The translations under genes were made by a program, and so were the position numbers. From NCBI GenBank assembly GCA_964550855.1, contig CAZKBQ010000009.1, positions 6,009 to 70,008 of the forward strand: a stretch of 64,000 bases of DNA, written 5' to 3'. The DNA is from an uncultured Anaerolineae bacterium (lineage in GTDB: Bacteria; Chloroflexota; Anaerolineae; Fen-1058). Shown here piece by piece: positions 1 through 64,000 of the stretch; within the stretch, counting starts at the first letter, position 1; the number at the start of each line of letters is the position of its first letter. A model generated the notes under the pieces. It worked only from the letters and a program-made list of their open reading frames with translations, did no database searches and was not told the DNA's origin.

Positions 1-1
1 G

Positions 2-283
2 GGCGCGGCGCAGGTGGAAGCCTATGAGTTTAGCGCGCCCGGCACGACCGGCCCTAAACGGCTGGACGTTTACTGGTACGAATGCCCATCCATCGCGATC
101 TCGCTGCCGTACCCGACGGACTGCACCGACTCGTCGGAGATCAAGATCAACGCCACGCGCGTGGCCCGGATCGACAAGCTGGGCAATCGAGTGATCATCA
201 ACGATCAGGACGACGGCGTCGCCGACGGCCGCATTCAGCTGACCATTCAATCGAGTCCGATCTACATCGACTATCAACCATGA
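2..283 (+). CDS. C-terminal end of an upstream gene (partial, unknown function)
   Basis: The frame is open from the window edge to TGA 281-283. The stop overlaps the next start (ATGA at 280-283), so this gene heads the same operon. The ~93 visible residues carry no motif I recognise. Confidence 0.45.
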   Translation, partial: GAAQVEAYEFSAPGTTGPKRLDVYWYECPSIAISLPYPTDCTDSSEIKINATRVARIDKLGNRVIINDQDDGVADGRIQLTIQSSPIYIDYQP

Positions 284-1899
284 ACCGACCGCCCGCCCGC
301 CCATGGCCCGCCATCGTAAACTTCAGTGCGGCGCTCGCCATGGTGCTGGGGCTGGGAATGGTCATTGCCGTCACGCTGCACTCCGCAGCCGCTGCTGGCC
401 CCGATCGCGCTCACCCGCCGATCGGGGCCGAGTTGTCTGCCGCCCCCCACAGCGTGGCGCTGCCCCTCATCGCCAGCGGCTTTCCGGGCTACGCCAACTG
501 TCGGCTGGGCGTGGGCGGCGTCATCAGCCCGGCTTACAACGTCGGCGCGCTCAACCTGGGCTGGACGATGGATTGGACGGCGCGGCTCAACCCGCCCGCG
601 CCCAACGGCGTCGATTACGTGCAGGTGGTGCGCATCGATTCCGACGAGACCAACGTCTATACTTTTACGCCGCCGCTGCCCGTCCTGTACCAGATTGCCG
701 ATCAAAACCCCGGCGCGATCTGGCTGCTGGGCAACGAACCCGACAGCCCCTTTCAAGATAATCTGCCGCCCGATCGGTATGCACAGGCCTATCACGATCT
801 GTATCACTGGCTGAAGCAGCGCGATCCAGCGGCACGCATTGGCGCGGGCAGCATCGTGCAACCCACCCCGATCCGGCTGCAATATCTCGATCGCGTCCTC
901 AGCGCCTACTGGCAGTTGTATGGTCAGGGCCTGCCCGCCGATGTGTGGAGCGTGCACTCGTACATCTTGCGCGAGATCGACGCCTCCGATCCACAGGCCT
1001 GCGCCGACGGCATCGACTGCCACGAGCCGCCCTATCTGTTGTGGGGCGCGTTCATGCCGCCCGGCTCGCTGCCTGCGGTCACGCGCGGCGTGCTGTACAC
1101 TTTCTCCAACATGTTCGATACCGCCATCTTCCTCCAGCGGCTGATCGATTTTCGGGTCTGGCTGCGCGATCGCGGCTACCGTGAAGTGCCTTTGTATATT
1201 ACCGAATTCGGCACACTGTTTCCCTATCCGCCCTTCATCGAAGGCGATCCGTACGTCGATGAATTCGGCGTGCCCATGACCCAGGCGCGCACGGCCGGTT
1301 TCATGACTCGCACCTTTGAGCTGCTGCGCACCGCCACCAATGCCGCCACCGGCCTGCCCGCCGACGACAACCGGCTGGTGCAGCGCTGGCTATGGTACAG
1401 CTTCGACGATCCCGGCTTCGGCGGCGCGCTGTATGATCGGAACACCGGCCAGCGCACCCTGCTGGGCAACACGTTGGCCGCTTACGCGCAGGCCATCACG
1501 CCGTCGATCGATCTGCTGGCCGTGCGCGCCGACGCCGATGCGGTGCAGCTGCCGATCGGTCAGACCACGGTGACAGGCACCGTCGCCGCGCTGATCGCCA
1601 ATTCCGGCAACATCTCAACCGGCGCGGCCATCACGGTGACGTTCCGCGCCGGATCGATCGCGCAGCCCGGGGCCGTCATCGGCGCGCCCGTCGTCCTCAC
1701 GCGCAGCCTGCCGGGCTGCGGCGAATCGCTGATCGTCACCGCAACCTGGCCTGACCTCACCGTCGGCGCACATCCCTTCCACTTTGTGATTACGACCGGC
1801 GCCGCCGAATCAAACACAGTGAACAACCAGTCACAGGGCACACTGCTCGTCGCCAGTCAACGCCTGATGCTGCCCGTCGTGGTGCGAACGCCGCGGTGA
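280..1899 (+). CDS. Secreted clan GH-A glycoside-hydrolase-like protein (glycosyl hydrolase catalytic core type) with C-terminal CARDB-like domain
   Basis: 539 aa from ATG 280; the ORF-track start at 82 would overlap the upstream gene. N-terminal signal anchor AIVNFSAALAMVLGLGMVIAV. TIM-barrel signatures WLLGNEPD (acid/base Glu) and LYITEFG (nucleophile Glu). C-terminal IANSGNISTG...ESNTVNN beta-sandwich. Colinear paralog of 5415-6914. Confidence 0.8.
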   Translation: MNRPPARPWPAIVNFSAALAMVLGLGMVIAVTLHSAAAAGPDRAHPPIGAELSAAPHSVALPLIASGFPGYANCRLGVGGVISPAYNVGALNLGWTMDWTARLNPPAPNGVDYVQVVRIDSDETNVYTFTPPLPVLYQIADQNPGAIWLLGNEPDSPFQDNLPPDRYAQAYHDLYHWLKQRDPAARIGAGSIVQPTPIRLQYLDRVLSAYWQLYGQGLPADVWSVHSYILREIDASDPQACADGIDCHEPPYLLWGAFMPPGSLPAVTRGVLYTFSNMFDTAIFLQRLIDFRVWLRDRGYREVPLYITEFGTLFPYPPFIEGDPYVDEFGVPMTQARTAGFMTRTFELLRTATNAATGLPADDNRLVQRWLWYSFDDPGFGGALYDRNTGQRTLLGNTLAAYAQAITPSIDLLAVRADADAVQLPIGQTTVTGTVAALIANSGNISTGAAITVTFRAGSIAQPGAVIGAPVVLTRSLPGCGESLIVTATWPDLTVGAHPFHFVITTGAAESNTVNNQSQGTLLVASQRLMLPVVVRTPR

Positions 1900-1903
1900 T
1901 CAC

Positions 1904-3460
1904 ATGGGGCTGATCAAGACGATCGGGCGGATTGAACGCCGCCGCCTGCCGGGGCTGATACTGGCCGCCGTTCTCGCGCTCAACATCTTCATCTCAGTGC
2001 GCTGGCTCGAACATGCCACAGTCGGCTGGGACGCGCTGGGTTACCGGATTGCGGCGCAGCAGATTGCGCGGGGCGAAGGGCCGCTGATCGCCAATCGGTT
2101 TAACGCGCAATTCGGCCCGTATTTCAGTTATGCGGCGTTCAACGTTCATCGCCCGCAGGAACCCGAACGGCTGTACCTCAACTATCCGCCAGGTTTTCCG
2201 CTGTTGCTGGCGCTGCCGCAGTGGCTGGGCTTGCCCGATGCCGTGGTGCTGCCGCTGATGAGCGCGCTCAACGTGCTGGCGACGTTTGCGCTGGGCAGCC
2301 TGCTGGTCGATCGCTGGACCGGGGTGCTGGGCGCAACCATCATCGGCCTGACGCCCGCGCACCTGGAATGGAGCACCTCGTTCTGGGCCGATCTGCCCGG
2401 AGCTGCGCTGGCGCTGACCGCGCTGACGATCTATCTGTATGCCGATCGGTGTTCGCGCGCCCGACAGGTTGTGTTGGGCCTTGCGGCCGGCCTGCTGGCG
2501 GCGGGGGCCTTCTTCATCAAGTACGCCTATGTCGTCATGCTGCTGCCGCTGTTGATCTACGCGCTCTACGCGCAGCGGTGGAGCATCTTTAAGCGGCCGG
2601 TTAACTGGGCCTTTGGGGCGACGGCGGCGCTGGGTCTGTTGGGATTGGCGGCTTACAATCAATGGCTGTTTGGCGGGCCGTTTAACACTTACTACACCTC
2701 GCCTTCGGCGGGCTTTGGCTTTCCGCAGATGAGCTTGAGCTACGCGCTGGGGCCCAGCCCGGCCGGCGGCTATTCGCTGCCGGCGGCGCTGGAAACGCTG
2801 TGGTTCAACTTCGGGTGGATACTTATCCTAAGCGCGCTGGGACTGCGCGTCGTGCGCGGTGCGTCGCGCCTGCTGCTGGTGTCGTACGCGCTGGCCTTTG
2901 TGGCGCTGGCCAGCGTGTTTGCCTGGGCGCCGCGCAACGAAGACACGCGCTATCTGGTGGCTGCCTTCGCGCCGATCGCGCTGTTGGCGGCGGCCGGTCT
3001 GCGCCGGCTGGCGCCGTCAGCCGGGGCATGGCGCAAACCACTGTTCGGCGTTATCATTGCGGCGCTGGGTGTGACGCTGCTGGCGTCGCTGTGGACGACA
3101 CTGCCCCGACTGTCGGCGCGCAATGCGGGCAGCGCGCAGGTGCTGGCCTTGGCGCGCGCGCAAGTCAGCGGCAGTGAGCCGGATGCGGTTTTTCTGGCCT
3201 ATCTCTGGAACGACCCGATCGGGCACGCGGGCCAACGCACGACCCTGTTTTACCGCCGCATCCTGGGCGCGGACGACCGGTTTGAGCAGCAGCTGGTCGA
3301 GGTAGTGAACGGTCTGCTGGCCGAGGGCACGCCGGTGTACTACGTGGCAGATCGCGTGCCGCCGCTGCGCGACAGCCTGGCCATCTTGCAGCGCCATTTT
3401 GAGGTGCGGGTCTGGAAGCCCGCGCCGCTGGCCGTGTTTCGCGTCACCCCCAAATCATAA
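1904..3460 (+). CDS. GT-C fold integral-membrane glycosyltransferase (GT39 / ArnT / PMT_2-like)
   Basis: 518 aa with about a dozen hydrophobic helices. ATG lies 4 nt after the previous stop. It has an acidic first loop (GWDALGY), an NYPPGFPLLLALP segment and a soluble C-terminal domain, as in polyprenyl-phosphate-sugar dependent transferases. Confidence 0.8.
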   Translation: MGLIKTIGRIERRRLPGLILAAVLALNIFISVRWLEHATVGWDALGYRIAAQQIARGEGPLIANRFNAQFGPYFSYAAFNVHRPQEPERLYLNYPPGFPLLLALPQWLGLPDAVVLPLMSALNVLATFALGSLLVDRWTGVLGATIIGLTPAHLEWSTSFWADLPGAALALTALTIYLYADRCSRARQVVLGLAAGLLAAGAFFIKYAYVVMLLPLLIYALYAQRWSIFKRPVNWAFGATAALGLLGLAAYNQWLFGGPFNTYYTSPSAGFGFPQMSLSYALGPSPAGGYSLPAALETLWFNFGWILILSALGLRVVRGASRLLLVSYALAFVALASVFAWAPRNEDTRYLVAAFAPIALLAAAGLRRLAPSAGAWRKPLFGVIIAALGVTLLASLWTTLPRLSARNAGSAQVLALARAQVSGSEPDAVFLAYLWNDPIGHAGQRTTLFYRRILGADDRFEQQLVEVVNGLLAEGTPVYYVADRVPPLRDSLAILQRHFEVRVWKPAPLAVFRVTPKS

Positions 3461-3478
3461 GGCAGTCCAGACAGCCGC

Positions 3479-4630
3479 ATGCCCGCCACCCGCCCCGAAC
3501 TTTCGGTCATCATGCCGTGCCTCAACGAAGCCGACACGATCGGCGAGTGCGTGGCGCGCGCCCGGCGGGCGATTGAACAGCTTGGCATCGATGCGGAAGT
3601 GGTGGTGGTGGACAACGGCTCCACCGACGGCTCACCTGAGCTGGCCGCCGCGCACGGCGCGCGGGTCATCCATCAACCGGTGCGCGGTTATGGCAGCGCC
3701 TATCTCAAAGGGCTGGCCGAAACGTGCAGTCCGTATATTATCATGGCCGATTCGGACAACACCTACGATCTGAGTGAAATCGGCCGCTTTCTCGAACCGC
3801 TGCGTGGCGGCTGCGATCTGGTGATGGGCTCGCGCTTCAAGGGCACCATCCTGCCGGGCGCGATGCCGTGGCTGCATCGCTACCTCGGCAACCCCGTGCT
3901 GACCGGCCTGCTCAATCGCCTCTTTCACACGCACGTCTCCGACGCGCACTGCGGCCTGCGCGGCCTGACGCGCGCCGCCGCCGAGCGGATGCAGCTGCGC
4001 ACGCTGGGCATGGAGTTCGCCTCGGAGATGGTGATCCGCGCCGCGCAGGAAAAGATGCAGATTACCGAGGTGCCCATCACTTACTATCCCCGCGTCGGCC
4101 AATCCAAACTGCGCTCGCTGTCCGACGGCTGGCGGCACCTGCGCTTCATGCTGCTCTATAGTCCCACTTATCTGCTGCTGGCGCCGGGCGCCGTGATGTG
4201 GTGGCTGGGCATGCTCATCGTGCTGGTGCTGCTGCCCGGGCCGCTGCCGGTGGGCGGCCACGCCTATGATATTCACTTTATGATCCTGGGCGCGTCGCTG
4301 GCGCTGCTCGGCTTTCAGGTGTTCAGCCTGGGCCTGTACGCCCGGACCTACGCCATTACCGAGCACTTCGATCGGCGCGACACCTTTCTGGACTGGTTCT
4401 GGCGGCATTTTTCGCTGGAAAAAGGCCTGATCATCGGCTCAGTATTATTCCTGATCGGGCTGGCCGTGGACGGCTACATCCTGCTACAGTGGATCACCCG
4501 CGACTTTGGGCCGCTGTACGAGGTGCGCACGGCCATCGCCGCCATGGTGCTGCTGGTGCTGGGCGCGCAGACGATCTTCGCGTCGTTCTTCCTGAGCATG
4601 CTGGGCATCCGCCGGATCGATCAAGCATGA
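3479..4630 (+). CDS. GT2 polyprenyl-phosphate glycosyltransferase (DPM1 / GtrB / ArnC-like) with C-terminal TM helices
   Basis: 383 aa. GT-A signatures LSVIMPCLNEA, VVVDNGSTDGS and DSDNTYD (DxD). Four hydrophobic helices follow residue ~230. Confidence 0.9.
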   Translation: MPATRPELSVIMPCLNEADTIGECVARARRAIEQLGIDAEVVVVDNGSTDGSPELAAAHGARVIHQPVRGYGSAYLKGLAETCSPYIIMADSDNTYDLSEIGRFLEPLRGGCDLVMGSRFKGTILPGAMPWLHRYLGNPVLTGLLNRLFHTHVSDAHCGLRGLTRAAAERMQLRTLGMEFASEMVIRAAQEKMQITEVPITYYPRVGQSKLRSLSDGWRHLRFMLLYSPTYLLLAPGAVMWWLGMLIVLVLLPGPLPVGGHAYDIHFMILGASLALLGFQVFSLGLYARTYAITEHFDRRDTFLDWFWRHFSLEKGLIIGSVLFLIGLAVDGYILLQWITRDFGPLYEVRTAIAAMVLLVLGAQTIFASFFLSMLGIRRIDQA

Positions 4631-5400
4631 CCGAGTTCGATCGCGGTTCGGAACGCGGTTACTACGATTCATTTTTCGACAGCCCGGAGGCACGGGCGCT
4701 CGATCGGGGAACGGGCTTTCGGGCGCTGCGCGCCGCGCAGGCGCAGTTCATCGCACACCAGCTTCGCGCGTTGACGAGCGCGCAGACGATTTTAAGCGTC
4801 GGCTGCGGCAACGGCGCCATTGAACAACACCTGATCGATCCGCGCTGGCGGCTGTATGCGTTCGATCTGTCCTTCGCCGGGCCGGCGCTGGGCCGGCGAC
4901 AGGTTCAGGCGCACGGGCGGGCCGGTCTGAGCTTCGCGCAGGCGGCCATCGCGCCGCTGCCCGTGCGGGACGATCAGTTCGACGGGGTGCTGGCCTTGAG
5001 CGTGCTGCATCACCTGACCGCTGCCGGGCGCGAGCGAGCCTTGCGTGAAGCGCATCGCGTGCTGCGCCCCGGCGGCTGGTTCATCGCCTACGATCCCAGT
5101 CGCTGGCGGGCGCTGCGCCTCGTCAAGTGGCTGGTGCGGCGGCGATATGATCTGATGCACAGCCCTGATGAAGAGGAACTCAATCCGCGCGAGATGCAGC
5201 AGTTGGCCGCACACTGCGGTTTCGCCCCGGCTCGATTGATCTTCTTTGACCATTTCGTCGATCCGTTGACGTGGCTGTTTCCGGCCATGCCGCCGGGGTT
5301 GTTCCGGGTATTGTACCGGCTCGATCGAATTCTGGTGCGACTGCCGGGCCGGCAGCTGGCGTCCAATTTTTTCTTGATCGCCCGGAAGCCAGTTTCCTGA
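4627..5400 (+). CDS. Class I SAM-dependent methyltransferase
   Basis: ATG 4627 overlaps the GT2 stop (ATGA); the ORF-track start at 4489 lies inside the GT2 gene. Motif I ILSVGCGNG, post-I YAFDLS, and VLRPGGWFIAYDP (Methyltransf_11-like). Confidence 0.85.
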   Translation: MTEFDRGSERGYYDSFFDSPEARALDRGTGFRALRAAQAQFIAHQLRALTSAQTILSVGCGNGAIEQHLIDPRWRLYAFDLSFAGPALGRRQVQAHGRAGLSFAQAAIAPLPVRDDQFDGVLALSVLHHLTAAGRERALREAHRVLRPGGWFIAYDPSRWRALRLVKWLVRRRYDLMHSPDEEELNPREMQQLAAHCGFAPARLIFFDHFVDPLTWLFPAMPPGLFRVLYRLDRILVRLPGRQLASNFFLIARKPVS

Positions 5401-5414
5401 TTGCGAGGCTGCCT

Positions 5415-6914
5415 GTGATCGATCGCACTCGCTGGTTGATACTGGGGCTGGTGCTGGCCCTGGGCGCGGCGCTGCTGACAGCGGCGCTGGCCTCGACCGC
5501 CGCACCAGCCGATCGGGCGGCGGCCGCGCCGCGTTCCGACGATTTTGCCAACTGCCGGTTTGGCGTGGGCGTGGCGCGCAACTCGATCAGTGTTTATCCT
5601 TATACGGCCACGCGCGCCGGCTTCTACGTCAACTGGCTGGCCGCCGACGGGGCCGCGCCGGGCCTGTCGTTCTTCGCCACCATCCGCCTGCGGCAGGTGG
5701 TGTCCAATGGCGTGTACCTGCCGCAATACGTCATCTCGCCCACGCTCGATTTTGCGCCGGGCGGGCTGGGGCCGCTGGTGCTGGCCAATCCGGGCCGCCT
5801 GTGGCTGGTGGGCAACGAAATGGATCGTCCGTACTATCAGGACGAAATGCTGCCGGACATGTACGCGCAGGCCTACCACGACGCGTACACCTTCATCAAA
5901 GGGTTGGATGCCACCGCCCGGGTCGGCATCGGCGGCGTGATCCAGCCCACCCCGGTGCGACTGCAGTATCTCGATCAGATCCTCGACGCCTACCGGCGCA
6001 AGTTCGGCGGCCGCCTGCCCGTCGATGTGTGGAACACGCACCTGTACATTTTGCAGGAGACGCGGCTGTCATGGGGGGCCGGCATCCCGCCCGGCATCGA
6101 TCTGATCACCGGCACGCTGTACACCATTCCGCAGAGCGTGGACGCCGTCGTCTTCGCCGGTCTCATCCGCGATCTGCGCGGCTGGCTGAAGGCGCGCGGC
6201 TATCAGTACACGCCCTTAATCGTCACCGAGTACGGCCTGCTGTTTCCGCTGGACATCCTGGAGAGCCAGGGCGTGACCCTGGCGCAGATGAAACAGTTCT
6301 TGAGCAACGTCATCCACTACATGAACACGGCCTGGGACGCCGAGCTGGGTGATCCGGCCGACAACTACCGGCTGGTGCAGCAGGCCGCCATCTACAGCCT
6401 GGATGATGATTCCACCGACGACCAGGGTTTCTACCGCTGGGGCAGCTTCCTTCACCAGTCGTCGCCGCCCTACACGCAGACCGCCATCGGCGCGCACTAC
6501 AACAACGTGCTGGCCGCGCTGCCCGCGCAGGTCGATTTGATCGCCATGCACGCGCAGGCTGACCCCGGCGCGCTGATTGTGCAACCCGGCGAAACGATCT
6601 CGACTGTGGTCAGCGTCCGGATCGGCAACGGTGGCAACACGCCGTTCAACGCGCCCGTCGTGGTGCGCTTCCGCGAGGTGACGGGCGGGCAGATCGGCGG
6701 AACATGGGAGGCCAGCCTGTCGCCGATGGGCGGCTGCGGACAGACGCGCGAGGTCAGCTTCACGTGGCCCAACCTGGCGATCGGCGCGCACACCGTGCAG
6801 ATAGAAGTGAATCCCGATCGCCACCTTGAAGAGACCAACTATCAGAACAACGCCCTGACACTCACTCTGGTAGCCGGGCCGCACGCGTTCTATCTGCCCG
6901 CGCAGGCACGCTGA
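5415..6914 (+). CDS. Secreted clan GH-A glycoside-hydrolase-like protein with C-terminal CARDB-like domain (paralog of 280-1899)
   Basis: GTG 5415 is the first start after the methyltransferase stop (start uncertain; CTG 5397 is possible). Signal anchor WLILGLVLALGAALLTAAL. WLVGNEMD and LIVTEYG catalytic-Glu motifs. Shared ANCRFGVG and QPTPVRLQYLD blocks. C-terminal IGNGGNTPF...ETNYQNN CARDB. Confidence 0.8.
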   Translation: MIDRTRWLILGLVLALGAALLTAALASTAAPADRAAAAPRSDDFANCRFGVGVARNSISVYPYTATRAGFYVNWLAADGAAPGLSFFATIRLRQVVSNGVYLPQYVISPTLDFAPGGLGPLVLANPGRLWLVGNEMDRPYYQDEMLPDMYAQAYHDAYTFIKGLDATARVGIGGVIQPTPVRLQYLDQILDAYRRKFGGRLPVDVWNTHLYILQETRLSWGAGIPPGIDLITGTLYTIPQSVDAVVFAGLIRDLRGWLKARGYQYTPLIVTEYGLLFPLDILESQGVTLAQMKQFLSNVIHYMNTAWDAELGDPADNYRLVQQAAIYSLDDDSTDDQGFYRWGSFLHQSSPPYTQTAIGAHYNNVLAALPAQVDLIAMHAQADPGALIVQPGETISTVVSVRIGNGGNTPFNAPVVVRFREVTGGQIGGTWEASLSPMGGCGQTREVSFTWPNLAIGAHTVQIEVNPDRHLEETNYQNNALTLTLVAGPHAFYLPAQAR

Positions 6915-6929
6915 GCGTGATCACACAAA

Positions 6930-6960
6930 CGCCCGGCCGCTGAAGGTCAGCGGCCGGGCG
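6930..6960. terminator. Hairpin terminator between convergent genes
   Basis: 14-bp perfect stem CGCCCGGCCGCTGA / TCAGCGGCCGGGCG with a 3-nt loop. On the minus strand it is followed by TTTGTGTG. It sits between the stop at 6914 (+) and the stop at 6982 (-). Confidence 0.65.
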
Positions 6961-6981
6961 AAGTCTCATCGCAGCGTTGGG

Positions 6982-7503
6982 CTACAGGCGGATGTACCGC
7001 TTCCACTCCGGGCGAATGTCCGACGACAGGATCAGGTAGTTGGTGCGCGGCATCTTCGGCTCAAAATTGGGATTGTGAAAGCGCATGCCCGCTTCGTGCA
7101 TGGAGCGGCCACCCTTGCGCTGCTGGCAGCGCGGGCAGCTGGCCACCGTGTTGCTCCACGTATTGGGCGGGATATTTTTGGCGCGGCACTCCCACTGCGG
7201 GATCACGTGATCGATGGTAGCCTCGCGCGGGGCCAAGTGCTTGCCGCAATACTGGCACACGTGATGATCGCGCGCCAGCACGCCGCGCCGGCTCCAGCCT
7301 ACGCCGCGCCGCGGCACGTTGACGTAGTACCGCAGCCGCAGGACGCTGGGCATGGGTTGCCGCGTGCTCTTGGAGCGCAGCTCGCGCCCCGGCACCGCTT
7401 CGATCAGGTCCACTTTGCCGTCCATCAACAGCCCAATGGCGCGGCTCAACTTGACGACGGCCAGCGGCTCAAATGAGGCATTGAGAAGCAGCACGCTCGA
7501 CAT
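6982..7503 (-). CDS. HNH endonuclease family protein
   Basis: 173 aa from ATG 7503 (MSSVLLLNASFEPL...). DHHVCQYCG...IDHVIP...CPRCQQRKG gives the HNH His-Asn-His core flanked by two Cys pairs. The longer 241-aa form adds a non-conserved leader. Confidence 0.85.
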   Translation of the reverse strand: MSSVLLLNASFEPLAVVKLSRAIGLLMDGKVDLIEAVPGRELRSKSTRQPMPSVLRLRYYVNVPRRGVGWSRRGVLARDHHVCQYCGKHLAPREATIDHVIPQWECRAKNIPPNTWSNTVASCPRCQQRKGGRSMHEAGMRFHNPNFEPKMPRTNYLILSSDIRPEWKRYIRL

Positions 7504-7621
7504 GGTGCATCGATCCTGATGATACCCGCCCGCTTCAAAATCCGTGTTAAGGTCGAATGATCCTTTCTTTACAAACGTGAAGTATAGCAGAAGAATGCCC
7601 GATCCCAAAATTCCGATCCGG

Positions 7622-7650
7622 TTGACGCGGGCTGCGTCACGCGGTACACT
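7622..7650 (+). promoter_or_regulatory. Candidate sigma-70 promoter for the peptidase gene
   Basis: TTGACG (7622-7627), 17-nt spacer, TACACT (7645-7650). AAGGAG RBS at 7678-7683, 6 nt before GTG 7690. Confidence 0.45.
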
Positions 7651-7689
7651 TGCCGGGCCGATTGAGCCGCTTGCCCCAAGGAGACCCGC

Positions 7690-9282
7690 GTGACTCACCC
7701 GTTGCAAACGTTCATCGACGATTACACGGCCCAGTTGGCCCCCCTGCTCACCGCGCGCAACCTGGCCTCGTGGCGGTTCTCCACGCAGGGCGACGCAACC
7801 GCACAGGCCGAATATGCCCGCCTCAGCACCGAGCTACGCCTGCTGCACGCCGACGCCGACCGCTTCGCGCGGCTCAAGGCGCTCTCGGCATCGCCCAGCG
7901 GCGACGCGCTGCTGGACCGGCAGGCGCAGTTGGCTCGTTACAGCTTCCAGTCGCAGCAGATGCCGCGCGATCTGATCGAGCAGATCGTGGCGCTGGAGAC
8001 GGAGATCGAGGCCGAGTTCAACGCCTATCGCGGCGTCATCGACGGACGCACCTACACCGACAACGAACTCAAGGCCCTGCTGCGCGACTCCAACGATGTG
8101 GCCCTGCGGCGGGCGGCCTGGGAAGCCAGCAAGCAGATCGGCGCGCAGGTGGCCGGGCGCGTGTTGAAGACAGTGGCCCTGCGTAATCAGGCCGCCCGCG
8201 CCATGGGCTTCGACAACTTCTACACCATGAGCCTGGCATTACAGGAGTTGGACGAAGCGCAGTTGTTCGATCTGTTTGATCGTCTGGAGCAGCTGACCCG
8301 CCCCTTGTTTGCCGCTTACAAAGCCGATCTCGATCGCCGGTTGGCCGATCGGTTTGGAATCCAACCCGATCGGCTGCGCCCCTGGCACTACGCCGATCCG
8401 TTCTTCCAGGAAGTGCCCGCCGATCCCGAACTCGACCTCGATCGCTTCTACGCGGATCAAGACGTGGTGGCGCTGACGCAGCAGTTCTATCAGGCCATCG
8501 GCCTGCCCATCGAAGACATCATCGCGCGCAGCGATTTGTACGAGCGGCCCGGCAAGTACCAACACGCCTATTGCGAAGACATGGATCGAGCGGGCGACGT
8601 GCGAGTCGTGTGCAACGTGCAGCCCAACGAATACTGGCTCAGCACGATGCTGCACGAGTACGGGCATGCCGTATACTTCAAGTATCTGGACTCGACGCTG
8701 CCGTTTTTACTGCGCGATCCCGCGCACACACTGAGCACCGAAGCGGTGGCGATGTTAATGGGCCGCCTCAGCGCCAACGGCGACTGGCTCAAGCGCTACG
8801 TCGGCGCGGCACCCGGTGAGATCGCGCAACTCGAAGGCCGCCTCGCCGCGCAGCAGCACGCCTCGCTGCTGGTCTTTACGCGCTGGGCGTTGACGATGTG
8901 CCACTTCGAGCGCGAACTGTATCGCGATCCACAGCAGGACTTGAACACGTCGTGGTGGAACCTTGTCGAAAAGTACCAGCTGGTCAGGCGCCCCGACGAT
9001 CGCCGCGCGCCCGATTGGGCCGCCAAAATTCATCTGGCGTGCTACCCGGCATATTATCAAAACTACATGCTGGGCGAGATGACGGCCTCGCAGCTGCTGG
9101 AATACATCACGCAGCGCGTGCTGAACGGCGAACGTGCGCGCTTTGTGGACAGCCCGCAAGTAGGCACGTATTTGAAAGAACGCTTCTTTCAGTTGGGCGC
9201 GCGCTTCGATTGGAACGGCGCGTTGAAAGCGGCCACCGGTGAAGAATTAAAGCCGGAGTATTTTGCCAGGCACCTGTCGTGA
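7690..9282 (+). CDS. Gluzincin zinc metallopeptidase (M2/M3-like peptidyl-dipeptidase / oligoendopeptidase)
   Basis: 530 aa with a GTG start behind a strong RBS. HEYGHAVY (HExxH) is followed about 25 aa later by STEAVAM (third-ligand Glu). The overall helical composition is typical of M2/M3 enzymes. Confidence 0.85.
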   Translation: MTHPLQTFIDDYTAQLAPLLTARNLASWRFSTQGDATAQAEYARLSTELRLLHADADRFARLKALSASPSGDALLDRQAQLARYSFQSQQMPRDLIEQIVALETEIEAEFNAYRGVIDGRTYTDNELKALLRDSNDVALRRAAWEASKQIGAQVAGRVLKTVALRNQAARAMGFDNFYTMSLALQELDEAQLFDLFDRLEQLTRPLFAAYKADLDRRLADRFGIQPDRLRPWHYADPFFQEVPADPELDLDRFYADQDVVALTQQFYQAIGLPIEDIIARSDLYERPGKYQHAYCEDMDRAGDVRVVCNVQPNEYWLSTMLHEYGHAVYFKYLDSTLPFLLRDPAHTLSTEAVAMLMGRLSANGDWLKRYVGAAPGEIAQLEGRLAAQQHASLLVFTRWALTMCHFERELYRDPQQDLNTSWWNLVEKYQLVRRPDDRRAPDWAAKIHLACYPAYYQNYMLGEMTASQLLEYITQRVLNGERARFVDSPQVGTYLKERFFQLGARFDWNGALKAATGEELKPEYFARHLS

Positions 9283-9373
9283 CGAGTAACGAGCAATGAG
9301 TAACGACTAACTCCGGGCTACTCATTACTCATTACTCGTTACTCATTAACATTACTCGTCACCCATTACTCAC
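9283..9373. repeat. Inverted heptanucleotide-repeat element (GAGTAAC x4 / TTACTCR x8)
   Basis: CGAGTAAC GAGCAAT GAGTAAC GACTAAC, then the loop TCCGGG, then CTACTCA TTACTCA TTACTCG TTACTCA TTAACA TTACTCG TCACCCA TTACTCA. It is AT-rich relative to its flanks and fills the spacer between the peptidase stop and the crotonase RBS. Confidence 0.85.
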
Positions 9374-9385
9374 GATGGAGCCCAC

Positions 9386-10171
9386 ATGGCCTACACCACC
9401 ATCCTGTACGACGTGGCCGACGGCGTTGCCACGCTGACGTTCAATCGGCCCGAAGTGCGCAACGCCTTCAACGACCTGATGGCCGAAGAGGTGCAAGCCG
9501 CCCTCAAAGCCGCCGAGCGTGACGAAGCGGTGCGCTGCCTCGTGATCACGGGTGCAGGGACGGGTTTCTGCGCCGGACAGGATTTGGCCGCCATCCAGGC
9601 GCGCGGCGATGACGCTTCATTCCGCGATCATCTGCTGAAGACCTACAACCCCATCGTGCTAAAGCTGCGCACCATCGAGAAGCCCGTCATCGCCGCCGTC
9701 AACGGTGCGGCGGCGGGCGCGGGCTGGGGCATGGCGCTGGCCTGCGATCTGCGCTACGCGGCCGAGAGCGCCAAATTCCGCTTTGCGTTTACGGGCATCG
9801 GCCTCACCGCCGATTCGGGCACATCGTTCTTTCTGCCCCGGCTGGTCGGCCTGGGCAAAGCGCTGGAACTGGCCTATACCAACGCCGTCGTCGATGCGAA
9901 TACGGCCCTATCGTTAGGGCTGATCAACGGCGTATTCGCGCCCGATCGGTTGATGCCGGCCACTTTGGACCTGGCCCGCCAATTGGCGCAGGCCCCCACG
10001 CGCGGCCTGGGTCTGACCAAGCGCGCCATGAATCACGCCCTCAACGTCGATCTGGCCGACGCGCTGGATTACGAAGCGCATTTGCAAGAGATCGCGGGCC
10101 GCACGGCGGATTATCGCGAAGGCGTGCAAGCCTTCCTCGAAAAACGCGCGCCCCGTTTCGCGGGAAAATGA
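9386..10171 (+). CDS. Enoyl-CoA hydratase/isomerase (crotonase) family protein
   Basis: 261 aa. LTFNRPEVRNAFN, GAGTGFCAGQDL and AAVNGAAAGAG oxyanion-hole segments. GGAG RBS upstream. Confidence 0.9.
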   Translation: MAYTTILYDVADGVATLTFNRPEVRNAFNDLMAEEVQAALKAAERDEAVRCLVITGAGTGFCAGQDLAAIQARGDDASFRDHLLKTYNPIVLKLRTIEKPVIAAVNGAAAGAGWGMALACDLRYAAESAKFRFAFTGIGLTADSGTSFFLPRLVGLGKALELAYTNAVVDANTALSLGLINGVFAPDRLMPATLDLARQLAQAPTRGLGLTKRAMNHALNVDLADALDYEAHLQEIAGRTADYREGVQAFLEKRAPRFAGK

Positions 10172-10179
10172 CCCCTGCT

Positions 10180-10251
10180 CAATGACAAATGACAAAACCC
10201 CATGGGGGCGCTTGCGTCATTTGTCATTGGTCGTTTTTCATTGGCCATTGG
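10180..10251. repeat. Inverted heptanucleotide-repeat element (AATGACA / TGTCATT type) with central CCCCATGGGG palindrome
   Basis: CAATGACAAATGAC (10180-10193) is the perfect reverse complement of GTCATTTGTCATTG (10216-10229). The loop contains the palindrome CCCCATGGGG (10198-10207). Further units GTCGTTT TTCATTG GCCATTG follow. Confidence 0.85.
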
Positions 10252-10259
10252 AGATTGCC

Positions 10260-10925
10260 ATGGAAACCACCTGGCGTCCGGTGCTGATCGCCGAAACCGA
10301 AAAGCCTTACTGGAAGCCCTTGCAGCAATTTGTGCGCGACGAGCGCAGCAAATACCAGGTCTTTCCGCCGGACAAGGAAGTCTTTGCTGCGCTGCACCTC
10401 ACGCCTTACGAAAAGGTCAGCGTGCTGATCTTAGGGCAGGACCCTTATCACGGCCCCGGCCAGGCGCACGGCCTGTGCTTCTCGGTGCGGCCCGGCGTGG
10501 ACGTGCCGCCGTCGCTGGTCAACATCTTCAAGGAACTGCACGACGATCTGGGCTGCAAAATTCCGAATCACGGCAACCTGACGCACTGGGCCGAGCAGGG
10601 CGTGCTGCTGCTCAACGCCGTGCTGACGGTGCGCGCCCATCAGGCCAACTCGCACGCCGGCAAAGGCTGGGAGAACTTTACCGACGCCGTCATCCGCGCG
10701 GTCAGCGCCAAACCCGATCGGGTGGTCTTTGTCCTGTGGGGCGCATACGCGCGCAAGAAGAAGCCGCTCATCGACATTTCGCGGCACGTCATCATCGAAT
10801 CGGCGCACCCGTCGCCGCTGTCGGCTGCCAACGGCTTCTTTGGCAGCCGCCCGTTCTCCAAGATCAACGCCGCGTTGCGCGAGGCCGGCAAGCCGGAGAT
10901 CGACTGGCAGATACCGGATATGTAA
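10260..10925 (+). CDS. ung: Uracil-DNA glycosylase, family 1
   Basis: 221 aa from ATG 10260; the 10182 start would translate the repeat element. Motifs GQDPYHGPGQAHGLCFSV and ESAHPSPLSA. Confidence 0.9.
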   Translation: METTWRPVLIAETEKPYWKPLQQFVRDERSKYQVFPPDKEVFAALHLTPYEKVSVLILGQDPYHGPGQAHGLCFSVRPGVDVPPSLVNIFKELHDDLGCKIPNHGNLTHWAEQGVLLLNAVLTVRAHQANSHAGKGWENFTDAVIRAVSAKPDRVVFVLWGAYARKKKPLIDISRHVIIESAHPSPLSAANGFFGSRPFSKINAALREAGKPEIDWQIPDM

Positions 10926-10998
10926 CGAGTAACCAGTAACGAGTTATCAACGGGCGGCGGTTGTGCCTTACGCCTTGCTCGTTACACATTACTCATTA
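10922..10998. repeat. Inverted heptanucleotide-repeat element (GTAACGA x4 / TTACTCR x5)
   Basis: GTAACGA GTAACCA GTAACGA GTTATCA, a GC-rich spacer, then TTACGCC TTGCTCG TTACACA TTACTCA TTA. It overlaps the ung stop and ends at the hbd RBS (TTAGAGG). Confidence 0.85.
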
Positions 10999-11007
10999 GA
11001 GGTCGGC

Positions 11008-11862
11008 ATGGACATCATCGGCATTCTGGGCGCAGGCACCATGGGCGCGGGCATCGCGCAGGTGGCCGCCAGCCACGGGCACAACGTGGTGCTGTACGAC
11101 GTGCAGGCGCAGTTCGCCCAGCGCGGCCTGGATCGCATCCGCCGCGAGCTGGAGCGCGCCGTCAAGAAGAGCCGCCTCACGCCGCAGGACATGGACGCCA
11201 CGCTGTCACACCTGTGGACGACAACCGATCTGTCCGATCTGCATACAGCTACCATCGTGATTGAAGCCGTGCCCGAAGACCTGGCGCTGAAACGCGACAT
11301 CTTCCGCTCGCTCGATCACCTGTGCTGCCCGGAAACGATCCTGTGCTCCAACACCTCGTCGCTGTCCATCGCCGCGCTGGCCGGCGTCACGGAACGGGCC
11401 GATCGGGTGGCCGGCCTGCACTTCTTCAACCCCGCGCCGGTCATGCCGCTAATCGAAGTCGTGCGCGCCGATTACACGTCCGATGAAACGATCAGCCACC
11501 TGCTCGATCTGGCGCGCCGTTGGGGCAAGACGCCCATCGTGGTCAGAGACACGCCGGGCTTCATCGTCAATCGGGTGGCGCGGCCGTTTTACGCCGAAGC
11601 GCTGCGCCTGCTCGATCATCATGTGGCCGATCCGGCTACAATCGATCGCATCGCGCGGGCGGCCGGCTTCAAGCTGGGGCCGTTTGAGCTGCTGGATCTG
11701 ATCGGGTTGGACGTGAACTTCGCCGTGACGCAGTCGATCTACAACGCGTTCTTTCAAGAACCGCGCTTCAAGCCGCATCCCATCCAGCAGCGCATGGTCG
11801 AAGCGAAGCGGCTGGGCCGCAAGACCGGCCACGGCTTCTACGACTATCCCGCCGAAAAGTAA
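11008..11862 (+). CDS. hbd: 3-hydroxybutyryl-CoA / 3-hydroxyacyl-CoA dehydrogenase
   Basis: 284 aa from ATG 11008. GAGTMGAGIA Rossmann loop, NTSS, HFFNPAPVMPLIE (catalytic His), and a C-terminal GRKTGHGFYDY dimerisation domain. Confidence 0.9.
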   Translation: MDIIGILGAGTMGAGIAQVAASHGHNVVLYDVQAQFAQRGLDRIRRELERAVKKSRLTPQDMDATLSHLWTTTDLSDLHTATIVIEAVPEDLALKRDIFRSLDHLCCPETILCSNTSSLSIAALAGVTERADRVAGLHFFNPAPVMPLIEVVRADYTSDETISHLLDLARRWGKTPIVVRDTPGFIVNRVARPFYAEALRLLDHHVADPATIDRIARAAGFKLGPFELLDLIGLDVNFAVTQSIYNAFFQEPRFKPHPIQQRMVEAKRLGRKTGHGFYDYPAEK

Positions 11863-11961
11863 TCTTCACCTGACTGGCGCGGTGCGCCTCACGTCTCGGG
11901 CCGCTTTCAAGGCGGTGCTTCACGTTGCGACCTCAACCCTTTGCTCAGGAGAATGACTGCC

Positions 11962-14900
11962 ATGCGTAACCGAGTCTTCAATCTTGTGATCGTGATCGCG
12001 CTGCTGCTGGGGACGTTCCCGGCCGCCGCCGCTCCGCTGGATCGCGGGCAGACCGATCGGGGAACGGCCAGGCCGCCGGCTCCGATCGCCGACAACCCGC
12101 CCCCGGCGATCTTTGTGACCCGTCCCAACGATAACAACATCCAGTACATCGGGCTGGGTCACATGTCGCAAGACAGCCTGTATCGCGTGCCGTTCGGCGT
12201 GGTCAATCCCAATACGCCCGTCACCCTGCGCTTCCGCACGCTGGCCAACGATGTCACCGGCGTGCGCGTGCGCTTTTACGACACCTCCATCGCCAGCGAA
12301 TTTTTCCGCGATATGACGGTGGCCGCCGGCGATGTGCCGTGTGACACGCCCGATCTGGCCGCGAATACGTGCGACTACTGGCAAACCGTCATCACCCCCA
12401 CGCAGCGGATGAACCTGTATTATCGCTTCATCGTCACCGACGGCACGGCCACCGCCTACTACGCCGACGACAATTTTTCGGACGGCGGCTGGGGCGCGGC
12501 CACGCCCAATATGGTTGATTACAGCTACGCCATCAACGTGGTCGATCCGAACTTCGCCGTCATCGATTGGATGCAGAATGCGATCGTGTATCAGATCTTC
12601 CCCGATCGGTTCCGCAACGGCGATAAGACGAATGATCCGCAGACCGGCGATGTGCGCTACGACGATCCGGTCATCAGCCTGCCGTGGGCCACCTTCCCCG
12701 AAGGCTACTGCCGCCAGTACACCGGCGCGAATCCCACCACCTGTCCGTGGCGCTTCGGCGCGCCGAGCTGGGCGGTGCCGCCCACGGCCACCGTGCCGCT
12801 GCCCGAGACGCCGCGCGGCCGCGATTACCTGGGCGGCGATTTGCGCGGCGTGATTGAGAAACTGGATTACCTGCAGGCGCTGGGCGTCAACGTGCTGTAC
12901 TTCAACCCGATCTTCGACGCGGGTTCCAACCACGGCTACGACACGCAGGACTACTTCAAAATCGATCCATACTTTGGCACGGAGCAGGACTGGAACGATC
13001 TGGTGGCCGCTGCCCACGCGCGCGGCATGAAGATCATCCTGGACGGCGTGTTCAACCACCTGTCATCGGACAGCCCGTACTTCGATCGGTACGGGCACTA
13101 TCCCGAAGTGGGCGCGTGTGAAGCGATCTCGTCCACCTATCGATCGTGGTTCTACTTCACCGATGTCGCGCCGGGGACGGGGACATGTGCGGGCGCCGGC
13201 GGCCCCAATTCGGCCACCTACACCGGCTGGTTCGGCTTCGACAGCATCCCGGTGCTGAATAAGGAGAACCCCGAAGTCCGCACGCTGTTCTATTCTGCCA
13301 CGCAGACCATCACCGAGCCGGTGGCGCAGTACTGGCTCAATCGCGGCGCGTCCGGCTGGCGGCTGGACGTGATGGGCGATCCGTCGTTCCCCGACTCCTA
13401 CTGGCGCGAGTTTCGCGCGGCGGTCAAAGCCGTCGATCCCCAGGCCGTCATCATCGGCGAGTTGTGGAAGAAGGGCGAGCTGCTGCCCAAGAGCGAAGGG
13501 GACATGGCCGACACCGGCATGCACTATCGCTTCCGCAACGCCATCCTGGGCTTCTTCGGCACGGTGGACGACAAGGGCTTCCCCGACGATGGGCAGAGCA
13601 ATCAGCCGCCGTCGCTCTTCGCGCGCAAACTGCTGTCCATTCGCGAAGACTATCCCGACGCCACATACTTCACATTGATGAACCTGCTGACCAGCCACGA
13701 CACGCGCCGCATTCTGTGGCTGCTCACGCCGGGCGCGCGCACCCGCGACGACAAAGAGTTCAACGCCGCCAACCTGGCGACCGGCAAGCAAATGCTGAAG
13801 CTGGCGGCGCTGGTGCAGATGACGACGCCCGGCGCGCCGACGATCTACTACGGCGACGAGATCGCCTTGACCGGCGACGACGATCCTGACGATCGCCGCA
13901 CCTTCATCTGGGCGGGCCTGTATCTGCCGGTGGTGCTGCGCAACAGCGGCGGCGCGCCGGCGCTGTCACTGACCGGCGGTGGTTCATTCGACACTTATGG
14001 CGCGGGCGGCGATTGGGACATGCTGGCGACTTATCGCGGCTTGACGGCTTTGCGCCAATCCCGATCGGTTTTCCGCACCGGCCGGCTCAGCTTCCCATCA
14101 ATCGACGACGCCAATCGCACGCTGGCCTATCTGCTGCGCTCGCCCGATGACGCCGCCCTCGTCGCGCTCAATCGCAATACCGTGACCAAAACGCTGACCA
14201 TCACCGTCACCGGCCAGCTGCCCGATGCCGTGCAGCTGCTGCCCGCTTACGCGGTGTCTGGCCATGCCCCGCTCGGCGGCGGCGGGCCGATCGTGACCGC
14301 GACGAATGGTGTGCTCACTTACACGCTGCCGCCGCTCAGCGCCGAAGTGCTGGTGCCTGTTGACGGGCAAGACCTCATCGCGCCGAGTGCGCCGCTGTCG
14401 TTGACGGCGCAGGCCGGCAACGCGCAGGTGGCGTTGAGCTGGAACAGTGTCGTCGATGCCGTGCGCTACGACGTTTACCGCAGCTACGTCATCGGCGGGG
14501 GTTACCGCTGGATCACGACGACGACTTCGACGGCGATCACCGACACCACCGTGACCAACGGCCAGCGCTACTACTATGTCGTCAACGCGACCGACGCGGC
14601 CGGGAATAAGGGCGGCTACTCAAATGAAGCGGCTGCCACGCCTTCGGTGCAGATCAGCTACGCCATCCTGGAGTCGCCCAAGACCCTCACGCACACCATC
14701 GGCATTACGCCCACCGTGCCCCTCTACGGTCGCGTGGGCGTGCCGGGCGTCACCGATGTGGACGGCAATCAGAATCAGGTCATGGCGCAGGTGGGCTTTG
14801 GCACGGGCGCGCCGGCCGCCTGGACAACGTGGACGCCCATGGCCTTCAACGCGCGCTTCGGCAGCCAGTATGAATATCAGGCCAGCCTGCGCCCTGAGAT

Positions 14901-15648
14901 CACCGGCACGTTCGATCTGCTGGTGCGCTTCTCCACCAACGGCGGCCTCGACTGGACTTACGGCGATCAAAACGGCCTGGGCACAGCCAATCCCGGCGTG
15001 CTGAACGTGATCGCCGATGCCGACATCACCCCGCCCGATGCGCCCACGTTGAGCCTGGCCGGCAGCGCCGCCAGCTACGTCGCGCTGCAGTGGACCACCG
15101 TCAGCGACGCGGCCGAATACTGGCTCTATCGTCACGGGCCGGGCGGCTCATTCGATCTGCCGCTGGTCAAACTCCCCGCGCCGACGACGGCCTTCACCGA
15201 CACGAACGTCACCACCAACGTCACGTACACCTACGCGGTGAAAGCCGTCGATTACGCGCTGAACCGATCGGCGTACAGCAATCAGGTCGAGGGTATTCCC
15301 GCGCCGCGCACCGTCACGGTGACGTTCAGCGTCACTGTGCCGACCAACACCCCGGCCGATAAGACTGTTTACATCGTGGGCAACCAGCCCGCCATCTGCA
15401 ACTGGTGCAATCCGCACACCGTGGCGCTGACCAAGGTTGCCAGCTACACATGGAGCATCGATCTGAACTTCCTGGAGACCACACAGCTCGAATGGAAGTA
15501 CACGCTCGGCTCGTGGGACTTCGTGGAAAAGGGCGCAACGTGCGAAGAATTGAGCAACCGGCAGGCCACCATCTCCGGCCTGAGCGCGACCCAGTTGATC
15601 ACGGGCACGGTGCTGAACTGGCGCAACGTTGCGCCGTGCGGCAATTGA
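11962..15648 (+). CDS. Secreted GH13 alpha-amylase-family enzyme with Fn3 repeats and C-terminal starch-binding-like module
   Basis: AGGAGA RBS at 11946-11951, then ATG 11962 (1228 aa). Signal peptide MRNRVFNLVIVIALLLGTFPAAAAP. GH13 regions DGVFNH, GWRLDVMGD, IIGELW and LLTSHDTRR. Two Fn3-like segments (AQVALSWNSV..., YVALQWTTV...). C-terminal VTVTFSV...YIVGN...WKYTLGSWDFVE CBM-like domain. Confidence 0.9.
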   Translation: MRNRVFNLVIVIALLLGTFPAAAAPLDRGQTDRGTARPPAPIADNPPPAIFVTRPNDNNIQYIGLGHMSQDSLYRVPFGVVNPNTPVTLRFRTLANDVTGVRVRFYDTSIASEFFRDMTVAAGDVPCDTPDLAANTCDYWQTVITPTQRMNLYYRFIVTDGTATAYYADDNFSDGGWGAATPNMVDYSYAINVVDPNFAVIDWMQNAIVYQIFPDRFRNGDKTNDPQTGDVRYDDPVISLPWATFPEGYCRQYTGANPTTCPWRFGAPSWAVPPTATVPLPETPRGRDYLGGDLRGVIEKLDYLQALGVNVLYFNPIFDAGSNHGYDTQDYFKIDPYFGTEQDWNDLVAAAHARGMKIILDGVFNHLSSDSPYFDRYGHYPEVGACEAISSTYRSWFYFTDVAPGTGTCAGAGGPNSATYTGWFGFDSIPVLNKENPEVRTLFYSATQTITEPVAQYWLNRGASGWRLDVMGDPSFPDSYWREFRAAVKAVDPQAVIIGELWKKGELLPKSEGDMADTGMHYRFRNAILGFFGTVDDKGFPDDGQSNQPPSLFARKLLSIREDYPDATYFTLMNLLTSHDTRRILWLLTPGARTRDDKEFNAANLATGKQMLKLAALVQMTTPGAPTIYYGDEIALTGDDDPDDRRTFIWAGLYLPVVLRNSGGAPALSLTGGGSFDTYGAGGDWDMLATYRGLTALRQSRSVFRTGRLSFPSIDDANRTLAYLLRSPDDAALVALNRNTVTKTLTITVTGQLPDAVQLLPAYAVSGHAPLGGGGPIVTATNGVLTYTLPPLSAEVLVPVDGQDLIAPSAPLSLTAQAGNAQVALSWNSVVDAVRYDVYRSYVIGGGYRWITTTTSTAITDTTVTNGQRYYYVVNATDAAGNKGGYSNEAAATPSVQISYAILESPKTLTHTIGITPTVPLYGRVGVPGVTDVDGNQNQVMAQVGFGTGAPAAWTTWTPMAFNARFGSQYEYQASLRPEITGTFDLLVRFSTNGGLDWTYGDQNGLGTANPGVLNVIADADITPPDAPTLSLAGSAASYVALQWTTVSDAAEYWLYRHGPGGSFDLPLVKLPAPTTAFTDTNVTTNVTYTYAVKAVDYALNRSAYSNQVEGIPAPRTVTVTFSVTVPTNTPADKTVYIVGNQPAICNWCNPHTVALTKVASYTWSIDLNFLETTQLEWKYTLGSWDFVEKGATCEELSNRQATISGLSATQLITGTVLNWRNVAPCGN

Positions 15649-15684
15649 CGATCAGGCGCGCCATCACCCGCCATTGAACTCGCC

Positions 15685-15715
15685 GCCCCGATCGGCCAGC
15701 TAAGCCGATCGGGGC
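15685..15715 (+). terminator. Hairpin after the amylase gene
   Basis: 12-bp stem GCCCCGATCGGC / GCCGATCGGGGC with a 7-nt loop. There is no T-tract, so termination efficiency is uncertain. Confidence 0.5.
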
Positions 15716-15724
15716 GACCGTGCA

Positions 15725-15752
15725 TTGCCGAAATTTCCGGCTATGCTAAAAT
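15725..15752 (+). promoter_or_regulatory. Candidate sigma-70 promoter for pdaD
   Basis: TTGCCG (15725-15730), 16-nt spacer, TAAAAT (15747-15752) preceded by TGC. GGAG RBS at 15777-15780. Confidence 0.4.
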
Positions 15753-15790
15753 GACGCCTCATCCTGGATCAAGCTCGGAGTCAAGCCGCA

Positions 15791-16261
15791 ATGAAGATTT
15801 ATCTCACGGTGGGGCGCGGCGACGGCCCCACGCCGCTGGCCGCGTTTGACAATGCAATGTATGACGCGCACGTGGGCAACTACAACTTGATTCACCTGTC
15901 GTCGGTCATCCCGCCGTACAGCACCATTCTGCGCGAGCCGTTTGTGGGCGAGCCAAAAGATTACGGCGATCGGTTGTATGTGGTGCTGGCCAGCCAGACC
16001 GAGACTGTGCCGGGCCAGTGGGCGTGGGCGGGGCTGGCCTGGACGCAGGAACCCACTACGCTGCGCGGCCTGTTTGTGGAGCAGCACGGTTCGTCGGAAG
16101 CCGAAGTGCGCCGCAACCTGGATTTGACCATTCGTTCGCTGATGGAGCGCCGCCCCTACGACTACGGGGAAATACATATGGAGGTGGCCGGCGTGGAATG
16201 CCAGGATGCGCCCGTGTGCGTCATGGTGGTGGCCGCGTACAAGTCGCTGGGCTGGCACTGA
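15791..16261 (+). CDS. pdaD: Pyruvoyl-dependent arginine decarboxylase
   Basis: 156 aa. GDGPTPLAAFDNA...NLIHLSSVIPP contains the Ser-Ser self-cleavage site typical of PdaD proenzymes. Confidence 0.9.
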   Translation: MKIYLTVGRGDGPTPLAAFDNAMYDAHVGNYNLIHLSSVIPPYSTILREPFVGEPKDYGDRLYVVLASQTETVPGQWAWAGLAWTQEPTTLRGLFVEQHGSSEAEVRRNLDLTIRSLMERRPYDYGEIHMEVAGVECQDAPVCVMVVAAYKSLGWH

Positions 16262-16275
16262 ACCGAGATTGAGCC

Positions 16276-17061
16276 ATGTCGCCTCGAGCTGTCGGCTCCA
16301 AAGTCCTCCTCGTCGGTGAACCGCCGCTGATCGACGATCTGTCCGCGCTGTGCGTGGACGCCGGCCACGAAGTGGCGGTCCACGTGCTCGAAGGCGTGAT
16401 CGAGGGGGACAGTCTGCGCCGATTGGCCGACGATGCGAAGACGGCCCGTTTCGCCATCGACGGCGTGATCGAATCGCTGGCAACCAAGCGCGACGTTGTG
16501 CGCGTCCTCGACCAATCGCTACCCGCCGATGCGCCGATCTTGAGCGCGGCGCTGTCCGTGACCGCCACGCAGATCGGCGCGTGGGCGCGTCAGCCCGATT
16601 GGATCGTGGGTTTTGGCGCGCTGCCGCCCCTGTCGCGCGGCGGCCTCGTGGAACTGGCCGCCGGGCTGGAAACAGACCCATCGACGCTGGGCAAAGCCCA
16701 AAGTTTCTTTCAGTCGCTGGGACTGGAAACCGCCATCGTCCAGGACAGCGTGGGGTTGGTGCTGCCGCGCATCGTGTGCTGCCTGGTGAATGAGGCCAGC
16801 TACGCGCTGCTGGAAGGCGTGGCGTCGCCCAACGACATCGACATCGCCATGCAGCTGGGCACCAACTATCCGCGCGGGCCGCTGGCCTGGGGCGATCTGA
16901 TCGGCCTAGATATTGTGCTGGCCGTGCTGCGCGGCCTGTTTGACGAATACGGCGACGATCACTATCGACCGTCGCCGCTGCTCAAGCAGTTGGTGCGCGC
17001 CGGCCGGCTGGGCCAGAAGACCGGTCGCGGTTTTTACGAATACGCCGGTAATCGCGCCTAG
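16276..17061 (+). CDS. 3-hydroxyacyl-CoA dehydrogenase-like protein with degenerate NAD and catalytic motifs
   Basis: 261 aa. The C-terminal domain is well conserved ([43 protein letters not shown]). The Gly-rich loop reads LLVGEPPL, and the HFFNP catalytic-His segment reads GFGALPP (compare the bona fide paralog at 11008-11862). Confidence 0.8.
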
Positions 17062-17750
17062 GTCAGATGTTGCGCAAACCACGCCAGCGTCTTCTGCCAC
17101 GCATCCTGCGCCGCGGCCGCCTTGTAGATGTGCGGGCGCGTGTCGTTGAAGAAAGCGTGCTCGGCCTCAGGATAAATGTGAATCGCGTGGGGCACGCCGT
17201 GCTGTTCTAACTCCGCTTCAAACGCCCGCACCGCCTCCACCGGGATGCCGCGATCGCGATCGGCGTACAGCCCCAGCACCGGCACTTTCAGCCGCGTGGT
17301 GTCGCCCGCGGTTAGCGGCCGCCCGTAAAAGGCCACCGCCGCACCGAACAGGTCGCCGTGATGAGCTGCCGCCGACAGCGACAGTCCGCCGCCCATGCAC
17401 CAGCCGACTACGCCGATCGATTTGGGCGCAACGCGATCCAGCTTCTTCAGATAACGCGCCGCGGCTGCGATCTCCTGCACGGCCCGATTGGCATCCAGGC
17501 CCATCGCCAATTTCCGCGCCTCATCAGGCTCTTCGGCGGCCTGGCCATGATACAGGTCAGGCGCCAGCGCCACGTAACCTTCGCGCGCGAAGCGATTGGC
17601 CACGTCTTTGATGTGCGGCACCAGCCCCCACCATTCCTGAATGACGACAATCGCCGGGTGGGGTAGATCATCGTCGGGCTGGGCCAGATAACCCGGCGTC
17701 GCGTGTGCATTGATCGGATACTCAATCATCTTCGAAACAATCTTTGTCAT
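17058..17750 (-). CDS. Dienelactone hydrolase family protein
   Basis: 230 aa. [10 protein letters not shown], nucleophile elbow VVGWCMGGG, and a C-terminal HAFFND His. Its stop overlaps the convergent stop of 16276-17061 (CTAG). Confidence 0.9.
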
Positions 17751-17778
17751 GGTCAGTGCCTCCCCTTAATCGCTGCCC

Positions 17779-17841
17779 TTACGTTTTACGTTTTACGTTT
17801 TACGTATTGCGTATTGCGTGTCACGTCTCACGTTTCACTCG
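17779..17841. repeat. Tandem heptanucleotide array (TTACGTN x9)
   Basis: TTACGTT x3, TTACGTA, TTGCGTA, TTGCGTG, TCACGTC, TCACGTT, TCACTCG. It has exact 7-nt phasing over 63 nt and lies in the spacer between two minus-strand genes. Confidence 0.9.
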
Positions 17842-17853
17842 CCGCCCGTTCGC

Positions 17854-19290
17854 TCAATACGCGCCCTCACCCGACAACACCTTGGGGATCATTCGCAGCA
17901 AAATCTTGATGTCCAGCGCGGGCGACCAGTTCTCGATGTAGTAGATGTCCAGCAGACATTGCTCGTCGAAGCTGAGCTGCGCGCGCCCCGACACCTGCGA
18001 CAGGCCCGCCATGCCCGGCGGCGCTTCCAGCACCTGCCGCTGCCAGTCCTGATACTGCGCCACTTCCGAGGCGATGTGCGGCCGCGGCCCCACCAGGCTC
18101 ATCTCGCCCTTCAATACGTTGAAAAGCTGCGGCAGCTCGTCCAGGCTGGTCTTGCGCAAAAAACGCCCCAGGCGTGTGCGGCGTGGATCGGCGCGCATCT
18201 TGAACAGCGGCCCGTCCATCTCGTTGAGATCACGCAGCTGCTCCTTCTCTTCCTCCGCGCCGGCCCGCATCGAGCGGAACTTGTACAGCACAAATTCCTG
18301 GCCGCGCAGGCCCACACGGCGCTGCTTGAAGATGACCGGCCCCGGCGAATCCAGCTTGATCGCCAGCGCCAGCAGCCCCATGAGCGGCAGCGCCGCGATC
18401 GAGATGATCAAGCCCAGCGCCAGATCCATCGCGCGCTTCACCACGCGATTGGTGCCGTGAATGGCGCCCGCCTTCAGGCCGATGAGCGGCACGCCGCCCA
18501 GATCCTCCACATCCACCCGGTTCAGGCTGAGCTGAAACAGATCGGGCACGGTGCGCGCCCGCACGCCGATTCGCTCGCACTGCTGAAAGATGTCCAGGAT
18601 GCGCTGCGGCTCCGTCCACGGCAGCGCGATGATCACCTCGTCCACACGTTGATCGGTCACGATGTACGGGATGCGGTACAGCCCTTCGAGCGCGGGAATC
18701 GGCCCGATGTTGCGCGTCACGTCCAGCCGATCGTCCACCACGCCCACCACGCGGTACCCCAGTTCCGGCAGCGCCATGATATTGCGGATCACTGTGCGGC
18801 CTACTTCGCCCGCGCCCACCACCAGCACGCGCGCCACCCCCCGGCCGCGTTTGCGCAGCCGACTTATCATCACCCCCCACGCGAAACGCCCGGCGCCCAA
18901 CGCCAGCACGATCAGCACCACGGCATACAGGAAAATCAATCGGGAATAGAAGAACGGCTGAAAGAAAAACGTGATGGCGATCATGAGCAGCATCGCCATC
19001 ATGGTGGCACGCGCGATGCGCCACATCTGATCGAGCCACAGGCTCAACCGGCGCAGCACGTACACTCCGTCGATCTTGAACGACATCAGCAGCAGCGCCG
19101 TCAACACCACCTGAAAGGGCAGAAAAACTTCGGGGGGATTGTCAAACGCCGGATCAACCTGCAGAAACAGCTGCAGGCGATAGCGCAGATAATAGGCCAA
19201 TAGAAACGCGGCGTTGATCAGCAGCACGTCGCTGATTACCACGCCCCACATCAGCCAGCGCGGATATTTGGATTCAGGTCGCAAGGCCAT
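17854..19290 (-). CDS. Polyprenyl-phosphate phosphoglycosyl transferase (bacterial sugar transferase, WbaP/EpsL-like)
   Basis: 478 aa from ATG 19290, abutting the upstream small ORF. N-terminal TM helices and a central Rossmann segment RVLVVGAGEVG. C-terminal PGPVIFKQRRVG...FRSM...SLDELPQLFNVLKGEMSLVGPRP. Confidence 0.9.
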   Translation of the reverse strand: MALRPESKYPRWLMWGVVISDVLLINAAFLLAYYLRYRLQLFLQVDPAFDNPPEVFLPFQVVLTALLLMSFKIDGVYVLRRLSLWLDQMWRIARATMMAMLLMIAITFFFQPFFYSRLIFLYAVVLIVLALGAGRFAWGVMISRLRKRGRGVARVLVVGAGEVGRTVIRNIMALPELGYRVVGVVDDRLDVTRNIGPIPALEGLYRIPYIVTDQRVDEVIIALPWTEPQRILDIFQQCERIGVRARTVPDLFQLSLNRVDVEDLGGVPLIGLKAGAIHGTNRVVKRAMDLALGLIISIAALPLMGLLALAIKLDSPGPVIFKQRRVGLRGQEFVLYKFRSMRAGAEEEKEQLRDLNEMDGPLFKMRADPRRTRLGRFLRKTSLDELPQLFNVLKGEMSLVGPRPHIASEVAQYQDWQRQVLEAPPGMAGLSQVSGRAQLSFDEQCLLDIYYIENWSPALDIKILLRMIPKVLSGEGAY

Positions 19291-19295
19291 GACGC

Positions 19296-19604
19296 TCACA
19301 ACGCTCCGGCGCGCGTCAACTGCATGGTGCCGATGATGATCATGATCAGGCCCGCGGCGAAGGCCAAGATATTGAGCGCCGGCCACCACCAGCCCGGCCC
19401 GGTGGAGTGAAACCGGCCCGATCGGTACAGCGCATCGAGCAGGTTGGCCGCCGGCCGCGAGCAGATGAACAGGCCCAGCAGCACACCCACCACGCCATCA
19501 AACTGGCGGCTGCCGGACATCAGTTGGCGCTGGGCAATCAGCGCCGCGTACACCGCCGCCGCGCCCGTCAAGATGACCAGCCCGATCGTCGATCTCAGGT
19601 TCAC
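19296..19604 (-). CDS. Small hydrophobic membrane protein (3 predicted TM helices), unknown function
   Basis: 102 aa with a GTG start. It fits exactly into the 300-nt gap between the GT4 stop (19609) and the transferase start (19290). Its composition is membrane-like and not an Arg/Pro-rich shadow ORF. Confidence 0.55.
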   Translation of the reverse strand: MNLRSTIGLVILTGAAAVYAALIAQRQLMSGSRQFDGVVGVLLGLFICSRPAANLLDALYRSGRFHSTGPGWWWPALNILAFAAGLIMIIIGTMQLTRAGAL

Positions 19605-19608
19605 GCGT

Positions 19609-20742
19609 TCACCCGGCTGCAGCGCGATATGCGGCCGCCGTGACCCGCGCGGTTTCAGTCCATGAAAATCGCCGCGCCTGCGTCAAGCCGCGTTCGCTCA
19701 GATCAGCCCGCAGCGCGGCATCGCTCCACAGGCGGCGCATGGCGTGCGACCAGCCGCTCACATCGTCGGGCGCGACATTAAGCCCGGCTTCGCCCACCAC
19801 TTCCGGCAGCGAGGCCGCGTTGGATACGATCACGGGCGTCCCGCACGCCATCGCTTCCAGCGGCGGCAGCCCAAAACCCTCATAGATCGACGGGTAAACG
19901 AAGGCGGTCGCCGCCGCATACCACAGGGCCTTTTCCTCGGCGGGTACAAAGCCCGGCAGGATGACACTGTCTCTCACCCCTGATCGATCGATCTCGGCGA
20001 AGACATCGTCGGCCAGCCAGCCCACGCCGCCCGCCAGCACCAGCATCGCGTCGGGCCGTTCGCGCTTGAGCTGCGCAAAAGCCTGGATCATCATAACCAG
20101 GTTCTTGCGCGGCTCCAGCGTGCCCAGAAACAGCAGAAACCGATCGGGCAGCTGCTTCCGGCGCTTGAACTCCGCCACGCTCTCAGGCGCAGCCGGCGTC
20201 AAGGCCGCATCCACGCCCGGATAGGCCACGTCGATCCGATCGAGCGGCACGTCATACAGCCGGTGGATGTCGCGCCGCGTGTGCTCCGAAATCGCCAGCA
20301 CGCGCCGCGCCCGCCGCGCCGATCGGCGCGTGCCGATCCGCAAATAGGCCTGATTGAGGCCGCGAAAATACTGCGGAAACAGGGCAAAACTCAGATCGTA
20401 GATGGTGACCACCGTGGGACGCCAACAGATTTGCGGCGCGACGAAGGCCGAAGCGTGCACCACGTCGAAGCGGCTAGCGGCCAGCGGCAGACGCAGCTGC
20501 TCCCACAGGATGCGCAACGCGGGTCGCCCGGTGGGCCAGCGCGTGGCGCGCGGCTCGATGGCGCTGCTCAAGCCGTCGGGCACATGGCGCGCAAACAGCG
20601 TCAGCCGCAGCTCGGGATCGACTTCCGGCAGACGCCGCACCGTCTGTTCGATATACGTATGGATGCCCGCGTTGCGGTAACCCGCGCCGCGCGGCGCCAA
20701 CAGATGCGCGCTAATCGCCACGCGCAGCGAGCGGTGAGACAT
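19609..20742 (-). CDS. GT4-family (GT-B fold) glycosyltransferase
   Basis: 377 aa from ATG 20742 (MSHRSLRVAISAHLL). The C-terminal EGFGLPPLEAMACGTPVIVSN motif is present. Confidence 0.9.
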   Translation of the reverse strand: MSHRSLRVAISAHLLAPRGAGYRNAGIHTYIEQTVRRLPEVDPELRLTLFARHVPDGLSSAIEPRATRWPTGRPALRILWEQLRLPLAASRFDVVHASAFVAPQICWRPTVVTIYDLSFALFPQYFRGLNQAYLRIGTRRSARRARRVLAISEHTRRDIHRLYDVPLDRIDVAYPGVDAALTPAAPESVAEFKRRKQLPDRFLLFLGTLEPRKNLVMMIQAFAQLKRERPDAMLVLAGGVGWLADDVFAEIDRSGVRDSVILPGFVPAEEKALWYAAATAFVYPSIYEGFGLPPLEAMACGTPVIVSNAASLPEVVGEAGLNVAPDDVSGWSHAMRRLWSDAALRADLSERGLTQARRFSWTETARVTAAAYRAAAG

Positions 20743-20780
20743 GAGCAGATTATACCAGTGCGAAAGAAGGATGGAGATAG

Positions 20781-20816
20781 GTAATGGGTAACGAGCAACG
20801 AACACTCGTTTGTTAC
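20781..20816. repeat. Short heptanucleotide-repeat hairpin (GTAATGG GTAACGA GCAACGA / TCGTT-T-GTTAC)
   Basis: It uses the same GTAACGA unit as the elements at 9283 and 10922. The imperfect inverted arms are GTAAC..AACGA / TCGTT.GTTAC. It lies between the two GT4 genes. Confidence 0.7.
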
Positions 20817-20833
20817 AGGGCGCTCATTTCCCG

Positions 20834-21946
20834 CTACAACGTTCGTTGCAGCCGCCGGTACACGTCGGCCGTGCGGCGCGCAATCTGCGCCTGCGTAAAC
20901 TGATCAAGCACGCGCTGGCGGCCGCGCTGCGCCAGCGCCTGACGCAAGGCAGCGTCGCCTTGCAGGCGCTGCAGATGCGCACTCAGCGCCGCCGCGTCTT
21001 CCTCGGGAAAGATCAGGCCCGCGTCGCCGATGACGTTGGGAATTTCGCCGCAGGTGGTGCCGACGACGGGCACGCCGCAGGCCATGGCTTCCACCAGCGT
21101 GCGGCCAAACTGCTCCAGCCAGTTGGGACGGCTGCGAGAAGGCAAGACGAGCACATCGAGAGTGCGATAGAACGCGGGCACTTCTGCCGAGGGCAGCCAC
21201 GCTTTGAACTCAACGCGCGGCGCGATGTTGAGCTGCCGCGCCAGCGCCTGCAAATTGTCACGTTCCGGGCCGCTGCCGATGAGGACGGCCTGCCAGTCAC
21301 CGGTCAGCTGCGCCAGCGCGCGCAGCAGCAGATCGACCCCTTTATCTTTGATCAGGCGGCCCGCGTAGCCCACCACAAACCGATCGGTGTGCGGCCGATC
21401 GATCGGGCTGAATACAACCGGATCGACGCCGAACTGAGGAATGACATCGATGGGGCCGCGATACCCTTTGTCGCGCCAGACCTGCGCTGCAGCCTGATTG
21501 CCCGCCAGGCAGGCGTCGGCCTGCGCCAGCACCTGTTGTTCAATCCAGTTGAACGGAAACGGATAGCGCCGGCAAAGGTTTTGCCAGCTGAAGAATAATG
21601 CGCGCGCGCCGCTACGCTTCGCCGCGCGCAGCGCCAGCCACGTGGCCAGGTTGTACGGCTCTTCGTCGATGTGGACTAGATCGGGTTTGATTTGATTGAG
21701 CAGCTGCCCAAACTGCGGATAGTAGTGCAGGTGAAAACTGCCGTTGAAGCGGATCGGCGTCACGATCAGCCGGTACGGCCCGATTGGGTTGGCGAGTTCC
21801 AATCGGATTTCGCCGCGCTCGTCGCGCCAGGCGGGCGGCACCACGGCGATCAGATCAATGTCGGGCAGGGCGGCCAGTTCGGCCAGCTTGCTGTGATAGG
21901 CGCCCACCACCAGCGCTTTGGACAACATGACGACTTTCAATACCAT
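20834..21946 (-). CDS. GT4-family (GT-B fold) glycosyltransferase
   Basis: 370 aa. EQFGRTLVEAMACGVPVVGT motif and an N-terminal KVVMLSKALVVGAY Rossmann-like start. Confidence 0.9.
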   Translation of the reverse strand: MVLKVVMLSKALVVGAYHSKLAELAALPDIDLIAVVPPAWRDERGEIRLELANPIGPYRLIVTPIRFNGSFHLHYYPQFGQLLNQIKPDLVHIDEEPYNLATWLALRAAKRSGARALFFSWQNLCRRYPFPFNWIEQQVLAQADACLAGNQAAAQVWRDKGYRGPIDVIPQFGVDPVVFSPIDRPHTDRFVVGYAGRLIKDKGVDLLLRALAQLTGDWQAVLIGSGPERDNLQALARQLNIAPRVEFKAWLPSAEVPAFYRTLDVLVLPSRSRPNWLEQFGRTLVEAMACGVPVVGTTCGEIPNVIGDAGLIFPEEDAAALSAHLQRLQGDAALRQALAQRGRQRVLDQFTQAQIARRTADVYRRLQRTL

Positions 21947-22028
21947 CTCCGCTTTGAAATGGAGTGTATTGGCAAGTCTACTGCGCTTTCGGCAATTGGC
22001 AAGGCGCAGTTGTCAAGGCACAAAACAA

Positions 22029-22065
22029 CCGCCGTGATCGAGCGTTGCCGACTCGATCACGGCGG
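22029..22065 (-). terminator. Intrinsic terminator of the cytochrome c gene
   Basis: 14-bp stem CCGCCGTGATCGAG / CTCGATCACGGCGG. On the minus strand it is followed by TTGTTTTGTG. Confidence 0.7.
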
Positions 22066-22088
22066 CAGTTGGCGATGGCGCGGCCGGG

Positions 22089-22961
22089 CTATTTGGCGTC
22101 CAGAAATGCGCTCAGCGCGGCAATTTCAGTGTCGCTCAGCTGCAAATTGGGCATCACGGTGTTGGGCTTCAGCTGCGCGGGATTCTTCAACCACTGGCTC
22201 AGAAAGGCCGCGCTGTATTTGCCCGGCACCAGATGCGGCGGCTCATCGCCGATCCAGACCGGCCCGAACTTCGGCTTCACCTCGGGATGAGCATGGCACA
22301 TCACGCAGCCTTTATCGATGAACAGTGCCCGGCCCAGCGCGGCTTGATCGCTGCCGGCTGCAGTGCCTCCGATTGGAGCCGGCAGCGCAACGCTGGTACC
22401 GGTAGCGACGAAGCCCACTACGCCGATAAGCACAGCTGCAGCGGCGATAAGCAAAGCGTAGCGAGCGCGTGTGCGCCGCCAGAACAAGGCAGCCACCATC
22501 GCCACGATCGTTCCGCCTGTGCCGACGGCCAGCGGTGCCGCATCGGTGACAGGCCCGGCGGTCGCCGGCAGCAATGCGGGCACAAACTCCGCCGCGACGA
22601 GTGGCGCCATATCCTCCGTTGCCATACCGAATTGTTCGATGTCCACTCGCCAGTTCCATGTGCCAGCGGCGGGCAGTGTAACCTCGGCAGTATAGTGGCC
22701 GGGTGAACCGGAACGCTGAGCGGTAACCGTGTACGAGCCGGGTGCATCACTACGCTCGAAGGCGACAATCGGCGTCAGATCGTCGCGCAGGATGCGGCCG
22801 TGTTGGCGCACCGTAAACCCGATCGAGAAAGCCCGGCCCGCTACGATTTGATCCGGCAGCGTGTCCAGGGTCACAACTGCCCAGCCGCCTGCTTCGGCGA
22901 TCAGCGCCGTCGCCAGCAGCAGCACCAGCGCCGCAATTAACGAACGTGTCAGTTTGTGCAT
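22089..22961 (-). CDS. Membrane-anchored c-type cytochrome with N-terminal YtkA/FixH-like beta-sandwich
   Basis: 290 aa. GGGAGG RBS, a signal peptide, a beta-rich N-domain and a central TM helix. The C-terminal CVMCH heme-binding site has a downstream Met ligand (NTVMPN). Confidence 0.8.
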   Translation of the reverse strand: MHKLTRSLIAALVLLLATALIAEAGGWAVVTLDTLPDQIVAGRAFSIGFTVRQHGRILRDDLTPIVAFERSDAPGSYTVTAQRSGSPGHYTAEVTLPAAGTWNWRVDIEQFGMATEDMAPLVAAEFVPALLPATAGPVTDAAPLAVGTGGTIVAMVAALFWRRTRARYALLIAAAAVLIGVVGFVATGTSVALPAPIGGTAAGSDQAALGRALFIDKGCVMCHAHPEVKPKFGPVWIGDEPPHLVPGKYSAAFLSQWLKNPAQLKPNTVMPNLQLSDTEIAALSAFLDAK

Positions 22962-23030
22962 GTCAGCCTCCCTTGACTGTGGTTGAGTTGCACTGGTATT
23001 ACAGCGCTCGCGCGGCGCGGGTTCCCGCGG

Positions 23031-23846
23031 TCACTTCAACGTCTCGGCAAAGGCTATGGCTTCCGCCAGACTCAGCGGCGTTTCCAATCGATAGGTGGTG
23101 TCGGTGTCGCCTGCACGCGTCTCCCAGATCAGCGTGTTGGCGTTGACGGGACGCTCACTGTCAAAGACGGGCTTGCCCTGTGCGTCCAACGTCATCAGGA
23201 TGTGCGGCGCGCCTGTCAACCACACGGCGCGCTGGCCGTTGACGACTGTCTCTGTGATAACAGTGCCGGCATCGGGGCGGCTGTTGATGGCTTTCTGGTA
23301 AAGCCACCATTGAGCCTGATACAGGACGAAACGCGGACGGGCCGGATCGCCGAAGATGAAGATGATTTGCTGAGCGTCGCTGCCGAGGCCGAAGACCTGA
23401 TCTTGAACGAAGACTTGCGAAGGCCGCTCGACCGGCGGCAGCAGCAGTTTGAACCGGGCCATGCGCTGCGCTTCAGCCAGCGTGGTTGGACAGCACTGCT
23501 TGAACGGCACGACGCCGGGCGTGGGTGTGGGCGCTGGGGTGGCCGCGGCCACAGTCGGCGTCGGCGGCACTTCGATGAGGTGAATGGTGCGCAATCCCAG
23601 AATCTGCGCGATGGCTTCGCGCGTCTGCGGGATGGCGATGAGCAGGGCCAGCCCGATGACGACGGCCACAGCCACGATCAACGCCGGGCGCAACCACAGC
23701 GGACGGCGGGCCGAGAAGCGCGATCGGGCTGCGGGCAGCCGCGGGCGCACCCGCGCGGCAAGGTTCGGGGTGGCAGGATAATCGATCGAGCGACCGGCTT
23801 CGATCAGCGCTTGTTCAAGTCGGGCAAAGTCGGAATCGTCAGCCAT
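23031..23846 (-). CDS. Anti-sigma factor-like membrane protein (DUF4367-type extracytoplasmic domain)
   Basis: 271 aa. Its start overlaps the sigma-factor stop by 8 nt. It has a single TM helix (ALIVAVAVVIGLALLIAI) and a C-terminal VNGQRAVW...YRLETPLSLAEAIAFAETL domain. Confidence 0.7.
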   Translation of the reverse strand: MADDSDFARLEQALIEAGRSIDYPATPNLAARVRPRLPAARSRFSARRPLWLRPALIVAVAVVIGLALLIAIPQTREAIAQILGLRTIHLIEVPPTPTVAAATPAPTPTPGVVPFKQCCPTTLAEAQRMARFKLLLPPVERPSQVFVQDQVFGLGSDAQQIIFIFGDPARPRFVLYQAQWWLYQKAINSRPDAGTVITETVVNGQRAVWLTGAPHILMTLDAQGKPVFDSERPVNANTLIWETRAGDTDTTYRLETPLSLAEAIAFAETLK

Positions 23847-24417
23847 GTTGGATCAAATCGATTAGATCAGGGTAGTCGGTCTGGATGATCGCGCGCAGGC
23901 GCGCCAGTGTCCGATGCAGACGGGATTTCACCGTGCCGATGGGGATCTTCAGTGTCTCGGCCACTTCTGCTTCGGGCAACTCCAGAAAATAGCGCAGCGC
24001 AATCAGCCGGCCTTGATCGGGCGAGAGCTGTTCAACCGCCTCTAACAGGCGGCGCTGCTGTTCGCGTTTGACGACGTGACCGTCGATGGACAATGAGCCG
24101 GCGCCCTCCACCAGCGTTTGCCGCGTGTAGCGCTCCGTCATGCGCGCGCGGCGCTGCGCCGCCAGCCGCCGGTTGAGCGCCAGATTGGTGACAATGCGCA
24201 GCAGCCACGGTCGCAGCGGCCGGCCAAGCTGAAAAGTCGGCAGCGCATCATAGGCACGCAGAAAGCCGTCCTGGGCGGCATCGGCCGCTTCCTGCTCATC
24301 ACGCGTGATGAGATACGCCGCGCGAAACGCGACTTCCTGATGCAGCCTGACAAGCGCTTCGTAGGCCGGCCCGTCGCCCTGCTGGGCGCGGGCGATCAAA
24401 CGCTGTTCGTCATCCAA
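23839..24417 (-). CDS. ECF-type RNA polymerase sigma-70 family factor
   Basis: 192 aa. Region 2 (YEALVRLHQEVAFRAAYLITRDEQEAADAAQDGFLRAY) and region 4 HTH (LPEAEVAETLKIPIGTVKSRLHR). Confidence 0.9.
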   Translation of the reverse strand: MDDEQRLIARAQQGDGPAYEALVRLHQEVAFRAAYLITRDEQEAADAAQDGFLRAYDALPTFQLGRPLRPWLLRIVTNLALNRRLAAQRRARMTERYTRQTLVEGAGSLSIDGHVVKREQQRRLLEAVEQLSPDQGRLIALRYFLELPEAEVAETLKIPIGTVKSRLHRTLARLRAIIQTDYPDLIDLIQHG

Positions 24418-24490
24418 ACGATGTCTCCCGCCCTCGACGGTGGTTCACTTGTTATACACCGACCACGCCCGGTTGGTTCCCTGCCGTGCG

Positions 24491-24518
24491 TTGACACGCA
24501 AACCTATTGTGTTATACT
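24491..24518 (+). promoter_or_regulatory. Candidate sigma-70 promoter for the GT39 gene
   Basis: TTGACA (24491-24496), 16-nt spacer, and extended -10 TGTTATACT (24510-24518), 50 nt upstream of ATG 24569. Confidence 0.5.
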
Positions 24519-24568
24519 GGACGCGCTTTGGCAAGAGGACGATACCGATTGCAATTCCCCGTTGATCC

Positions 24569-26611
24569 ATGCGCAACTGGCTGAAAGAATGGGCCCCGGT
24601 CATTGGCTTGATGCTCCTGGCCGGGGTCTTGCGTTTCTATGAACTGGGGGCCTGGCCGCCGGGCCTGTATCACGACGAGGCCTTCTACGGTCTGGACGCG
24701 CTGCGCGTGCTGGCCGGCGAGCGGCCGCTGTACTTTGCCGCCAACAACGGCCGCGAGCCGATGTTCATTTATCTGGTCGCACTCAGCATCGGCTGGCTGG
24801 GACGCAGCGTTTACGCGGTGCGCCTGCCCGCAGCCGTCATCAGCGTGTTGACCATCCCGGCCGTGTACTGGATGACGCGCCAGCTGTTTGCACGCGAGCC
24901 GCACGGCCGCCGTGTGGCGCTGCTGGCGGCGGCCTTCACCACCATCACGTTGTGGCCTGTTCATCTGGGTCTCATCGGTTTTCGCGCCGGGCTGCTGCCG
25001 CTGTTTGCCGCCCTGTCCATCGGCGCGGGGGTGCGCGCCTACCGATCGGGGCGCAGCTGGGACTGGCTGACCGCGGGCGTGATCTACGGCCTGTCGTTTT
25101 ACACCTATCTGGCCAGCCGCTTCACGCCGCTGGCGCTGCTGGTGTTCTTAGTGGTTATACTGATAGCGCGCCGCGCCCGGCGGCTGTGGCCGGGCGGGCT
25201 GATCTTCGCCATGGCGGCGGCTGTCACCGTCGCGCCGCTGGCCATCACCGCGCTCAACAACTGGGAGGTGGTGATGGGCCGCCCCGGCGAAGTGTCCATC
25301 TTCAACCCGGACATCAACCACGGCAACGTGGCGGGCACGGCCCTGCGCAGCGTCATCGGGACGCTGGGCATGTTCAACTTTCAGGGCGACCGCATCCCGC
25401 GCCACAACGTGCCCTATCGTCCCGTCTTCGACGCACTGGTGACGATTGTGTTCATTTATGGCCTGGTGCGATTGATCCTGGGCGCAATCCAGAAAACCCG
25501 ATCGACCCCGGCGGCCCTGCCGGACTTCCTGCAGCCTGATCTGGCCTCGACGACGCGGCTGTCGCTGCCGGGCCGGCTGACCAGCTGGTTTGTGCTGATC
25601 TGGCTGGGCGTGATGCTGATGCCCACCATGCTGGCCGAAGATGCGCCGCACTTTTTGCGCGCCGTGGGCGTGCTGCCCGCGGCCATGATCGTGCCGGCCG
25701 TTGGCCTGGATACGCTGCTGCGCTGGTTTGAAGCACGGCGCTGGCGCGCGATTGGACATGGACTGGCCGCCGGCCTGCTCATCGCCTCGCTGTTTATCAC
25801 GGTGACTGATTACAGCCGCTATGCCGTCGATCCGGAGACCGCCCACGCCTTTGAAGCGGCGGGCACGCAGCTGGCCGCGGAAGCGCGCACGGCCATTCTG
25901 GCGCGGCAGCGCGCGGTCATCGCCGACCGCTTCACGCGCGACTGGGCCAGCGTGCCCTTTTTACTGGGGCACAGTTACCAACCGCTCGGCGACGACGGCC
26001 GCCTGAGCGGAGTAGAGACCGACGCCTCATATGTGTTGTTTCTCTGGCCGTATGACACGGCGGCGGGGCCGTGGTGGCAGACGCTGAGCGCTTTTCCGCC
26101 GCCGCGCACAGTGCGCGTCACCGCCGGCCCCTCGGCGCGCGGCGATCTCGATCTGCAACCACACGTGGGTTACCTCAAAGTGCAAGTCGATCCGCAGACG
26201 CAGACTTTGTCGCCGGAAGCGGCGTTTGATAACGGCGTGGAATTGCTGGGGCATTCGATTCAGGCGCTGGATAACAATCAGTGGCGCGTGCAGACGTTGT
26301 GGCGCAGCAGCGGCACAGTGACCGACACCCAGACGTTCTTCGTCCACCTGCGGCGAGCCAATGCGCTGGCGAGCACGCGCGACGGCGACAGCGGCGACGG
26401 TTTCTATCCGCTGGCAGTGTGGCGGCCCGGCGATGTCATCATCGACGAACGGACGTTGGATGTGCCGGCCGGGGCGGATCCGGCCACGCTGCTGGTGGAG
26501 GTGGGCATTTATGATCGGGCCGGCGGACAGCGCGCCAAGGTATTGACCAACACTCAGGCGGTCATCGACAATGCGATTTTGCTGGGCGGGCCGGGGGCGG
26601 TGGGACCCTGA
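24569..26611 (+). CDS. GT-C fold membrane glycosyltransferase (GT39 / ArnT-like) with C-terminal beta-sandwich domain
   Basis: 680 aa. N-terminal LRFYELGAWPPGLYHDEAFYGLDA (acidic first loop), about 13 TM helices, and a soluble C-terminus (PLAVWRPGDVIIDERTLDVP...VEVGIYD). Confidence 0.9.
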   Translation: MRNWLKEWAPVIGLMLLAGVLRFYELGAWPPGLYHDEAFYGLDALRVLAGERPLYFAANNGREPMFIYLVALSIGWLGRSVYAVRLPAAVISVLTIPAVYWMTRQLFAREPHGRRVALLAAAFTTITLWPVHLGLIGFRAGLLPLFAALSIGAGVRAYRSGRSWDWLTAGVIYGLSFYTYLASRFTPLALLVFLVVILIARRARRLWPGGLIFAMAAAVTVAPLAITALNNWEVVMGRPGEVSIFNPDINHGNVAGTALRSVIGTLGMFNFQGDRIPRHNVPYRPVFDALVTIVFIYGLVRLILGAIQKTRSTPAALPDFLQPDLASTTRLSLPGRLTSWFVLIWLGVMLMPTMLAEDAPHFLRAVGVLPAAMIVPAVGLDTLLRWFEARRWRAIGHGLAAGLLIASLFITVTDYSRYAVDPETAHAFEAAGTQLAAEARTAILARQRAVIADRFTRDWASVPFLLGHSYQPLGDDGRLSGVETDASYVLFLWPYDTAAGPWWQTLSAFPPPRTVRVTAGPSARGDLDLQPHVGYLKVQVDPQTQTLSPEAAFDNGVELLGHSIQALDNNQWRVQTLWRSSGTVTDTQTFFVHLRRANALASTRDGDSGDGFYPLAVWRPGDVIIDERTLDVPAGADPATLLVEVGIYDRAGGQRAKVLTNTQAVIDNAILLGGPGAVGP

Positions 26612-26637
26612 GGCTGAAGCGAAGTGAATAAGGGTGG

Positions 26638-26674
26638 AAAACCGATCGGGTATACTTGAACCGATCGGTTTTTT
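26638..26674 (+). terminator. Rho-independent terminator
   Basis: 12-bp stem AAAACCGATCGG / CCGATCGGTTTT with an 11-nt loop, running into a T-tract (TTTTTT). Confidence 0.8.
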
Positions 26675-26692
26675 GGGAGATTCAAAGGAATC

Positions 26693-28999
26693 ATGTTCAC
26701 ACGTCGTCTGGCTGTCCTGGCCGTGATCGTTTCGATCGCACTGGGGCTGCTTCCCCCCTATCACACATCGGCCGCGCCGTCGTCGCAGTCGGGCAATCTT
26801 TTGACGAATGGCAACTTTGAGGGCGCGTTTCCCCAAGTCAACTCCAAGGCGCAAGTCGCGGCTGGCTGGACGCCGTTCTGGCTGTCGGGGGAGCCTCCAG
26901 AATTGTATCGACAGCCCACTTATGAACCCAGCGCCAACTGTTCCAAGACGTGCGATCACCGGATTCATTCGGGTGGTAACGCGCAGCGCATGTTCCAGTT
27001 TTTCGGCGCGTATCAGGCCGGCCTGTATCAGGTGGTCAATGTGCCGGAGAACGCCGATCTGCGCTTCAGCCTGTTCGCGCAGGGCTGGTCGTCGGAAGCG
27101 GACAACCCGGAGAATGTGTCCGTCAACGGCACGGACATGCGCATGCGCATCGGCATCGATCCGCTGGGCGGCACCAACCCACAAGACCCGCGCGTGGTCT
27201 GGTCACAGCCGGTCAATGCGCTGGATTCCTGGTATCAGTTCACCGTGTATGCACGGGCGCAGGGCACCCGCGTGACGGTGTTTGCGCTGGCCGCCCCCTT
27301 CGACGCGCGCCGCAAGAACGAAGTTTACTGGGACGACGCAGAGCTGATCGCCTTGAGCGGCGATCTGCAAGCGACGGCGCAGGCCAGCTATCCCACGCCC
27401 ACGCCGCTGCCGTTTGTGCCCACCCCCACGCCGGTCAGTGTGGCGCTGGGGCAGAATTTGCTGACGGATGGCGGCTTTGAAGGCCCGCTCTATATTCCGT
27501 GCAGCCTCAACGATCTAATACCGTGGCGGCATATTTCGTGCGACGGGCTGGACCTTGACGAGCGCCTGCCCGACGGCCGCCGCAAGTACCGCATGTGGAA
27601 CACGGTGCAAGTGCCCATTGGCTGGAAGGGCTGGTGGCTGACGCCCAACAACGATCACGCCGCCCGCGATTATTACAGCAATCACCCCGCCAACTGCTAC
27701 GAAGATGCGCCGGAGGGCTGCGTGGCGTGGCACAATCCCGAATTTCGCGACACAAAGGGTATTGTGTTGGGACCGTCGCGCATCCGATCCGGCACCAACT
27801 CGGTGAAGTATTTTACGTTGTGGAGCGCGCACGAGGCCGGCTTGTTGCAAACAGTGGCCGTGCCGGCAGGCACCACGGTGCGCTTTGGGGTGTATATGCA
27901 GGCGTGGTCGTCTGACAACGATCCCCGCGAGGAATTTCCCAACACCTATCTGTCAGCCGGGCAGACTAGTATGCACATGAAGGTCGGGATCGATCCGTAC
28001 GGCGGTGATGATCCATGGAGCCCCAACATCGTGTGGTCCACCGAGCACGATTCGTATGATAGCTGGGGATATTACGAAGTCCGCGCGGTGGCGCAGACCG
28101 ATAAAGTAACGGTATTTACGCACTCCATGCCGGAAAAGGGCCTTAAGCATAATGACGTGTACGTGGACGACGCCGAATTGGTGGCCATCGACGGCGCGAC
28201 GGCCTTCTCACCGCCGGCTGCGCCAGAACAACCCGCTGCGGCGCCCAGTGCACCCAGTGTACCCAATGTATCTGCGGCCGCGGCGCCCACCGCGTTGCCA
28301 CGCCCCAACGGCGCGCTGGTGCACATCGTGCAGGCCGGCGATACCGTCTTTGGCCTGTCGCTGCAATACGGCGTGCCCATGGACCAGATCTTCCAGCTGA
28401 ATGGGCTGACCAAGGATTCGTACCTGCTCGTCGGGCAGGAGCTGATCATCGCGGGCGGCCAACCCACTGCGCCTGCCACCTCCGAGTCAACGCCGACGGC
28501 AGAGTCCGTATCCGTCGAGCCAACGCCCACGCCCACGCCGCTGGCGGTCGCGGCGGCCAATCCCGCGGCGGCGCTGTTGTGCGTGCGCGCCTTTGAAGAC
28601 ACTAATGCCGACGGTGTGTACGAAGATCGCGACGCGCTGATCCAGGGCACAGTCTTCAACGTAAGCAACGCGCAGGGCAAGCCGGTGGTCAGTTACACCT
28701 CTGACGGGGTGAGCGAGCCTCACTGCTTTACGCGCCTGCAGCCCGGCAACTACACCATCTCGATTGAACCGGCGGCCGATACGACGGCCACTTCCGATCG
28801 GCGCTGGAGCGTAACGCTGCTGCCGGGAAGTACCGTTAACGTGAACTTCGGCAGCCGGCTGAGCACTGTGCCGTCTTCTAAAACTACGACGGCGGGCGAC
28901 GGGGCGGGCGCGGTGACCACGGCGGGTATCGCCGTGCTGGTGATGGCAGGCCTGGGCTTCTGGCTATGGCAGCGCCGACGTAAGCCGGCGCTGATGTAG
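26693..28999 (+). CDS. Secreted multidomain protein: two CBM4_9-like modules, LysM, SdrD-B/Cna-B-like domain, C-terminal TM anchor
   Basis: 768 aa with a signal peptide. Duplicated NLLTNGNFEG... / NLLTDGGFEG... modules each end in VYWDDAELIA / VYVDDAELVA. LysM: VHIVQAGDTVFGLSLQYGVPMDQIFQLNGL. Also CVRAFEDTNADGVYE...GNYTISIEP. The tail is AGIAVLVMAGLGFWLWQRRRKP. Confidence 0.8.
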   Translation: MFTRRLAVLAVIVSIALGLLPPYHTSAAPSSQSGNLLTNGNFEGAFPQVNSKAQVAAGWTPFWLSGEPPELYRQPTYEPSANCSKTCDHRIHSGGNAQRMFQFFGAYQAGLYQVVNVPENADLRFSLFAQGWSSEADNPENVSVNGTDMRMRIGIDPLGGTNPQDPRVVWSQPVNALDSWYQFTVYARAQGTRVTVFALAAPFDARRKNEVYWDDAELIALSGDLQATAQASYPTPTPLPFVPTPTPVSVALGQNLLTDGGFEGPLYIPCSLNDLIPWRHISCDGLDLDERLPDGRRKYRMWNTVQVPIGWKGWWLTPNNDHAARDYYSNHPANCYEDAPEGCVAWHNPEFRDTKGIVLGPSRIRSGTNSVKYFTLWSAHEAGLLQTVAVPAGTTVRFGVYMQAWSSDNDPREEFPNTYLSAGQTSMHMKVGIDPYGGDDPWSPNIVWSTEHDSYDSWGYYEVRAVAQTDKVTVFTHSMPEKGLKHNDVYVDDAELVAIDGATAFSPPAAPEQPAAAPSAPSVPNVSAAAAPTALPRPNGALVHIVQAGDTVFGLSLQYGVPMDQIFQLNGLTKDSYLLVGQELIIAGGQPTAPATSESTPTAESVSVEPTPTPTPLAVAAANPAAALLCVRAFEDTNADGVYEDRDALIQGTVFNVSNAQGKPVVSYTSDGVSEPHCFTRLQPGNYTISIEPAADTTATSDRRWSVTLLPGSTVNVNFGSRLSTVPSSKTTTAGDGAGAVTTAGIAVLVMAGLGFWLWQRRRKPALM

Positions 29000-29016
29000 A
29001 CGCGCGGCGGCCGGCA

Positions 29017-29054
29017 AAATTTACGCGGAACCTCGGGCGAGGTTCCGCGTTTTG
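29017..29054. terminator. Bidirectional intrinsic terminator between convergent genes
   Basis: 12-bp stem ACGCGGAACCTC / GAGGTTCCGCGT with a 4-nt loop. It is flanked by AAAATTT on one side and TTTTG on the other. Confidence 0.75.
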
Positions 29055-29066
29055 CATGTCGTCAGA

Positions 29067-31256
29067 TCAGCGCACGGTCGCGGGCAGGAACAGGGCGTGA
29101 GATAGCGGAAGCGCCTGCACCACGTTGGATGTATCCAGCGCCGTCGGGCCGGTACTCATCGCCTGCACGGTAACCGTGTATGGCAGACCGTCAGTCAGAC
29201 CAGTCAGCATCAGGCCGGCTGCTAAGCCGACTTCGATGGTCGTCCCTTCGTTAGGCGGGGCGGCGTCGGCAGAAGGTTCTACTGTCACGAGGTAATGATC
29301 GACCTGGGCGGCCAGGTGCGGCTCGGTCAGCCATGAAGCATACAGCCGCCCATGGCCGACGGGGGCAGCCACCAGAACCATCGGCAAGTATTCATCTGCG
29401 CCGATATCGGGCGGCGCCAACAATGTCCGAGATTCACCGTCGATGTCGATGGTCAGTCCGCTGCCTACCGCCGCGTCGCGCGCCGCAGACCGGCCAAAGA
29501 TGTGATAGTCAAAATCGGGCGCGCCAGGCGATACAAAATTCGCCGTGCCGGTAATCATCGTCTCCAGCCCCGTTATCACGCCGCGATAGGCGACGTTGAT
29601 GTTGGTTTCGGGAAATTGATTGTTGCTCCACAAGCCGCGGGTCAGAGTAACGATCGATCCGGGCTGCACGTGGAGGGCGTGCCCTGCACCGATGTGTTCG
29701 ATGCCGCCTGCATGATCGGCAAACAATGTGTAATCGAACACCACGCGCGACTCCGGCATGGTGGGCTTGACGGGGCCAATCACGATGGCGCCCGGCGCAA
29801 ACAGGCCGTCGCTAACGGTGTTGCCGGCGATGGTGGTATGCGAGATTACACCGGCCATGCCTTGAAGCCACAGACCGCCGCCACCGCCGCCATAGATCGT
29901 ACCGGTGATGGCCAACAGGGCGTGGTTGGAGCCGATGATGCTGTTTTTGAGGATGACGTTGCCAAAGACTGGATCGAAGTGCGTAAAGGCCAATCCACCG
30001 CCGCCCACCGGCCCCCGATAGTAACCGCCGTTGCCGCCGCGCGCCACATTGTTGACAACCAGCGCTCGATCCATGGCGACATTAGCATCATCGGATTGCA
30101 GCGCGCCGCCTTCGGCAATGGCCGCGCCCGGCGTTGGATTAAGGCCGTCGCCGCCCTGCGCCAGATTATCGCGCAGTACGGTATCCACGTATTGAGCCTG
30201 GCCGTGTTCAAGGTAGAACGCCCCGCCGAAGGCGCCGCCGGCATCCCCGTTGGGCGCATTGCCGCCCAGCGCCCGATTGCCGATGGCCGTAACGTGAGAG
30301 AAGTTGGCCACGGAGCCGTTGTAGAACGCGGCCGCGCCGCCCTGCGCGTCGGCGTAGAGGTAGTATTGAAAAGAATCGAACCACTCGCGGCCGGAGCCGT
30401 TGGTGTCGCCGGCCTGCGCCAGATTGTTGGTAAACGTGACGTACGAGGCGCTGACGATGACGCTGTAGACGTGCAGCGCGCCGCCCACTGCCACGCCGCC
30501 CAGGTTTTGGCCGCGCCCACCTTGCGCCACGTTGTCCTCGAATCGCACGTTTTCCAGCAGGTTGAAAGTGGGCGGCGACAGGTAATTGCTCATCGATAAA
30601 GCGGCGCCCACCGCCCGCCCGCCGATGGTCATATCCACCGCGCCGCCCTGCGCGCGGTTGTTGCGGAAGATCAGATTGCGCAGCGTGAGCGATGAATAGA
30701 CCGACTGTATGGCGCCCCCGTAAGCGGAAGTCTCGACTATCGAGCCGTAGTACACGCCTGCTGCCAGGCAGTTTTGCAGGATGAAGCCTTCCAGGCGCAG
30801 GGCCGAACTCTTAACCAGGATACCGCGATTCTCGCCTCCACCGTCGATGATAGTGGGATAGCGCTCCCAATCGGCAGTCGTCCAGTCATCGCCTGAGTAT
30901 CCGCCCAAAATCGTGAGGTCTTTCTTGTTGATACACAATACCGCCGTGGTGTAGCCCAAGTCATAGCATTTGACCTGATTGGGTGGCAGCCGGTACGTGC
31001 CCTGCGCCACCAGGATTGTATCGCCGGAAACCGCGCGGGTGAGGGCGTAGCTGATCGATCGACAGGGCATCTCAGGCGAGCCACAATCTCGATCGTCAAG
31101 GCCGGTGGTCGAAACGCGAATCGTGCCGGTGCCGCGTTGTGACGCGACGGGCGGCACGCTGGAAGTCAAGAGCATCAGCGCAGCGCCAATCATCATGCCC
31201 GCCAGGAAAGGGCGGAACGATCGGGAATGCCAGAAGAGCGTCAGGAGGGTTTTCAA
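29067..31256 (-). CDS. Secreted right-handed parallel beta-helix protein (choice-of-anchor-Q-like) with C-terminal Fn3-like domain
   Basis: 729 aa if it starts at TTG 31256 (ATG 31196 is the alternative). Signal anchor present. N-terminal cap CGSPEMPCRSISYALTRAVSGDTILVAQGTY. Many Gly/Asn-rich beta-helix coils (NN.A.GG). DIGADEY motif, then an Fn3-like tail. Confidence 0.85.
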   Translation of the reverse strand: MKTLLTLFWHSRSFRPFLAGMMIGAALMLLTSSVPPVASQRGTGTIRVSTTGLDDRDCGSPEMPCRSISYALTRAVSGDTILVAQGTYRLPPNQVKCYDLGYTTAVLCINKKDLTILGGYSGDDWTTADWERYPTIIDGGGENRGILVKSSALRLEGFILQNCLAAGVYYGSIVETSAYGGAIQSVYSSLTLRNLIFRNNRAQGGAVDMTIGGRAVGAALSMSNYLSPPTFNLLENVRFEDNVAQGGRGQNLGGVAVGGALHVYSVIVSASYVTFTNNLAQAGDTNGSGREWFDSFQYYLYADAQGGAAAFYNGSVANFSHVTAIGNRALGGNAPNGDAGGAFGGAFYLEHGQAQYVDTVLRDNLAQGGDGLNPTPGAAIAEGGALQSDDANVAMDRALVVNNVARGGNGGYYRGPVGGGGLAFTHFDPVFGNVILKNSIIGSNHALLAITGTIYGGGGGGLWLQGMAGVISHTTIAGNTVSDGLFAPGAIVIGPVKPTMPESRVVFDYTLFADHAGGIEHIGAGHALHVQPGSIVTLTRGLWSNNQFPETNINVAYRGVITGLETMITGTANFVSPGAPDFDYHIFGRSAARDAAVGSGLTIDIDGESRTLLAPPDIGADEYLPMVLVAAPVGHGRLYASWLTEPHLAAQVDHYLVTVEPSADAAPPNEGTTIEVGLAAGLMLTGLTDGLPYTVTVQAMSTGPTALDTSNVVQALPLSHALFLPATVR

Positions 31257-31277
31257 GGGCCTCGATTATATTCACAC

Positions 31278-31317
31278 AAAAAAAATCGACCTGTCAGGCG
31301 ATTCTGACAGGTCGATT
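31278..31317 (-). terminator. Rho-independent terminator of 31353-33503
   Basis: 14-bp stem AATCGACCTGTCAG / CTGACAGGTCGATT. On the minus strand it is followed by TTTTTTTT. Confidence 0.8.
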
Positions 31318-31352
31318 GTAGGTCAAGACTCGACCAGGGTCAAGCGTTGATT

Positions 31353-33503
31353 TTAGCGAAAAGTACCGGGCAGTCTTACCGCATATGGATACGGTGTGGC
31401 CGGGGTCGCATTGGAGCTGTCCAGCAGCGTATTGGAACTGTTGTAAGCCGCCAGCGTGAAGACATATTCCCGACCGTTGGTTAAGCCGGTCAAAGTCAGC
31501 GTCGATTTCAGGCCAACGTTGATCGTCGAGCCTTGAGCGGGCGGCGTGGCGCCGGGCGGCGTGACGACCGTGATGACGTAGTGATGGGTGCTGGCGGCCA
31601 GCAGATCGTTGGTCAGCCAGCTGAGTGTGATGCGACCGCTGCCGGTGGGGGCCGCGCCGAACACAAACGGGATATACTCGTCGGCACCGATGTCGGCCGG
31701 CGCAAATTCCGTGCGCGATTCGACATCCAGGTCCACCTGGTCGTCGCTATCCACGGCCTGGTTGCGCGCGGCCGAGTTGCCCAGGATATGATAGTTGTAG
31801 TCGGGCGCGCCCGGCGACGCGAAGCGGGCGGCGCCGCTGAGCATGGTGCCCAGACCGTTGATGGTGCCTGCCGCGTAACCGCCGCTGTTGGTGTTGAGCG
31901 TGTTGTTGCTCCACAGGCCGCGCTTCAGGTTGATGGTGCTGCCCGCCTGAACATAGACCGCGCCGCTGCCGCCGGTGTGATCGGCAATGATCAGGTAATT
32001 GGCGTTAACGGTGGTGCCCGCGGCCGGCCCATACGGCCCGATGACCACTATCCCTGATCCGACCAGCCCACTATCGACGGTGTTGCGCGCCAGCGTCGAA
32101 TGGGTGAGATTAACCGTCAACCCTTGCAACCACAATCCGCCGCCGCCGCCGCCCTGTAGCTGCCCGGTCGTGGCCAGCTGTACACGATTGTCGGCAATGA
32201 TGCTGTTATTGACGTTGATCGTGAAATTGGAGGATTCAATACCGGTGAACGAAGCGCCACCGCCGCCCGCCGGCCCTTTGTACACGGTTCCATTGCCGCC
32301 GCGCACGGTGTTGTTGATGATGGTCACTCGCTCCAGCGTGATATTGGCATCATCGCTGTGAAACGCCCCGCCTTCGGCCAGGCCGCCCGCGCCGGCAGCG
32401 GTGTTCGCACCGTCGCCGCCCTGGACCAGATTGTCACGCAATTCGGCATCGCGCAACGTTGTGTTGGCGTGTTCCACATAGAAGGCCCCGCCAAACGCCG
32501 CGCCCGATGTCCCGTTGGGTGTATTGCCGCCGAAAACCTGGTTGCCTGTGGCGGTCACGTACTGAAAATCGCCGACGGAATCGTTGTAGATCGACACGGC
32601 GCCGCCCTGCGCATCAGAATAGATGTAACCGCCCAGACCGCTGCCGTTGGATGAACCCGACTGCGCCACGTTGCCGGTGAAGGTGAGGCGCCGGCCGGTC
32701 ACATACACCCGATAAGCGTGCATGGCCCCGCCGATGGCATTGCCGCCGCGCTGCACGCCGGTGCCGCCGATTGCCGAGTTGTTCTCAAAGACCACATTGT
32801 CCAGCCAGACGTTGTACGGCGTCGTTCCGAAATTGTTGAACGCTAAGGCCGCGCCTACAGCGCTCCCGCCATATTCCAGATTGGTGTTACCGCCACGCGC
32901 CTGGTTGTGGCGGAAGATCATGTTGCGCAGTGTGATCGGCGCGAGCGTGGCCGACATTCCGCCGCCATAGGCGTGAATCGCCAGTTCAGTACCGCTGGAT
33001 GCGCCCTGCGCCAGACCGTCCTTGATGATAAAACCTTCCACCCGATAAGTGCCGTTCTGTAGCGCCATGCCGCGATATTGGTTCTGGCCGTCAATAACGG
33101 TGAGATACCGCGCCGGATCGGCCGCCGTCCAATCGTAACCCGAATACCCGCCCAGGATCGTCAGGTCTTTGCCGTTCACACACACCACTGCGCTGGTCAC
33201 ACCAAAGTCAGGGCAGGGCGTCGTCGGCGCGCTGGCTGCATCGTACGTGTAGACCCCTTCCGCCACCAGCACCGTGTCGCCCGACAGCGCGCGGCGGGTG
33301 CCATACTGGACTGTGCGGCACGGATTCTGCTCGGAGCCGCAGCTCTGATCATTCTGCCCCCACGGAGCCACCCGCACGATGCCGGTTCCGCGCTGCGCAT
33401 ATGAGATCGGTGTGTTGACGCTCAACGCGGCGGTCAGCAAACTGACCACCATTCCAACGATGGCGATTCTTGATAAGGTGTATTTGGGTGCTCTGGTATT
33501 CAT
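31353..33503 (-). CDS. Secreted right-handed parallel beta-helix protein (paralog of 29067-31256)
   Basis: 716 aa from ATG 33503 (MNTRAPKYTLSRIAIVGMVVSLLTAAL). CGSEQNPCRTVQYGTRRALSGDTVLVAEGVY cap. Colinear with its neighbour (roughly half the residues identical by eye), including GGGGGGLWLQG and DIGADEY. Confidence 0.85.
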   Translation of the reverse strand: MNTRAPKYTLSRIAIVGMVVSLLTAALSVNTPISYAQRGTGIVRVAPWGQNDQSCGSEQNPCRTVQYGTRRALSGDTVLVAEGVYTYDAASAPTTPCPDFGVTSAVVCVNGKDLTILGGYSGYDWTAADPARYLTVIDGQNQYRGMALQNGTYRVEGFIIKDGLAQGASSGTELAIHAYGGGMSATLAPITLRNMIFRHNQARGGNTNLEYGGSAVGAALAFNNFGTTPYNVWLDNVVFENNSAIGGTGVQRGGNAIGGAMHAYRVYVTGRRLTFTGNVAQSGSSNGSGLGGYIYSDAQGGAVSIYNDSVGDFQYVTATGNQVFGGNTPNGTSGAAFGGAFYVEHANTTLRDAELRDNLVQGGDGANTAAGAGGLAEGGAFHSDDANITLERVTIINNTVRGGNGTVYKGPAGGGGASFTGIESSNFTINVNNSIIADNRVQLATTGQLQGGGGGGLWLQGLTVNLTHSTLARNTVDSGLVGSGIVVIGPYGPAAGTTVNANYLIIADHTGGSGAVYVQAGSTINLKRGLWSNNTLNTNSGGYAAGTINGLGTMLSGAARFASPGAPDYNYHILGNSAARNQAVDSDDQVDLDVESRTEFAPADIGADEYIPFVFGAAPTGSGRITLSWLTNDLLAASTHHYVITVVTPPGATPPAQGSTINVGLKSTLTLTGLTNGREYVFTLAAYNSSNTLLDSSNATPATPYPYAVRLPGTFR

Positions 33504-33603
33504 TTGCCCGCTCCAATTTTCTAACCTTTGTAAACAACCACGACACAAGTCTAACCTTATGATACACCGACCTCAATAGAGAGGAAGTCATGTTGAGGCG
33601 ATC

Positions 33604-33652
33604 CCAACACTTTCCCAACGGTACTTTAATCCTACGCCAACATTTTGCCAAC
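33604..33652 (-). promoter_or_regulatory. Helically phased direct repeats (4 x GTTGG on the minus strand) upstream of the beta-helix gene
   Basis: On the plus strand, CCAAC occurs at 33604, 33615, 33637 and 33648 (spacings 11, 22, 11 nt), as CCCAAC-N5-CCCAAC and GCCAAC-N5-GCCAAC. This lies 101-149 nt upstream of ATG 33503. Confidence 0.4.
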
Positions 33653-33676
33653 GCTTTCCAGCGCGTTCAGCGGCGG

Positions 33677-36232
33677 TCACCGAGGGACTATCTGCACCCG
33701 ATCGATCACGAAGCCCAACGTGCGATCGTCGGCGCTGAGGTGCAAGGCAGCGGGGTTAAAACTCGCGGTGTCAAAAGCCAATGTCGATGAGTCGCCGGCC
33801 GGCCGGGATTGAACCTGAAACGCATAAGTCTGCCATTCCCCATAGCGCGGTGTAAAGCGCCCAATCTCGCGCCCGTCCAATGACACGCTCACTTCGGCGG
33901 GCGGCAGATCCTCCGGGCGAAACGTCATCGCGCGCACCGTGATCGTGATCGGAGCCGCCTCCGCCAACGGCAGATCGATGATGGCCCGATCGCTCGTCCA
34001 GCGCGCCGACGTCCCATCGGGCAAAATATCCTTGGCGTAAAAACCTGATCGTAGATAAGCTGCATCCAATGTGCCGACGTCGATCTCAATCGGCAGTGGC
34101 GCAGCACGCAAGTCTTTACGCTGCACATCATAGATCTCAAAGCCGTAATACGCCGGCTGAATCACCGCTGGATAATCGTAAAACGTCCCCATCAAAGCGC
34201 GCAAAGTTGTGGAATACAGGCCCGCCGGCTTCAGATCGATAGCGTGATGCACCGCCGCCGGCAGGGGATCGATCGTCAGCAGCTGCACCGGCCGATTGGA
34301 TGCGGCGGCCTGCGCCAAAACCCGATCGAGCACGGCGGCGACCGCGGCTTCGTCTTCGCTGCGGATCGTCGCCACATCGTGTCCAAAGGTAAAACGCAGC
34401 GGCACGCCCAACGCATCGGCCAGTGACGATTCCGGCGGATCGACCATGACCACGATGGCGTTCGGCTTCAGCTGCGCATTGAGCGCGGTCAGCGCATCCA
34501 CCGCGCCAAAGAAATCACGCTGCGGCAGCACAAACCGTGCCTGATAGATCAGCCCGGCCATCAGGCCCAGCGTCAATGCCAGCGCCGCGCCACGAGTGAG
34601 CCAGCGCCGACGCCAGTCCCACATTCCCCACAAGGCGTAAGCCGCAAAGATCATCAGCGTCGGCAGAACAATGGGCACATAGCGGCGCATGGCGTAGATG
34701 TGATACGGGGTGTTGAAGATGTTATACACGTATTGAATCGTCGTCAGCACGCCCACCGACAGGAACAGGCCCAGCCGCAGCAGCGCAGCGCGGCGCACCA
34801 GCCAAGCCGCGCCCCACGTCGCCAGCCCGATGCCGAGCGGCGTGATGTACCAGCCTATCCGCACCCAGTTCTGCGCGTCGAGCACGGGATACTGCACGTT
34901 GCCGGGCCAGGCCGTGACAAAGCGGATCGGCTCGATGACGGGGCGCACGAAATAAGCAAAAATACTGATCGCCGTCAGCCCGCCCGCCAGCAGCCAGCGG
35001 GCGCGCTGCCGCGCCGCCGATGACAATGTCCGGCGACGCCAGCGCCGCCGCAGCGCGCTGACGGCGATGACCGTCGCCAGCATGCCGGCCGCGCCGCCGG
35101 CGGCGATCACCGGCGAGCGCTCCAGCAGGCGCGCCACACTGCCATACGTGTTCCAGGCATACGGCCAGTTGATGGCGATCAGATCGATCAACATGTGAAC
35201 GGTGAAGATGCCCAGCGTCAGCGTGAACCACGTCCACGCGCGCGTCCACTGCCCGCGCGCCCGCACGGCGATCAACGCCACGCCGATCAACGCCAGCACC
35301 AGCGGCAGATCGATGCGCGTCAGCACGGCCGCGCCGAAGGCCGCGCCGCCGAAGACGCCCCAGATGGCGGGCGCCGATCGATCGTCGATCAGGACTTGAA
35401 AAGCCAGCAGGCCGCTGAAGACCAGCAGCAGCGTCAGCGGCTCGGTGGTGGGGTAGCGCGCAAAGTAGATGTGCGTGGGCGTGAGCGCCAGCAGCGTCGC
35501 GGCCAGCAGCGCCACCCGCCGATCGAACAGCTGTCGCGCCGCAAAATACACCGCCGCCAGGCTCAGCACACCCCACAGCGGCGTGACCAGCAGGCCCAGC
35601 TTCAGGCCGCCCAGACTGGTGCCTACGGCGACGAGCGCGGGATGCAGGGGCAAAAACTGAGGGATGATGCGCCCGGCGTCCGCGTCGTCCAGGTAATAGC
35701 CGACAAACTGTAGATAGCGCGTCTGCCACGCGGGCGGCTGCCGGCGCAGGGTCACGTCGGGATAGTCGCGCATGAGCCGCGACCAATCGTCGCCGGTCAC
35801 GACAAATTGGCCGGTCTGCGCCAGGGTGCTGCTGATGTTCAGATACGTGCCCGCATCGGTGCCGCCCAGCACGTACTCGTGCGGCCGGAAGTACACCACG
35901 GCGCTGCCGATAAGCAGGACTGCTAAACCGACTTCGTATCGTGTGGGGGCGCGGAAGATCGATCGGGGACGGCGGCGAAGCCAAAAGAGCAGCCCCACGG
36001 AGCAGACCCATTCGATCAGGCCGATCCAGCCGATCGAGTACGAGTTGATTGACGCCAGGATCACGCCGATCCAGCCGGTGACGATGACGGCGCTGATGAC
36101 GGCGAGGAATACGGCCAGCGGCCAGTCGAGCGGGCGCGCGCTGGCGGCCCAGGCCAGCAACGCAGTGGTGATCAACGCGAGGCAGCCGGTGACGAACAGG
36201 ATCGCGGCCGGCGCGTCAACTACGCCGATCAT
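33677..36232 (-). CDS. Large GT-C-like polytopic membrane glycosyltransferase with C-terminal extracytoplasmic domain
   Basis: 851 aa with about 15 TM helices. The YVLGGTDAGTYLN loop and ALTPTHIYFARYPTTEPL segment resemble ArnT/PMT_2-type enzymes. A ~290-aa soluble C-terminus ends in DDRTLGFVIDRVQIVPR. The start overlaps the wzt-like stop (ATGA). Confidence 0.8.
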   Translation of the reverse strand: MIGVVDAPAAILFVTGCLALITTALLAWAASARPLDWPLAVFLAVISAVIVTGWIGVILASINSYSIGWIGLIEWVCSVGLLFWLRRRPRSIFRAPTRYEVGLAVLLIGSAVVYFRPHEYVLGGTDAGTYLNISSTLAQTGQFVVTGDDWSRLMRDYPDVTLRRQPPAWQTRYLQFVGYYLDDADAGRIIPQFLPLHPALVAVGTSLGGLKLGLLVTPLWGVLSLAAVYFAARQLFDRRVALLAATLLALTPTHIYFARYPTTEPLTLLLVFSGLLAFQVLIDDRSAPAIWGVFGGAAFGAAVLTRIDLPLVLALIGVALIAVRARGQWTRAWTWFTLTLGIFTVHMLIDLIAINWPYAWNTYGSVARLLERSPVIAAGGAAGMLATVIAVSALRRRWRRRTLSSAARQRARWLLAGGLTAISIFAYFVRPVIEPIRFVTAWPGNVQYPVLDAQNWVRIGWYITPLGIGLATWGAAWLVRRAALLRLGLFLSVGVLTTIQYVYNIFNTPYHIYAMRRYVPIVLPTLMIFAAYALWGMWDWRRRWLTRGAALALTLGLMAGLIYQARFVLPQRDFFGAVDALTALNAQLKPNAIVVMVDPPESSLADALGVPLRFTFGHDVATIRSEDEAAVAAVLDRVLAQAAASNRPVQLLTIDPLPAAVHHAIDLKPAGLYSTTLRALMGTFYDYPAVIQPAYYGFEIYDVQRKDLRAAPLPIEIDVGTLDAAYLRSGFYAKDILPDGTSARWTSDRAIIDLPLAEAAPITITVRAMTFRPEDLPPAEVSVSLDGREIGRFTPRYGEWQTYAFQVQSRPAGDSSTLAFDTASFNPAALHLSADDRTLGFVIDRVQIVPR

Positions 36233-37485
36233 GCCCGGCCCGCGATGACGGTTTCTGCTTGCGGCGCATGCTGCCAGCGGGCGGGCAGATGCACCACGCC
36301 GGACTCATTCCAGCCGGTGCGTGAGCGAACTTCAAGCGGATAAAGGCGGTGATGGTGATCGATGGCGACGGTGGAGTCGCGGTTGTAGATGGCGACGGTG
36401 AGCTCGTATTCGCCGGGATTGAGCGGGAGCGCGTCGATGATGTAGTCCACCGTGCCGTCGCCTTCGATGTAGGGGATGTCGTAGCCGTCGGCCACCGAGT
36501 TGGGACCGTTGATGTGCAGGCCGTCGCGGCGGTAAAACGCCAGTCCAAACGTGGGCGTCTCCAGCCGCTCGTGTGCGCGGTAATGCAGGCGCAGCGTAAA
36601 GGCTTCGCCGGTCTTGAATTGGGTGCGAGGTTGACCGTCGGCGCCCAACAGTTCCACCTGCACGATCTCGGCTTGATAGGTGCCAAAGCGATTGGCCGAG
36701 CGCGCGGCGATGGTGGGCGCTCGGCGCTTGATCTTGACCTGGGCCTGCTCGTCCGTGTACTCGCCGCCGAGCAGCGCCGGGTCGCCGTCGGCGCGCAGCA
36801 AGCCGTCGGAGATCCACAAGGCCCGGTTGCACAACTGCTGAATCTGGCCCATGCTGTGCGAGACCAGCACCAGCGTAACACCCTGCGTCTGCAATTCCGT
36901 CAGCCTTTCGGCGCACTTGCGTTGAAAGGCCGCGTCGCCCACGGCCAGCACCTCGTCGATCAGCAGGATGTCGGGGTTAAGCGCGGTGCTCACGGCAAAG
37001 CCCAGCCGCACGATCATGCCCGACGAGTAGTTGCGAACCTGCACGTCGATGAACGGGCCGATGTCGGCGAAATCGATGATGGCGTCCAGCTGGCGTTTGA
37101 TCTCGGCCCGGGAGATGCCCAGGATGGAGGCGTTGAGAAAAATGTTCTCGCGCCCGGTCAGATCGGGGTGAAAGCCGGTACCCAATTCCAGCAACCCGGC
37201 GATGCGTCCCTGCGTGTGGATGCGGCCGGTGGTCGGCTCGATCACACGACTCATGAGCTTGAGCAGCGTGCTCTTGCCGGAGCCGTTGGTGCCGATGATG
37301 CCCACGCGCTCGCCGGGCTGAATCTCAAACGACACGTCGCGCAACGCCCAGAAGGTGCCGCCGCTGACGCGTTCGTGGTCGGCGCGCTGGCGCCGCCGGA
37401 TCAGCAGCTCCTGCAGCGAGCGAGCGCGCCCCAGGTTGAGGTCGAACTTTTTGGCGACGTGATCGAAGACGATGGCCGGCGTCAC
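36229..37485 (-). CDS. Wzt/TagH-type polysaccharide-export ABC ATPase with C-terminal carbohydrate-binding (Wzt_C-like) domain
   Basis: 418 aa with a GTG start. Walker A GTNGSGKST, signature YSSGM, Walker B ILLIDEVLAVGD. A ~150-aa beta-rich C-terminal extension (GEAFTLRLHYRA...FGLAFYRRDG...GEYELTVAIY). Confidence 0.9.
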   Translation of the reverse strand: MTPAIVFDHVAKKFDLNLGRARSLQELLIRRRQRADHERVSGGTFWALRDVSFEIQPGERVGIIGTNGSGKSTLLKLMSRVIEPTTGRIHTQGRIAGLLELGTGFHPDLTGRENIFLNASILGISRAEIKRQLDAIIDFADIGPFIDVQVRNYSSGMIVRLGFAVSTALNPDILLIDEVLAVGDAAFQRKCAERLTELQTQGVTLVLVSHSMGQIQQLCNRALWISDGLLRADGDPALLGGEYTDEQAQVKIKRRAPTIAARSANRFGTYQAEIVQVELLGADGQPRTQFKTGEAFTLRLHYRAHERLETPTFGLAFYRRDGLHINGPNSVADGYDIPYIEGDGTVDYIIDALPLNPGEYELTVAIYNRDSTVAIDHHHRLYPLEVRSRTGWNESGVVHLPARWQHAPQAETVIAGRA

Positions 37486-37497
37486 GACGAATACACC

Positions 37498-38520
37498 TTA
37501 TGCGAACAAGTGCGGGTTGGCGTCGATCCACTGCCACAGGCGGGCGACGCCATCGGGCATGGCGACGCGCGGCTGCCAGTGAAGATCGCGCTGTGCTTTG
37601 CGAATATCGCTGATATACACCGGTTGATCGCCGGGTCGCCAGTCGCCGCGGGCGACTGCGATCGATCGGCCGGCGAGCGACTCCAAAAATGGGCCGAATT
37701 CCGCCCAGATTGACATGGTGCTGTCCGGGCCGCCGCCAATGTTGTAAACCTGTCCGGCGGCAGTGTCGATGTGGTCGGCCGCGGCCTGATAAGCGGCAAT
37801 CAGATCGTCGATCCACAGCACGTCGCGTACTTGCTTGCCGTCGCCGTAGATCGTGATGGGGCGGCCGAGCCGCGCCGCGATGCAGAAGTGGGCCACCCAG
37901 CCCTGATCTTCCACGCCGAACTGGCGCGGGCCATAGATGCAGCTCTGCCGGAAGACCACGGTTTTCAGCCCGTAAATGCGGTGATAATCACGCACATACT
38001 GATCGCCGGCGCCTTTGCTGCAGCCATAAGGCGAATGGAAATCGAGCAGGCGATCTTCAGGAACGCCCAACGGCAGATCGCGATAGCGATAGCGCGTCAC
38101 TTCTTCCACGATGGCGATGTCTTCCATGCCGCCGTAGACTTTGTTGGTGGACGCGTAAAAGACCACGGCGTGCGGGGCATTGGCGCGCACCGCCTCCAGC
38201 ACGTTGAAGGTGCCCAGCGCATTGATCTCAAAATCTTCGCGGGGATCCTTGACCGAGGTGGTGACGGCCACCTGGCCGGCGAAGTGATAGACCCGATCGA
38301 TCTCGGCGGGCAGGGCGGCCTGCAGCGCCTCAAAGTCGCGCACGTCGCCGTGGATAAAGGCCAGCCGTTCGCCGTGGCGCTGTCGCAGCCAATCCAGGTT
38401 GAGCGGCGCGCCGCGGCGCGATAAGTTGTCGAAGACGATCACGTAATCGCCGCGTGCCAGATGATAATCGGCCAGGTTGGCGCCGATGAAGCCGGCGCCG
38501 CCGGTAATAAAGACGTTCAC
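37498..38520 (-). CDS. NAD-dependent nucleotide-sugar epimerase/dehydratase (SDR family)
   Basis: 340 aa from GTG 38520, giving (M)NVFITGGAGFIGANL. GGGAG lies 10 nt upstream. ATG 38574 would add an 18-aa non-conserved leader. YGCSK catalytic Tyr-x3-Lys. Confidence 0.85.
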   Translation of the reverse strand: MNVFITGGAGFIGANLADYHLARGDYVIVFDNLSRRGAPLNLDWLRQRHGERLAFIHGDVRDFEALQAALPAEIDRVYHFAGQVAVTTSVKDPREDFEINALGTFNVLEAVRANAPHAVVFYASTNKVYGGMEDIAIVEEVTRYRYRDLPLGVPEDRLLDFHSPYGCSKGAGDQYVRDYHRIYGLKTVVFRQSCIYGPRQFGVEDQGWVAHFCIAARLGRPITIYGDGKQVRDVLWIDDLIAAYQAAADHIDTAAGQVYNIGGGPDSTMSIWAEFGPFLESLAGRSIAVARGDWRPGDQPVYISDIRKAQRDLHWQPRVAMPDGVARLWQWIDANPHLFA

Positions 38521-38592
38521 GCTGCCGGTGCTCCCATCCAATCGATTGTGATGCGAACGGCTATTATACTGCATTCGCCCGGGGGCACGGGG

Positions 38593-39576
38593 TCAATCGC
38601 GGGCGGGTTTGTCGGTGTCGGCCGCGGCGCGCTCGCGCTCAATCTCTGCGCGGCGCTGGCGATAGAGTATTTCTTCCATCAGACGGCGGCTCTCGCCGAT
38701 GCGATCGGCCAGCAGGCCGAAGATCATCACCAGGAAGCCCACGATCAGCGCCATCACGGCGACGATCAGCGACTGCACGTTGCCGGGCAGGTTGAAGTCA
38801 CGGCTGATGAAAATGATCAGCAGCCGCGCAAAGAGCACCGCGGCCAGCAGCCAGAACGGCACTGACAGGTAAAAGAACGTCTTGAGCGGCTCGTACGTGG
38901 CGTAGGCGCGCACGATGGTGGCGGCCTGCCGCTTGACAAAGTGCCACGAGCCGCGGTGCAGCTTGGAGGGGCGCGTGGGATTGGTGGTGATGGGCACGTG
39001 CGCCACTTTAAGTCCACGCTTGCCGGCTTGAATGAGATTGTCGAGCGTGTACGAAAAATCGGAGGTGACGAACAACCGCAGAGCGGCTTCCCGACTGTAC
39101 GCCCGAAAGCCGCTGGGCGCATCGGGCACACTGGTGCCGCTGGCCATGCGCACGATCCAGCTGCCGAAGCGTTCCAGCACGCGTTTTTGCGCCGAAAAAT
39201 GCTCGATCTGGCCCACCTGTCGATCGCCGATGACGAGATCGGCGGCCTGATCGAGCAGGGGTTTGATCAGGGCGGGGATGTGTTCGCCGGGATACTGGTG
39301 ATCGCCGTCGGTGTTGACGATGAGATCCGCACCCAGCCGCAAGCCGGCATCCAGGCCGGCCTGAAACGCAAACGCCAGGCCGCGGTTGAGCGGCAGCGAG
39401 ACGATGTGATCGGCGCCCGCGGCGCGGGCCTCGGCCACCGTGCCGTCGCGCGAGCCATCGTCGATGACCAGCACTTCCACGCGGTCAACGCCGTCGATCT
39501 GGCGCGGCACATCACGAATGACCTGCGCGATGGTGGCCTCTTCGTTGAAGGCCGGAATTTGCACGATAAGTTTCAT
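38593..39576 (-). CDS. GT2 polyprenyl-phosphate glycosyltransferase (DPM1/GtrB-like) with two C-terminal TM helices
   Basis: 327 aa. IVQIPAFNEE, VLVIDDGSRDGT and NTDGDHQY (DxD). C-terminal hydrophobic hairpin. Confidence 0.9.
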   Translation of the reverse strand: MKLIVQIPAFNEEATIAQVIRDVPRQIDGVDRVEVLVIDDGSRDGTVAEARAAGADHIVSLPLNRGLAFAFQAGLDAGLRLGADLIVNTDGDHQYPGEHIPALIKPLLDQAADLVIGDRQVGQIEHFSAQKRVLERFGSWIVRMASGTSVPDAPSGFRAYSREAALRLFVTSDFSYTLDNLIQAGKRGLKVAHVPITTNPTRPSKLHRGSWHFVKRQAATIVRAYATYEPLKTFFYLSVPFWLLAAVLFARLLIIFISRDFNLPGNVQSLIVAVMALIVGFLVMIFGLLADRIGESRRLMEEILYRQRRAEIERERAAADTDKPARD

Positions 39577-39602
39577 TCGCCTGCAGCCTGTGACATGGTA
39601 AA

Positions 39603-40958
39603 ATGGCGCGCGTGACGACTCTATCCGTTGATCGCCGTTGGTTGCGCGCCATACCGATCGGGTTGTATCTAGTGCTCAGTGCATTGTACTTGCTGGCCGT
39701 GCCGCCCGGCGAAGCCCCCGACGAGCCTTCGCATCTGCAGTGCATCGAGCAGGTCAGCCTGCTGGGACGCCTGCCCGAAGTTGAACCCAGGCCCACCGGC
39801 GTGTGGTGGTCGCGCACGCATGTAATCAGCGGCTATCTGTGTCAACACCTGCCGCTGTATTATCTGATCGCGGGCGGGATTCAGCAAGCCGTTCACGCCC
39901 TGACCAACACGCCCATCCATTTTGAGTTTCCGCCCAACTACCCGCAAGGCCCGCAGCCTGCGATGTTTCAACATGCCCGGCCAGCACTGGCGCTGAGCGA
40001 TTCGCCCGCGGTGTTAGCCCTGCGCGTGCTATCCATCGGGCTGGGATTGGTCACGGTGTGGACGGCTTACCGCGTCACGCGCTCCATTCTACCAGACAAC
40101 GCGCCCGGCTGGCCGGCTGTGGCCGCCGCGACGCTGGTCGCGGGCTGGCCGCAATTCCTGTTTATGAGCCGTGCGATCAACAACGATGTGCTGGCGACGG
40201 CGCTGGCCGCGCTGGTGCTGTTGATCCTGCTGCCGGTGGGTCGTCCGCGCCGATTGATCTTCGCGACGATTACGGCCTGCCTGGCTGTGCTGGCCAAGCT
40301 CAACATGATCTTCACGCTGGGGGCTGTCGGCGCGGCCTATCTCATCGAGTTTGCGGCCTATCGCGATCAACGCCGCGCTTATGCCTTCTCGGCCGCCATC
40401 AGCGTCGGGGTCAGCGTGGGCGCGGCGGCGCTCACCCTCTTACAGCCCACGGTGGGCGCCCATCTGGTGCGTGATCTGCAGGCCTTCAACGGCAGCGCGC
40501 CGCAGGCCCTCACCCTCACTTACTGGCTGGATGTGCTGGGCTGGTCGATGAGTTCGGGGTATGCGCGGCTGGGCTGGATGAATGTGCCGGCTCCCGACTG
40601 GCAGGCGCTGGCGTGGTGGGTGTTCATCGGCGTCACGGCACTGATCGGCGCGGTAACAGCTGTGCGCAACGCGACCGATCGACCTCGGCGCGTCCGGTTG
40701 ATGGTGCTGGGCGTCTGGGCGCTGGCCGTGCTGGCCGCTTACGTGAAGCTCAACTTAAGCCGCTTCCAGCCACAGTTCCGCTACGTTTTTGCGTTGCTGC
40801 CGGTGCTGACGGCGGTTGCGGCCATCGGCTACCATCGCTTGCTGCCCTCATCATCTCGCGCGCAGCGGGCCAGCTTACTGGGCCTGGCCCTGGCGCTGCT
40901 GGCAATCAACGTCTGGATCGTCTTCGGCTTGATCGCGCCAACCTACGCGAGCGGTTGA
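39603..40958 (+). CDS. Polytopic membrane protein, DUF2142-like putative GT-C glycosyltransferase
   Basis: 451 aa. The N-terminal loop PPGEAPDEPSHLQCIEQV matches the PDE..H signature I associate with DUF2142. About 11 TM helices. It is divergent from the GT2 gene, with only 26 nt between the start codons. Confidence 0.75.
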   Translation: MARVTTLSVDRRWLRAIPIGLYLVLSALYLLAVPPGEAPDEPSHLQCIEQVSLLGRLPEVEPRPTGVWWSRTHVISGYLCQHLPLYYLIAGGIQQAVHALTNTPIHFEFPPNYPQGPQPAMFQHARPALALSDSPAVLALRVLSIGLGLVTVWTAYRVTRSILPDNAPGWPAVAAATLVAGWPQFLFMSRAINNDVLATALAALVLLILLPVGRPRRLIFATITACLAVLAKLNMIFTLGAVGAAYLIEFAAYRDQRRAYAFSAAISVGVSVGAAALTLLQPTVGAHLVRDLQAFNGSAPQALTLTYWLDVLGWSMSSGYARLGWMNVPAPDWQALAWWVFIGVTALIGAVTAVRNATDRPRRVRLMVLGVWALAVLAAYVKLNLSRFQPQFRYVFALLPVLTAVAAIGYHRLLPSSSRAQRASLLGLALALLAINVWIVFGLIAPTYASG

Positions 40959-41047
40959 CGCCTCCAATCCACCGGTCTTCCTCGAGATGCCGCTGCCTCA
41001 GCGCGCCGCCCCGCTTAAATCAGCAGAACCCCTGAGTGAAGGCTGCC

Positions 41048-42868
41048 TCATCGCGCGGCGGGCGTGATGGGCAGGCCCGTCACACGGAAATTGTCGAAGC
41101 GGGCATCCGATTTGGGTGTCACCTCGTACGGGATGGTGATGACGCCCACACCGGTCAGACCGGTGATCGAACCATCTGACCAGGTCAAATACGAGTAGCC
41201 GTTGGCGCCCACCGAAATCTGATCGGCGTTGCGCGTGACCTTCAGGTGATTGGGCGTGCCGTAATTGTTCAGGCCCGGCACCAGGCCGCCGTTGAGGTAG
41301 GTGTAGCCGTTCGCGTCGAAGCGATACAGTGCGAAGCCGCCGTAATCGGTGCTGACAATGAACAGGTAGTAGCGACTGAAGTCGGCTGTGACGCCGAAGA
41401 TCAGCCCGTAGAATTTGCCAGGTGTGCCTTCCCAGCGCGCATCAACTTCCACCACGTAGTTCTGCCGACTGCAGGTGGGGGCGCGGAATGCATAGCTGTA
41501 TCCGCTGTGCTTGCTGTAGACCCGGAACTCGCCGTTCAGATATTGCGACAGCACGTTCCCGTCTTCAACCACCAGCCAGCCGCTGGCGGGATTACTAAAA
41601 TCATCAAAGTAATCCGGGCAGTTGTTGTAGTTGCGGGCCGTCATCGGTTGAAAGACTTGACGAATGGGATCGGCCGGATCAAACTCATAGGCCCCGATGT
41701 CGCAACGCGCGACGGTGTCGCCGTCGCCATCCACCGGGCGCGGCCGGCCCCGTTGATCCGATGTGAGAACCTCGCCCTGATGATTCAAACAGCCGGCCGG
41801 ATCACCGTGATCGATGGCGGCGCTGCCGGCGAACAAGGCGTAGCTGCCGCCCAGCAGCAAGCCGTTCGCTTTCACGTTGAGCCGATCGCCGGTGGACGCC
41901 GTAAACGAGCAGCCCGATGTCGTGCTGACGAGGTTATAGCCCTCACTGGTGAGGGCGCCGGCGCAGTCGGACTTGCCCGCGTTGCGCACACGATTATCCG
42001 CAATCAGGCTGTTGCGCAACGTCAGCGCACCCACGTTGTTTGCCACACCGGCCCCGCTCAGGCCGCCTTCGTTCTCAGTCACTGTGACATTATTGAGTTC
42101 GACACTGCCGCCATAATAGTTGTACACTCCGCACCCGCTGAAGCCGCAGGTGTTGCGACTGATGGTGCTGTTGTCCAGCACCACCGTCCCCCACGAGTTG
42201 TACAGGCCGCCTACCAGTCCACCGCCCGATGAGTTGTGCCCGATAAATGAATTGATCACGCTCAGCTGGCTGCCCACATTGTAAATGCCGCCAACGTCGC
42301 TGATGATCTGGCTGCCGGTGATCGTCATCACCCCGGCGTTGACGATGCCGCCTTTTTCGGAAAAGCTGTTGTTATCCGCCACGATGGAATTGGTCAGGGT
42401 CAACACGCCATTGTTCTGGATGCCGCCCGCTTCGTTGTCGTTGACGGGGTGATAACCGTGTCGCACGGTAAACCGATCGAGACTGGCAGTTACGCCATTG
42501 CCCACCGTCAGCCCGCGCCGCGTGGCTTCGCCATCGATAATCGATTCTCCGGTCTGCGCCGTAAACGCGGCATCCCAGCCGCCTGTCAGCGCGAGGTCTT
42601 TGTCAATGACCACCACGGCTGTGCCTGCGGCGGCTGTGTAAACGCCCGCTGCTACTCGCACGCTATCGCCGGCCGCCGCCTTGCCGATGGCGGCGTTGAT
42701 GGTGGCGCAGGGAGCGTTCGGCGAGAGGCAGTCATTGGCATCGCTGCCGCCTGGGGCCACATACCATCCATCCGATGCAAAAACTGTCCTGGACGCCAGC
42801 TGCATCGCGATGATCCCCGACGCCATCAGCAGCATGGGAAACAGGACACGGACGAGTTGTCTCAACAT
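41048..42868 (-). CDS. Secreted beta-helix protein (choice-of-anchor-Q-like) fused to a C-terminal lectin/LamG- or DUF1080-like beta-sandwich
   Basis: 606 aa from ATG 42868 (MLRQLVRVLFPMLLMASGIIAM). Cap DANDCLSPNAPCATINAAIGKAAAGDSVRVAAGVY. The beta-helix coils end in RCDIGAYEF, followed by a ~190-aa domain (FDDFSNPASGW...FRVY...YYLFIV...FDNFRV). Confidence 0.85.
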   Translation of the reverse strand: MLRQLVRVLFPMLLMASGIIAMQLASRTVFASDGWYVAPGGSDANDCLSPNAPCATINAAIGKAAAGDSVRVAAGVYTAAAGTAVVVIDKDLALTGGWDAAFTAQTGESIIDGEATRRGLTVGNGVTASLDRFTVRHGYHPVNDNEAGGIQNNGVLTLTNSIVADNNSFSEKGGIVNAGVMTITGSQIISDVGGIYNVGSQLSVINSFIGHNSSGGGLVGGLYNSWGTVVLDNSTISRNTCGFSGCGVYNYYGGSVELNNVTVTENEGGLSGAGVANNVGALTLRNSLIADNRVRNAGKSDCAGALTSEGYNLVSTTSGCSFTASTGDRLNVKANGLLLGGSYALFAGSAAIDHGDPAGCLNHQGEVLTSDQRGRPRPVDGDGDTVARCDIGAYEFDPADPIRQVFQPMTARNYNNCPDYFDDFSNPASGWLVVEDGNVLSQYLNGEFRVYSKHSGYSYAFRAPTCSRQNYVVEVDARWEGTPGKFYGLIFGVTADFSRYYLFIVSTDYGGFALYRFDANGYTYLNGGLVPGLNNYGTPNHLKVTRNADQISVGANGYSYLTWSDGSITGLTGVGVITIPYEVTPKSDARFDNFRVTGLPITPAAR

Positions 42869-43122
42869 GCTAACCCTCGATTCTTTCAGATGAATTATCC
42901 CGGTTGGCCGCACTCAACCAATCGAGAGGCGCGGCGCCCATCAGCGTACTCTTACGTCAGTATAGGGCGGCTGCGCCGCGCGCGTCAATTGACGAATGTC
43001 ACCGCTGTGCGCGCCTCCGTCCAAAGTCCTAGATTCAGCTTGACCGGTTAGCGGATTGACGCGCCGGGAAAAACCTGTACCATAGTCCTGACGGGCTGCC
43101 GTCAGGAAAGGTAGAAAACCGT

Positions 43123-44520
43123 ATGACTAAGTTGAGCCGTATTGTCCTCGCGTTGGTTCTCATCGCCGGTGTTGTGACCGCCTGTATGCCGCAACCGGCC
43201 GCCGCGCCGATGCCCACAGTTGCGCCCACGGCTGCCTCCCAGCCCACGCCCGACTCGGCCACGGCGCAGGATGCCATTGCCGCTACCAATCAATTGATCG
43301 GCCAGCTGGCTGCCGGCGACTACGCCGCGGCTGTCAGCCGCTTCGACGCCGACATGCTGGCGGCCCTGCCCGAAGCCAAGCTGAAGCAGGCGTGGGAGAG
43401 TCTCTCGCCGCAGTTTGGCGCTTATAAGGGCACCGTGGCCATTCAGCCGGCCGGCCGCAAAGATGCCTATGACATCGTGGTGGCCACGCTGGAGTTTGAG
43501 AAGGGCCGGCTGGGGTTGCGCGTCAGCGTCAACTCGGACACCGGCCAGATTGGCGGGTTGTTCTTCACCGCGGCCGATCAGCCTCCGGCGGCAGCCTACG
43601 AGCCGCCGGCCTACGTTGATACGAACAAATTCGTAGAACGTGACGTGACGGTGGGGGACGGCAGCAAGTGGGCGCTGCCCGGCACCCTGACCACGCCGAA
43701 GGGCGACGGCCCGTTTCCGGCAGTGGTGCTGGTGCACGGTTCAGGGGCCAACGATCGAGACGAAACAATCGGGCCGAATAAGCCCTTCAAAGACATTACC
43801 TGGGGGCTGGCATCGCAGGGCATCGCCGTGCTGCGCTATGATAAACGCACCAAGGTATACGGCGACAAGATCGCGCTGCTCGATCAGTTCACGGTGAAGG
43901 AAGAATCCATCGACGATGCGGCCGCCGCGGTGGAACTGCTGAAGCAAACGCCGAACATCGATCCACAGCGGGTGTATGTGCTGGGGCACAGTCTGGGTGG
44001 TTACCTGGCGCCGCGCATCGCGCAGGCCCGACCGGATATAGCCGGCCTCATCGTGCTGGCCGGCCTGACGCGCCCCATCGAAGATGCGATGCTGGAGCAG
44101 GTGACGTACCTCTTCTCGCTCAACGGCACGTCAAACGCCGAGCAGCTGGCTGAGCTCAAAAAGCAGGTGGAAGCGGTCAAGGCCGTGTCTGCCGCCGAGG
44201 CCGCAGCTGGCACCCAGCTGCTCAATGCGCCTGCCTCATACTGGTTTGATTTGAAGGACTATCACCCCGCCGAGATGGCGCGCACTCAGACCGTGCCGAT
44301 GCTGATCCTGCAAGGTGAGCGCGATTATCAGGTAACGATGGTGGATTTTGAGAATTGGCGGGCAGCGCTGTCGGCGCGCAGCGATGTGCAATTCAAGTCG
44401 TATCCTGATCTCAACCATCTGTTCATCACGGGCGAGGGCAAGAGCCGTCCCGAAGAATATCAGCAGCCCGGCCACGTGGCGCAGGCCGTCGTCGACGACA
44501 TCGCGGCGTGGGTGAAGTAG
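43123..44520 (+). CDS. Lipoprotein alpha/beta hydrolase with N-terminal DUF3887-like domain
   Basis: 465 aa. Lipobox LIAGVVTAC. N-domain GDYAAAVSRFDADMLAALP. Hydrolase core LVHGSGANDRDE, nucleophile elbow GHSLGG, and a C-terminal DLNHLF His. Confidence 0.85.
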   Translation: MTKLSRIVLALVLIAGVVTACMPQPAAAPMPTVAPTAASQPTPDSATAQDAIAATNQLIGQLAAGDYAAAVSRFDADMLAALPEAKLKQAWESLSPQFGAYKGTVAIQPAGRKDAYDIVVATLEFEKGRLGLRVSVNSDTGQIGGLFFTAADQPPAAAYEPPAYVDTNKFVERDVTVGDGSKWALPGTLTTPKGDGPFPAVVLVHGSGANDRDETIGPNKPFKDITWGLASQGIAVLRYDKRTKVYGDKIALLDQFTVKEESIDDAAAAVELLKQTPNIDPQRVYVLGHSLGGYLAPRIAQARPDIAGLIVLAGLTRPIEDAMLEQVTYLFSLNGTSNAEQLAELKKQVEAVKAVSAAEAAAGTQLLNAPASYWFDLKDYHPAEMARTQTVPMLILQGERDYQVTMVDFENWRAALSARSDVQFKSYPDLNHLFITGEGKSRPEEYQQPGHVAQAVVDDIAAWVK

Positions 44521-44553
44521 GGTTGGCCGGCCGTCGACCCGCGCCGTCATACG

Positions 44554-44595
44554 ACGTATTACGTATTGCGTATTACGTAAGGCGTGATACGCATC
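44554..44595. repeat. Tandem heptanucleotide array (RCGTATT x6)
   Basis: ACGTATT ACGTATT GCGTATT ACGTAAG GCGTGAT ACGCATC. It shares the exact 14-mer ACGTATTGCGTATT with the array at 17779-17841. It lies directly upstream of the ABC ATPase RBS. Confidence 0.85.
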
Positions 44596-44607
44596 CAGCG
44601 AGGACAC

Positions 44608-45537
44608 ATGATCCGCACCGAAGGTTTGACAAAAGAATTTCAGGGCGACAAGCGCACCGGCCGCATTCAGGCCGTGAAGGATCTGACGCTAGACATTCAG
44701 CGCGGCGAGGTGTTCGGTTTTCTGGGGCCGAACGGCGCGGGCAAGACGACCACCGTCCGCATGCTGGCGGCCTTAATCGCGCCGAGTGCCGGTCAGGCCT
44801 GGGTGAATGATCTCGAAGTCGGCAAGGACGATCAGGCCATCCGCGCCTCGATCGGCATTCTCACCGAACAGCCCGGCATGTACGATCGGCTGAGCGCCGA
44901 AAAGAACCTGACGATCTATGCGCGGCTGTACGGCGTAAAGGACGCGCCCGGCCAGGTGGAGAAGTATCTGCGCATGTTGGGGTTGTGGGAACGCCGGCGC
45001 GATCCGGCCGGATCGTTCAGCAAGGGCATGAAGCAGAAACTGGCCATCGCCCGCGCCATCCTGCACGAGCCGCGCACGGTGTTTCTGGATGAGCCGACAG
45101 CCGGGCTGGACCCGGAAGCGGCCAAACTGGTGCGCGAATTCATCGAGGAGTTGAAGACCGAAGGGCGCACCATTTTCCTGTGCACGCATAATCTGGACGA
45201 AGCCGATCGGTTGTGCGACCGCATCGCCGTGTTCAAGCAGCACCTCATCCGGGTGGATTCACCCGCCCGCCTGCGCGCAGCAGTGTTTGGCCGCACCATC
45301 GAATTTCGCCTGCGCGGGCTGACCCCGGCCATGACTGACAGCCTGAAACAGTTTGAGTTTGCCAGGTCGGTCGAGGTCGACAACGGCGCGCTGCGCGTGG
45401 GGCTGGACGATCCTGATTCGCAGAATCCGCTGATCGTGAAGGCGCTGGTGGAAGCGGGCGCTGAAGTGCAGTACGTCAGCGAAGTGCGCCATTCGCTGGA
45501 AGACGTGTACCTGTCGCTGATTAACGGGCAGAATTGA
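44608..45537 (+). CDS. ABC transporter ATP-binding protein (ABC-2 / DrrA-NatA-like subfamily)
   Basis: 309 aa from ATG 44608 (RBS GAGGAC). Walker A GPNGAGKTT, signature FSKGMKQKL, Walker B VFLDEPTAGLD. Confidence 0.9.
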   Translation: MIRTEGLTKEFQGDKRTGRIQAVKDLTLDIQRGEVFGFLGPNGAGKTTTVRMLAALIAPSAGQAWVNDLEVGKDDQAIRASIGILTEQPGMYDRLSAEKNLTIYARLYGVKDAPGQVEKYLRMLGLWERRRDPAGSFSKGMKQKLAIARAILHEPRTVFLDEPTAGLDPEAAKLVREFIEELKTEGRTIFLCTHNLDEADRLCDRIAVFKQHLIRVDSPARLRAAVFGRTIEFRLRGLTPAMTDSLKQFEFARSVEVDNGALRVGLDDPDSQNPLIVKALVEAGAEVQYVSEVRHSLEDVYLSLINGQN

Positions 45538-45547
45538 GAGGATCGCC

Positions 45548-46333
45548 ATGCGCATTCGAACCATCATCGACAAAGAGTGGGCCGAAGTCTTCAAGAACAA
45601 GCTGGTGCTGAGCGTGGTGCTGGCCATGCCGTTGATATTCATGGTCATGCCGCTGGTGCAGCTGGCCGTCACGCGCGACATCCCAGCCAGCCAAACCCAC
45701 AATATGCCGGGCAACATCGAAGCGCTGTGTCAGGCACAAAATCTGACCGACGTGGAATGCGTGCAGGGCTTCCTCGTCAATCAGTTCATGCTGTTGTTCC
45801 TGCTGCTGCCGCTGGCTATTCCGGTGACCATCGCCTCATACAGCATTGTGGGCGAAAAAGCCACGCGGTCGCTGGAGCCGCTGCTGGCCACGCCCACTTC
45901 CACCGCCGAGATCATCCTGGGCAAAGGGTTGGCCGCCGCGCTGCCGGCCGTTGTCGCCACCTGGTTGTCGTTTGCCATTTACATGGTGGCGGCGCGCTTC
46001 CTGGTGGTCAGCGACCGGGTGTACGCAGCCATCACCAACCCCATGTGGCTGGTGGGCATGATCTTCGTGGCGCCGCTGCTGTGTGTGCTGGCCGTGATGG
46101 TGGCCGTCATCATCTCGTCGCGCGTCAACGATCCGCGCGCCGCCGAGCAGCTGGGCTTTGTCGTGATGCTGCCCATTCTGGCGCTGTTCTTCGGCCAGAT
46201 CTTCGGCGTCATCGCCTTGAACACGGCCAGCATGGCGCTGTTCGGCGTGGTGATGCTGGCGGTCGATGCGGCATTGGTGGCCGTGGCCGTCAGACTGTTC
46301 AGGCGCGAGACCATTCTGACCCAGTGGAAGTGA
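45548..46333 (+). CDS. ABC-2 type transporter permease
   Basis: 261 aa with six hydrophobic helices. The start lies 10 nt after the ATPase stop. The N-terminal KEWAEVFKNK is typical of ABC-2 permeases. Confidence 0.8.
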   Translation: MRIRTIIDKEWAEVFKNKLVLSVVLAMPLIFMVMPLVQLAVTRDIPASQTHNMPGNIEALCQAQNLTDVECVQGFLVNQFMLLFLLLPLAIPVTIASYSIVGEKATRSLEPLLATPTSTAEIILGKGLAAALPAVVATWLSFAIYMVAARFLVVSDRVYAAITNPMWLVGMIFVAPLLCVLAVMVAVIISSRVNDPRAAEQLGFVVMLPILALFFGQIFGVIALNTASMALFGVVMLAVDAALVAVAVRLFRRETILTQWK

Positions 46334-46374
46334 TCGGCGGCCGGGCGCGATTGCCTTTTGAATTCGGAAATGCT

Positions 46375-46400
46375 AAACTAGCGGCACGCGCCGCTAGTTT
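46375..46400 (+). terminator. Hairpin after the ABC-2 operon
   Basis: 11-bp perfect stem AAACTAGCGGC / GCCGCTAGTTT with the 4-nt loop ACGC. Confidence 0.6.
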
Positions 46401-46436
46401 GCTGTGTGGCGCCGGTTACTGTGCAAGGAGACACCG

Positions 46437-47129
46437 ATGTCTGCCATTCCGCCCGACCAACCCAACGCCGCAGCCGGTGCTGCGCCTGCCCCGGCGCCCA
46501 GCGCGGTTGTGCCTGCTCCGCCTCCGCCGCCTGCAACTGTCATCTATGCCGCGCCGGCCAGCCCGCCGCCGGTCAGTCGCCCCCGGCGCTTCTGGAACGC
46601 CGTCAAGAACATCTCGCTGCTCGTATCGATGATCGTCAACCTGGTCCTCATCATCGTGGTCGTGATCCTGCTGAGCCAGGTGGGCAACATCAAGCTGACG
46701 CTGGCGAGTGTGCTGGGCCAGCTGGACTCCGCCTTTGAGGGGCTGGGCGCCTCCACCATTGAGGATTCCATTGCCATCAGTCAGCAGGTGCCGGTGAACT
46801 TTACCCTGCCGCTCGACCAGGACACGACGGTGGTGACCACCGGGCCGGTGCCCATCAACGTGCCGGCCACTTTCTCGCTGGGGCCATATGGCACCATCAA
46901 CGGCATCGTCAGCCTGCAGCTGGCGCCCGGCACGGCGCTGCCGGTGCACATCGCCATGAACGTGCCGGTCAGCAACTCCATCCCGGTGGTCTTCACACAA
47001 CCGATCGCGATCCCGCTGGCCGATAAGGGCCTGAGGCCGGTCGTGGAGAAGCTGCGCAGCGCCATCGGGCCGCTCATCACCCTGGTGCAGGACCTGCCCG
47101 ACCGCTTTGTCATCTTCGGCTTCCAATAG
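46437..47129 (+). CDS. Hypothetical membrane-anchored protein with Pro/Ala-rich N-terminus
   Basis: 230 aa from ATG 46437, behind the AAGGAG RBS (46425-46430). A PA-rich cytoplasmic head, one TM helix (ISLLVSMIVNLVLIIVVVILL) and a beta-rich ectodomain. I recognise no family. Confidence 0.65.
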   Translation: MSAIPPDQPNAAAGAAPAPAPSAVVPAPPPPPATVIYAAPASPPPVSRPRRFWNAVKNISLLVSMIVNLVLIIVVVILLSQVGNIKLTLASVLGQLDSAFEGLGASTIEDSIAISQQVPVNFTLPLDQDTTVVTTGPVPINVPATFSLGPYGTINGIVSLQLAPGTALPVHIAMNVPVSNSIPVVFTQPIAIPLADKGLRPVVEKLRSAIGPLITLVQDLPDRFVIFGFQ

Positions 47130-47139
47130 CCGCGGGGAC

Positions 47140-47153
47140 GTTTCACGTGAAAC
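47140..47153. promoter_or_regulatory. Perfect 14-bp palindrome GTTTCACGTGAAAC (candidate operator)
   Basis: The palindrome is perfect by direct reading. It lies 11 nt after the stop at 47129 and 56 nt before ATG 47209. It is too short for a stable terminator (5-bp stem at best). Confidence 0.35.
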
Positions 47154-47208
47154 CCCGACGTGCCCGCCTGTCCGATCGAGCCATTCATCGGCTTAATTGA
47201 GGTGCCCC

Positions 47209-48363
47209 ATGTCCGACCTGCGCCGCATCTGCACCGACCTGCAGCCCCAAACTCTGACCCTGCTCAAAGCGCTGTGCGCCATCGAGTCGCCGTCTGACAA
47301 CCCGGCCGCCGTGGACGCCTGCGCCGCGGTCGTCGCCGACCGGTTTCGCGCTTTGGGGGCAGTGGTCCAATCTTTGCCGGCGGCCGGCGGCCGGACGCAT
47401 CTGTCAGCCGATTGGGCAGGCGAGCCAGCCGGCCACCGCGCCGCCGACGAGCGCCCGTTCCTGGCGGTGTGCCATCTGGACACGGTCTGGCCGATCGGCA
47501 CGCTGGCGCACATGCCGCTGCGCGAAGCCGAGGGCAAGCTGTTCGGCCCCGGCGTCTACGACATGAAATCCGGCGTCGCCATCCTGTGGGCGGCACTGCG
47601 CGCCCTGCAAATCGCCGGGCAAGCCCCGCGCCGCCCGGTGCGTATGCTGTTCACCGCCGATGAAGAGCTCGGCAGCCCCACCTCACGCGCCCTCATCGAG
47701 GCCGAGGCGCCGCGTGCCGCGTTGGTGCTGGTGCTGGAACCCGCCATGGCCGGCGGCCAGCTGAAGACCTTCCGCAAGGGCGTGGGCGAATTCCACATCA
47801 TCGCCCACGGCCGCTCGGCGCACGCCGGTGTCGATCACCAGAAGGGCATTAACGCCATCGAGGAACTCGCCCACCACATCGTGCGCCTGCAGCAGTTAAC
47901 CGACTACTCGCAGGGCACCACCGTCAACGTGGGCACCATCACTGGCGGCTCGGCCGGCAATGTGGTGCCAGATCGGGCTGAGATGACCGTGGACTTTCGC
48001 GTGTCACGCATGAGCGAGATCGATCGCATCGTGCCGGCCATCGCCGGTCTGCAGCCGGTGGTGCCGGGGGCGCGGCTGGAGATAACCGGCGGGCTGAACC
48101 GTCCGCCGATGGAGCGAACGGCGACCATGGCGGCCACCTTTGAACGGGTGCGCCAGATCGGGCAGGGCATCGGGCTGCAGCTGGAGGAAGGCGCCACCGG
48201 CGGCGCCAGTGACGGTAATTTCACCGCCGCGCTGGGCATTCCCACACTGGACGGGCTGGGCGCACGCGGCGACGGCGCGCACGCCGTCCACGAGCACATT
48301 GTCATCGACAGCCTGGCCGAGCGCGCGGCCCTGCTGGCCGCCATCTTCACAGAATGGGACTGA
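47209..48363 (+). CDS. M20 family metallopeptidase (carboxypeptidase G2 / glutamate carboxypeptidase-like)
   Basis: 384 aa from ATG 47209. CHLDTVWP, GPGVYDMKSG, TADEELGS and the dimerisation-domain pattern. Confidence 0.9.
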   Translation: MSDLRRICTDLQPQTLTLLKALCAIESPSDNPAAVDACAAVVADRFRALGAVVQSLPAAGGRTHLSADWAGEPAGHRAADERPFLAVCHLDTVWPIGTLAHMPLREAEGKLFGPGVYDMKSGVAILWAALRALQIAGQAPRRPVRMLFTADEELGSPTSRALIEAEAPRAALVLVLEPAMAGGQLKTFRKGVGEFHIIAHGRSAHAGVDHQKGINAIEELAHHIVRLQQLTDYSQGTTVNVGTITGGSAGNVVPDRAEMTVDFRVSRMSEIDRIVPAIAGLQPVVPGARLEITGGLNRPPMERTATMAATFERVRQIGQGIGLQLEEGATGGASDGNFTAALGIPTLDGLGARGDGAHAVHEHIVIDSLAERAALLAAIFTEWD

Positions 48364-48366
48364 GCG

Positions 48367-49746
48367 TCACGGCGCGGACTTAAAGGCGGCCACAGCCCGC
48401 TGCAGGGCATCAACCGTCAGGATGCTGGAGGCGCGCTCGAGGAAGTCACGGATCGTCGGGCTGTAATAGCGCAGCGCCACCACATTCGGCCCCACCGGAT
48501 CACTGCCCGAAGCGCCGGGCTGGTCGGCATAGGCGCCGTAAAACGCAAAATAAGCCTGATTCAACTTGCGAATGCCGTATCCCTGGCTGTTGATATATTG
48601 CCGCCGCTGCTCCATGTAAGTCTCGGCCGCCTTAATGCGTTCATCCGCCTCCGATTGTTTCCCCTGCGCCTCAAGGTCCCGCGCCTGCGCCAGCAACCGA
48701 TCCACTTCCACCCGCGTCTCGTGCATGGCCCGACTGAAACTAAACGCACCCGGTTCGGGCGCGGGCGAAGTCTGCGGCGACGGCGGCACAGGCAAGGCGG
48801 GCGGCCTGGGCTCAACCTGGTCGGGATGGGTGCGCTTCAGTTCATCCAGATAGAAACGCCTCATCACCTTCAGGCCGATCTCATCGCCAAAGATCGACGC
48901 CACCGTCTCGTTGATGGTGCGGGCGTCGGGTGTGTTCGGGTCGACGTAGGCCAGCCCCAACGGACGGAAGTACAACCAGTGGTGCGACCATTCGTGTGAG
49001 ATGGTCTGCACCAAAAAGAGCAGATCGGTCGTTTCCAGAATCATCGACGGATAATCGGCCAGCCCCCCGATGGGCACCACCAGCGCCGAATGATTCGTCT
49101 CGCTCAACACGCGCGCCTCAATCGTTTCCGCCTGATCGACGCTCAACCCGGTTTGCAAACCGTCGCTCGTCACGCGCCGGATGTCGTCGCGCGGCGAGAC
49201 GATGAGCACGTAAGGCAGCGGCGTGATGCGGGCCGCCACCGGCGGCAGCACTTCGCCGCCTACGCCAAAGCCCTCGTCGTCCAACACAGCCGCCACCTGC
49301 TGCTGAAGAATCGCCTCGGCTGTGGGCCGGCGGCGCTCCACCTCGGCGCGTACGGCGTCACGCTGCGCGCGCAGTTCGGCCGAAGCGCCGGCCGGATCAG
49401 TTTGCGCGGCGTCGATGTAAATACGGCGCACCTGCTCTTCCAGGTCCCAATACTTGCGCGTCAGACTCATAAAGTCCAGCACGAACTGACGCTGTTGATC
49501 CGCGTTCAGATAATCCTGCACCGGCACCGCCAGCTGCGCGCCCTTTTCCAGCCACGCCCCCAGCGTCCATTGCATAAAGTCAAAGTGCTCCGCGCCGACG
49601 ATCAGCCCTACGCGCGTTTCAAGGTCGCCGGGCGGGCGGTATTCCTGTTGAAGCATAAGCGCCAGTGTGGCGAAGAAAGTGGCATACAACACCACCAGCC
49701 CTGTCTGGCGGGCGGCGAGGCGAAGACGATTAAAGCGAGTGGGCAC
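48367..49746 (-). CDS. Membrane-anchored hypothetical protein with HExxH motif (putative zinc metalloprotease)
   Basis: 459 aa with a GTG start and an N-terminal TM helix. TISHEWSHHW (HExxH) is followed by INETVASIFGDE (candidate third ligand). I recognise no named family. Confidence 0.7.
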   Translation of the reverse strand: MPTRFNRLRLAARQTGLVVLYATFFATLALMLQQEYRPPGDLETRVGLIVGAEHFDFMQWTLGAWLEKGAQLAVPVQDYLNADQQRQFVLDFMSLTRKYWDLEEQVRRIYIDAAQTDPAGASAELRAQRDAVRAEVERRRPTAEAILQQQVAAVLDDEGFGVGGEVLPPVAARITPLPYVLIVSPRDDIRRVTSDGLQTGLSVDQAETIEARVLSETNHSALVVPIGGLADYPSMILETTDLLFLVQTISHEWSHHWLYFRPLGLAYVDPNTPDARTINETVASIFGDEIGLKVMRRFYLDELKRTHPDQVEPRPPALPVPPSPQTSPAPEPGAFSFSRAMHETRVEVDRLLAQARDLEAQGKQSEADERIKAAETYMEQRRQYINSQGYGIRKLNQAYFAFYGAYADQPGASGSDPVGPNVVALRYYSPTIRDFLERASSILTVDALQRAVAAFKSAP

Positions 49747-49889
49747 GGTTCATCTCGATCGGGCAACCAAGTTTTGCCGATTATACCCCACCCGATCGAT
49801 CCTCTACCTGTCACAGCTTGTCATTTGTCAGATTGGCCTTCACCATCCGTGCTATAATCGCCATCCAGATTGGGGACAGGACTGATGCC

Positions 49890-50864
49890 ATGCGCTTTCT
49901 CATCACCGGCGGCGCGGGATTCTTGGGGGCGGCGCTAGCCAATCGGCTGGTGAAGCAGGGCCATGTCGTACGCGTGCTGGACGATCTCACCAGCGGCGAT
50001 CCCGCCCGGCTCGATCCGGCGGTTCTCTTCACGCGCGGCGACGTGGCTGATGTGCCCAAATTGTGGACACTGCTCCAGGATGTGGACTGCGTTTACCACC
50101 TGGCTGCGCGCGTCTCGGTGCCGGAATCGATCCTGTATCCGCGCGAGTACAACACCGTGAATGTCGGCGGCACCGTGGCGGTGATGGAAGCCATCCGGGA
50201 CGCGGGCGTCAAGCGCGTGGTGCTGGCCTCGTCGGGCGCGGTGTACGGCGCGCAGGACCAACAACCCGTGCACGAGGGACTGCCGCCGCATCCCGATTCA
50301 CCTTATGCCGTCAGCAAGCTGGCCGCCGAGCACTACGTGCACACCATCGGCGCGTTGTGGAAGATCGAGACGGTGAGTCTGCGCATCTTCAACGCTTACG
50401 GGCCGGGTCAGCAGCTGCCGCCGTCGCACGCACCCGCGATTCCGCAGTTTCTAAAGCAGGCGCTGACCGACGGCTCGCTGGTGGCGTTTGGCGACGGCCG
50501 GCAAACCCGCGACTTTGTCTATGTGGACGATGTCGTTAACGCGCTGGAGGCCGCTGCAACGGCGCGCAACGTCAACCGCGAGATCATCAACATCGGCGGC
50601 GGTGCCGAAACCTCGATCGACCAGTTGATCGAGCTGATCGGCCGCGTCACACAGACGCCGCTGCTGCCGCTGCGCAACCCCAGCGGCGGCGGCGTCTCGC
50701 GGCTCTGGGCCAATATCGACAAGGCCCGCCGGCTGCTGGGCTATTCGCCCGGCGTGACGCTGGACGAGGGGCTGCGCCTGACCCTGAGCCACGACGCGCG
50801 CTTCAGCGCGCTGCTTGCCAGCGCGGCGGCCCGCCGTGAAAAGCGGCCGGCCGCCGTCCGATAG
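49890..50864 (+). CDS. NAD-dependent nucleotide-sugar epimerase (UDP-glucose 4-epimerase-like SDR)
   Basis: 324 aa from ATG 49890 (MRFLITGGAGFLGAAL). SPYAVSK catalytic Tyr-x3-Lys. Confidence 0.9.
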   Translation: MRFLITGGAGFLGAALANRLVKQGHVVRVLDDLTSGDPARLDPAVLFTRGDVADVPKLWTLLQDVDCVYHLAARVSVPESILYPREYNTVNVGGTVAVMEAIRDAGVKRVVLASSGAVYGAQDQQPVHEGLPPHPDSPYAVSKLAAEHYVHTIGALWKIETVSLRIFNAYGPGQQLPPSHAPAIPQFLKQALTDGSLVAFGDGRQTRDFVYVDDVVNALEAAATARNVNREIINIGGGAETSIDQLIELIGRVTQTPLLPLRNPSGGGVSRLWANIDKARRLLGYSPGVTLDEGLRLTLSHDARFSALLASAAARREKRPAAVR

Positions 50865-50884
50865 GCGGGCCAAGCGAGTACGAC

Positions 50885-51343
50885 ATGACGCGTATCACCG
50901 AATCGCAACGGGCCGAAGTGGCCGCCTTCCTCAAGCGCCACACCACCCTCTCCCTCGCCACCGTCGATCGCGACGGCTGGGCGCAGAACGCCAACCTGTT
51001 CTACGTGAACGACGACGCGCTAAACCTGTTCTGGGTATCGGGCGAGAAGAGCCGCCACTCACAAAACCTGGCGCGCGTCAGCCGCGTGGCGGTGACGATC
51101 TGTCATGAGACGTGGGACTGGCGCGACATTCATGGCGTGCAGATCGAAGGGGTGGCACGCCGCCTGATCGACCCCGATGAAACCGATCGGGCCTGGGCGA
51201 TCTTCCGTGACAAGTTTCCGTTCACAGCCGAATTCACGGATCAGATCGCGCGCAGCGCTTTCTATACGCTTAAGCCGCAGTGGATCCGTCTGATCGACAA
51301 CTCGAAGTATTTCGGGCATCGCGAAGAGTTTACGCTACCGTGA
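50885..51343 (+). CDS. Pyridoxamine 5-prime-phosphate oxidase-like FMN-binding split-barrel protein
   Basis: 152 aa. LSLATVDRDGWAQNANLFYV...LFWVSGEKSRHSQNL pattern. Confidence 0.75.
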   Translation: MTRITESQRAEVAAFLKRHTTLSLATVDRDGWAQNANLFYVNDDALNLFWVSGEKSRHSQNLARVSRVAVTICHETWDWRDIHGVQIEGVARRLIDPDETDRAWAIFRDKFPFTAEFTDQIARSAFYTLKPQWIRLIDNSKYFGHREEFTLP

Positions 51344-52101
51344 CTTCCCACTCCGCCGATCATCCCGTCGTCTCGGACAAAGCCGCGCTGCGCGGCGAGC
51401 CGTCCAAAGTGTGGCGTTACGGCCAGACCCGTCGCCTGGACATGATCGTTGGCGCGCTGCCCATCGATGCGCGCCGTGTCCTGGTGGACGGCTGCGGTTT
51501 TGGCCTGTACGTGCGCCATCTGGCCGAGCTGGGCTATCACACCCTGGGACTGGACATCGATTTTGAGCGCGTGCGCGAGGGCAGTCGGGCCGGCGTGGAG
51601 CTGCTGCACGTGGCGGCCGGTGAGCATCTGCCGTATCCCGACGGCACGTTCGATGCCGTCCTTTCGCACGAAGTGATCGAGCACGTGGCCGACGACCGCC
51701 TGGCCGCGCGCGAGATGCTGCGCGTACTGCGACCCGGCGGTCGCGTCATCTTGTTCTGCCCCAATCGGCTGTATCCATTTGAGACGCACGGCCACTACTG
51801 GCGCGGTCAGTATCATTTTGGCAATACGCCGCTCATCAACTACTTGCCCGACGGACTGCGCAACCGCTTTGCGCCGCATGTGCGCGCTTATACGCGCGGC
51901 GGCCTGCGCCGCTTGTTCCGCGATCCAACGGCGCGTGTCATTATGCACACGCAGATTTATCCGGGCTACGACAACATTGTCGCACGGCGGCCGGCGTTGG
52001 GCCGGGCTTTGCGCGTCATCACGTATGCGTTTGAACACACGCCGCTGCGCAGCCTGGGCCTGTCACACTTCCTCGTCGTCGAAAAACTGCCGGCGCCGTA
52101 G
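51340..52101 (+). CDS. Class I SAM-dependent methyltransferase
   Basis: 253 aa from GTG 51340, overlapping the previous stop (GTGA). Motif I VLVDGCGFG, then LGLDID and LRPGGRVILFCPN. Confidence 0.85.
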   Translation: MTSHSADHPVVSDKAALRGEPSKVWRYGQTRRLDMIVGALPIDARRVLVDGCGFGLYVRHLAELGYHTLGLDIDFERVREGSRAGVELLHVAAGEHLPYPDGTFDAVLSHEVIEHVADDRLAAREMLRVLRPGGRVILFCPNRLYPFETHGHYWRGQYHFGNTPLINYLPDGLRNRFAPHVRAYTRGGLRRLFRDPTARVIMHTQIYPGYDNIVARRPALGRALRVITYAFEHTPLRSLGLSHFLVVEKLPAP

Positions 52102-52121
52102 GCGCGCCGCAAGCCGCGTCA

Positions 52122-54032
52122 ATGAACGCCGCCGCCCGCCACTTTATCCGCCGGCATTGGTTCAGCCTGAGCCTGATCGCGCTAACCCTGCTGCTGTATG
52201 CGCCATCGCTGCAATACGGCTTGATCTGGGACGATCCCCGCTGGTATGCGCAGGGCAAAGGGCAGACGTTGTGGCAGTTGTTCACCTCGCTGGACACGTA
52301 TCAGTTCTATCGCCCTATCGCCGTATGGTTCAATCGGCAGCTGGTGGCCGCGAATGATGTTGTGGCCGCGCAGACCGCGCACTTCGTCCAGATCGCCGCG
52401 CATACGCTGGCGGTGCTGGCCGCAGTACCCGTGCTGCGCGTCTTCAATTTCGAGCGCACGCCCGCGCGTCTGGCGGCGCTGATCTTCGCGCTTTATCCGC
52501 TGTCGTATCAGGCCGTGGCCTGGCAGGCGCCGCAGCAACCCGTCGCCATGCTGGCAGTATTCGTGTCCATTCTGCTGGCCGCGCGTTACGCGCAGCGCCG
52601 ACAGACCTCCCGGCTGATCGCTTCTCTGGCGATGTATGCCTTTGCCCTGCTCTTTCAAGAAAGCGCGCTGCCGTTGGTGGTGATGTTCTTCTGGCTGGCC
52701 TTCTGCAACGGGCCGGTCACACGCGCCTCGTTTCAACGCCGCAATGGGTGGCCGCTGCTGCACCTGCTGCTGGCGCTGGTCTACCTGCTGATCTGGCTCA
52801 ATGTGCCGCGCGATACCGGCGTGACCGGGCGCGCTCTTGATATGCGTGTTTTGGCGTATGGCCTGCAGGGCGTGGTCTTTCCCGCGGCGGCGCTGCTGTC
52901 GCCGTTCATCAGCGGCCTGCCCGCGCCGACGATGATTCTCGTATTTGGGGCGGGCGGGTTGGTGCTGGCGCTGGGCGTCTGGCTATGGCAGGGTTGGCGC
53001 CGCGCGGCGCTGGGCGCGGTCTGGGTGGCGGCCGGCCTGCTGCCGGTGGTGATCGGCCTCTCGTGGAATTACACGCGCATCGGTTCGCGGCTACTGTATC
53101 CGGCCGCGCTGGGCATGGCCGTGTTGTGGGGCGGCTGGCTGGCCCAGCTGTTTGCGCCGGACGTCTGGCGGCGCGCGATCGGGCTGATCGCCGCCGCCAG
53201 TGTGATGATCGTCTCGATCGGGCAGTGGTCGGCCTTTCAACAGCTGTATCAACAGGGGACGCATTTTCTCGATAAGACCATTGAGGCGCTGAGCCAACAA
53301 CCCGATCGATCGATCTTGCTCGTCAATTATCCCGATCGACTGTGGCTGCAGCCCGCGCCGTATCCGCTGGGCGAGTGGGGGCTGATCCTGGCGCCGGTGG
53401 TGCAGGACGTGTCCGATTATGCCGTGGCGCACGCCGGCCGCAGTGCCCGGACGCAATCGCTGTCGGCGTTTCGCGTGGGAGCCGATCAGCGCGGCGCATA
53501 TCCGTATGAGGTTTTGATGCGCGGCGAAGATACCCCGCCGGAAAAACTGGCCGAAGTCGCCGCGAAGAGCGATCGGGTGTGGCTGACCGACTATGCGCCC
53601 GACGGCGAACTGACTTTGCGCGATGTCGGCGCGATCCGCCCGTCGGCAACATCGACGTATCGTGCTCAGTTTGGGCCGGCCGCCGCGCAGTTGATCGACG
53701 CCCGCCTCGACGGCCATACGCTCGAACTCGTATGGCGGGCGTTGACGCCGCTGCGCGACAATGACACGATCTTTGTGCACGTGTGGCGCGACGACGCCCT
53801 GATCGCCACGTTTGACGGCGACAGCCTGGGCGGCTTGCTCCCGCTGGCGAACTGGCCGCCGGGGGTTGAGGTGGTGGACGTGCGCTCGCTTTCGGGCCTG
53901 CCGGCGGGACGCTACGAGGTGCGGGTGGGGGTGTATCAGCGCGGCGATGGCGCGCGCTATGCGGCATATGATGCGCTGGGCCGCCGCCTGCCGGACGACG
54001 CCGTAACCATCGGGCGGCTGGAGGTCCATTGA
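52122..54032 (+). CDS. Polytopic GT-C-like membrane protein (PMT_2/TMTC-like first-loop WDD motif) with C-terminal beta-sandwich
   Basis: 636 aa. YAPSLQYGLIWDDPRWY first loop and about 11 TM helices. The soluble C-terminus ends in PLANWPPGVEVVDVR...YEVRVGVYQ, like 24569-26611. Confidence 0.8.
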   Translation: MNAAARHFIRRHWFSLSLIALTLLLYAPSLQYGLIWDDPRWYAQGKGQTLWQLFTSLDTYQFYRPIAVWFNRQLVAANDVVAAQTAHFVQIAAHTLAVLAAVPVLRVFNFERTPARLAALIFALYPLSYQAVAWQAPQQPVAMLAVFVSILLAARYAQRRQTSRLIASLAMYAFALLFQESALPLVVMFFWLAFCNGPVTRASFQRRNGWPLLHLLLALVYLLIWLNVPRDTGVTGRALDMRVLAYGLQGVVFPAAALLSPFISGLPAPTMILVFGAGGLVLALGVWLWQGWRRAALGAVWVAAGLLPVVIGLSWNYTRIGSRLLYPAALGMAVLWGGWLAQLFAPDVWRRAIGLIAAASVMIVSIGQWSAFQQLYQQGTHFLDKTIEALSQQPDRSILLVNYPDRLWLQPAPYPLGEWGLILAPVVQDVSDYAVAHAGRSARTQSLSAFRVGADQRGAYPYEVLMRGEDTPPEKLAEVAAKSDRVWLTDYAPDGELTLRDVGAIRPSATSTYRAQFGPAAAQLIDARLDGHTLELVWRALTPLRDNDTIFVHVWRDDALIATFDGDSLGGLLPLANWPPGVEVVDVRSLSGLPAGRYEVRVGVYQRGDGARYAAYDALGRRLPDDAVTIGRLEVH

Positions 54033-54138
54033 CACATCCCTATCGGCCAGTTCCTTGCACAAAAGCCCTTAAGCCGTTAAGATTGCGCGACCGGCGGCGA
54101 TGCGGCCGCCAATAGTTTGATCAGGAATAGAGTGGAGT

Positions 54139-57090
54139 ATGCAGGCAAACATCGATCCGAGAATTCACGTCATCGTCTCGCGCCGGCAGCGCGTGCGCAC
54201 CCGGCAGGGCAAGGGCCAGCTGGCGTGGCGACTGGCCGCCAGCGGCGTTTTGGCGGTGATGCTGAGCTGCGCCGTGTTCTTCGCTTCGGGCGTGGGCGGC
54301 GCGGTGGCCGTGTACGTGGGCCTCACCAGCGATCTGCCCGATCCGTCGCAGATTGAAGCGCGCTTTACCACGCAGAGTCAGGAATTCTTCGAGACGACCA
54401 AGATCTACGATCGCACGGGACAACATCTGCTGTATGAAGTGATCGATCCGCGCGGCGGCGACCGGCAGTGGGTGTCGCTGGAGAATATCCCGGCCTACTG
54501 CCGGCAGGCGGCGATCGCGTTGGAAGATCGCAGCTTTTACGAAAATCCGGGCTTCGATCTGCGCGGCATCGCGCGCGCCTTTGTCAGCAACCTGCAGGGC
54601 GGCGACACGCAGGGCGCGTCGTCCATCACGCAGCAGCTGGTCAAGAACACGCTGGTCGATCCTGAAGAACGCACGCTGCGCGAAGGGATCGAAGGCTATC
54701 AACGCAAGGCCAAGGAAGTGCTGCTGGCAGCCGAAGTGGGCCGCCGCTACTCCAAAGACCAGATTCTGGAGTGGTATCTCAATACGAATTTCTACGGCAA
54801 CCTGGCCTACGGGCTGCAGGCTGCGGCCAAGGTTTATTTCAACAAGCCGGTGGAGCAATTGAACCTGGCCGAGTGCGCGATGCTGGCGCCGATCCCGCAG
54901 TATCCCGCGCAAAACCCGATCGATAACCCCACAAATGCCGTCGAGCGTCAGGCGCTGGCCCTCGACGCGATGCTGCGCGAAGGCTACATCACCGCCGACG
55001 AGGCGGTGGCGGCCAAGGCCGAGAAGCTGCACGTGGGCGGCGGCGTGGAAGAACGCTTCGATATTCTGGCGCCGCACTTCTCCGTGTACGTGCGCAAGTG
55101 GCTGGAAGACAAGTTCGGCGCGGACGCGGTCTATCGCGGCGGGCTGAAGGTGTACACCACGCTCGATCTGGATCTGCAGAATTACGCGCAGCAGGCCATC
55201 ACCGATCAGGTGGCCAAGCTCACTGCCGAAGGCCATAACGCCAACAACGGCTCGGCGGTGGTCATCCGCCCGAAGACGGGCGAGATTCTGGCGATGGTGG
55301 GCAGCGCCAACTACTGGGACGACGCCATCGACGGCAAGTTTAACGTGGCCACCGGCCTGCGCCAGCCCGGATCGTCCTTCAAGCCCTTTACGTATCTCAC
55401 CCTGCTGTCGCAGGGCGTGCCGGCGTCGTACGGCTTTCTGGACGTGCGCACGGAATTTCAACAGCCGGGCGCGAATCCGCCGATTTACGTACCCGAGAAC
55501 TACGACCGCCAGTACCACGGCTACGCCCGCATGCGATTAGCGCTGGCGCGCTCGTACAACATCCCGGCCGTCAAGGCGCTGCAAATGGCCGGCGTGGACA
55601 ATGTGATCCGCATGGCGCACCGGTTGGGCATTACCACACTGGATCGTGGGTTGGATTTCTATGGTCTGGCGCTGACGCTGGGCGGCGGCGAAGTGAAACT
55701 GCTGGATATGGTGTACGCCTTCAGCGTCTTCGCCAATAACGGTTACATGGCCGGCCTGAAGATTCCCGAAGATCAGCTGCGCCCCGGCTATCGCGAGCGC
55801 GATCCGGTGCCGGTGCTGCGTGTGGAAAACAGCAAAGGCGACATTCTGTTTGAGTATGGCGCCGCTGACGCGCAGTACGTCATCGACGAGCGGCTGGCCT
55901 ACATCATCACTAACTTCCTGTCGGACAACCAGGCGCGCTGGGCGGCCTTTGGCAACCCCAACGTGTTGGAGCTCGATCGGCCGGCCGCCGTAAAGACCGG
56001 CACGACCAATGACTACAAGGACAACTGGACGATCGGCTACACGCCGCAGGTCGCCATCGGCGTCTGGATCGGCAACACCGACAACAGTCCCATGAAGAAA
56101 GTGTCGGGCATCACGGGCGCGGCACCGGTATGGAATCAGCTCATGACGTATTATCTGAAAGACAAGCCGGTGGAGCCGTTTGTGCGGCCGCCCGGGCTGG
56201 AAGAAGCGACGGTCTGCGCCACTACCGGCCTGCTACCCACCAAGTATTGCCCGACGACGAAAGAATTGTTCATCCCCGGCACCGAGCCGACGGCGTACGA
56301 CACGCTCTCGCAGGCGTTCTTGATCGATCGGGAAACGGGACAGCTCGCCACCGCCTATACGCCGCCCGACAAAGTGGAAGAGAAAGTCTTCGAGATTTAT
56401 CCGCCGGAAGCGGCCGACTACGTGCGCGAGGCCAACATCCCGCAGCCGCCGTCCACGTATGATACTGTTTACGGACCGCCGCCCAACGCCTTTGGCGACG
56501 TGGCCATCATCCAGCCGGGCGCATATTCGTACATCGGCGGCAGCACCATCATCACCGGTAACGCCAAAGGCGGTGACTACAATCACTACCGCATCGACTT
56601 TGGGCGTGGACTGAATCCCACCGAATGGCAGCAGATCGGCCCTGACCATGGCGAGCCGGTGGATAACGGCCCGCTGGAATACTGGGACGTCTCCAACCTC
56701 GACGGCCTGTTCACTCTCCGATTGACCGTCTTCCGCAATGACGGCCAGACGCAGACGGCCGTGGTGCCGGTGACCGTGGACAACATCACGCCGACGATCA
56801 AGATCATCTATCCCAATGACGGCGACGGCTATACCTTTGGCACCGACGAGTGGGTGAACATCCAGCTGGATGTGCAGGACAACGTCGCCATCGGCCGCGT
56901 GGAGATCTACGTGGACGACAACCCGGAGCCGTGGTCGGTGCGCAACGCACCGCCCTTCGGCGACAAGTGGCTGCTGGACTCCGGCGCGAAACTGGGCACG
57001 CACACTTTCTTCGCGCGGGTGTACGACAAGGCCGGCAACATGGCAGAGAGCAACAAGGTGAAGATCATAGTGACGGCGAAGAAGAACTGA
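54139..57090 (+). CDS. Class A penicillin-binding protein (bifunctional GT51 transglycosylase / transpeptidase) with C-terminal Ig-like domains
   Basis: 983 aa. GT51 motifs ALEDRSFYENPGFD and GASSITQQLVKN. Transpeptidase motifs SSFKP, SYN and KTGTTND. A ~230-aa beta-sandwich extension. Confidence 0.95.
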   Translation: MQANIDPRIHVIVSRRQRVRTRQGKGQLAWRLAASGVLAVMLSCAVFFASGVGGAVAVYVGLTSDLPDPSQIEARFTTQSQEFFETTKIYDRTGQHLLYEVIDPRGGDRQWVSLENIPAYCRQAAIALEDRSFYENPGFDLRGIARAFVSNLQGGDTQGASSITQQLVKNTLVDPEERTLREGIEGYQRKAKEVLLAAEVGRRYSKDQILEWYLNTNFYGNLAYGLQAAAKVYFNKPVEQLNLAECAMLAPIPQYPAQNPIDNPTNAVERQALALDAMLREGYITADEAVAAKAEKLHVGGGVEERFDILAPHFSVYVRKWLEDKFGADAVYRGGLKVYTTLDLDLQNYAQQAITDQVAKLTAEGHNANNGSAVVIRPKTGEILAMVGSANYWDDAIDGKFNVATGLRQPGSSFKPFTYLTLLSQGVPASYGFLDVRTEFQQPGANPPIYVPENYDRQYHGYARMRLALARSYNIPAVKALQMAGVDNVIRMAHRLGITTLDRGLDFYGLALTLGGGEVKLLDMVYAFSVFANNGYMAGLKIPEDQLRPGYRERDPVPVLRVENSKGDILFEYGAADAQYVIDERLAYIITNFLSDNQARWAAFGNPNVLELDRPAAVKTGTTNDYKDNWTIGYTPQVAIGVWIGNTDNSPMKKVSGITGAAPVWNQLMTYYLKDKPVEPFVRPPGLEEATVCATTGLLPTKYCPTTKELFIPGTEPTAYDTLSQAFLIDRETGQLATAYTPPDKVEEKVFEIYPPEAADYVREANIPQPPSTYDTVYGPPPNAFGDVAIIQPGAYSYIGGSTIITGNAKGGDYNHYRIDFGRGLNPTEWQQIGPDHGEPVDNGPLEYWDVSNLDGLFTLRLTVFRNDGQTQTAVVPVTVDNITPTIKIIYPNDGDGYTFGTDEWVNIQLDVQDNVAIGRVEIYVDDNPEPWSVRNAPPFGDKWLLDSGAKLGTHTFFARVYDKAGNMAESNKVKIIVTAKKN

Positions 57091-57109
57091 TCGGGAACCG
57101 CGATCGATC

Positions 57110-57143
57110 AAAAAGCCCGTTCTCACGCGAGAGCGGGCTTTTT
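57110..57143 (+). terminator. Rho-independent terminator of the PBP gene
   Basis: 10-bp stem GCCCGTTCTC / GAGAGCGGGC (one G-U pair) with the loop ACGC. It is flanked by AAAAA and followed by TTTTT. Confidence 0.8.
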
Positions 57144-57195
57144 GATCGAAAAGTGCGGTATACTCCGATCATCTGATCAATCCCCAGGAGCCAAC

Positions 57196-57933
57196 ATGAA
57201 CATCCTCGTGACCAATGACGACGGCGTCACCGCCCCCGGACTTTTGATCTTGAAGCAGGCGCTGGAAAAAGTAGGCGTGGTGGTGGTGGTGGCGCCTGAT
57301 CAAAACTGGAGTGCGGGCGGCCACGTCAAGACGCTGCACAAGCCGCTGCGCCTGAGCGAAGTCAAACTGGCCGACGGCAGCGACGCCTACGCCAGCAGCG
57401 GCGCGCCCAGCGATTGTGTGGCGCTGGTGCTACTGGGCGCCATCAACTTCAAGCCCGATCTCATCGTGTCCGGCATCAATCCCTTCGCCAACCTGAGCCA
57501 CGACGTAACCTACTCGGGCACGGTGACGGCCGCCATGGAAGGCGCGCTGGAAGGCATTCCATCGATCGCGGTGTCGGTGGACGATGCCGCCGCGTACGAG
57601 CAGGCCGCCGATTTTGCCGCGCGGCTGGCACGCATCACCGCCGAACACGGCCTGCCGCGCAACATCCTGCTCAACGTCAACGTGCCGGCCGGCCCCATCA
57701 AAGGCGTGCAGATTACGCGGCTGGGCACGCGCGTCTATCACGACGAACTCGTCGCCCGCATCGATCCGCGCGGCAAACCCTATTACTGGATCGGCGGCGC
57801 GGCCCCCACCGGCATCCCCGACGACGGCACCGACGTGGGCGCCCTGAGCCACGGCTATATCTCCGTGACGCCCATTCAAATGGATATGACCGCCTACCAG
57901 TTCATGGAGACCTTGGGAACGTGGGAGATGTAG
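57196..57933 (+). CDS. surE: 5-prime/3-prime-nucleotidase SurE
   Basis: 245 aa from ATG 57196 (AGGAG RBS at 57186-57190). MNILVTNDDGVTAPGL and YSGTVTAAMEG motifs. Confidence 0.9.
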   Translation: MNILVTNDDGVTAPGLLILKQALEKVGVVVVVAPDQNWSAGGHVKTLHKPLRLSEVKLADGSDAYASSGAPSDCVALVLLGAINFKPDLIVSGINPFANLSHDVTYSGTVTAAMEGALEGIPSIAVSVDDAAAYEQAADFAARLARITAEHGLPRNILLNVNVPAGPIKGVQITRLGTRVYHDELVARIDPRGKPYYWIGGAAPTGIPDDGTDVGALSHGYISVTPIQMDMTAYQFMETLGTWEM

Positions 57934-57942
57934 TCCGGCTGA

Positions 57943-58212
57943 TCGACACCTGGATGTATTTCCCCAAACACAGTCAGTTTGCCTGCCAGCCTATGGGGCG
58001 GCTCCACGATCAGCGGCTTTCGCAAGCGGGGGCTGTATACGGCGCTGCTGGCCGTGCGCGCGCAAGAAGCCAACGCGCGCGGGGTGCGCTACCTGACCGT
58101 GAACGCCAGCGCTATGAGCCGCCCGATTCTGGAGAAGTTCGGGTTTGAGGTGATAGCCTATTCCCATCCGTGCAAATGGATATTCAAGGCCACTGAACCC
58201 CGCGCGGAGTAA
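57943..58212 (+). pseudogene. Truncated GNAT acetyltransferase remnant (C-terminal half only)
   Basis: The open frame is only ~89 codons. It retains the acetyl-CoA motif-A-like region GFRKRGLYTALLAVRAQEANARGVRYLTVNAS...FGFE but has no N-terminal beta-strands. No plausible RBS or ATG is present (the ORF-track start is TTG 57979). Confidence 0.4.
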
Positions 58213-58245
58213 GGCCGGCGCGCGCTTCGCAGCGGATTTTTGCGG

Positions 58246-58274
58246 TTGACAGCGCCTGATCGCTCAAGTATATT
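58246..58274 (+). promoter_or_regulatory. Candidate sigma-70 promoter for the HMG-CoA reductase-like gene
   Basis: TTGACA (58246-58251), 17-nt spacer, TATATT (58269-58274). GGGGGAG RBS at 58336-58342. Confidence 0.5.
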
Positions 58275-58349
58275 TGTCGCACATCAGCGGGGGCGCAATG
58301 CTGTCGTCGCTTCAGCCCTTCGCCTTCAGCCTTCACAGGGGGAGCCGCC

Positions 58350-59891
58350 ATGATCATTCCGAGCATGCTGCTGAAGAAGCTGTACACACTGGGCAGCCTC
58401 AAGAACACCGAGGCGGGGGTGCAATTTTCCATCAAGAATCGCCTGAGCGATGTGGAACTGATCGGGCTGCGCGCCATTTACATCAACGGCACACCCGTCG
58501 CGCTTGATCACGTATCGCTCATCCTGGCCGATGGGCAGCGCCTCTCGCCCTACGAGATCTCGGCGGCGCGCCCGCTGGCCTTTCCGCTGCGCGCGGTCGT
58601 CACCATCCAGACTCCGCTGCCCGCGCTGCCACTGGGCAAACACGAGATCGAGATCGTCTTTGAAACCCGCGCCTTTGGCAAACTCCAGTTCAAAGTCGAA
58701 GACGCCATCTCTGAAAAAGAGCCGGAGCAGGTCAAGATTCCGCGCGACACTGCCGACGACTACAGCCCCGAGATCATCCAGCGGCGGCAGGCGTTGATCG
58801 AACAGTTCACCGGCACGCAGCCCGTGCATCTGTGGAAGTACTCGTTCGATCCGCACGTCACCAAAGGCAACATCGAAAACTTCACCGGCGCGGCGCAGAT
58901 CCCGATCGGCTTTGCCGGCCCGATACGCATCAACGGCGAGCACGCCATCGGCGATTTCCTGATCCCCCTCGCCACCACCGAAGGCACGCTGGTCGCCTCG
59001 TACAACCGCGGCATGAAGATCACCAACCTCAGCGGCGGCGTCAAAGTCACCGTGGTGGCCGACGCCATGCAGCGCGCGCCCGTCTTTGTCTTTGAGGACG
59101 CCCGCGCCGCCCGCGACTTCGCCGCGTGGGTGCAGGCCAATTTCGACGCGATCAAAGAAGAAGCCGAGGCCACCTCCAGTGTCGCCAAGCTCTTCAACAT
59201 CGACTCGTATCTGTCCAACAAGTTTGCCTATCTGCGCTTCAACTACACCACCGGCGATGCCGCCGGCCAGAACATGGTGGGCCGCGCCACCTTTGCCGCG
59301 TGCAGCTGGATCATCGATCACTACGCGGGCATCACCAATTTCTATCTGGAGTCCAACTTCGCCACGGACAAGAAGGCGTCGCAGATCAACATCATGCGCA
59401 CGCGCGGCAAGCGCGTCACCGCCGAAGCCACCATCTTGCGCGATGTGCTCATTCAGCACATGCGCGTGGAGCCGGAGAAGTTGTTCTATCATTACGGCGT
59501 CGCCAACATCGGCGGCTTTTTGTCCGGCGTCAACAACAACGGCTTGCATTCGGCCAACGGCATCACCGCCATGTTCATCGCCACCGGCCAGGACGTGGCC
59601 AACGTGGCCGAATCGTCGGCGGGCCTGATGTACACCGAGCTCACACCCAGAGGCGATCTGTACATGTCGCTGACCATTCCCTCGCTCATCGTGGCCACGC
59701 ACGGCGGCGGAGTGGGCCTTCCGACGCAGCGCGAGTGTTTGGAGATTCTGGGCTGCGTGGGGCGCGGCAAAGTCAATCGGCTGGCCGAGATCATCGCGGC
59801 CGTGGCGCTGGCCGGCGAAATCTCGCTGGCTTCGGCCATCTCGTCGTCCGACTGGGTATCGAGCCATGAAAAGTACGGGCGCAATCGCTGA
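58350..59891 (+). CDS. Class I HMG-CoA reductase homolog with ~125-aa extra N-terminal domain
   Basis: 513 aa. IENFTGAAQIPIGFAGP, IPLATTEGTLVAS, TGDAAGQNMV, ATDKKAS, ATGQDVANV and THGGGVG match class I HMGR blocks. Residues 1-125 (beta-rich) lie outside the HMGR fold. Confidence 0.9.
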   Translation: MIIPSMLLKKLYTLGSLKNTEAGVQFSIKNRLSDVELIGLRAIYINGTPVALDHVSLILADGQRLSPYEISAARPLAFPLRAVVTIQTPLPALPLGKHEIEIVFETRAFGKLQFKVEDAISEKEPEQVKIPRDTADDYSPEIIQRRQALIEQFTGTQPVHLWKYSFDPHVTKGNIENFTGAAQIPIGFAGPIRINGEHAIGDFLIPLATTEGTLVASYNRGMKITNLSGGVKVTVVADAMQRAPVFVFEDARAARDFAAWVQANFDAIKEEAEATSSVAKLFNIDSYLSNKFAYLRFNYTTGDAAGQNMVGRATFAACSWIIDHYAGITNFYLESNFATDKKASQINIMRTRGKRVTAEATILRDVLIQHMRVEPEKLFYHYGVANIGGFLSGVNNNGLHSANGITAMFIATGQDVANVAESSAGLMYTELTPRGDLYMSLTIPSLIVATHGGGVGLPTQRECLEILGCVGRGKVNRLAEIIAAVALAGEISLASAISSSDWVSSHEKYGRNR

Positions 59892-59990
59892 CACTGCCGC
59901 CGGCCGCTAAGGCTTCTGGCGGGGCATCCTTGCCTGGGTGCTTGTCCCACCGCCCAAACCGTGGTATTCTTGCTTCTACAGCAACACGAA

Positions 59991-60018
59991 AGACCCCGCT
60001 CGTGTGGACGCGGGGTCT
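59991..60018 (+). terminator. Possible terminator hairpin downstream of the HMGR-like gene
   Basis: 9-bp stem AGACCCCGC / GCGGGGTCT with a 10-nt loop, followed by TCGATTATT (a weak T-tract). Confidence 0.35.
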
Positions 60019-60041
60019 TCGATTATTGAAAAGGTCGGAGC

Positions 60042-60734
60042 ATGAATCTCGAACAGATCGTTCAAACCTTTGGCTACGCAGGCATTATCGGGATCATCTT
60101 TGCCGAGTCGGGGCTGTTCTTCGGCTTCTTTCTGCCGGGCGACAGTCTGCTGTTGACGGCCGGCTTGCTGGCCTGGCGCATCGACCCGGCCACGGGCCAT
60201 CCGTTCTTGAGCCTGCCGTTTCTACTGATCGCGCTGCCGATTGCGGCGATCCTGGGCGACAACGTGGGCTACTGGTTTGGCAAGAAGACCGGGCCGCGCA
60301 TCTTCAACCGCGAGAATTCGCGCCTGTTCAAGCGCAAAAATCTGCTGGCCGCCAAGGCCTTCTACGACAAGCACGGCGCCAAAACGATCGTGCTGGCGCG
60401 CTTCGTGCCGTTCATCCGCACGTTCGCGCCGATCGTGGCCGGCGCGGTCGAGATGGAGTACCGCACCTTCTTCAGGTGGAACGTGCTGGGCGGCATGATG
60501 TGGGCGGTGGGCGTGACGCTGGTGGGCTACGGCATCGGCACGTTCTTTGGCGCCACAGTTGATCCGGAGACGCTGGACAAGTACTTCCTGCTGCTGATCA
60601 TCGCCGTGATCTTCATCTCGGCGCTGCCGACGTTGATTCACCTGTGGCGCGACAACAAAGACGAAATCCTGCGGCGGCTGCGCCGCCAGCCTGCCCCTCC
60701 GGCCGCGTCTTCAAGAAAAGCGGCGGAGGAATGA
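60042..60734 (+). CDS. DedA family membrane protein
   Basis: 230 aa. FAESGLFFGFFLPGDSLLLTAG, GPRIFNRE...AKAFYDKHGAKTIVLARFVPFIRTFAP signature. Confidence 0.9.
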   Translation: MNLEQIVQTFGYAGIIGIIFAESGLFFGFFLPGDSLLLTAGLLAWRIDPATGHPFLSLPFLLIALPIAAILGDNVGYWFGKKTGPRIFNRENSRLFKRKNLLAAKAFYDKHGAKTIVLARFVPFIRTFAPIVAGAVEMEYRTFFRWNVLGGMMWAVGVTLVGYGIGTFFGATVDPETLDKYFLLLIIAVIFISALPTLIHLWRDNKDEILRRLRRQPAPPAASSRKAAEE

Positions 60735-60742
60735 GCCGGCCC

Positions 60743-60772
60743 ACGGGCGAGTCGAAAGACCCGCCCGTTTTA
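60743..60772 (+). terminator. Intrinsic terminator after the first dedA
   Basis: 7-bp stem ACGGGCG / CGCCCGT followed by TTTTATT. Confidence 0.55.
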
Positions 60773-60827
60773 TTAGGCGCCGACGACCAGTGTTGGGGCA
60801 GAAGTTCATCGGGGGAGGACATACCGC

Positions 60828-61499
60828 ATGGCTGAATTGATGGAACACACGCGCATCCTCATCGAACAGGTGATCCTGGCACTGGGGTATCCCGGCATCG
60901 TGCTGGTGATGATGCTGGAGAATCTGTTCCCGCCCATTCCATCGGAATTGGTGATGCCGCTGGCCGGGTTCCTGGCCGGGCGCGGGCAGGCCGATTTTGT
61001 GGCGATCTGGGCGGCGGGGACGCTGGGCGCAGTGCTGGGGGCGCTGGCCTTGTATGCCGTGGGCTACTGGGCCGATTCGTATGTGCTGCGCCGATTGCTG
61101 CGTCGCTATGGCCGCTGGCTGCAGGTGGATGAAACCGATCTCGATCGGGTGTTGGCGGCCTTCAAGCGCTACGGCGAGGCGCTGGTGTTGTTCGGGCGGC
61201 TGCTGCCGCTGGTGCGCAGTCTGATCTCGCTGCCGGCCGGCATGTGCCGCATGCCAATGGGCAAATTCCTGATCTTCACGACCATCGGCGCGGGGCTGTG
61301 GAACGGCGCACTGGCCGGCGTGGGCCTGGTGCTGGGCGCGCAATGGATGCAGGTGTTGGAGTTTGTGCGCCGCTATGAAACGCTGACGCTGGGCGCACTG
61401 GCATTAGCCGGCGCAGCCGTCGTGGCCCTGTGGCTGATGCGCTGGCGGCGCCGACAGCTGGCAGCAGTGGCCGAGACGATTGAGATCGCCGAAGATTAA
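60828..61499 (+). CDS. DedA family membrane protein (second, divergent copy)
   Basis: 223 aa with a GGGGGAGG RBS. MLENLFPPIPSELVMPLAG, FKRYGEALVLFGRLLPLVRSLISLPAG. Confidence 0.9.
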   Translation: MAELMEHTRILIEQVILALGYPGIVLVMMLENLFPPIPSELVMPLAGFLAGRGQADFVAIWAAGTLGAVLGALALYAVGYWADSYVLRRLLRRYGRWLQVDETDLDRVLAAFKRYGEALVLFGRLLPLVRSLISLPAGMCRMPMGKFLIFTTIGAGLWNGALAGVGLVLGAQWMQVLEFVRRYETLTLGALALAGAAVVALWLMRWRRRQLAAVAETIEIAED

Positions 61500-61500
61500 T

Positions 61501-61525
61501 CATCGGCGGCCTGCGCCGCCCGATG
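61501..61525. terminator. Hairpin between convergent dedA and XRE genes
   Basis: Stem CATCGGCGGC / GCCGCC(C)GATG with the loop CTGC. It fills the whole 27-nt convergent spacer. Confidence 0.5.
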
Positions 61526-61526
61526 G

Positions 61527-61883
61527 TCAGGGCGCGGCCCGACGATTTTGCCGTTCCAGCAAAAATTCCAGATAGGCCAGCGCCGATTCCTTTTCAATCG
61601 GATCAAGCGCCTGATACAGGGTGACCAGCCGCTGCAGATCCGAGTTCGGCTCAAATTCCCAATCGGGCGTGATGCCGCTCACTTCGCGCAGCATGTCCAG
61701 CGAGGTGGTGCCGAACAGGCGCGCCAGCGCGTCCAGCTCCGCCACCGACGGGCTGGTCTTGCCGGTCTCCAGGCTGGAGATGTAGCTGGAGCTGCGATCG
61801 AGACCGGCGCGATCCACCACCTCTTGCTGGGTCCAGCCGTGACGATCACGTTGACGTTTAAGCAGTTGCCCTAAGGTCGGCAT
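61527..61883 (-). CDS. XRE-family helix-turn-helix transcriptional regulator
   Basis: 118 aa. LKRQRDRHGWTQQEVVDRAGLDRSSSYISSLETGKTSPS (HTH_3 pattern). The AAGGAG RBS overlaps the def stop. Confidence 0.85.
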   Translation of the reverse strand: MPTLGQLLKRQRDRHGWTQQEVVDRAGLDRSSSYISSLETGKTSPSVAELDALARLFGTTSLDMLREVSGITPDWEFEPNSDLQRLVTLYQALDPIEKESALAYLEFLLERQNRRAAP

Positions 61884-61891
61884 ACCGCTCC

Positions 61892-62431
61892 TTATCCCAT
61901 CGTTTTCGCTTCCTCGGCTTCTTCGCTGCCGGCCTCGACGCGCCGCAGCGTGTCGGGGATCAGCCGGTCGATGTACAGCACGCCGTCCAGGTGATCGATC
62001 TCGTGCTGGAAGATGCGCGCCAGCCAGCCGCTGGCGTTAATCTTCACCCGCTGCCCCGAACGGTTTAGCCCTTTCACGGCTATCGCTTCGTGCCGCGTCA
62101 CATCGCCCATCCAGCCGGGGATGCTAAGACATCCTTCGGTGCCGTCCACCATCTCGTCGGACGCCCACACGATCTCCGGGTTGACGAGCACATACAGTTT
62201 CTTCTTCGCGGGCTGGTCGTCGTCGTCATCGGCCTCCTCGGCATATTCCACCACGATGACGCGCTCGCCAACGCCCACCTGCGGCGCCGCCAGGCCCACG
62301 CCCGGCGCAGCGCGCATGGTTTCAATCATGTCCGCGATCAGCTGCCGGATCTCCGGCGTGATCTTGTCCACCTTCCTGGCCTTGCGACGCAGCACGGGAT
62401 CATCTATCACTCGAATATCAAGTATCGTCAT
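61892..62431 (-). CDS. def: Peptide deformylase
   Basis: 179 aa from ATG 62431. Motifs GVGLAAPQVG, EGCLSIPG and QHEIDHLDG. An acidic insert EEADDDDDQPAKKK lies between motifs 1 and 2. Confidence 0.9.
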   Translation of the reverse strand: MTILDIRVIDDPVLRRKARKVDKITPEIRQLIADMIETMRAAPGVGLAAPQVGVGERVIVVEYAEEADDDDDQPAKKKLYVLVNPEIVWASDEMVDGTEGCLSIPGWMGDVTRHEAIAVKGLNRSGQRVKINASGWLARIFQHEIDHLDGVLYIDRLIPDTLRRVEAGSEEAEEAKTMG

Positions 62432-64000
62432 CACTCTGCTCCCCGGTCATGACTATCGGCGCGGGCGGCGGCACCGGCGGCCGTGCGCCAAATCGGATTT
62501 GATCATAAGCAGCCAGCCAGTCGCTGAGTTCGTTGCGGCGGCCCTGCGCTTCAGCTTCGGCCCGGCGGCGGTTGAACGCGGCCAATCGCTTGGTGATCTC
62601 GGCCTGCGCCCCCGCCGGGTCTTTGATGTTCACAAAGTCAATGGTGGACCCGGGCACTTTGATTTTGAGCGTGCCATAGCGGATCAACTTCTGGATCGGG
62701 CCGGCGACGTCCAGCTCCGTCGATTGAAAATTGGACAGCGGCGAGGTCTGCCGCCGCTCGGTCAGCGAAAACGGCGTGCGCTCCAGATCGACAATGTGCG
62801 TGGACGTCACCATGTATTCGTCATTGCGCCAGTCCTCAAAGACCCACAGCCACCAGAAGGATATGACGATGATGCCGAACAGGAACGCCAGCCACCAGTT
62901 GTTGTCCTGAAGCAAGGTGCCCAGCGGCGGCTGCGCCAGCCACCAGTTGATCGCCGCCGCCGCCGTCACAATCCACGCCAGGGTGGGCCAGATCAACTTG
63001 CCCCACAGCATAACCCAGTGCTTGCGCCACACAATTGTGTCGCCGCGCCTCTCCACCAGCGGCGGGAAGAAATAGTGCAGCAGTCCGCCTAAAAAGAAGC
63101 GCGTGGTGGCCGGCGGCGGCGCGGCGGGCGGCGCTAACACGATCGGTTCATTGCTGTCGAGCCGCCGGGCCAGGTCCGCCCGAATCTTCTGGCGTTCCGA
63201 AGCGCGGGCGCGCGAACGCAGCTTGTCGATCTCCTCGCGGATCAAGTCCTTGACAGTTTCCGCGTCAGGGATGTCGCGCATGCCCAACGGCGCGGTGAAC
63301 GTCTCCACTTCCAGATCGCCGAAGTTGAACAACATCGGCGCCAGGCCGCTGCGCGAGAACTGAATCTGTGTGACCGATTGCAGCGGAGCTTCAGTGCGCC
63401 GCTTGCGGATGAGAAACAGCTCGTCGGAGTGGACGATGCGCCGGTTGGTGACCACCCAGAAGTCGTTTCGCCAATCGACAAAGTAGTAGGTAAGGATGGC
63501 CAGCGCAATCACACCGGCAATGCCCAGCGCCCAGCCTTCCAGCGCCGGGTTCGTCAGATTGATCGCTTCCACGAACAGCAACAAGATCAACAGGCCCAAC
63601 ACCGGAAAAATGCCGCGCCGCACCAACCCCCACCAGTGCTGGCGCGTGAAGATCACCACCACTTCATCGGGGTCCTGCCAGCCGAAGTGCGGCGCGCGCA
63701 GCCGGCGCGCCACGTCGGCGCTGGGTGTCAAGCGCCCCCACAGGTGCGGATGGGTTTTGCGCAGCGACTGAAACTGATCGCGCTGAAAGACGATGACCAC
63801 CAGATCGGTCTCGGCATGCGCGGTCACGTCGTGTGGCTCGGCCACCAGCAGCGCCGATTCGCCCAGCATGGCGCCGCGCTCGCGAACGCCGGCATCGCGC
63901 ACCGCGCCATCCGGATCGATGTACATGAGATGCACGACGCCGGAATAAATGATGGTCAGCCGGTCGTCACTCTCGCTCTGTCGGTATAAGATGTCGCCGG
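62418..64000 (-). CDS. Membrane protein with N-terminal cyclic-nucleotide-binding-like domain and two bPH_2 (YdbT-like) modules; 5-prime end outside window
   Basis: The frame stays open to the window edge (...GDILYRQSESDDRLTIIYSGVVHLMYID...GAMLGESALL is a CAP/cNMP fold). There are two TM-hairpin + bacterial PH repeats (DWRNDFWVVTNRRIV..., DWRNDEYMVTSTHIV...). The stop overlaps the def start by 14 nt. Confidence 0.8.
   Translation of the reverse strand, partial: GDILYRQSESDDRLTIIYSGVVHLMYIDPDGAVRDAGVRERGAMLGESALLVAEPHDVTAHAETDLVVIVFQRDQFQSLRKTHPHLWGRLTPSADVARRLRAPHFGWQDPDEVVVIFTRQHWWGLVRRGIFPVLGLLILLLFVEAINLTNPALEGWALGIAGVIALAILTYYFVDWRNDFWVVTNRRIVHSDELFLIRKRRTEAPLQSVTQIQFSRSGLAPMLFNFGDLEVETFTAPLGMRDIPDAETVKDLIREEIDKLRSRARASERQKIRADLARRLDSNEPIVLAPPAAPPPATTRFFLGGLLHYFFPPLVERRGDTIVWRKHWVMLWGKLIWPTLAWIVTAAAAINWWLAQPPLGTLLQDNNWWLAFLFGIIVISFWWLWVFEDWRNDEYMVTSTHIVDLERTPFSLTERRQTSPLSNFQSTELDVAGPIQKLIRYGTLKIKVPGSTIDFVNIKDPAGAQAEITKRLAAFNRRRAEAEAQGRRNELSDWLAAYDQIRFGARPPVPPPAPIVMTGEQSDDDT

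What the first reader, a model, noticed from the sequence alone, without database searches (positions are those of the whole stretch)
2..6960. Tightly coupled six-gene operon: two paralogous secreted GH-A/CARDB enzymes bracket a GT-C / GT2 / methyltransferase core
The gene order is: partial gene, GH-A+CARDB, GT-C (ArnT-like), membrane GT2 (polyprenyl-P-sugar synthase type), SAM methyltransferase, GH-A+CARDB.

The junctions are ATGA overlap, 4 nt, 18 nt, ATGA overlap and 14 nt. The first strong hairpin appears only at 6930-6960.

GT2 plus GT-C is the classical two-step logic for extracytoplasmic glycosylation through a lipid-linked monosaccharide, as in the ArnC/ArnT, GtrB/GtrC and Dpm1/PMT systems.

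Both flanking hydrolase-like proteins keep both catalytic Glu motifs (NEP and TE[FY]G). Having the synthesis pair flanked by two such enzymes, together with a methyltransferase, suggests a self-contained extracellular glycan build-and-trim or transglycosylation module. I cannot name its substrate.
Basis: partly seen in the sequence, partly recalled or inferred. Interest (0 to 1): 0.6.

Follow-up and report, generated by a model that had tools for sequence, protein, structure and literature searches.

The report
Chloroflexota cell-surface glycan processing operon
The tightly packed genes are real and belong to a gene module shared by many filamentous Chloroflexota, which most likely decorates and trims a sugar polymer of the cell surface after it has been exported; the parts are of known kinds, but this combination has not been described and none of its enzymes has been tested.

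Summary
The gene order, the junctions (ATGA, 4, 18, ATGA, 14 nt), the paralogy of the two flanking proteins (34% identity, E 3e-72) and the hairpin at 6930-6960 are all as described.

There are three corrections:
- The operon starts upstream of the window and has eight genes. It begins with an exported homologue of virginiamycin B lyase (Vgb), a beta-propeller. The "partial gene" follows and is a homologue of PslG (GH39 fold).
- The conserved unit is not the six genes. It is propeller, PslG-like, GH128-like/CARDB, GT-C, nearly always next to a Wzt ABC-transporter ATPase. Wzt flanks the block in 13 of 16 loci that hold an orthologue of this GT-C, spread across Anaerolineae, Ardenticatenales, Caldilineaceae and others. 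In this genome Wzt lies about 30 kb away, at 36229-37485(-).
- The GT2 + methyltransferase pair is an accessory cassette. The second GH/CARDB gene is a divergent paralogue found only in the closest relatives.

Predicted structures place both kinds of hydrolase in clan GH-A with all catalytic residues kept. The GT2 is closest to dolichyl-phosphate-mannose synthase and ArnC.

Best reading (about 0.55): an extracytoplasmic decoration and trimming module for a Wzt-exported envelope polysaccharide. It resembles GacI/GacL or MtxS/MtxT combined with PslG-type biosynthetic hydrolases.

It is a new variant of a known kind, of moderate interest.

The parts
2..283 (+). 3' end of g0, an exported PslG-like (GH39-fold) glycoside hydrolase of 482 aa. 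The gene starts 1165 nt before the window (G000:C9:4843-6291). An exported homologue of virginiamycin B lyase (a beta-propeller) lies 16 nt further upstream (G000:C9:3669-4826).
   Evidence: A family profile matches PslG by sequence (E 6.5e-19). The AlphaFold model (pLDDT 84) matches PslG 5bx9 by fold (E 3e-23, TM 0.73-0.75). R102, N189, E190, H264, Y266, E304 and W340 are invariant. The propeller matches Vgb lyase 2z2n (E 5e-23).
280..1899 (+). g1, 539 aa: N-terminal TM helix or signal peptide, linker, clan GH-A (beta/alpha)8 barrel (GH128-like), C-terminal CARDB-like beta-sandwich, and a tail ...LMLPVVVRTPR. Its start overlaps the g0 stop (ATGA).
   Evidence: R75, N152, E153, H226, Y273, E309 and W370 are invariant in 48 sequences.
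1904..3460 (+). g2, 518 aa: a polytopic GT-C glycosyltransferase (PMT_2) with a C-terminal soluble domain of about 110 aa. D43, in the first predicted outside loop, is nearly invariant.
   Evidence: Weak match only to solved GT-C structures (STT3, E 0.003).
3479..4630 (+). g3, 383 aa: a GT2 with a cytoplasmic catalytic domain and four C-terminal TM helices, of the polyprenyl-phosphate-sugar synthase type.
   Evidence: Near-identical copies on other contigs carry PF26629 GT2_TM_C.
4627..5400 (+). g4, 257 aa: a soluble class I SAM-dependent methyltransferase, translationally coupled (ATGA) to g3.
   Evidence: The order GT2 then MTase is kept in L021/L034, L095, L097 and L018/L019.
5415..6914 (+). 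g5, 499 aa: a divergent paralogue of g1 (GH-A barrel with N-E-M and T-E-Y-G motifs, plus CARDB), with an N-terminal signal or anchor and a tail ...FYLPAQAR.
   Evidence: Orthologues were found only in L011, L018 (first 71 aa, at a contig end) and L095.
6930..6960 (.). Perfect 14-bp G+C-rich hairpin between the convergent g5 and HNH endonuclease (6982-7707, minus strand) genes. Its T-tract is on the minus strand.
33677..37485 (-). Probable distal partners. Wzt (ABC ATPase + Wzt_C, 36229-37485) is translationally coupled to a PMT_2 GT-C with a CBM-like C-terminus (33677-36232). In relatives, orthologues of this Wzt lie directly beside the propeller / GH / GT-C block.
   Evidence: That these genes work with the operon in this genome is inferred.

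Best explanation
The six genes are the last six of an eight-gene operon that matures a cell-envelope polysaccharide on the outer face of the membrane.

Proposed steps:
- The polymer is built in the cytoplasm on a polyprenyl carrier and exported by a Wzt-type ABC transporter. Wzt is encoded next to this block in most relatives and about 30 kb away here.
- g3 (GT2) charges polyprenyl phosphate with one sugar on the cytoplasmic face.
- g4 (methyltransferase), which always follows g3, methylates that lipid-linked sugar or the glycan.
- After flipping, g2 (GT-C) transfers the sugar onto the exported polymer outside the cell.
- Four exported proteins cut, trim or re-join the polymer as it is laid down: the Vgb-lyase-like propeller, the PslG-like hydrolase g0, and the GH128-like/CARDB enzymes g1 and g5. 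PslG, BcsZ and AlgL do this in other polysaccharide systems.

Shown here: gene structure, folds, conserved catalytic residues, membrane segments, and conserved gene neighbourhoods.

Inferred: the substrate, the direction of each reaction, the role of the methyltransferase, and the link to the distant Wzt.
For: Structure and family:
- g0's family profile hits PslG by sequence (E 6.5e-19) and by fold (E 3e-23, TM 0.73-0.75, whole length).
- g1's model matches GH128 (TM 0.73-0.80), PslG and GH158, plus a solved CARDB domain.
- Both families keep the full clan GH-A catalytic set.
- All four exported proteins have one N-terminal hydrophobic segment.

GT2 and GT-C:
- GT2: DPMS 5mlz E 4e-16, ArnC E 2e-11, four C-terminal TM helices.
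- GT-C: PMT_2 above its cut-off.

Synteny:
- 13 of 16 genome loci with an orthologue of this GT-C carry propeller, PslG-like, GH/CARDB and GT-C together, 11 of them in the same order.
- A Wzt orthologue flanks 13 of the 16.
- Among 29 relatives that have the GH/CARDB family, 15 have Wzt within 7 kb of it and 12 have the PslG-like gene adjacent.
- All 4 GT-C orthologues among the relatives lie next to a GH/CARDB gene.
- Surrounding genes in relatives are GT2, GT4, methyltransferases, dTDP-rhamnose enzymes, DUF4012 and Wzy_C.
- GT2 then MTase recurs next to GT-C genes of two families, PMT_2 and GT87.

Precedents:
- Polysaccharide gene clusters encode a hydrolase or a lyase, and PslG is a GH39 retaining endo-beta-glucosidase (PMC11912335).
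- MtxS (GT2) and MtxT (GT-C) cap lipoarabinomannan through a decaprenyl-phosphate sugar (PMC8780516).
Against: - No enzyme of either hydrolase family, nor of this GT-C clade, has been assayed, so the substrate is unknown.
- In this genome Wzt is about 30 kb from the operon, and no Wzm permease gene lies next to it.
- No GtrA-type flippase is encoded in the operon.
- The relative whose g1 is 72% identical lacks GT2 and MTase altogether, so that step is dispensable for the core.
- g1 and g5 fall below Pfam's thresholds for GH128 and CARDB.
Confidence: 0.55

Rival explanations
1. Protein O-glycosylation system. g3 makes polyprenyl-phosphate-mannose (like Ppm1 or DPMS). g2 acts like actinobacterial Pmt and glycosylates exported proteins during secretion. 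The co-encoded exported enzymes would be among its substrates.
For: - g2 hits PMT_2, and some orthologues hit PF02366 (PMT) and are named 'glycosyltransferase family 39' by their source.
- The best solved relative of g3 is dolichyl-phosphate-mannose synthase.
- All neighbouring products are exported.
- A third GH paralogue, on contig C38, has a long Thr/Ser/Pro-rich linker.
- TMEM260-like GT-C genes occur in related loci.
Against: - The g2 family profile does not retrieve solved PMT or ArnT structures, only STT3 weakly.
- The conserved loop-1 acidic residue is D-A, not the D-E pair that I recall as typical of PMTs (from memory).
- The constant partner is Wzt with its glycan-cap-binding domain, plus polysaccharide glycosyltransferases. 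This points to a polysaccharide acceptor.
- g1 and g5 have no Ser/Thr-rich linkers.
Confidence: 0.15
2. The GT-C is itself a polymerase or elongating transferase, like the Emb and Aft arabinosyltransferases. It would build a glycan outside the cell from polyprenyl-phosphate monosaccharide, and the hydrolases would set chain length or release the product.
For: - The genome holds about 51 PMT_2-type genes, several in tandem arrays. That fits GT-C enzymes doing bulk extracytoplasmic synthesis.
- In Ca. Leptofilum the block stands alone with Wzt and has no cytoplasmic glycosyltransferases nearby.
- GT2 then MTase also pairs with a GT87-like GT-C.
Against: - Most related loci do carry a full set of cytoplasmic GT2 and GT4 enzymes plus Wzt.
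- A dedicated GT2 donor synthase is adjacent in only a minority of loci.
- Nothing distinguishes a polymerase from a single-addition GT-C at the sequence level.
Confidence: 0.15
3. Catabolic enzymes. The propeller and the hydrolases are secreted to degrade environmental polysaccharides such as beta-1,3-glucans for food, and their position next to glycosyltransferase genes has no functional meaning.
For: The closest solved structures to g1 are the beta-1,3-glucanases GH128 and GH158 (PMC10956234). Filamentous Chloroflexota are known polysaccharide degraders.
Against: - The linkage to GT-C and Wzt holds across orders of the phylum, often with overlapping stop and start codons.
- No sugar transporter, regulator or downstream catabolic gene was seen next to the block in the loci examined.
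- g0 is a specific homologue of the biosynthetic hydrolase PslG.
Confidence: 0.1

Closest known systems
PslG of the Pseudomonas aeruginosa psl cluster (GH39) and other hydrolases or lyases encoded in polysaccharide synthesis clusters (Pel hydrolase, alginate lyase; PMC11912335)
   Same: g0 is a sequence and fold homologue of PslG: an N-terminal membrane segment, a (beta/alpha)8 barrel with both Glu, and a C-terminal beta-sandwich. Like PslG it is encoded inside a polysaccharide locus.
   Different: Identity is only about 19%. The locus carries three or four different exported glycan-active proteins instead of one. The pathway partner is Wzt (ABC-dependent), whereas Psl is, as I recall, made by a Wzx/Wzy-type pathway. 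The host is a Chloroflexota bacterium, a phylum reported to lack the outer-membrane assembly (BAM) and lipopolysaccharide pathways (PMC13319060).
GH128 beta-1,3-glucanases (Pfam Glyco_hydro_cc, PF11790; PMC10956234, PMC11046878)
   Same: They are the best structural matches of g1's barrel (TM 0.73-0.80). Many orthologues, and the paralogue on contig C38, pass the PF11790 threshold. The retaining clan GH-A catalytic residues are kept.
   Different: Identity is 17% or less. The barrel is about 335 aa, against 230-260 aa. A CARDB domain is fused. g1 and g5 themselves fall below the Pfam cut-off. The genomic context is biosynthetic, not catabolic. This may be a separate, uncharacterised GH family, with 924 representative clusters at E <= 1e-30.
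Two-step extracytoplasmic glycosylation through a polyprenyl-phosphate sugar: MtxS/MtxT (PMC8780516). ArnC/ArnT, GtrB/GtrC, GacI/GacL and Ppm1/Pmt are further examples recalled from my own knowledge.
   Same: There is a membrane GT2 closest to DPMS and ArnC, plus a PMT_2-type GT-C, adjacent and on the same strand. The pairing recurs in independent loci.
   Different: - No GtrA-like flippase is encoded.
- A methyltransferase is translationally coupled to the GT2.
- The GT-C is linked more tightly to exported hydrolases and Wzt than to its GT2.
- No equivalog model is met (AglJ 167 bits against a cut-off of 325).
ABC-transporter-dependent (Wzm/Wzt) polysaccharide pathways in which Wzt_C recognises the chain cap
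   Same: A Wzt with a Wzt_C domain is the constant neighbour of the block in relatives. Methyltransferases, GT2/GT4 enzymes and dTDP-rhamnose genes surround it.
   Different: No Wzm gene was found beside this Wzt, either here or in Ca. Leptofilum. Here Wzt is coupled to a GT-C with a CBM-like domain. In this genome the transporter gene is 30 kb from the operon.

Membership tests
Clan GH-A glycoside hydrolases (g1, g5, g0) | (beta/alpha)8 barrel fold | tested here: met
   AlphaFold models: g1 pLDDT 89, g0 pLDDT 84. Foldseek gives GH128, GH39, GH158 and GH30 barrels at E 1e-10 to 3e-23. g5 was not modelled; it is 34% identical to g1 over the whole length.
Clan GH-A glycoside hydrolases (g1, g5, g0) | Acid/base Glu after strand 4 (N-E motif) and nucleophile Glu after strand 7 | tested here: met
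   g1: N152-E153 follows strand 147-150 and E309 lies in strand 305-310; both are invariant in 48 sequences. g5 has GNEMD and VTEYG. g0: N189-E190 and E304 are invariant in 19 sequences.
Clan GH-A glycoside hydrolases (g1, g5, g0) | Glycosidase or transglycosylase activity | not testable with these tools
   Needs enzyme assays.
GH128 / Pfam PF11790 Glyco_hydro_cc (g1, g5) | Score above Pfam's gathering cut-off (21 bits) | tested here: not met
   g1 scores 18.9 bits and g5 has no hit. The paralogue on contig C38 scores 33.5 bits, and many orthologues carry a precomputed PF11790 hit. g1 and g5 are therefore borderline relatives, not clear members.
GH39 / PslG-like (g0) | Significant sequence and whole-length fold match to PslG | tested here: met
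   The family profile matches 5bx9 at E 6.5e-19. Foldseek gives E 3e-23, TM 0.73-0.75, over 447 aligned columns that include the C-terminal sandwich. CAZy/dbCAN assignment was not available. The only Pfam hit for the single sequence is Cellulase, 16.8 bits, below its 23.5 cut-off.
CARDB domain (PF07705) | Pfam cut-off, or fold match to a solved CARDB domain | tested here: inconclusive
   g5 scores 19.6 bits against a cut-off of 22.7, and g1 has no hit. The g1 model matches the CARDB domain of PF1109 (3idu) with TM 0.72-0.80, E 1e-6. Many orthologues carry PF07705.
GT-C glycosyltransferases, PMT_2 type (g2) | PF13231 above its cut-off; polytopic membrane protein; conserved acidic residue in the first outside loop | tested here: met
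   38.6 bits against 26.1. At least 8 hydrophobic segments. D43 is kept in 90% or more of 27 orthologues. Its outside location is inferred from the positive-inside rule.
GT39 protein O-mannosyltransferases (g2) | Specific relationship to PMT/Pmt, including the loop-1 D-E motif (feature recalled from memory) | tested here: not met
   The profile of 27 orthologues finds no PMT or ArnT among solved structures, only STT3 at E 0.003. The loop-1 residue pair is D-A. Only some orthologues carry PF02366.
Polyprenyl-phosphate sugar synthases of GT2 (DPMS, ArnC, GtrB, AglJ type) (g3) | GT2 catalytic domain followed by C-terminal TM helices; closest relatives are lipid-phosphate glycosyltransferases | tested here: met
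   PF00535 at E 2e-27. DPMS 5mlz E 4e-16 and ArnC E 2e-11. Four C-terminal hydrophobic segments. PF26629 GT2_TM_C is recorded on near-identical and orthologous copies.
Polyprenyl-phosphate sugar synthases of GT2 (g3) | Membership of a named equivalog (AglJ, ArnC, PpgS), which would give the sugar | tested here: not met
   AglJ 167 bits against 325; ArnC 42 against 529; PpgS 82 against 370. The sugar is unknown.
Class I SAM-dependent methyltransferases (g4) | Methyltransf_11/25 domain above its cut-off | tested here: met
   69.8 bits against 21.2. The substrate cannot be told. The orthologue group is small: 11 clusters at 56% identity or more, then a drop to 35% or less.
Wzm/Wzt ABC-transporter-dependent polysaccharide pathway | Wzt ATPase with a Wzt_C domain, linked to the locus | tested here: met
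   Wzt lies at window 36229-37485(-): Wzt_C 103.5 bits. Orthologues flank the block in 13 of 16 loci and lie within 7 kb of a GH/CARDB gene in 15 of 29 relatives. In this genome the distance is about 30 kb.
Wzm/Wzt ABC-transporter-dependent polysaccharide pathway | Wzm (ABC-2 permease) gene next to Wzt | tested here: not met
   No PF01061 hit lies within the window's part of contig C9. The only canonical Wzm-Wzt pair is on contig C63. No Wzm was seen beside Wzt in Ca. Leptofilum either.
YLP-box putative sorting motif (NCBIfam NF050076) | Match to the curated motif model at the C-terminus | tested here: not met
   A genome-wide scan at E <= 10 gives 19 hits, none on the operon's proteins. Tail fragments give no NCBIfam hit. 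The tails GLYLPIVRRD (propeller), LMLPVVVRTPR (g1) and FYLPAQAR (g5) only resemble the motif.

The most novel reading that the evidence does not exclude
The block Wzt, Vgb-lyase-like propeller, PslG-like hydrolase, GH128-like/CARDB hydrolase and GT-C is the dedicated machinery that lays down and remodels the non-lipid outer layer of the multilayered envelope of filamentous Chloroflexota, whose composition is still unknown. In this reading the retaining GH-A enzymes work mainly as transglycosylases: they cut the exported polymer and re-join it into the existing layer as the filament grows. The GH/CARDB proteins would be a new glycoside hydrolase family with that role.
Probability: 0.15. Interest if true: 0.75.

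Novelty: new variant of a known kind. Interest (0 to 1): 0.45.

Why it matters
Chloroflexota have layered envelopes without an ordinary outer membrane or lipopolysaccharide. The outer layers are only suggested to be polysaccharide or protein (PMC13319060).

A gene block kept across several orders of the phylum joins an export ATPase, a membrane glycosyltransferase and three kinds of exported glycan-cutting proteins. That gives concrete candidates for how such a layer is finished and turned over.

It also points to a large uncharacterised hydrolase family. With 924 representative clusters at E <= 1e-30, it has no tested member, and it could be assayed on purified envelope material from cultured relatives.

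Tried and rejected
- Single-sequence searches of solved structures with g1, g5 and g2 gave almost nothing. Profiles and predicted folds were needed.
- The GT-C profile found only STT3 weakly, so no donor or acceptor can be inferred from solved relatives.
- I looked for a Wzm permease beside the window's Wzt and found none. Small unannotated proteins next to Wzt in relatives were not Wzm either: one is the C-terminal part of the PMT_2/CBM protein.
- I expected the 939-aa family member P0274 to be a PslG-like + GH/CARDB fusion. It is a tandem of two GH/CARDB modules.
- I tested whether the C-terminal tails are catalogued YLP-boxes. The NCBIfam model does not hit them.
- I considered that GT2 + MTase might be a recent foreign insertion. 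Base composition shows no break. The higher identity of the GT2 to a distant orthologue (71%, against 42-48% for the neighbouring genes) can be explained by stronger constraint, so no claim is made.
- Literature searches found no description of this module. The library is partial, so this is not proof of absence.

Full report
**Observation.**
- partial gene 2-283
- g1 280-1899 (ATGA overlap)
- g2 1904-3460 (4-nt gap)
- g3 3479-4630 (18-nt gap)
- g4 4627-5400 (ATGA overlap)
- g5 5415-6914 (GTG start, 14-nt gap)

Gene calls made by others on 90-99% identical metagenome contigs give the same boundaries. The hairpin at 6930-6960 is a perfect 14-bp stem with 12 G-C pairs. Its T-run is on the minus strand, so it is formally the terminator of the convergent HNH endonuclease gene at 6982-7707(-). 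It may still stop both transcripts. The weak terminator-like hits inside the operon are no more numerous than in shuffled sequence (6 found, 5.8 expected).

**Family assignments.**
- g2 is a PMT_2-type GT-C (38.6 bits against a cut-off of 26.1).
- g3 is a GT2 (E 2e-27). Its best NCBIfam hits are AglJ, dolichyl-phosphate hexose transferase, PpgS and ArnC, all below their equivalog cut-offs.
- g4 is a class I SAM methyltransferase.
- Among solved structures g3 is closest to Pyrococcus dolichyl-phosphate-mannose synthase (5mlz, E 4e-16) and ArnC (E 2e-11). It has four C-terminal hydrophobic segments.
- g1 and g5 have only sub-threshold Pfam hits but are clear paralogues (34% identity, E 3e-72).

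**Fold of g1.** An AlphaFold model of g1, built on 48 homologues (pLDDT 89, pTM 0.83), shows a TM helix at 12-37, a disordered linker, a (beta/alpha)8 barrel at 70-405 and a beta-sandwich at 410-525. Foldseek against the PDB gives:
- GH128 enzymes, including CBM6E, a GH128 curdlanase (PMC10956234), at TM 0.73-0.80
- PslG (GH39) and the laminarinase BuGH158
- a solved CARDB domain for the C-terminal part (TM 0.72-0.80)

All matches are at 17% identity or less. R75, N152, E153, H226, Y273, E309 and W370 are invariant in the family; N152-E153 follows strand 4 and E309 lies in strand 7, as clan GH-A requires. g5 reads N-E-M rather than N-E-P but keeps both Glu.

**The operon is longer than the finding.** The window is G000:C9:6009-70008. 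The partial gene is the end of a 482-aa gene, g0 (C9:4843-6291). It is preceded, after 16 nt, by a 385-aa gene (C9:3669-4826). Upstream of that lies a divergent aspartate/ornithine carbamoyltransferase gene.
- The first protein is an exported homologue of virginiamycin B lyase (2z2n, E 5e-23), a beta-propeller. Its tail reads ...GLYLPIVRRD.
- g0 is a homologue of PslG. A profile of 19 family members hits PslG at E 6.5e-19.
- The g0 model (pLDDT 84) superposes on PslG over its whole length, including the C-terminal sandwich (E 3e-23, TM 0.73-0.75).
- N189-E190 and E304 of g0 are invariant.
- PslG is the retaining endo-beta-glucosidase encoded inside the psl exopolysaccharide cluster (PMC11912335).

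**What is conserved.** I scanned one genome per species for orthologues of the GT-C and obtained 16 loci with a full-length orthologue. They come from Anaerolineae, Anaerolineales, Ardenticatenaceae, Caldilineaceae, Ca. Leptofilum and genomes labelled Chloroflexia. Mapping the eight proteins onto these loci gave:

| Gene content of the block | Loci (of 16) |
|---|---|
| propeller, PslG-like, GH/CARDB, GT-C in this order | 11 |
| the same four genes, permuted | 2 |
| three of the four genes | 2 |
| none (one 7-kb contig) | 1 |

An orthologue of the window's Wzt (window 36229-37485(-), 40-52% identical) lies immediately before the propeller gene or just after the GT-C, or after its GT2 (and MTase) cassette, in 13 of the 16 loci.

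An independent sample of 40 relatives gave the same picture:
- 29 have the GH/CARDB family.
- In 12 of these the PslG-like gene is adjacent.
- In 15 a Wzt orthologue lies within 7 kb.
- All four GT-C orthologues sit next to a GH/CARDB gene.

Annotated neighbourhoods in metagenome contigs show the block at the head of variable polysaccharide loci. These hold GT2 and GT4 enzymes, several methyltransferases, dTDP-rhamnose enzymes, DUF4012, Wzy_C and further GT-C genes. The propeller is fused to the PslG-like protein in several genomes. Two GH/CARDB modules are fused in tandem in others.

**What varies.**
- A relative whose methyltransferase is 90% identical has exactly the window's eight genes, followed by the convergent HNH gene.
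- The relative whose g1 is 72% identical has propeller, g0, g1, GT-C, g5, a 667-aa polytopic membrane protein and then HNH. It has no GT2 or MTase.
- A distant Anaerolineae genome keeps GH/CARDB, GT-C, GT2 (71% identical), MTase (56%) and then Wzt.
- GT2 then MTase also occurs before a GT87-like GT-C.
- The g3 orthologue of another relative lies head to head with a different PMT_2 gene.
- The methyltransferase has only 11 close orthologue clusters.
- In a maximum-likelihood tree, g5 and its orthologues form a long-branch clade seen only in the closest relatives, while g1 sits in the canonical clade.

So GT2 + MTase is an accessory cassette that travels with GT-C genes. The second hydrolase is a lineage-specific duplicate, although in-locus duplicates of this family recur elsewhere.

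**Mechanism.**

*Shown:*
- Four exported proteins with lyase-like or retaining-hydrolase folds and intact catalytic residues.
- One GT2 of the lipid-phosphate type with a cytoplasmic domain.
- One soluble methyltransferase.
- One polytopic GT-C with a conserved Asp in its first predicted outside loop.
- A conserved link to Wzt.

*Inferred:*
- A polymer made on a polyprenyl carrier is exported by the Wzt system.
- g3 loads one sugar on polyprenyl phosphate.
- g4 methylates that sugar or the glycan.
- g2 transfers the sugar to the polymer outside the membrane.
- The propeller, g0, g1 and g5 trim, release or re-join the polymer.

The closest analogies are MtxS/MtxT, which cap lipoarabinomannan with a methylthio-sugar through decaprenyl phosphate (PMC8780516); GacI/GacL and ArnC/ArnT, which I cite from my own knowledge; and PslG-type biosynthetic hydrolases (PMC11912335). 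I put this reading at about 0.55.

The rivals are:
- protein O-glycosylation of exported proteins (0.15)
- a polymerising GT-C (0.15)
- purely catabolic secreted enzymes (0.10)

**Weak points.**
- In this genome the Wzt gene is about 30 kb away. It is coupled to another GT-C that carries a CBM-like domain.
- No Wzm permease gene is next to it.
- No flippase is encoded in the operon.
- No member of these hydrolase or GT-C clades has been assayed.
- Transcript data could not be obtained.

**Earlier notes of this scan.** Notes on this window pointed to short "YLP-box"-like tails on exported proteins and to a WbaP + GT4 string at 17854-21946. The propeller, g1 and g5 do end in such tails. The g0 family has a YLPLV-like motif just after its anchor. 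However, the curated NCBIfam motif model does not hit them. I therefore record a resemblance only.

**Novelty.** Each part belongs to a known kind. The combination is what I did not find described in the literature I could search. It consists of a phylum-wide block of Wzt, a lyase-like propeller, a PslG homologue, a GH128-like/CARDB hydrolase and a GT-C, with an optional GT2 + methyltransferase cassette.

The GH/CARDB family is large: 924 representative clusters at E <= 1e-30 and 2,799 at E <= 1e-10. It has no characterised member. The composition of the outer layers of Chloroflexota envelopes is still open (PMC13319060), so the block is a reasonable candidate for work on that question.

**Verdict.** This is a new variant of a known kind, with interest 0.45.

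Noticed in passing
whole genome G000 (for example contigs C70 and C75); window 24569-26611, 33677-36232: The genome gives 51 matches to the PMT_2 GT-C model, 47 above the cut-off. Several lie in tandem arrays: nine on C75 and six on C70. This is a very large expansion of membrane glycosyltransferases of unknown acceptors.
   Followed up: partly
window 33677-37485 (-): The Wzt ATPase gene overlaps (ATGA-type) the start of an 851-aa PMT_2 protein with a CBM60-like C-terminus. No Wzm permease gene is nearby. The Wzt + GT-C/CBM pairing is also seen in relatives.
   Followed up: partly
window 6982-7707 (-): The convergent HNH endonuclease is 89% identical to its counterpart in the relative whose operon proteins are only 63-72% identical, and it holds the same position there.
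   Followed up: no
window 7690-9282 and 10182-10925; L036:380-2993; L016:855-1460: An M3-family peptidase gene and a uracil-DNA glycosylase gene lie beside the block here. Both also lie beside it in Ca. Leptofilum, and the glycosylase gene does in another relative. This suggests an older conserved neighbourhood.
   Followed up: no
G000:C9:3669-4826 (upstream of the window); window 1867-1899 and 6888-6914; L004:5000-5050: The propeller, g1 and g5 end in short tails (GLYLPIVRRD, LMLPVVVRTPR, FYLPAQAR). The PslG-like family has a YLPLV-type motif just after its N-terminal anchor. These resemble the catalogued YLP-box, but the curated model does not hit them.
   Followed up: partly
L011:8564-10567: In the relative whose g1 is 72% identical, a 667-aa polytopic membrane protein follows g5. 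It has no Pfam hit and no homologue in this genome, and the GT2 + methyltransferase pair is absent there.
   Followed up: partly
L012/L013:5358-6914 (G003, same genus): The GT-C orthologue of a same-genus genome is split into three short ORFs with frame changes. This is either a pseudogene or an assembly error.
   Followed up: no
G000:C38:500-1834 (L005): A third paralogue of the GH family lacks the CARDB domain. It carries a Thr/Ser/Pro/Ala-rich linker of about 90 aa after its anchor and passes the Glyco_hydro_cc threshold at 33.5 bits.
   Followed up: partly
window 29067-33548 (-): Two adjacent paralogous proteins of about 730 aa, with weak DUF1565 (beta-helix) and fn3 hits, lie directly downstream of the Wzt / GT-C pair.
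   Followed up: no

What the first reader, a model, noticed from the sequence alone, without database searches (positions are those of the whole stretch)
9283..10998. Family of intergenic inverted heptanucleotide-repeat hairpin elements (three copies around crotonase-ung-hbd)
Three consecutive intergenic spacers (9283-9373, 10180-10251, 10922-10998) have the same architecture. There are 2-4 tandem 7-mers, then a GC-rich spacer, then 4-8 tandem copies of the reverse-complement 7-mer.

The units are GAGTAAC/GTAACGA versus TTACTCR in two elements, and AATGACA versus TGTCATT in the third. The third has a perfect 14-bp inverted repeat and a CCCCATGGGG loop palindrome.

These are the most AT-rich segments of the region. 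They occupy essentially the whole spacer, and the last unit runs into the downstream RBS (TTAGAGG, ATTGGAG). A shorter relative sits at 20781-20816.

Strict 7-nt phasing recalls the cyanobacterial STRR heptamer repeats, but these are arranged as hairpins. Possible roles are operon-internal attenuators or mRNA stabilisers, a protein-binding array, or slippage-prone contingency sequences.
Basis: seen in the sequence. Interest (0 to 1): 0.6.

Follow-up and report, generated by a model that had tools for sequence, protein, structure and literature searches.

The report
Heptamer-repeat hairpins between operon genes
The three spacers hold real hairpins whose arms are runs of 7-base units; they belong to a genome-wide family of about 340 such arrays, the same kind as the "STRR" heptamer repeats long known in cyanobacteria, here in a GC-rich Chloroflexota genome.

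Summary
All three spacers have an A-rich heptamer arm, a GC-richer loop and a T-rich complementary arm, running from the upstream stop codon to the downstream Shine-Dalgarno (SD) sequence.

They are not a local oddity. The 5.19-Mb, 63% GC genome holds 399 AT-rich period-7 arrays in 344 elements. In intergenic DNA, period 7 occurs 340 times against 31 in shuffles. Most units are variants of one degenerate heptamer, GTRANNN (TYACKYN on the other strand).

About a quarter of the elements are hairpins, with a fixed polarity: purine-rich arm 5', pyrimidine-rich arm 3' (41:5).

The arrays change by exact 7-nt steps between strains. They persist at the same gene junctions across species and genera, while the unit sequence and the loop turn over. 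The two arms of one element co-vary.

The hairpins are absent from convergent gene ends and lack U-tails, so they are not terminators.

The same arms bracket small PF05635 ("23S rRNA intervening-sequence protein") genes. This holds once in this genome (hisC–hisB), in 10 of 11 loci in relatives and in one Bacteroidales locus.

Verdict: a new lineage for a known kind (STRR-like heptamer hairpins). Function is unresolved. The most likely reading is slippage-driven, tolerated palindromes transcribed as intercistronic stem-loops.

The parts
9278..9312 (+). Element 1, 5' purine-rich arm: GTGACGA GTAACGA GCAATGA GTAACGA CTAAC. The peptidase stop codon TGA (9280-9282) lies inside the first unit.
9313..9318 (+). 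Element 1 loop (CCGGGC region between the arms).
9319..9373 (+). Element 1, 3' pyrimidine-rich arm: about 8 units of TACTCAT/TACTCGT. It is followed by SD GGAG 9377-9380 and ATG 9386. One unit (7 nt at 9318) is missing in a 97%-identical strain.
10180..10196 (+). Element 2, 5' arm: (AATGACA) x2.3. An AAATGAC proto-unit contains the crotonase stop codon at 10169-10171.
10197..10215 (+). Element 2 loop, with the CCCCATGGGG palindrome. It is not conserved in congeners.
10216..10249 (+). Element 2, 3' arm: GTCATTT GTCATTG GTCGTTT TTCATTG GCCATT. It runs into SD GGAG 10250-10253, with ATG at 10260. A 7-nt deletion at 10227 is seen in a related strain.
10922..10944 (+). Element 3, 5' arm: GTAACGA GTAACCA GTAACGA G. 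The ung stop codon TAA (10923-10925) is inside the first unit.
10945..10974 (+). Element 3 GC-rich central spacer with its own small stem.
10975..11002 (+). Element 3, 3' arm: TTGCTCG TTACACA TTACTCA, then TTAGAGG, the unit that carries the SD. ATG at 11008.
20781..20816 (.). Small relative: GTAATGG GTAACGA GCAACGA / CTCGTTTGTTAC hairpin between two minus-strand genes.
17779..17835 (.). Single array (TTACGTT x8, decaying). It lies directly upstream of the SD and start of the minus-strand gene that begins at 17750. No partner arm; not structured as RNA (z +0.7).
44554..44585 (.). Single array (ACGTATT x3.7) upstream of a plus-strand gene start.

Best explanation
The three elements are copies of a genome-wide class of STRR-like heptanucleotide simple-sequence arrays. 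Their commonest complete form is a palindrome: a purine-rich arm, a loop, then the complementary pyrimidine-rich arm.

SHOWN:
- The arrays grow and shrink by whole 7-nt units (slippage).
- They stay at the same gene junction for genus- to family-level times, while the unit sequence and the loop turn over.
- The two arms of an element are kept complementary to each other.
- The element spans the spacer from the upstream stop codon, which is often supplied by the first unit, to the SD of the next gene.

INFERRED:
- The elements are transcribed inside the operon. A promoter-like site lies at 7622-7650 and there is no terminator between the genes.
- The spacer then folds into one long stem-loop that brings the stop codon and the next ribosome-binding site to the base of the stem.
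- I read them as self-perpetuating, largely tolerated repeat palindromes. Slippage would make the arrays, and intrastrand template switching or selection for pairing would keep the arms matched.
- The likely RNA-level effect is to fold the extra spacer out of the way. That could preserve translational coupling, offer a double-stranded processing or stability site, or both. A dedicated regulatory switch is less likely.

My split of the odds: tolerated or self-perpetuating about 45%, functional intercistronic RNA hairpin about 30%, part of a PF05635-linked system about 20%.
For: Family and excess:
- TRF finds 657 period-7 arrays against 275 at period 8 and 44 at period 5.
- There are 399 AT-rich arrays in 344 elements, and only 28 lie in core coding sequence.
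- Intergenic period 7 occurs 340 times against 31 in shuffles.

Hairpin class and polarity:
- A-then-T pairs number 41 and T-then-A pairs 5.
- About 42 more single arrays have a short partner arm (control 13), 38 of 42 with the same polarity.
- 35 of 41 hairpins fold with z below -3.
- The polarity is 9:1 in relatives and 24:3 in cyanobacterial loci.

Slippage: exact 7-nt deletions at 9318 and 10227 in a strain about 97% identical.

Persistence with turnover:
- The crotonase-ung spacer keeps the GTCATTK unit in three congeners, with 0-4 and 2-5 units in the arms and unrelated loops.
- The ung-hbd spacer keeps the arm-loop-arm-SD layout, but with different units: GAGTAAC, CAATGnn and ATGACCA.
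- The hisC-hisB spacer holds arrays in all 9 syntenic relatives, from 4 genera.
- One array shows a unit gradient, AATGACA to AATGGAG to AATGAGT.

Arm co-variation: arms of the same element pair better than arms of different elements. Duplex energy is -1.00 against -0.80 kcal/nt, and 1 of 20000 permutations does as well.

Stop-to-SD span: for hairpins the median gap to the stop is 3 nt and to the start 12.5 nt. 39 of 114 sense A-arrays overlap the stop codon.

Literature: 7-bp STRR hairpins lie between hupS and hupL in filamentous cyanobacteria and are suggested to act in transcript stability or translational coupling (PMC2670836).
Against: - There are no transcript data, so co-transcription, folding in vivo and any effect on expression are untested.
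- The strict 5'-purine / 3'-pyrimidine polarity is not explained by slippage. The main units share one degenerate core (GTRA/TYAC), and the same TTACTCR unit recurs in Cyanobacteriota and Bacteroidota. Both points hint at a sequence-specific factor.
- Persistence at one junction across genera could mean selection rather than tolerance.
- Three quarters of the arrays have no partner arm, so hairpin formation cannot be the general reason they exist.
- The tie to PF05635 genes is not predicted by a pure slippage model.
Confidence: 0.55

Rival explanations
1. The hairpins are gene-less members of one system with PF05635 ('23S rRNA intervening-sequence protein', Avd-like four-helix bundle) genes. 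On this reading the full form is arm - small gene - arm, inserted in the sense orientation in operon spacers or 5' UTRs. The protein would make, bind or depend on the heptamer arms, and the stems could be cut out of RNA by RNase III as rRNA intervening sequences are.
For: - This genome (contig C41, positions 10018-10653): hisC stop - (ACGTRAA)x7 - SD - 177-aa PF05635 ORF (51 bits, cut-off 33.8) - (TTACGYW)x7 - SD - hisB. The polarity and the stop-to-SD layout are the same as in the gene-less hairpins.
- Ten of 11 evaluable top PF05635 loci in relatives are bracketed by inverted heptamer arrays.
- In a Bacteroidales locus the gene sits between (GAGTAAT)x22 and (CTCAYTA)x10.
- By contrast only about 6 of 3689 genes in this genome are bracketed A-then-T with complementary arms.
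- The orthologous hisC-hisB spacers of 9 relatives hold arrays but no gene, so the cassette arrived where an array already was.
Against: - PF05635 copy number does not follow the TTACTCR array load. This genome has 1 copy and 89 hits, while relative G008 has 11 copies and 0 hits. Other unit types in those genomes were not counted.
- Only 1 PF05635 gene was found in 820 kb of array-bearing loci from other phyla.
- The loops of the 41 hairpins share no sequence with each other or with the cassette ends, so they are not deletion copies of one master element.
- The direction of cause is open. The gene may simply insert into, or be tolerated in, pre-existing hairpin loops.
Confidence: 0.2
2. The arrays are binding sites for a global single-strand RNA- or DNA-binding protein. 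It would read a 4-nt core (GURA or UYAC) repeated every 7 nt and tune translation of the downstream gene. This follows the proposal for the TAACTGA repeats of Beggiatoaceae.
For: - The main units are variants of one degenerate heptamer with a constant GTRA/TYAC core.
- T-rich arrays end about 20 nt before start codons, abutting the SD.
- The same unit occurs in distant phyla.
- The literature proposes this role for heptamers upstream of start codons (PMC4679880; bioRxiv 10.1101/2022.06.06.494920).
Against: - Arrays occur in both orientations relative to transcription: 114 are A-rich and 86 T-rich on the sense strand.
- The unit at one junction differs between congeners.
- No HutP or TRAP homologue, the known readers of phased triplets, exists in 23 family or class genomes.
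- No candidate binder was identified.
Confidence: 0.1
3. Operon-internal intrinsic terminators or attenuators. The stem-loop followed by the U-rich remainder of the longer 3' arm would pause or terminate RNA polymerase.
For: - The A-tract - stem - T-tract polarity is that of bidirectional intrinsic terminators.
- Element 2 is followed by GUCGUUUUUCAUU.
- One terminator-like hit lies on the antisense strand at 10197-10209.
Against: - None of the 41 hairpins lies between convergent genes, and arrays overall are depleted there by a factor of 2.3.
- The scan finds no sense-strand terminator-like site.
- The SD and start follow within about 12 nt.
- Elements 1 and 3 lack a U-run.
Confidence: 0.07
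4. Contingency (phase-variation) loci, or mobile MITE/REP-type elements.
For: - Unit number varies between strains.
- The elements are palindromic and dispersed.
Against: - The arrays sit between a stop codon and an SD, not within ORFs or between the -35 and -10 boxes.
- They have no fixed ends, target duplications or conserved loop.
- They are ancient at orthologous sites.
- The genome's one RAYT-like Y1 transposase is flanked by its own, unrelated GC-rich REP palindromes.
Confidence: 0.04

Closest known systems
Cyanobacterial STRR (short tandemly repeated repetitive) heptanucleotide sequences, including the hairpin-forming ones between hupS-hupL and between nif genes (PMC2670836; Jackman & Mulligan 1995, as cited there)
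   Same: - 7-nt units in intergenic DNA, inside operons.
- Inverted arrays that can fold as hairpins.
- Variable between close relatives while the structure is kept.
- Function unknown.
- The same TTACTCR unit and the same A-then-T polarity occur in cyanobacterial loci.
   Different: - The host is a 63% GC Chloroflexota (Anaerolineae-like) genome, where the arrays are AT-rich islands.
- One degenerate unit family (GTRANNN) dominates.
- I did not find the polarity rule, the stop-codon-to-SD span or the PF05635 link in the literature I could search.
TAACTGA heptamer direct repeats of marine Beggiatoaceae, some Cyanobacteria and Bacteroidetes (MacGregor 2015, PMC4679880)
   Same: - Hundreds of short heptamer arrays immediately upstream of start codons.
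- Patchy distribution across phyla.
- The unit contains stop codons.
- One relative's PF05635 gene is flanked by TAACTGA units (locus L133).
   Different: - There, nearly all arrays are direct repeats in one orientation (only one indirect repeat was reported) and overlap the ribosome-binding site.
- Here both orientations occur, a quarter are hairpins, and a normal SD follows.
Long simple sequence repeats (LSSR) of prokaryotes, in which heptanucleotides are the commonest class (Mrazek et al. 2007, as summarised in PMC4679880), and the GGGAATC arrays of Xanthomonas and Nostoc (PMC4692102)
   Same: - A period-7 excess attributed to polymerase slippage.
- Intergenic location.
   Different: Those surveys describe direct arrays. 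They do not describe paired arms with a fixed polarity.
23S rRNA intervening sequences carrying an S23p/PF05635 ORF (Leptospira, Coxiella; from my own knowledge)
   Same: A long stem with a small four-helix-bundle gene in the loop, inserted in a transcribed region. This is the same layout as the hisC-hisB cassette on contig C41 of this genome.
   Different: The elements here lie in mRNA spacers, not rRNA. The arms are tandem heptamers. RNase III excision was not tested. The three elements of the finding carry no gene.

Membership tests
STRR / heptanucleotide LSSR | Tandem head-to-tail repeats with a 7-nt unit, in excess over other periods | tested here: met
   TRF finds 657 arrays at period 7 against 275 at period 8. 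In intergenic DNA the count is 340 against 31 in shuffles.
STRR / heptanucleotide LSSR | Non-coding location, many dispersed copies per genome | tested here: met
   There are 344 elements, and 28 of 399 arrays lie in core coding sequence.
STRR / heptanucleotide LSSR | Unit-number variation by slippage between close strains | tested here: met
   Exact 7-nt deletions at 9318 and 10227 in contigs of a related strain.
STRR / heptanucleotide LSSR | Host is a (heterocystous or filamentous) cyanobacterium, as in the original definition | tested here: not met
   The nearest named relative is an Anaerolineae MAG at 79-83% nt identity. The kind is therefore the same and the lineage is new.
Intrinsic terminator | GC-rich stem followed directly by a U-run, enriched at the 3' ends of transcription units | tested here: not met
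   No sense-strand hit. None of the 41 hairpins lies in a convergent spacer.
REP/BIME with RAYT | A conserved 20-40 nt palindrome family associated with a Y1 (RAYT) transposase gene flanked by the same palindromes | tested here: not met
   The RAYT-like gene on contig C30 of this genome is flanked by a different GC-rich palindrome, and no heptamer arrays lie near it.
MITE | Copies with a conserved internal sequence, defined terminal inverted repeats and target-site duplications | tested here: not met
   The loops of the 41 hairpins are unrelated and the arm lengths vary by units. The sites are orthologous across genera.
PF05635 (IVP) cassette with heptamer arms | A PF05635 gene lying between inverted heptamer arrays | tested here: not met
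   The three elements of the finding have 6-30 nt loops and carry no ORF. The feature is met at contig C41 of this genome and in 10 of 11 loci of relatives.
Phase-variable contingency locus | Repeat placed within an ORF or in promoter spacing, so that unit number switches expression | tested here: not met
   The arrays lie between the stop codon and the SD of co-directional genes.
Rfam RNA families | Match to a curated covariance model | tested here: not met
   Only sub-threshold hits to plant miRNA hairpins, about 25 bits against gathering scores of 90-96.

The most novel reading that the evidence does not exclude
Heptamer-armed hairpins, single heptamer arrays and the small PF05635 (Avd-like, '23S rRNA intervening-sequence') genes may form one cross-phylum system, seen in Cyanobacteriota, Bacteroidota, Chloroflexota and Beggiatoaceae.

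On this reading the four-helix-bundle protein recognises or helps to make arms with a phased GTRA/TYAC-type core. That would explain three things: the fixed purine-5' / pyrimidine-3' polarity, the recurrence of the same units in unrelated phyla, and why bacteria favour 7-nt repeats.

The hairpins would then be 'intervening sequences' of mRNAs, folded and perhaps cut at the stem.
Probability: 0.2. Interest if true: 0.8.

Novelty: new member of a known kind. Interest (0 to 1): 0.5.

Why it matters
Heptamer repeats (STRR) have been known since 1990 without an accepted function or origin.

This genome shows them outside cyanobacteria, as AT-rich islands in GC-rich DNA. That contrast makes several rules easy to see:
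- a fixed arm polarity;
- a span from stop codon to ribosome-binding site;
- arms that co-vary while the unit sequence turns over;
- persistence at the same junction across genera.

Together with the repeated bracketing of PF05635 genes, these rules give concrete experiments on an old open question. The candidates are RNA end-mapping, arm-deletion reporters and binding assays with one small protein.

For annotation, the arrays explain assembly breaks. They also cause mis-called start codons: ung and hbd are both over-extended into arrays when the first possible start is taken.

Tried and rejected
- **Rfam scan of 9000-11300:** only spurious sub-threshold miRNA hairpin hits.
- **RNA-seq runs:** none available, so no transcript test was possible.
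- **HutP and TRAP:** these proteins read triplets phased every 5-7 nt. Neither is present in 23 related genomes.
- **REP/RAYT:** the genome has a RAYT-like gene with its own, unrelated REPs.
- **Other cargo between arms:** long-range A-then-T array pairs (18, of which 6 are complementary) are no commoner than T-then-A pairs (29, of which 9). Only contig C41 (the PF05635 gene) and C9:86054-87412 in genome coordinates (two small ORFs) look like cassettes.
- **Start-codon avoidance as the cause of the polarity:** only a weak effect. Among A-sense arrays, ATG occurs in 27% of units near starts and in 49% far from them, and my start calls are crude.
- **Positional rule in divergent spacers:** no bias. 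Whether the polarity is geometric or set by translation signals stays open.
- **The 'control' column is not a valid control.** TTACTCA read backwards is a rotation of itself.
- **Absence of TTACTCR in genera g2, g3, g6 and g7 does not mean absence of heptamer arrays.** Their PF05635 loci carry other units.
- **Synteny with relative G002** was too short to compare the single arrays at 17779 and 44554.
Full report
**1. The observation**

The sequence at 9283-9373, 10180-10251 and 10922-10998 is as described. TRF reports period-7 arrays in each spacer.

The inverted-repeat finder gives these arm pairs:

| Element | Arms | Length | Complementary |
|---|---|---|---|
| 1 | 9284-9309 / 9319-9344 | 26 nt | 88% |
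| 2 | 10180-10193 / 10216-10229 | 14 nt | 100% |
| 3 | 10923-10943 / 10978-10998 | 21 nt | 81% |

As RNA the spacers fold as follows:

| Element | Energy (kcal/mol) | z-score |
|---|---|---|
| 1 | -32.0 | -6.1 |
| 2 | -28.8 | -1.6 |
| 3 | -26.7 | -3.3 |

The flanking genes are an M2/M3-type peptidase, an enoyl-CoA hydratase, a uracil-DNA glycosylase and a 3-hydroxyacyl-CoA dehydrogenase. All lie on the plus strand. The only promoter-like site is upstream of the peptidase, at 7622-7650.

In elements 1 and 3 the upstream stop codon lies inside the first unit (GTGACGA, GTAACGA). In all three the last 3' unit abuts the SD.

**2. It is a genome-wide family**

The window is positions 6009-70008 of contig C9 in a 5.19-Mb, 160-contig assembly of 63% GC.

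- TRF finds 657 arrays at period 7, against 275 at period 8 and 44 at period 5.
- In intergenic DNA, period 7 occurs 340 times against 31 in dinucleotide shuffles. Period 14 occurs 105 times against 3.
- After merging there are 399 AT-rich arrays in 344 elements, and only 28 lie in core coding sequence.
- The commonest units on the T-rich strand are ACTCATT 59, ACTCATC 55, ACGTTTT 46, ACTCGTT 44, CACTCGT 36, CACGTTT 25 and ACGCATT 25.
- Read from a common start, these are variants of one degenerate heptamer: GTRANNN, or TYACKYN on the other strand.
- The A-rich strand carries TAA or TGA in 324 of 399 units (259 expected from letter-shuffled units) and never TAG. The T-rich strand is depleted of stops (49 against 112 expected) and almost free of ATG and GTG.

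**3. Architecture rules**

*Polarity.* Of the 344 elements, 41 are A-arm then T-arm and 5 are T then A. This pattern reads the same on both strands, so it is a real polarity. About 42 further single arrays have a short complementary partner (control 13), and 38 of these 42 show the same polarity. The same polarity holds in relatives (9:1) and in cyanobacterial loci (24:3).

*Folding.* Thirty-five of 41 hairpins fold with z below -3. Their loops have a median of 10 nt at 55% GC, and the arms are 38% GC.

*Arm matching.* Arms of one element fit each other better than arms of other elements. Duplex energy is -1.00 against -0.80 kcal/nt, and 1 of 20000 permutations does as well. Shared 7-mers are 0.34 against 0.22, reached by 47 of 20000 permutations.

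*Position on the sense strand.*
- A-rich arrays begin at the stop codon: the median gap is 6 nt, and 39 of 114 overlap the stop.
- T-rich arrays end about 20 nt before the start.
- Hairpins span from 3 nt after the stop to 12.5 nt before the start (medians).

*Gene context.* Arrays sit mostly between co-directional genes (246). They are depleted between convergent genes (18 against about 41 expected), and no hairpin lies there.

Three quarters of the elements are single arrays without a partner arm. These include 17779-17835 and 44554-44585 in the window, which are not structured as RNA.

**4. Dynamics**

Contigs from sludge, wastewater and biofilm metagenomes carry a strain about 97% identical. 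One of them lacks exactly 7 nt at 9318 and exactly 7 nt at 10227. Several assemblies break at element 1. The window itself comes from a hot-spring metagenome.

In three congeners (Ung 89% identical) the two spacers behave differently:
- The crotonase-ung spacer keeps the GTCATTK unit. The arms have 0-4 and 2-5 units, and the loops are unrelated.
- The ung-hbd spacer keeps the arm-loop-arm-SD layout, but the units differ: GAGTAAC/TTACTCA here, CAATGnn/CATTGnn in one congener and ATGACCA/TCATTGn in another.

Three further alignable spacers gave one gain or loss and two arrays conserved in place with different units. One 17-unit array shows a gradient from AATGACA to AATGGAG to AATGAGT.

So the arrays are old at their sites. 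Inside them, the units turn over, and in hairpins the two arms change together.

**5. Distribution**

Runs of TTACTCR occur in this genus and in two other genera of the family, but in no other family of the class sampled. Four copies of TTACTCR in a row occur in more than 120 stretches of Cyanobacteriota, Bacteroidota and Chloroflexota genomes. The nearest named genome is an Anaerolineae MAG at 79-83% nt identity.

**6. What is known**

- Heptanucleotides are the commonest long simple-sequence repeats in prokaryotes, and slippage is the proposed cause (summarised in PMC4679880).
- TAACTGA arrays just upstream of start codons were described in Beggiatoaceae, cyanobacteria and Bacteroidetes, with a proposed translational role.
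- In Nostoc, heptamer arrays near start codons affect reporter output, but the mechanism is unknown.
- Hairpin-forming STRRs of 7-bp units between co-transcribed genes (hupS-hupL) are called 'not unusual in filamentous cyanobacteria'. They are suggested to stabilise transcripts or to couple translation (PMC2670836).
- I found nothing on such repeats in Chloroflexota.

The kind is therefore known, and the lineage is new.

**7. The PF05635 lead, tested here**

Earlier notes of this scan claimed that heptamer arms bracket PF05635 genes. I checked this independently.

- PF05635 genes are present in 35 of 41 relatives, with up to 18 copies.
- Of the 12 top loci, 11 could be evaluated, and 10 of these have inverted heptamer arrays on both sides.
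- This genome has one such gene, on contig C41: hisC stop - (ACGTRAA)x7 - SD - 177-aa ORF - (TTACGYW)x7 - SD - hisB.
- The orthologous hisC-hisB spacer in 9 syntenic relatives from 4 genera always holds GAGTRAY-type arrays or hairpins, but never the gene.
- A Bacteroidales locus has the gene between (GAGTAAT)x22 and (CTCAYTA)x10.

Against a simple dependence:
- Copy number does not follow the TTACTCR load.
- Only one PF05635 gene lies in 820 kb of array-bearing loci.
- The hairpin loops are unrelated to each other.

The association is real. Its meaning is open.

**8. Mechanism**

*Shown:* 7-nt slippage, arm co-variation, polarity, the stop-to-SD span, persistence with turnover, and absence from convergent gene ends.

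*Inferred:* the elements are transcribed within the operon and fold the spacer into one stem-loop, which brings the stop codon and the next ribosome-binding site together.

I favour self-perpetuating, tolerated palindromes, kept matched by template switching or by selection for pairing. Their fold neutralises the added length and may offer a double-stranded processing or stability site.

Terminator, contingency-locus, REP and MITE readings fail specific tests. A sequence-specific factor, possibly the PF05635 protein, remains the best candidate to explain the polarity and the shared unit core. I rate that reading at about 0.2.

**9. Verdict**

This is a new member of a known kind, of moderate interest. 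The main unexplained features are the polarity rule and the PF05635 link.

Noticed in passing
own genome, contig C41:10018-10653 (outside the window): A 177-aa PF05635 (23S rRNA IVP-like) gene is inserted in the sense orientation between hisC and hisB. It is bracketed by (ACGTRAA)x7 and (TTACGYW)x7 arms, each followed by an SD. Nine syntenic relatives have only gene-less arrays at this junction.
   Followed up: yes
own genome, contig C24:29400-30250 (outside the window): A locus that looks like a diversity-generating retroelement. The C-terminus of a target gene reads ...GGSWG...RVAFRF...GFRC. It is followed by an Avd-like ORF (PF05635, 21.9 bits, below cut-off) and then a near-copy of the target's 3' end in which many positions are A, as in a template repeat.
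   Followed up: no
own genome, contig C30:10100-11100 (outside the window): A RAYT-like Y1 transposase gene (PF01797, 29.5 bits) is flanked by several copies of a GC-rich palindrome (CAAGGCGGAYGANAGTCCGCCG). This is a REP-type family separate from the heptamer arrays.
   Followed up: partly
own genome, contig C9:86054-87412 (about 16 kb beyond the window end): Strongly complementary A-then-T heptamer arms bracket two small minus-strand ORFs. One, of 134 aa, has a DTGA retropepsin-like motif. The other is 135 aa. This is a possible second cassette between arms.
   Followed up: partly
own genome, contig C55:2298-2526 (outside the window): A 17-unit array upstream of a minus-strand gene changes unit along its length (AATGACA, AATGGAG, AATGGGT, AATGAGT, GATGAGT). 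The orthologous site in a congener has only (AATGACA)x4.
   Followed up: partly
window 7622-7650: A promoter-like TTGACG-17-TACACT lies upstream of the peptidase gene. A similar TTGACG...GGTACACT motif precedes ung in four genomes of a sister genus, where ung is not linked to the crotonase and hbd genes.
   Followed up: no
window 10182-10259 and 10963-11007: Mechanical ORF calling extends ung and hbd upstream into the heptamer arrays, because the first start codon lies inside an array. The real starts, behind an SD, are ATG 10260 and ATG 11008.
   Followed up: yes
loci L132, L133 and L135 (relatives G008, G002 and G015): In three genera the same promoter-like leader (cttgac...ttcagaataagat) is followed by arm - PF05635 gene - arm, and then the same downstream gene (ATGACTGAACGAGTAGC...). 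This is an old, vertically inherited cassette in a 5' UTR. In G002 the 3' arm is built of TAACTGA units.
   Followed up: partly

What the first reader, a model, noticed from the sequence alone, without database searches (positions are those of the whole stretch)
29070..31385. Five secreted enzymes of unrelated fold end in the same short tail: hydrophobic-x-L-P-x(3-6)-R-stop
The last residues of the five proteins are:
- 280-1899: ...QRLMLPVVVRTPR (nt 1858-1896)
- 5415-6914: ...HAFYLPAQAR (nt 6882-6911)
- 29067-31256: ...HALFLPATVR (nt 29070-29099)
- 31353-33503: ...YAVRLPGTFR (nt 31356-31385)
- 41048-42868: ...VTGLPITPAAR (nt 41051-41083)

All five have N-terminal signal or anchor sequences. 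All terminate in Arg. All place L-P 5-9 residues from the end.

The folds differ: GH-A TIM barrel plus CARDB in two cases, and beta-helix plus Fn3 or a lectin-like domain in the others. The tail is therefore not simply inherited with a domain.

The tail is far too short for a TM anchor. It lacks the motif + helix + basic-cluster layout of LPXTG, PEP-CTERM, GlyGly-CTERM or MYXO-CTERM signals, and it lacks a T9SS CTD. I cannot map it to a catalogued sorting signal.

Choice-of-anchor beta-helix domains are named for occurring with interchangeable C-terminal sorting signals. That makes a new tag plausible, whether for processing, wall or sheath attachment, or recognition by the neighbouring GT-C glycosyltransferases.

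Caveats: the proteome is Arg/Pro/Ala-rich. One cytoplasmic epimerase ends ...KRPAAVR and the 851-aa GT-C ends ...QIVPR. These resemble the last few residues only.
Basis: seen in the sequence. Interest (0 to 1): 0.75.

Follow-up and report, generated by a model that had tools for sequence, protein, structure and literature searches.

The report
Known "YLP-box" tail on secreted proteins
Four of the five short tails are weak copies of the "YLP-box", an 8-9 residue C-terminal tag carried by many exported proteins of filamentous Chloroflexota; NCBI already lists it as a putative sorting motif, but nobody has shown how it works.

Summary
The tails are in the sequence as described, and they are not chance.

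- **Conservation.** Homologues of the beta-helix+Fn3 and GH+CARDB proteins share only 30-50% identity. About two thirds to three quarters of them still end in [VIL]-[YF]-L-P-x-[VI]-x-[RK], followed by 0-4 more residues.
- **Distribution.** A genome-wide DNA scan for the canonical tail returned 120 loci, 96 of them labelled Chloroflexota. There the match closes long ORFs that have signal peptides.
- **Passengers.** 78 tail-bearing proteins carry 106 different Pfam families.
- **Structure.** AlphaFold leaves the tail as a low-confidence coil outside the fold.
- **Not new.** NCBIfam 20.0 holds two models, NF050076 'sort_motif_YLP' and NF053834 'ultrashort_CTERM'. Both are named 'YLP-box putative sorting motif'. 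Canonical tails of orthologues reach their cut-offs. The four window tails give no hit, so they are degenerate members.
- **Fifth tail.** VTGLPITPAAR is the end of a lectin-like domain, not a YLP-box.
- **Mechanism.** No paper on the motif and no recurrent neighbouring gene were found. The proposed link to the GT-C glycosyltransferases is not supported. How the tag works remains unknown.

Verdict: a real feature of a known kind, with divergent new members.

The parts
280..1899 (+). Gene for an exported GH-like (Glyco_hydro_cc) + CARDB-like protein of 539 aa with a signal or anchor sequence. It carries tail 1.
   Evidence: The gene call of 539 aa matches L121:3563-5182.
1864..1887 (+). Tail 1 core, LMLPVVVR. 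It is a degenerate YLP-box followed by a 3-residue extension, TPR (1888-1896), and the stop (1897-1899).
   Evidence: PSSM score 10.6 with offset 3. Extensions of 1-4 residues occur in 26% of homologue tails.
5415..6914 (+). Gene for an exported GH (TIM-barrel-like) + CARDB protein of 499 aa. It carries tail 2.
   Evidence: P0121 is 100% identical.
6888..6911 (+). Tail 2, FYLPAQAR. It is a degenerate YLP-box directly before the stop codon.
   Evidence: PSSM score 11.9. The Pro is invariant and the Leu is at least 90% conserved in a 45-sequence family alignment. The AlphaFold model gives coil with mean pLDDT about 60 for residues 490-499.
29067..31256 (-). Gene for an exported right-handed beta-helix (DUF1565) + Fn3 protein. 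It carries tail 3.
29070..29093 (-). Tail 3, LFLPATVR. It is a YLP-box variant directly before the stop codon.
   Evidence: PSSM score 15.8. 76 of the 120 listed homologues end in the motif.
31353..33503 (-). Gene for a paralogous beta-helix + Fn3 protein. It carries tail 4.
   Evidence: Orthologue P0006 ends YAVRLPGTYR.
31356..31379 (-). Tail 4, VRLPGTFR. It is a strongly degenerate YLP-box: the aromatic residue is replaced by Arg and +1 is Gly. It counts as a member by positional homology only.
   Evidence: PSSM score 2.0. Same position as RIVLPTVTR, FVYLPSIRR and FVYLPLIMR in family members.
41051..41083 (-). Fifth 'tail', VTGLPITPAAR, of the choice-of-anchor-Q + lectin-like protein (gene 41048-42868). 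It is NOT a YLP-box. VTGLP is the conserved end of the last domain.
   Evidence: PSSM score negative. Homologues with that domain end ...FDNFxV[TS]xLP(G). No NCBIfam hit.

Best explanation
**What it is.** Tails 1-4 are divergent copies of the YLP-box. This is an ultrashort C-terminal linear motif, [VIL]-[YF]-L-P-x-[VI]-x-[RK], followed by the stop or by 1-4 polar residues. It is attached to a large and heterogeneous set of Sec-exported proteins in Chloroflexota. The labelled hits come from Anaerolineae in the broad sense (including Thermoflexales, Caldilineaceae and Ardenticatenaceae) and from Chloroflexia.

**Shown here.**
- It is under selection at the peptide level.
- It is independent of the passenger domain.
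- It is unstructured in the model.
- It was found only on proteins with an N-terminal signal or anchor sequence.
- It is confined to the extreme C-terminus.

**Inferred.** After export the free tail is read as a peptide tag by a factor encoded elsewhere in the genome. That factor either retains the protein on the cell or filament surface or processes it. Processing could be cleavage within or next to the motif by a sortase-like, CAAX-protease-like or gingipain/legumain-like enzyme, possibly with transfer to an envelope component. In layout the tail is a compressed tripartite sorting signal: a signature (Y-L-P), a hydrophobic stretch of only 3 residues, and one basic residue. It therefore cannot span a membrane and must be recognised as a soluble C-terminal peptide. 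The identity of the factor, and whether cleavage happens at all, are unknown.
For: **Conservation in orthologues.**
- 76 of 120 beta-helix+Fn3 homologues and 45 of 60 GH+CARDB homologues end in the motif, at 30-50% identity.
- The Pro is invariant in the family alignment.

**Modularity.**
- Homologues that lack Fn3 carry the tail directly after the beta-helix (P0062, P0072, P0077, P0082, P0100).
- 24 choice-of-anchor-Q proteins carry it directly after that domain.
- Other homologues have SLH wall-binding repeats at the same end (P0081, P0083, P0087, P0095, P0098).

**Genome scan for [VIM]YLPL[VIM]xR-stop.**
- 96 of 120 loci are labelled Chloroflexota.
- There, 88 of 98 matches close an open frame of at least 100 codons. 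In other phyla only 5 of 24 do.

**Selection on the peptide.** Third codon positions vary freely.

**Position specificity.** The internal rate is 6e-5 per position. By comparison, 14 of 380 genes that were not used as seeds end in the motif.

**Export.**
- 12 of 131 proteins with an N-terminal hydrophobic segment carry the tail, against 0 of 206 without one (p = 8.6e-6).
- 26 of 33 full-length seeded proteins have such a segment.

**Passengers.** 106 Pfam families occur in 78 tail proteins. They include Beta_helix, DUF11, peptidases C25, M23, C13 and C11, PPC, PKD and LRR.

**Structure.** AlphaFold gives mean pLDDT 91.8 for the protein. The last strand ends at residue 488, and the last ten residues (490-499) are coil with mean pLDDT about 60.

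**Catalogued as a putative sorting motif.** NF050076 and NF053834 hit canonical tails at 15-21 bits and orthologue tails at 12.9-18 bits. A canonical tail, LYLPIVRRD, sits on the same contig just upstream of the window.
Against: - **Window tails fail the models.** None of the four is detected by either NCBIfam model, even at E <= 10. Membership rests on positional homology and on my own matrix, which was trained on regex-selected tails and is therefore partly circular.
- **Tail 4 lacks the aromatic residue.**
- **No machinery found.** There is no recurrent neighbouring gene and no experimental paper.
- **Chemistry.** In 74% of tails the basic residue is the last residue. An enzyme could not form an acyl intermediate at that residue, so any cleavage would have to lie further upstream.
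- **Weak predictors.** The signal-peptide call is a hydrophobicity heuristic, not a trained predictor.
- **Weak taxonomy.** The taxonomic limits rest on record titles of 120 loci from a scan that was cut short. L007, L011 and L023 carry real tails but are labelled as other phyla.
Confidence: 0.6

Rival explanations
1. The tail is a passive sticky end. The hydrophobic stretch plus one basic residue partitions weakly into the membrane surface or a hydrophobic sheath or wall layer. This keeps enzymes near the filament without any dedicated enzyme or receptor.
For: Seven contiguous hydrophobic residues are followed by Arg or Lys. No linked enzyme gene was found. The tail is unstructured and exposed.
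Against: The strongest conservation is sequence-specific: an aromatic residue at -2, Leu at -1 and an invariant Pro (3.4, 3.1 and 4.5 bits). It is not merely hydrophobic. Eight residues would give only weak partitioning. A generic anchor would not need to sit within 0-4 residues of the end.
Confidence: 0.15
2. The tail is a second-step export or release signal rather than an anchor. It would be read by a Chloroflexota-specific system that moves Sec-exported proteins through the outer wall or sheath layers, as the CTD does for the type IX system.
For: It occurs only on proteins with signal peptides. The passengers are typical secreted hydrolases and adhesin-like repeats. Peptidase C25 relatives, the family of the type IX sortase PorU, are among the carriers.
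Against: No secretion-system genes recur near tail genes. Known signals for outer-layer transit are folded domains of 70-100 residues, not 8 residues. Nothing here separates this reading from retention.
Confidence: 0.12
3. The tail marks substrates for the neighbouring GT-C (PMT_2-type) glycosyltransferases.
For: In the window, four tail genes lie among three PMT_2 genes, a DUF2142 gene and other polysaccharide genes.
Against: Elsewhere tail genes are scattered. Among 138 neighbours in about 90 other loci, no family recurs in more than 3 and no GT-C family is among the recurrent ones. The motif has no conserved Ser, Thr or Asn acceptor.
Confidence: 0.04
4. The tail is a structural or stabilising cap of the last domain, for example a final beta-strand or protection against carboxypeptidases.
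For: It directly follows beta-sandwich domains (Fn3, CARDB) in the window proteins.
Against: The AlphaFold model leaves it as low-confidence coil beyond the last strand. The same tail follows unrelated domains and long Pro/Thr linkers.
Confidence: 0.04
5. The tail is a chance product of an Arg/Pro/Ala-rich proteome, or a nucleotide-level element that overlaps gene ends.
For: The proteome is GC-rich (63-65%). Some cytoplasmic proteins in the window also end in Arg.
Against: The internal rate is 6e-5 per position. Only the three real gene ends among 847 six-frame ORFs score 10 or more. Synonymous positions vary freely across 98 sites. The motif is conserved across 30-50% identical orthologues.
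Confidence: 0.01

Closest known systems
YLP-box putative sorting motif (NCBIfam NF050076.1 'sort_motif_YLP' and NF053834.1 'ultrashort_CTERM')
   Same: Same position at the extreme C-terminus, same length (10-11 model positions) and same core (aromatic-L-P, then hydrophobic residues, then R). Canonical tails from the genome scan and from orthologues of the window proteins reach the models' cut-offs.
   Different: The four window tails are not detected by either model. They have A, G or V at +1, Q or T at +2, L or R instead of Y/F in two cases, and a 3-residue extension in one. The models are narrow in general: they found only 26 of 115 tail-bearing homologue C-termini at E <= 1.
Tripartite C-terminal sorting signals (LPXTG/sortase, PEP-CTERM/exosortase, PGF-CTERM/archaeosortase, GlyGly-CTERM/rhombosortase, MYXO-CTERM/myxosortase)
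   Same: A modular C-terminal tag on many unrelated exported proteins of one lineage. The order is signature motif, hydrophobic residues, basic residue. It occupies the slot after 'choice-of-anchor' domains. The definition of the tripartite design is taken from bioRxiv 10.1101/2023.06.07.544157.
   Different: There is no transmembrane helix (3 hydrophobic residues instead of about 20). There is one basic residue instead of an Arg cluster. No cognate enzyme is known. The paper read does not mention it.
Eukaryotic CAAX box processed by Rce1 (CPBP family)
   Same: An ultrashort C-terminal motif without a membrane helix, read a few residues from the end. I draw this analogy from general knowledge. 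CPBP relatives process bacterial sorting signals according to 10.1101/2023.06.07.544157.
   Different: There is no Cys and no lipidation site. The substrates are extracytoplasmic, not cytosolic. No CPBP gene has been linked here.
Type IX secretion CTD with the PorU sortase (peptidase C25 family)
   Same: A C-terminal tag on many secreted hydrolases and adhesins of one phylum. C25-family peptidases are among the YLP-box carriers.
   Different: The CTD is a folded domain of about 80 residues in diderm Bacteroidota. Here the tag is 8-9 unstructured residues.

Membership tests
YLP-box (NCBIfam NF050076 / NF053834) | Score at or above the curated cut-off of the model (15 bits for NF050076, 10 bits for NF053834). 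| tested here: not met
   The full-length window proteins gave no hit at E <= 0.1. Their C-terminal 24-28-mers gave no hit at E <= 10. HMMER's speed filters may hide scores below about 11 bits.
YLP-box (NCBIfam NF050076 / NF053834) | The motif lies at the extreme C-terminus of the protein. | tested here: met
   Tails 2-4 end at the stop codon. Tail 1 is followed by 3 residues.
YLP-box (NCBIfam NF050076 / NF053834) | Positional homology with tails that do pass the models. | tested here: met
   Orthologue tails LYLPLIRR, VYLPLVMR and FVYLPLIMR score 15.6-18 bits on NF050076 and 16.2-17.2 bits on NF053834. They align with the window tails.
YLP-box (NCBIfam NF050076 / NF053834) | The carrier is an exported protein with an N-terminal signal peptide or anchor. 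| tested here: met
   A hydrophobic N-terminal segment is present in all four. The AlphaFold model shows an N-terminal helix at residues 2-24 followed by a disordered linker. This is a heuristic; no trained predictor was available.
YLP-box (NCBIfam NF050076 / NF053834) | The host lineage also carries canonical copies. | tested here: met
   L121:974-2101, on the same contig, ends LYLPIVRRD. That tail, which has one extra residue, was itself not detected by the models. The closest named homologues are from Thermoflexales and Anaerolineae.
LPXTG / sortase signal | An LPXTG pentapeptide followed by a transmembrane helix and a basic tail. | tested here: not met
   There is no T-G after L-P-x. Only 3-4 residues follow the Pro. 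No NCBIfam LPXTG hit was found.
PEP-CTERM, GlyGly-CTERM, MYXO-CTERM and other tripartite signals | A signature motif, a transmembrane segment of about 20 residues and an Arg cluster. | tested here: not met
   The tail is too short, and no NCBIfam hit was found.
Type IX secretion CTD | A folded C-terminal beta-sandwich of about 80 residues matching the CTD models. | tested here: not met
   No Pfam or NCBIfam CTD hit was found. The last folded domains are Fn3 and CARDB.
YLP-box, fifth protein (41048-42868) | The aromatic-L-P-hydrophobic-basic core at the end of the protein. | tested here: not met
   The PSSM score is negative. No NCBIfam hit was found. Its L-P is the conserved end of the lectin-like domain.

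The most novel reading that the evidence does not exclude
The YLP-box is a genuine sorting signal of a new architectural class. It has no membrane helix and is read as a free C-terminal peptide. An undiscovered enzyme or receptor, specific to filamentous Chloroflexota, processes it. The window lineage would then show a relaxed or shifted recognition code (h-h-L-P-[AGTV]-x-x-R, aromatic residue optional) that the current NCBIfam models miss. That would mean the true substrate set is several times larger than what is annotated.
Probability: 0.4. Interest if true: 0.65.

Novelty: new member of a known kind. Interest (0 to 1): 0.35.

Why it matters
Chloroflexota are abundant filamentous bacteria in mats, sediments and wastewater plants. 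How they keep or release their many extracellular enzymes is not understood.

In the sample taken here, about 9% of proteins with an N-terminal signal or anchor segment carry this 8-residue tag. A tag that sorts proteins without a membrane helix would be a different solution from every characterised sortase-type system.

For this window the practical points are smaller:
- The tag is already catalogued.
- The window adds divergent copies that the curated models miss.
- The models recover only about a quarter of the real tails in two families, so annotation undercounts the substrates.

Tried and rejected
- **Read-through of the stop into a hidden membrane anchor.** Rejected. The downstream frames hold stops and terminator hairpins.
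- **A shared DNA repeat at gene ends.** Rejected. Only the CTGCCC of Leu-Pro is shared, and synonymous sites vary.
- **Literature.** Searches for the peptide strings, 'YLP-box', and Chloroflexota with sorting, sortase or C-terminal motif gave nothing relevant. The 2023 survey of sorting signals does not mention it. A paper on activated-sludge secretomes does not either.
- **A linked enzyme.** A Pfam census of 138 neighbours of tail genes showed no recurrent family.
- **Another known sorting signal in the window.** The LysM/SdrD_B protein at 26693-28999 ends in a membrane helix plus RRRK, but matches no NCBIfam signal.
- **Not run.** I judged a profile search of the tail against the 1.84-billion-protein library useless, because 8-9 columns cannot reach significance.

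Full report
**1. Observation**

The five C-termini read as reported: LMLPVVVR-TPR, FYLPAQAR, LFLPATVR, VRLPGTFR and VTGLPITPAAR. Each is followed by a genuine stop. Downstream frames contain further stops and, for three genes, terminator-like hairpins, so read-through into a hidden anchor is excluded. The window has 62-66% G+C. A rough gene call gives about 47-50 genes, 8 of which end in Arg.

**2. Conservation in relatives**

- **Beta-helix+Fn3 protein (29067-31256).** Its homologues come from MAGs labelled Thermoflexales, Ardenticatenaceae, Anaerolineae and Caldilineaceae and share 33-50% identity. Most of them end in a tail such as FVYLPLIMR, FVFLPLVLR or HFIYLPVILR.
- **GH+CARDB protein (5415-6914).** 45 of 60 homologues end in the motif. 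In a 45-sequence alignment the tail Pro is invariant and the preceding Leu is at least 90% conserved, on a par with core residues.
- **Consensus from 145 tails.** V/I/L at -3, Y/F at -2, L at -1, P at 0, L/A/V/I/T at +1, V/I at +2, any residue at +3, and R (64%) or K (30%) at +4. The stop follows directly in 74%; otherwise 1-4 mostly polar residues follow.
- **Modularity.** Family members without Fn3 carry the tail straight after the beta-helix. Others carry SLH wall-binding repeats in that place.
- **Choice-of-anchor-Q family (query 41048-42868).** Only 24 of 120 have the tail, and these are the ones that stop right after the choice-of-anchor-Q domain. Members with the lectin-like C-terminal domain of the window protein end ...FDNFxV[TS]xLP(G). 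The fifth tail is therefore a look-alike.

**3. Not chance**

I built a position matrix from the 145 tails. It is partly circular, because the tails were chosen by a regex.

- Scores for the window tails are 15.8, 11.9, 10.6, 2.0 and negative.
- In 462 called genes from related loci and the window, the motif occurs inside proteins at 6e-5 per position.
- Among 847 six-frame open frames of the window, only the three real gene ends reach 10 bits.

**4. Distribution**

- 96 loci carry Chloroflexota labels. These include Anaerolineae, Thermoflexales, Caldilineaceae, Ardenticatenaceae, Chloroflexaceae, Chloroflexus, Roseiflexus, Herpetosiphonaceae, Oscillochloris, Viridilinea and Chloroploca.
- None is labelled Dehalococcoidia, Ktedonobacteria or Thermomicrobia. 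This is suggestive only, because several records are labelled just 'Chloroflexota'.
- In Chloroflexota loci, 88 of 98 matches close an open frame of at least 100 codons and 6 more are cut by the locus edge. In other phyla, 19 of 24 lie in closed open frames shorter than 100 codons (9-76 codons).
- For uniform base composition I estimate a few hundred chance matches in the whole collection. That Chloroflexota are only a few per cent of species is my own knowledge, not a tool result.
- Third codon positions of the 98 sites vary freely, so selection acts on the peptide.
- L007, L011 and L023 are labelled as other phyla but hold convincing tail proteins. This could be mis-binning or a wider range, and it was not resolved.
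- L057 and L083 look like chance hits on cytoplasmic proteins.

**5. Who carries it**

- Excluding the seeded genes, 14 of 380 genes in these loci and the window end in the motif with a score of at least 10.
- Among full-length genes, 12 of 131 with an N-terminal hydrophobic segment have the tail, against 0 of 206 without one (Fisher p = 8.6e-6).
- 26 of 33 full-length seeded proteins have such a segment. The rest look like mis-called starts.
- A Pfam census of 78 tail proteins finds 106 families. These include Beta_helix, DUF11, peptidases C25, M23, C13 and C11, PPC, PKD, LRR, RCC1 and Calx-beta, the usual content of a surface or secreted proteome.

**6. Structure**

AlphaFold2 on the GH+CARDB protein with 45 homologues gives mean pLDDT 91.8. 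The last CARDB strand ends at residue 488. The last ten residues (490-499) are coil with mean pLDDT about 60. The tail is a free linear peptide, not part of a fold.

**7. Context**

The window is an envelope-polysaccharide locus. It holds three PMT_2 GT-C enzymes, DUF2142, two GT2, two GT4, a Bac_transf initiating transferase, a Wzt ABC ATPase, two epimerases and a class A PBP.

Elsewhere the tail genes are scattered. Among 138 genes within two positions of a tail gene, no family recurs in more than 3 and none is a GT-C or a peptidase candidate.

**8. Comparison with what is known**

- Scanning short C-terminal pieces against NCBIfam 20.0 showed that the motif is already catalogued. NF050076.1 'sort_motif_YLP' has 11 positions and a cut-off of 15 bits. 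NF053834.1 'ultrashort_CTERM' has 10 positions and a cut-off of 10 bits. Both are named 'YLP-box putative sorting motif-containing protein'.
- Canonical tails score 15-21 bits.
- Tails of orthologues of the window proteins also pass.
- The four window tails are not detected, and neither is the canonical LYLPIVRRD just upstream of the window on the same contig.
- The models are narrow. They found 26 of 115 tail-bearing homologue C-termini at E <= 1. Only 13 of 145 regex tails match YLPL[VI]xR exactly.
- I found no paper that names or tests the motif. The 2023 survey of C-terminal sorting signals defines them as signature + transmembrane helix + Arg cluster and does not mention it.
- The YLP-box fails that tripartite definition. 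It also fails the definitions of LPXTG, PEP-CTERM and the type IX CTD.

**9. Mechanism**

Shown: this is a peptide-level, passenger-independent, unstructured, strictly C-terminal tag, found here only on proteins with an N-terminal signal or anchor segment, in one phylum.

Inferred: it is read after export by a factor encoded elsewhere, for surface retention or processing.

- The sharp conservation of aromatic-Leu-Pro argues for protein recognition rather than generic hydrophobic sticking.
- The requirement to lie 0-4 residues from the end suggests a reader that senses the C-terminus, as CAAX proteases and some transpeptidases do.
- Because the basic residue is usually the last one, any cleavage must lie further upstream.
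- Retention, release and passive anchoring cannot be separated with these data.

**10. Verdict**

The feature is real and biologically meaningful, but it is of a kind already catalogued. The window contributes four divergent members and one false one. The open questions are which factor reads the tag and what happens to it. Those questions are about the YLP-box in general, not about this window.

Noticed in passing
L121:974-2101 (+), same contig as the window and just upstream of window nt 1: A secreted Vgb_lyase-like beta-propeller protein ends in SGLYLPIVRRD. This is a canonical YLP core plus one residue (PSSM 22.4), yet the NCBIfam YLP models did not detect it.
   Followed up: partly
window 26693-28999 (+): A protein with a signal peptide, LysM and SdrD_B ends ...AGIAVLVMAGLGFWLWQRRRKPALM. 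That is a classical membrane helix plus basic cluster at the C-terminus. It matches no NCBIfam sorting-signal model, so the organism may have a second, unclassified C-terminal anchor type.
   Followed up: partly
L058, L089, L099:3129-3440: Small secreted proteins of about 100 aa end in the tail. Two of them share a Cys motif just before it (..LCSGYWCGGAAENNIYLPLIMR and ..SALCIGYICEGTHSIYLPLIIR). This may be a family of small Cys-containing YLP-box proteins.
   Followed up: no
L019 (Anaerolineae MAG), end of a 1764-codon ORF: Two tail copies lie in tandem at the C-terminus: ..FFLPLMK-FIYLPLITR.
   Followed up: no
L007:26-745 and 915-1652; L011:3-1481; L023: These contigs are labelled Patescibacteria (38% GC), Gammaproteobacteria and delta proteobacterium. 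They carry convincing signal-peptide proteins with YLP tails, and L007 has two adjacent paralogues. The cause is either mis-binning or mislabelling, or the motif reaches beyond Chloroflexota.
   Followed up: partly
window 1904-3460, 24569-26611, 33677-36232, 39603-40958, 17854-21946, 36229-39576: The window is a large envelope-polysaccharide locus. It holds three PMT_2-type GT-C enzymes, DUF2142, GT2 x2, GT4 x2, Bac_transf, a Wzt ABC ATPase with its C-terminal glycan-binding domain, and two epimerases. The tail-bearing beta-helix and GH-like enzymes sit among them.
   Followed up: partly
NCBIfam NF050076 / NF053834 against alignment A4: The curated YLP-box models detect only 26 of 115 tail-bearing C-termini in two families at E <= 1. 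Tails with F at -2, a residue other than Leu at +1, K at +4, or an extension are largely missed.
   Followed up: yes
window 6982-7707 (-): An HNH-endonuclease-like ORF sits between the tail-2 gene and a peptidase gene. It has weak NCBIfam similarity to IscB or retron HNH, and Pfam HNH is recorded for the same gene in L121.
   Followed up: no
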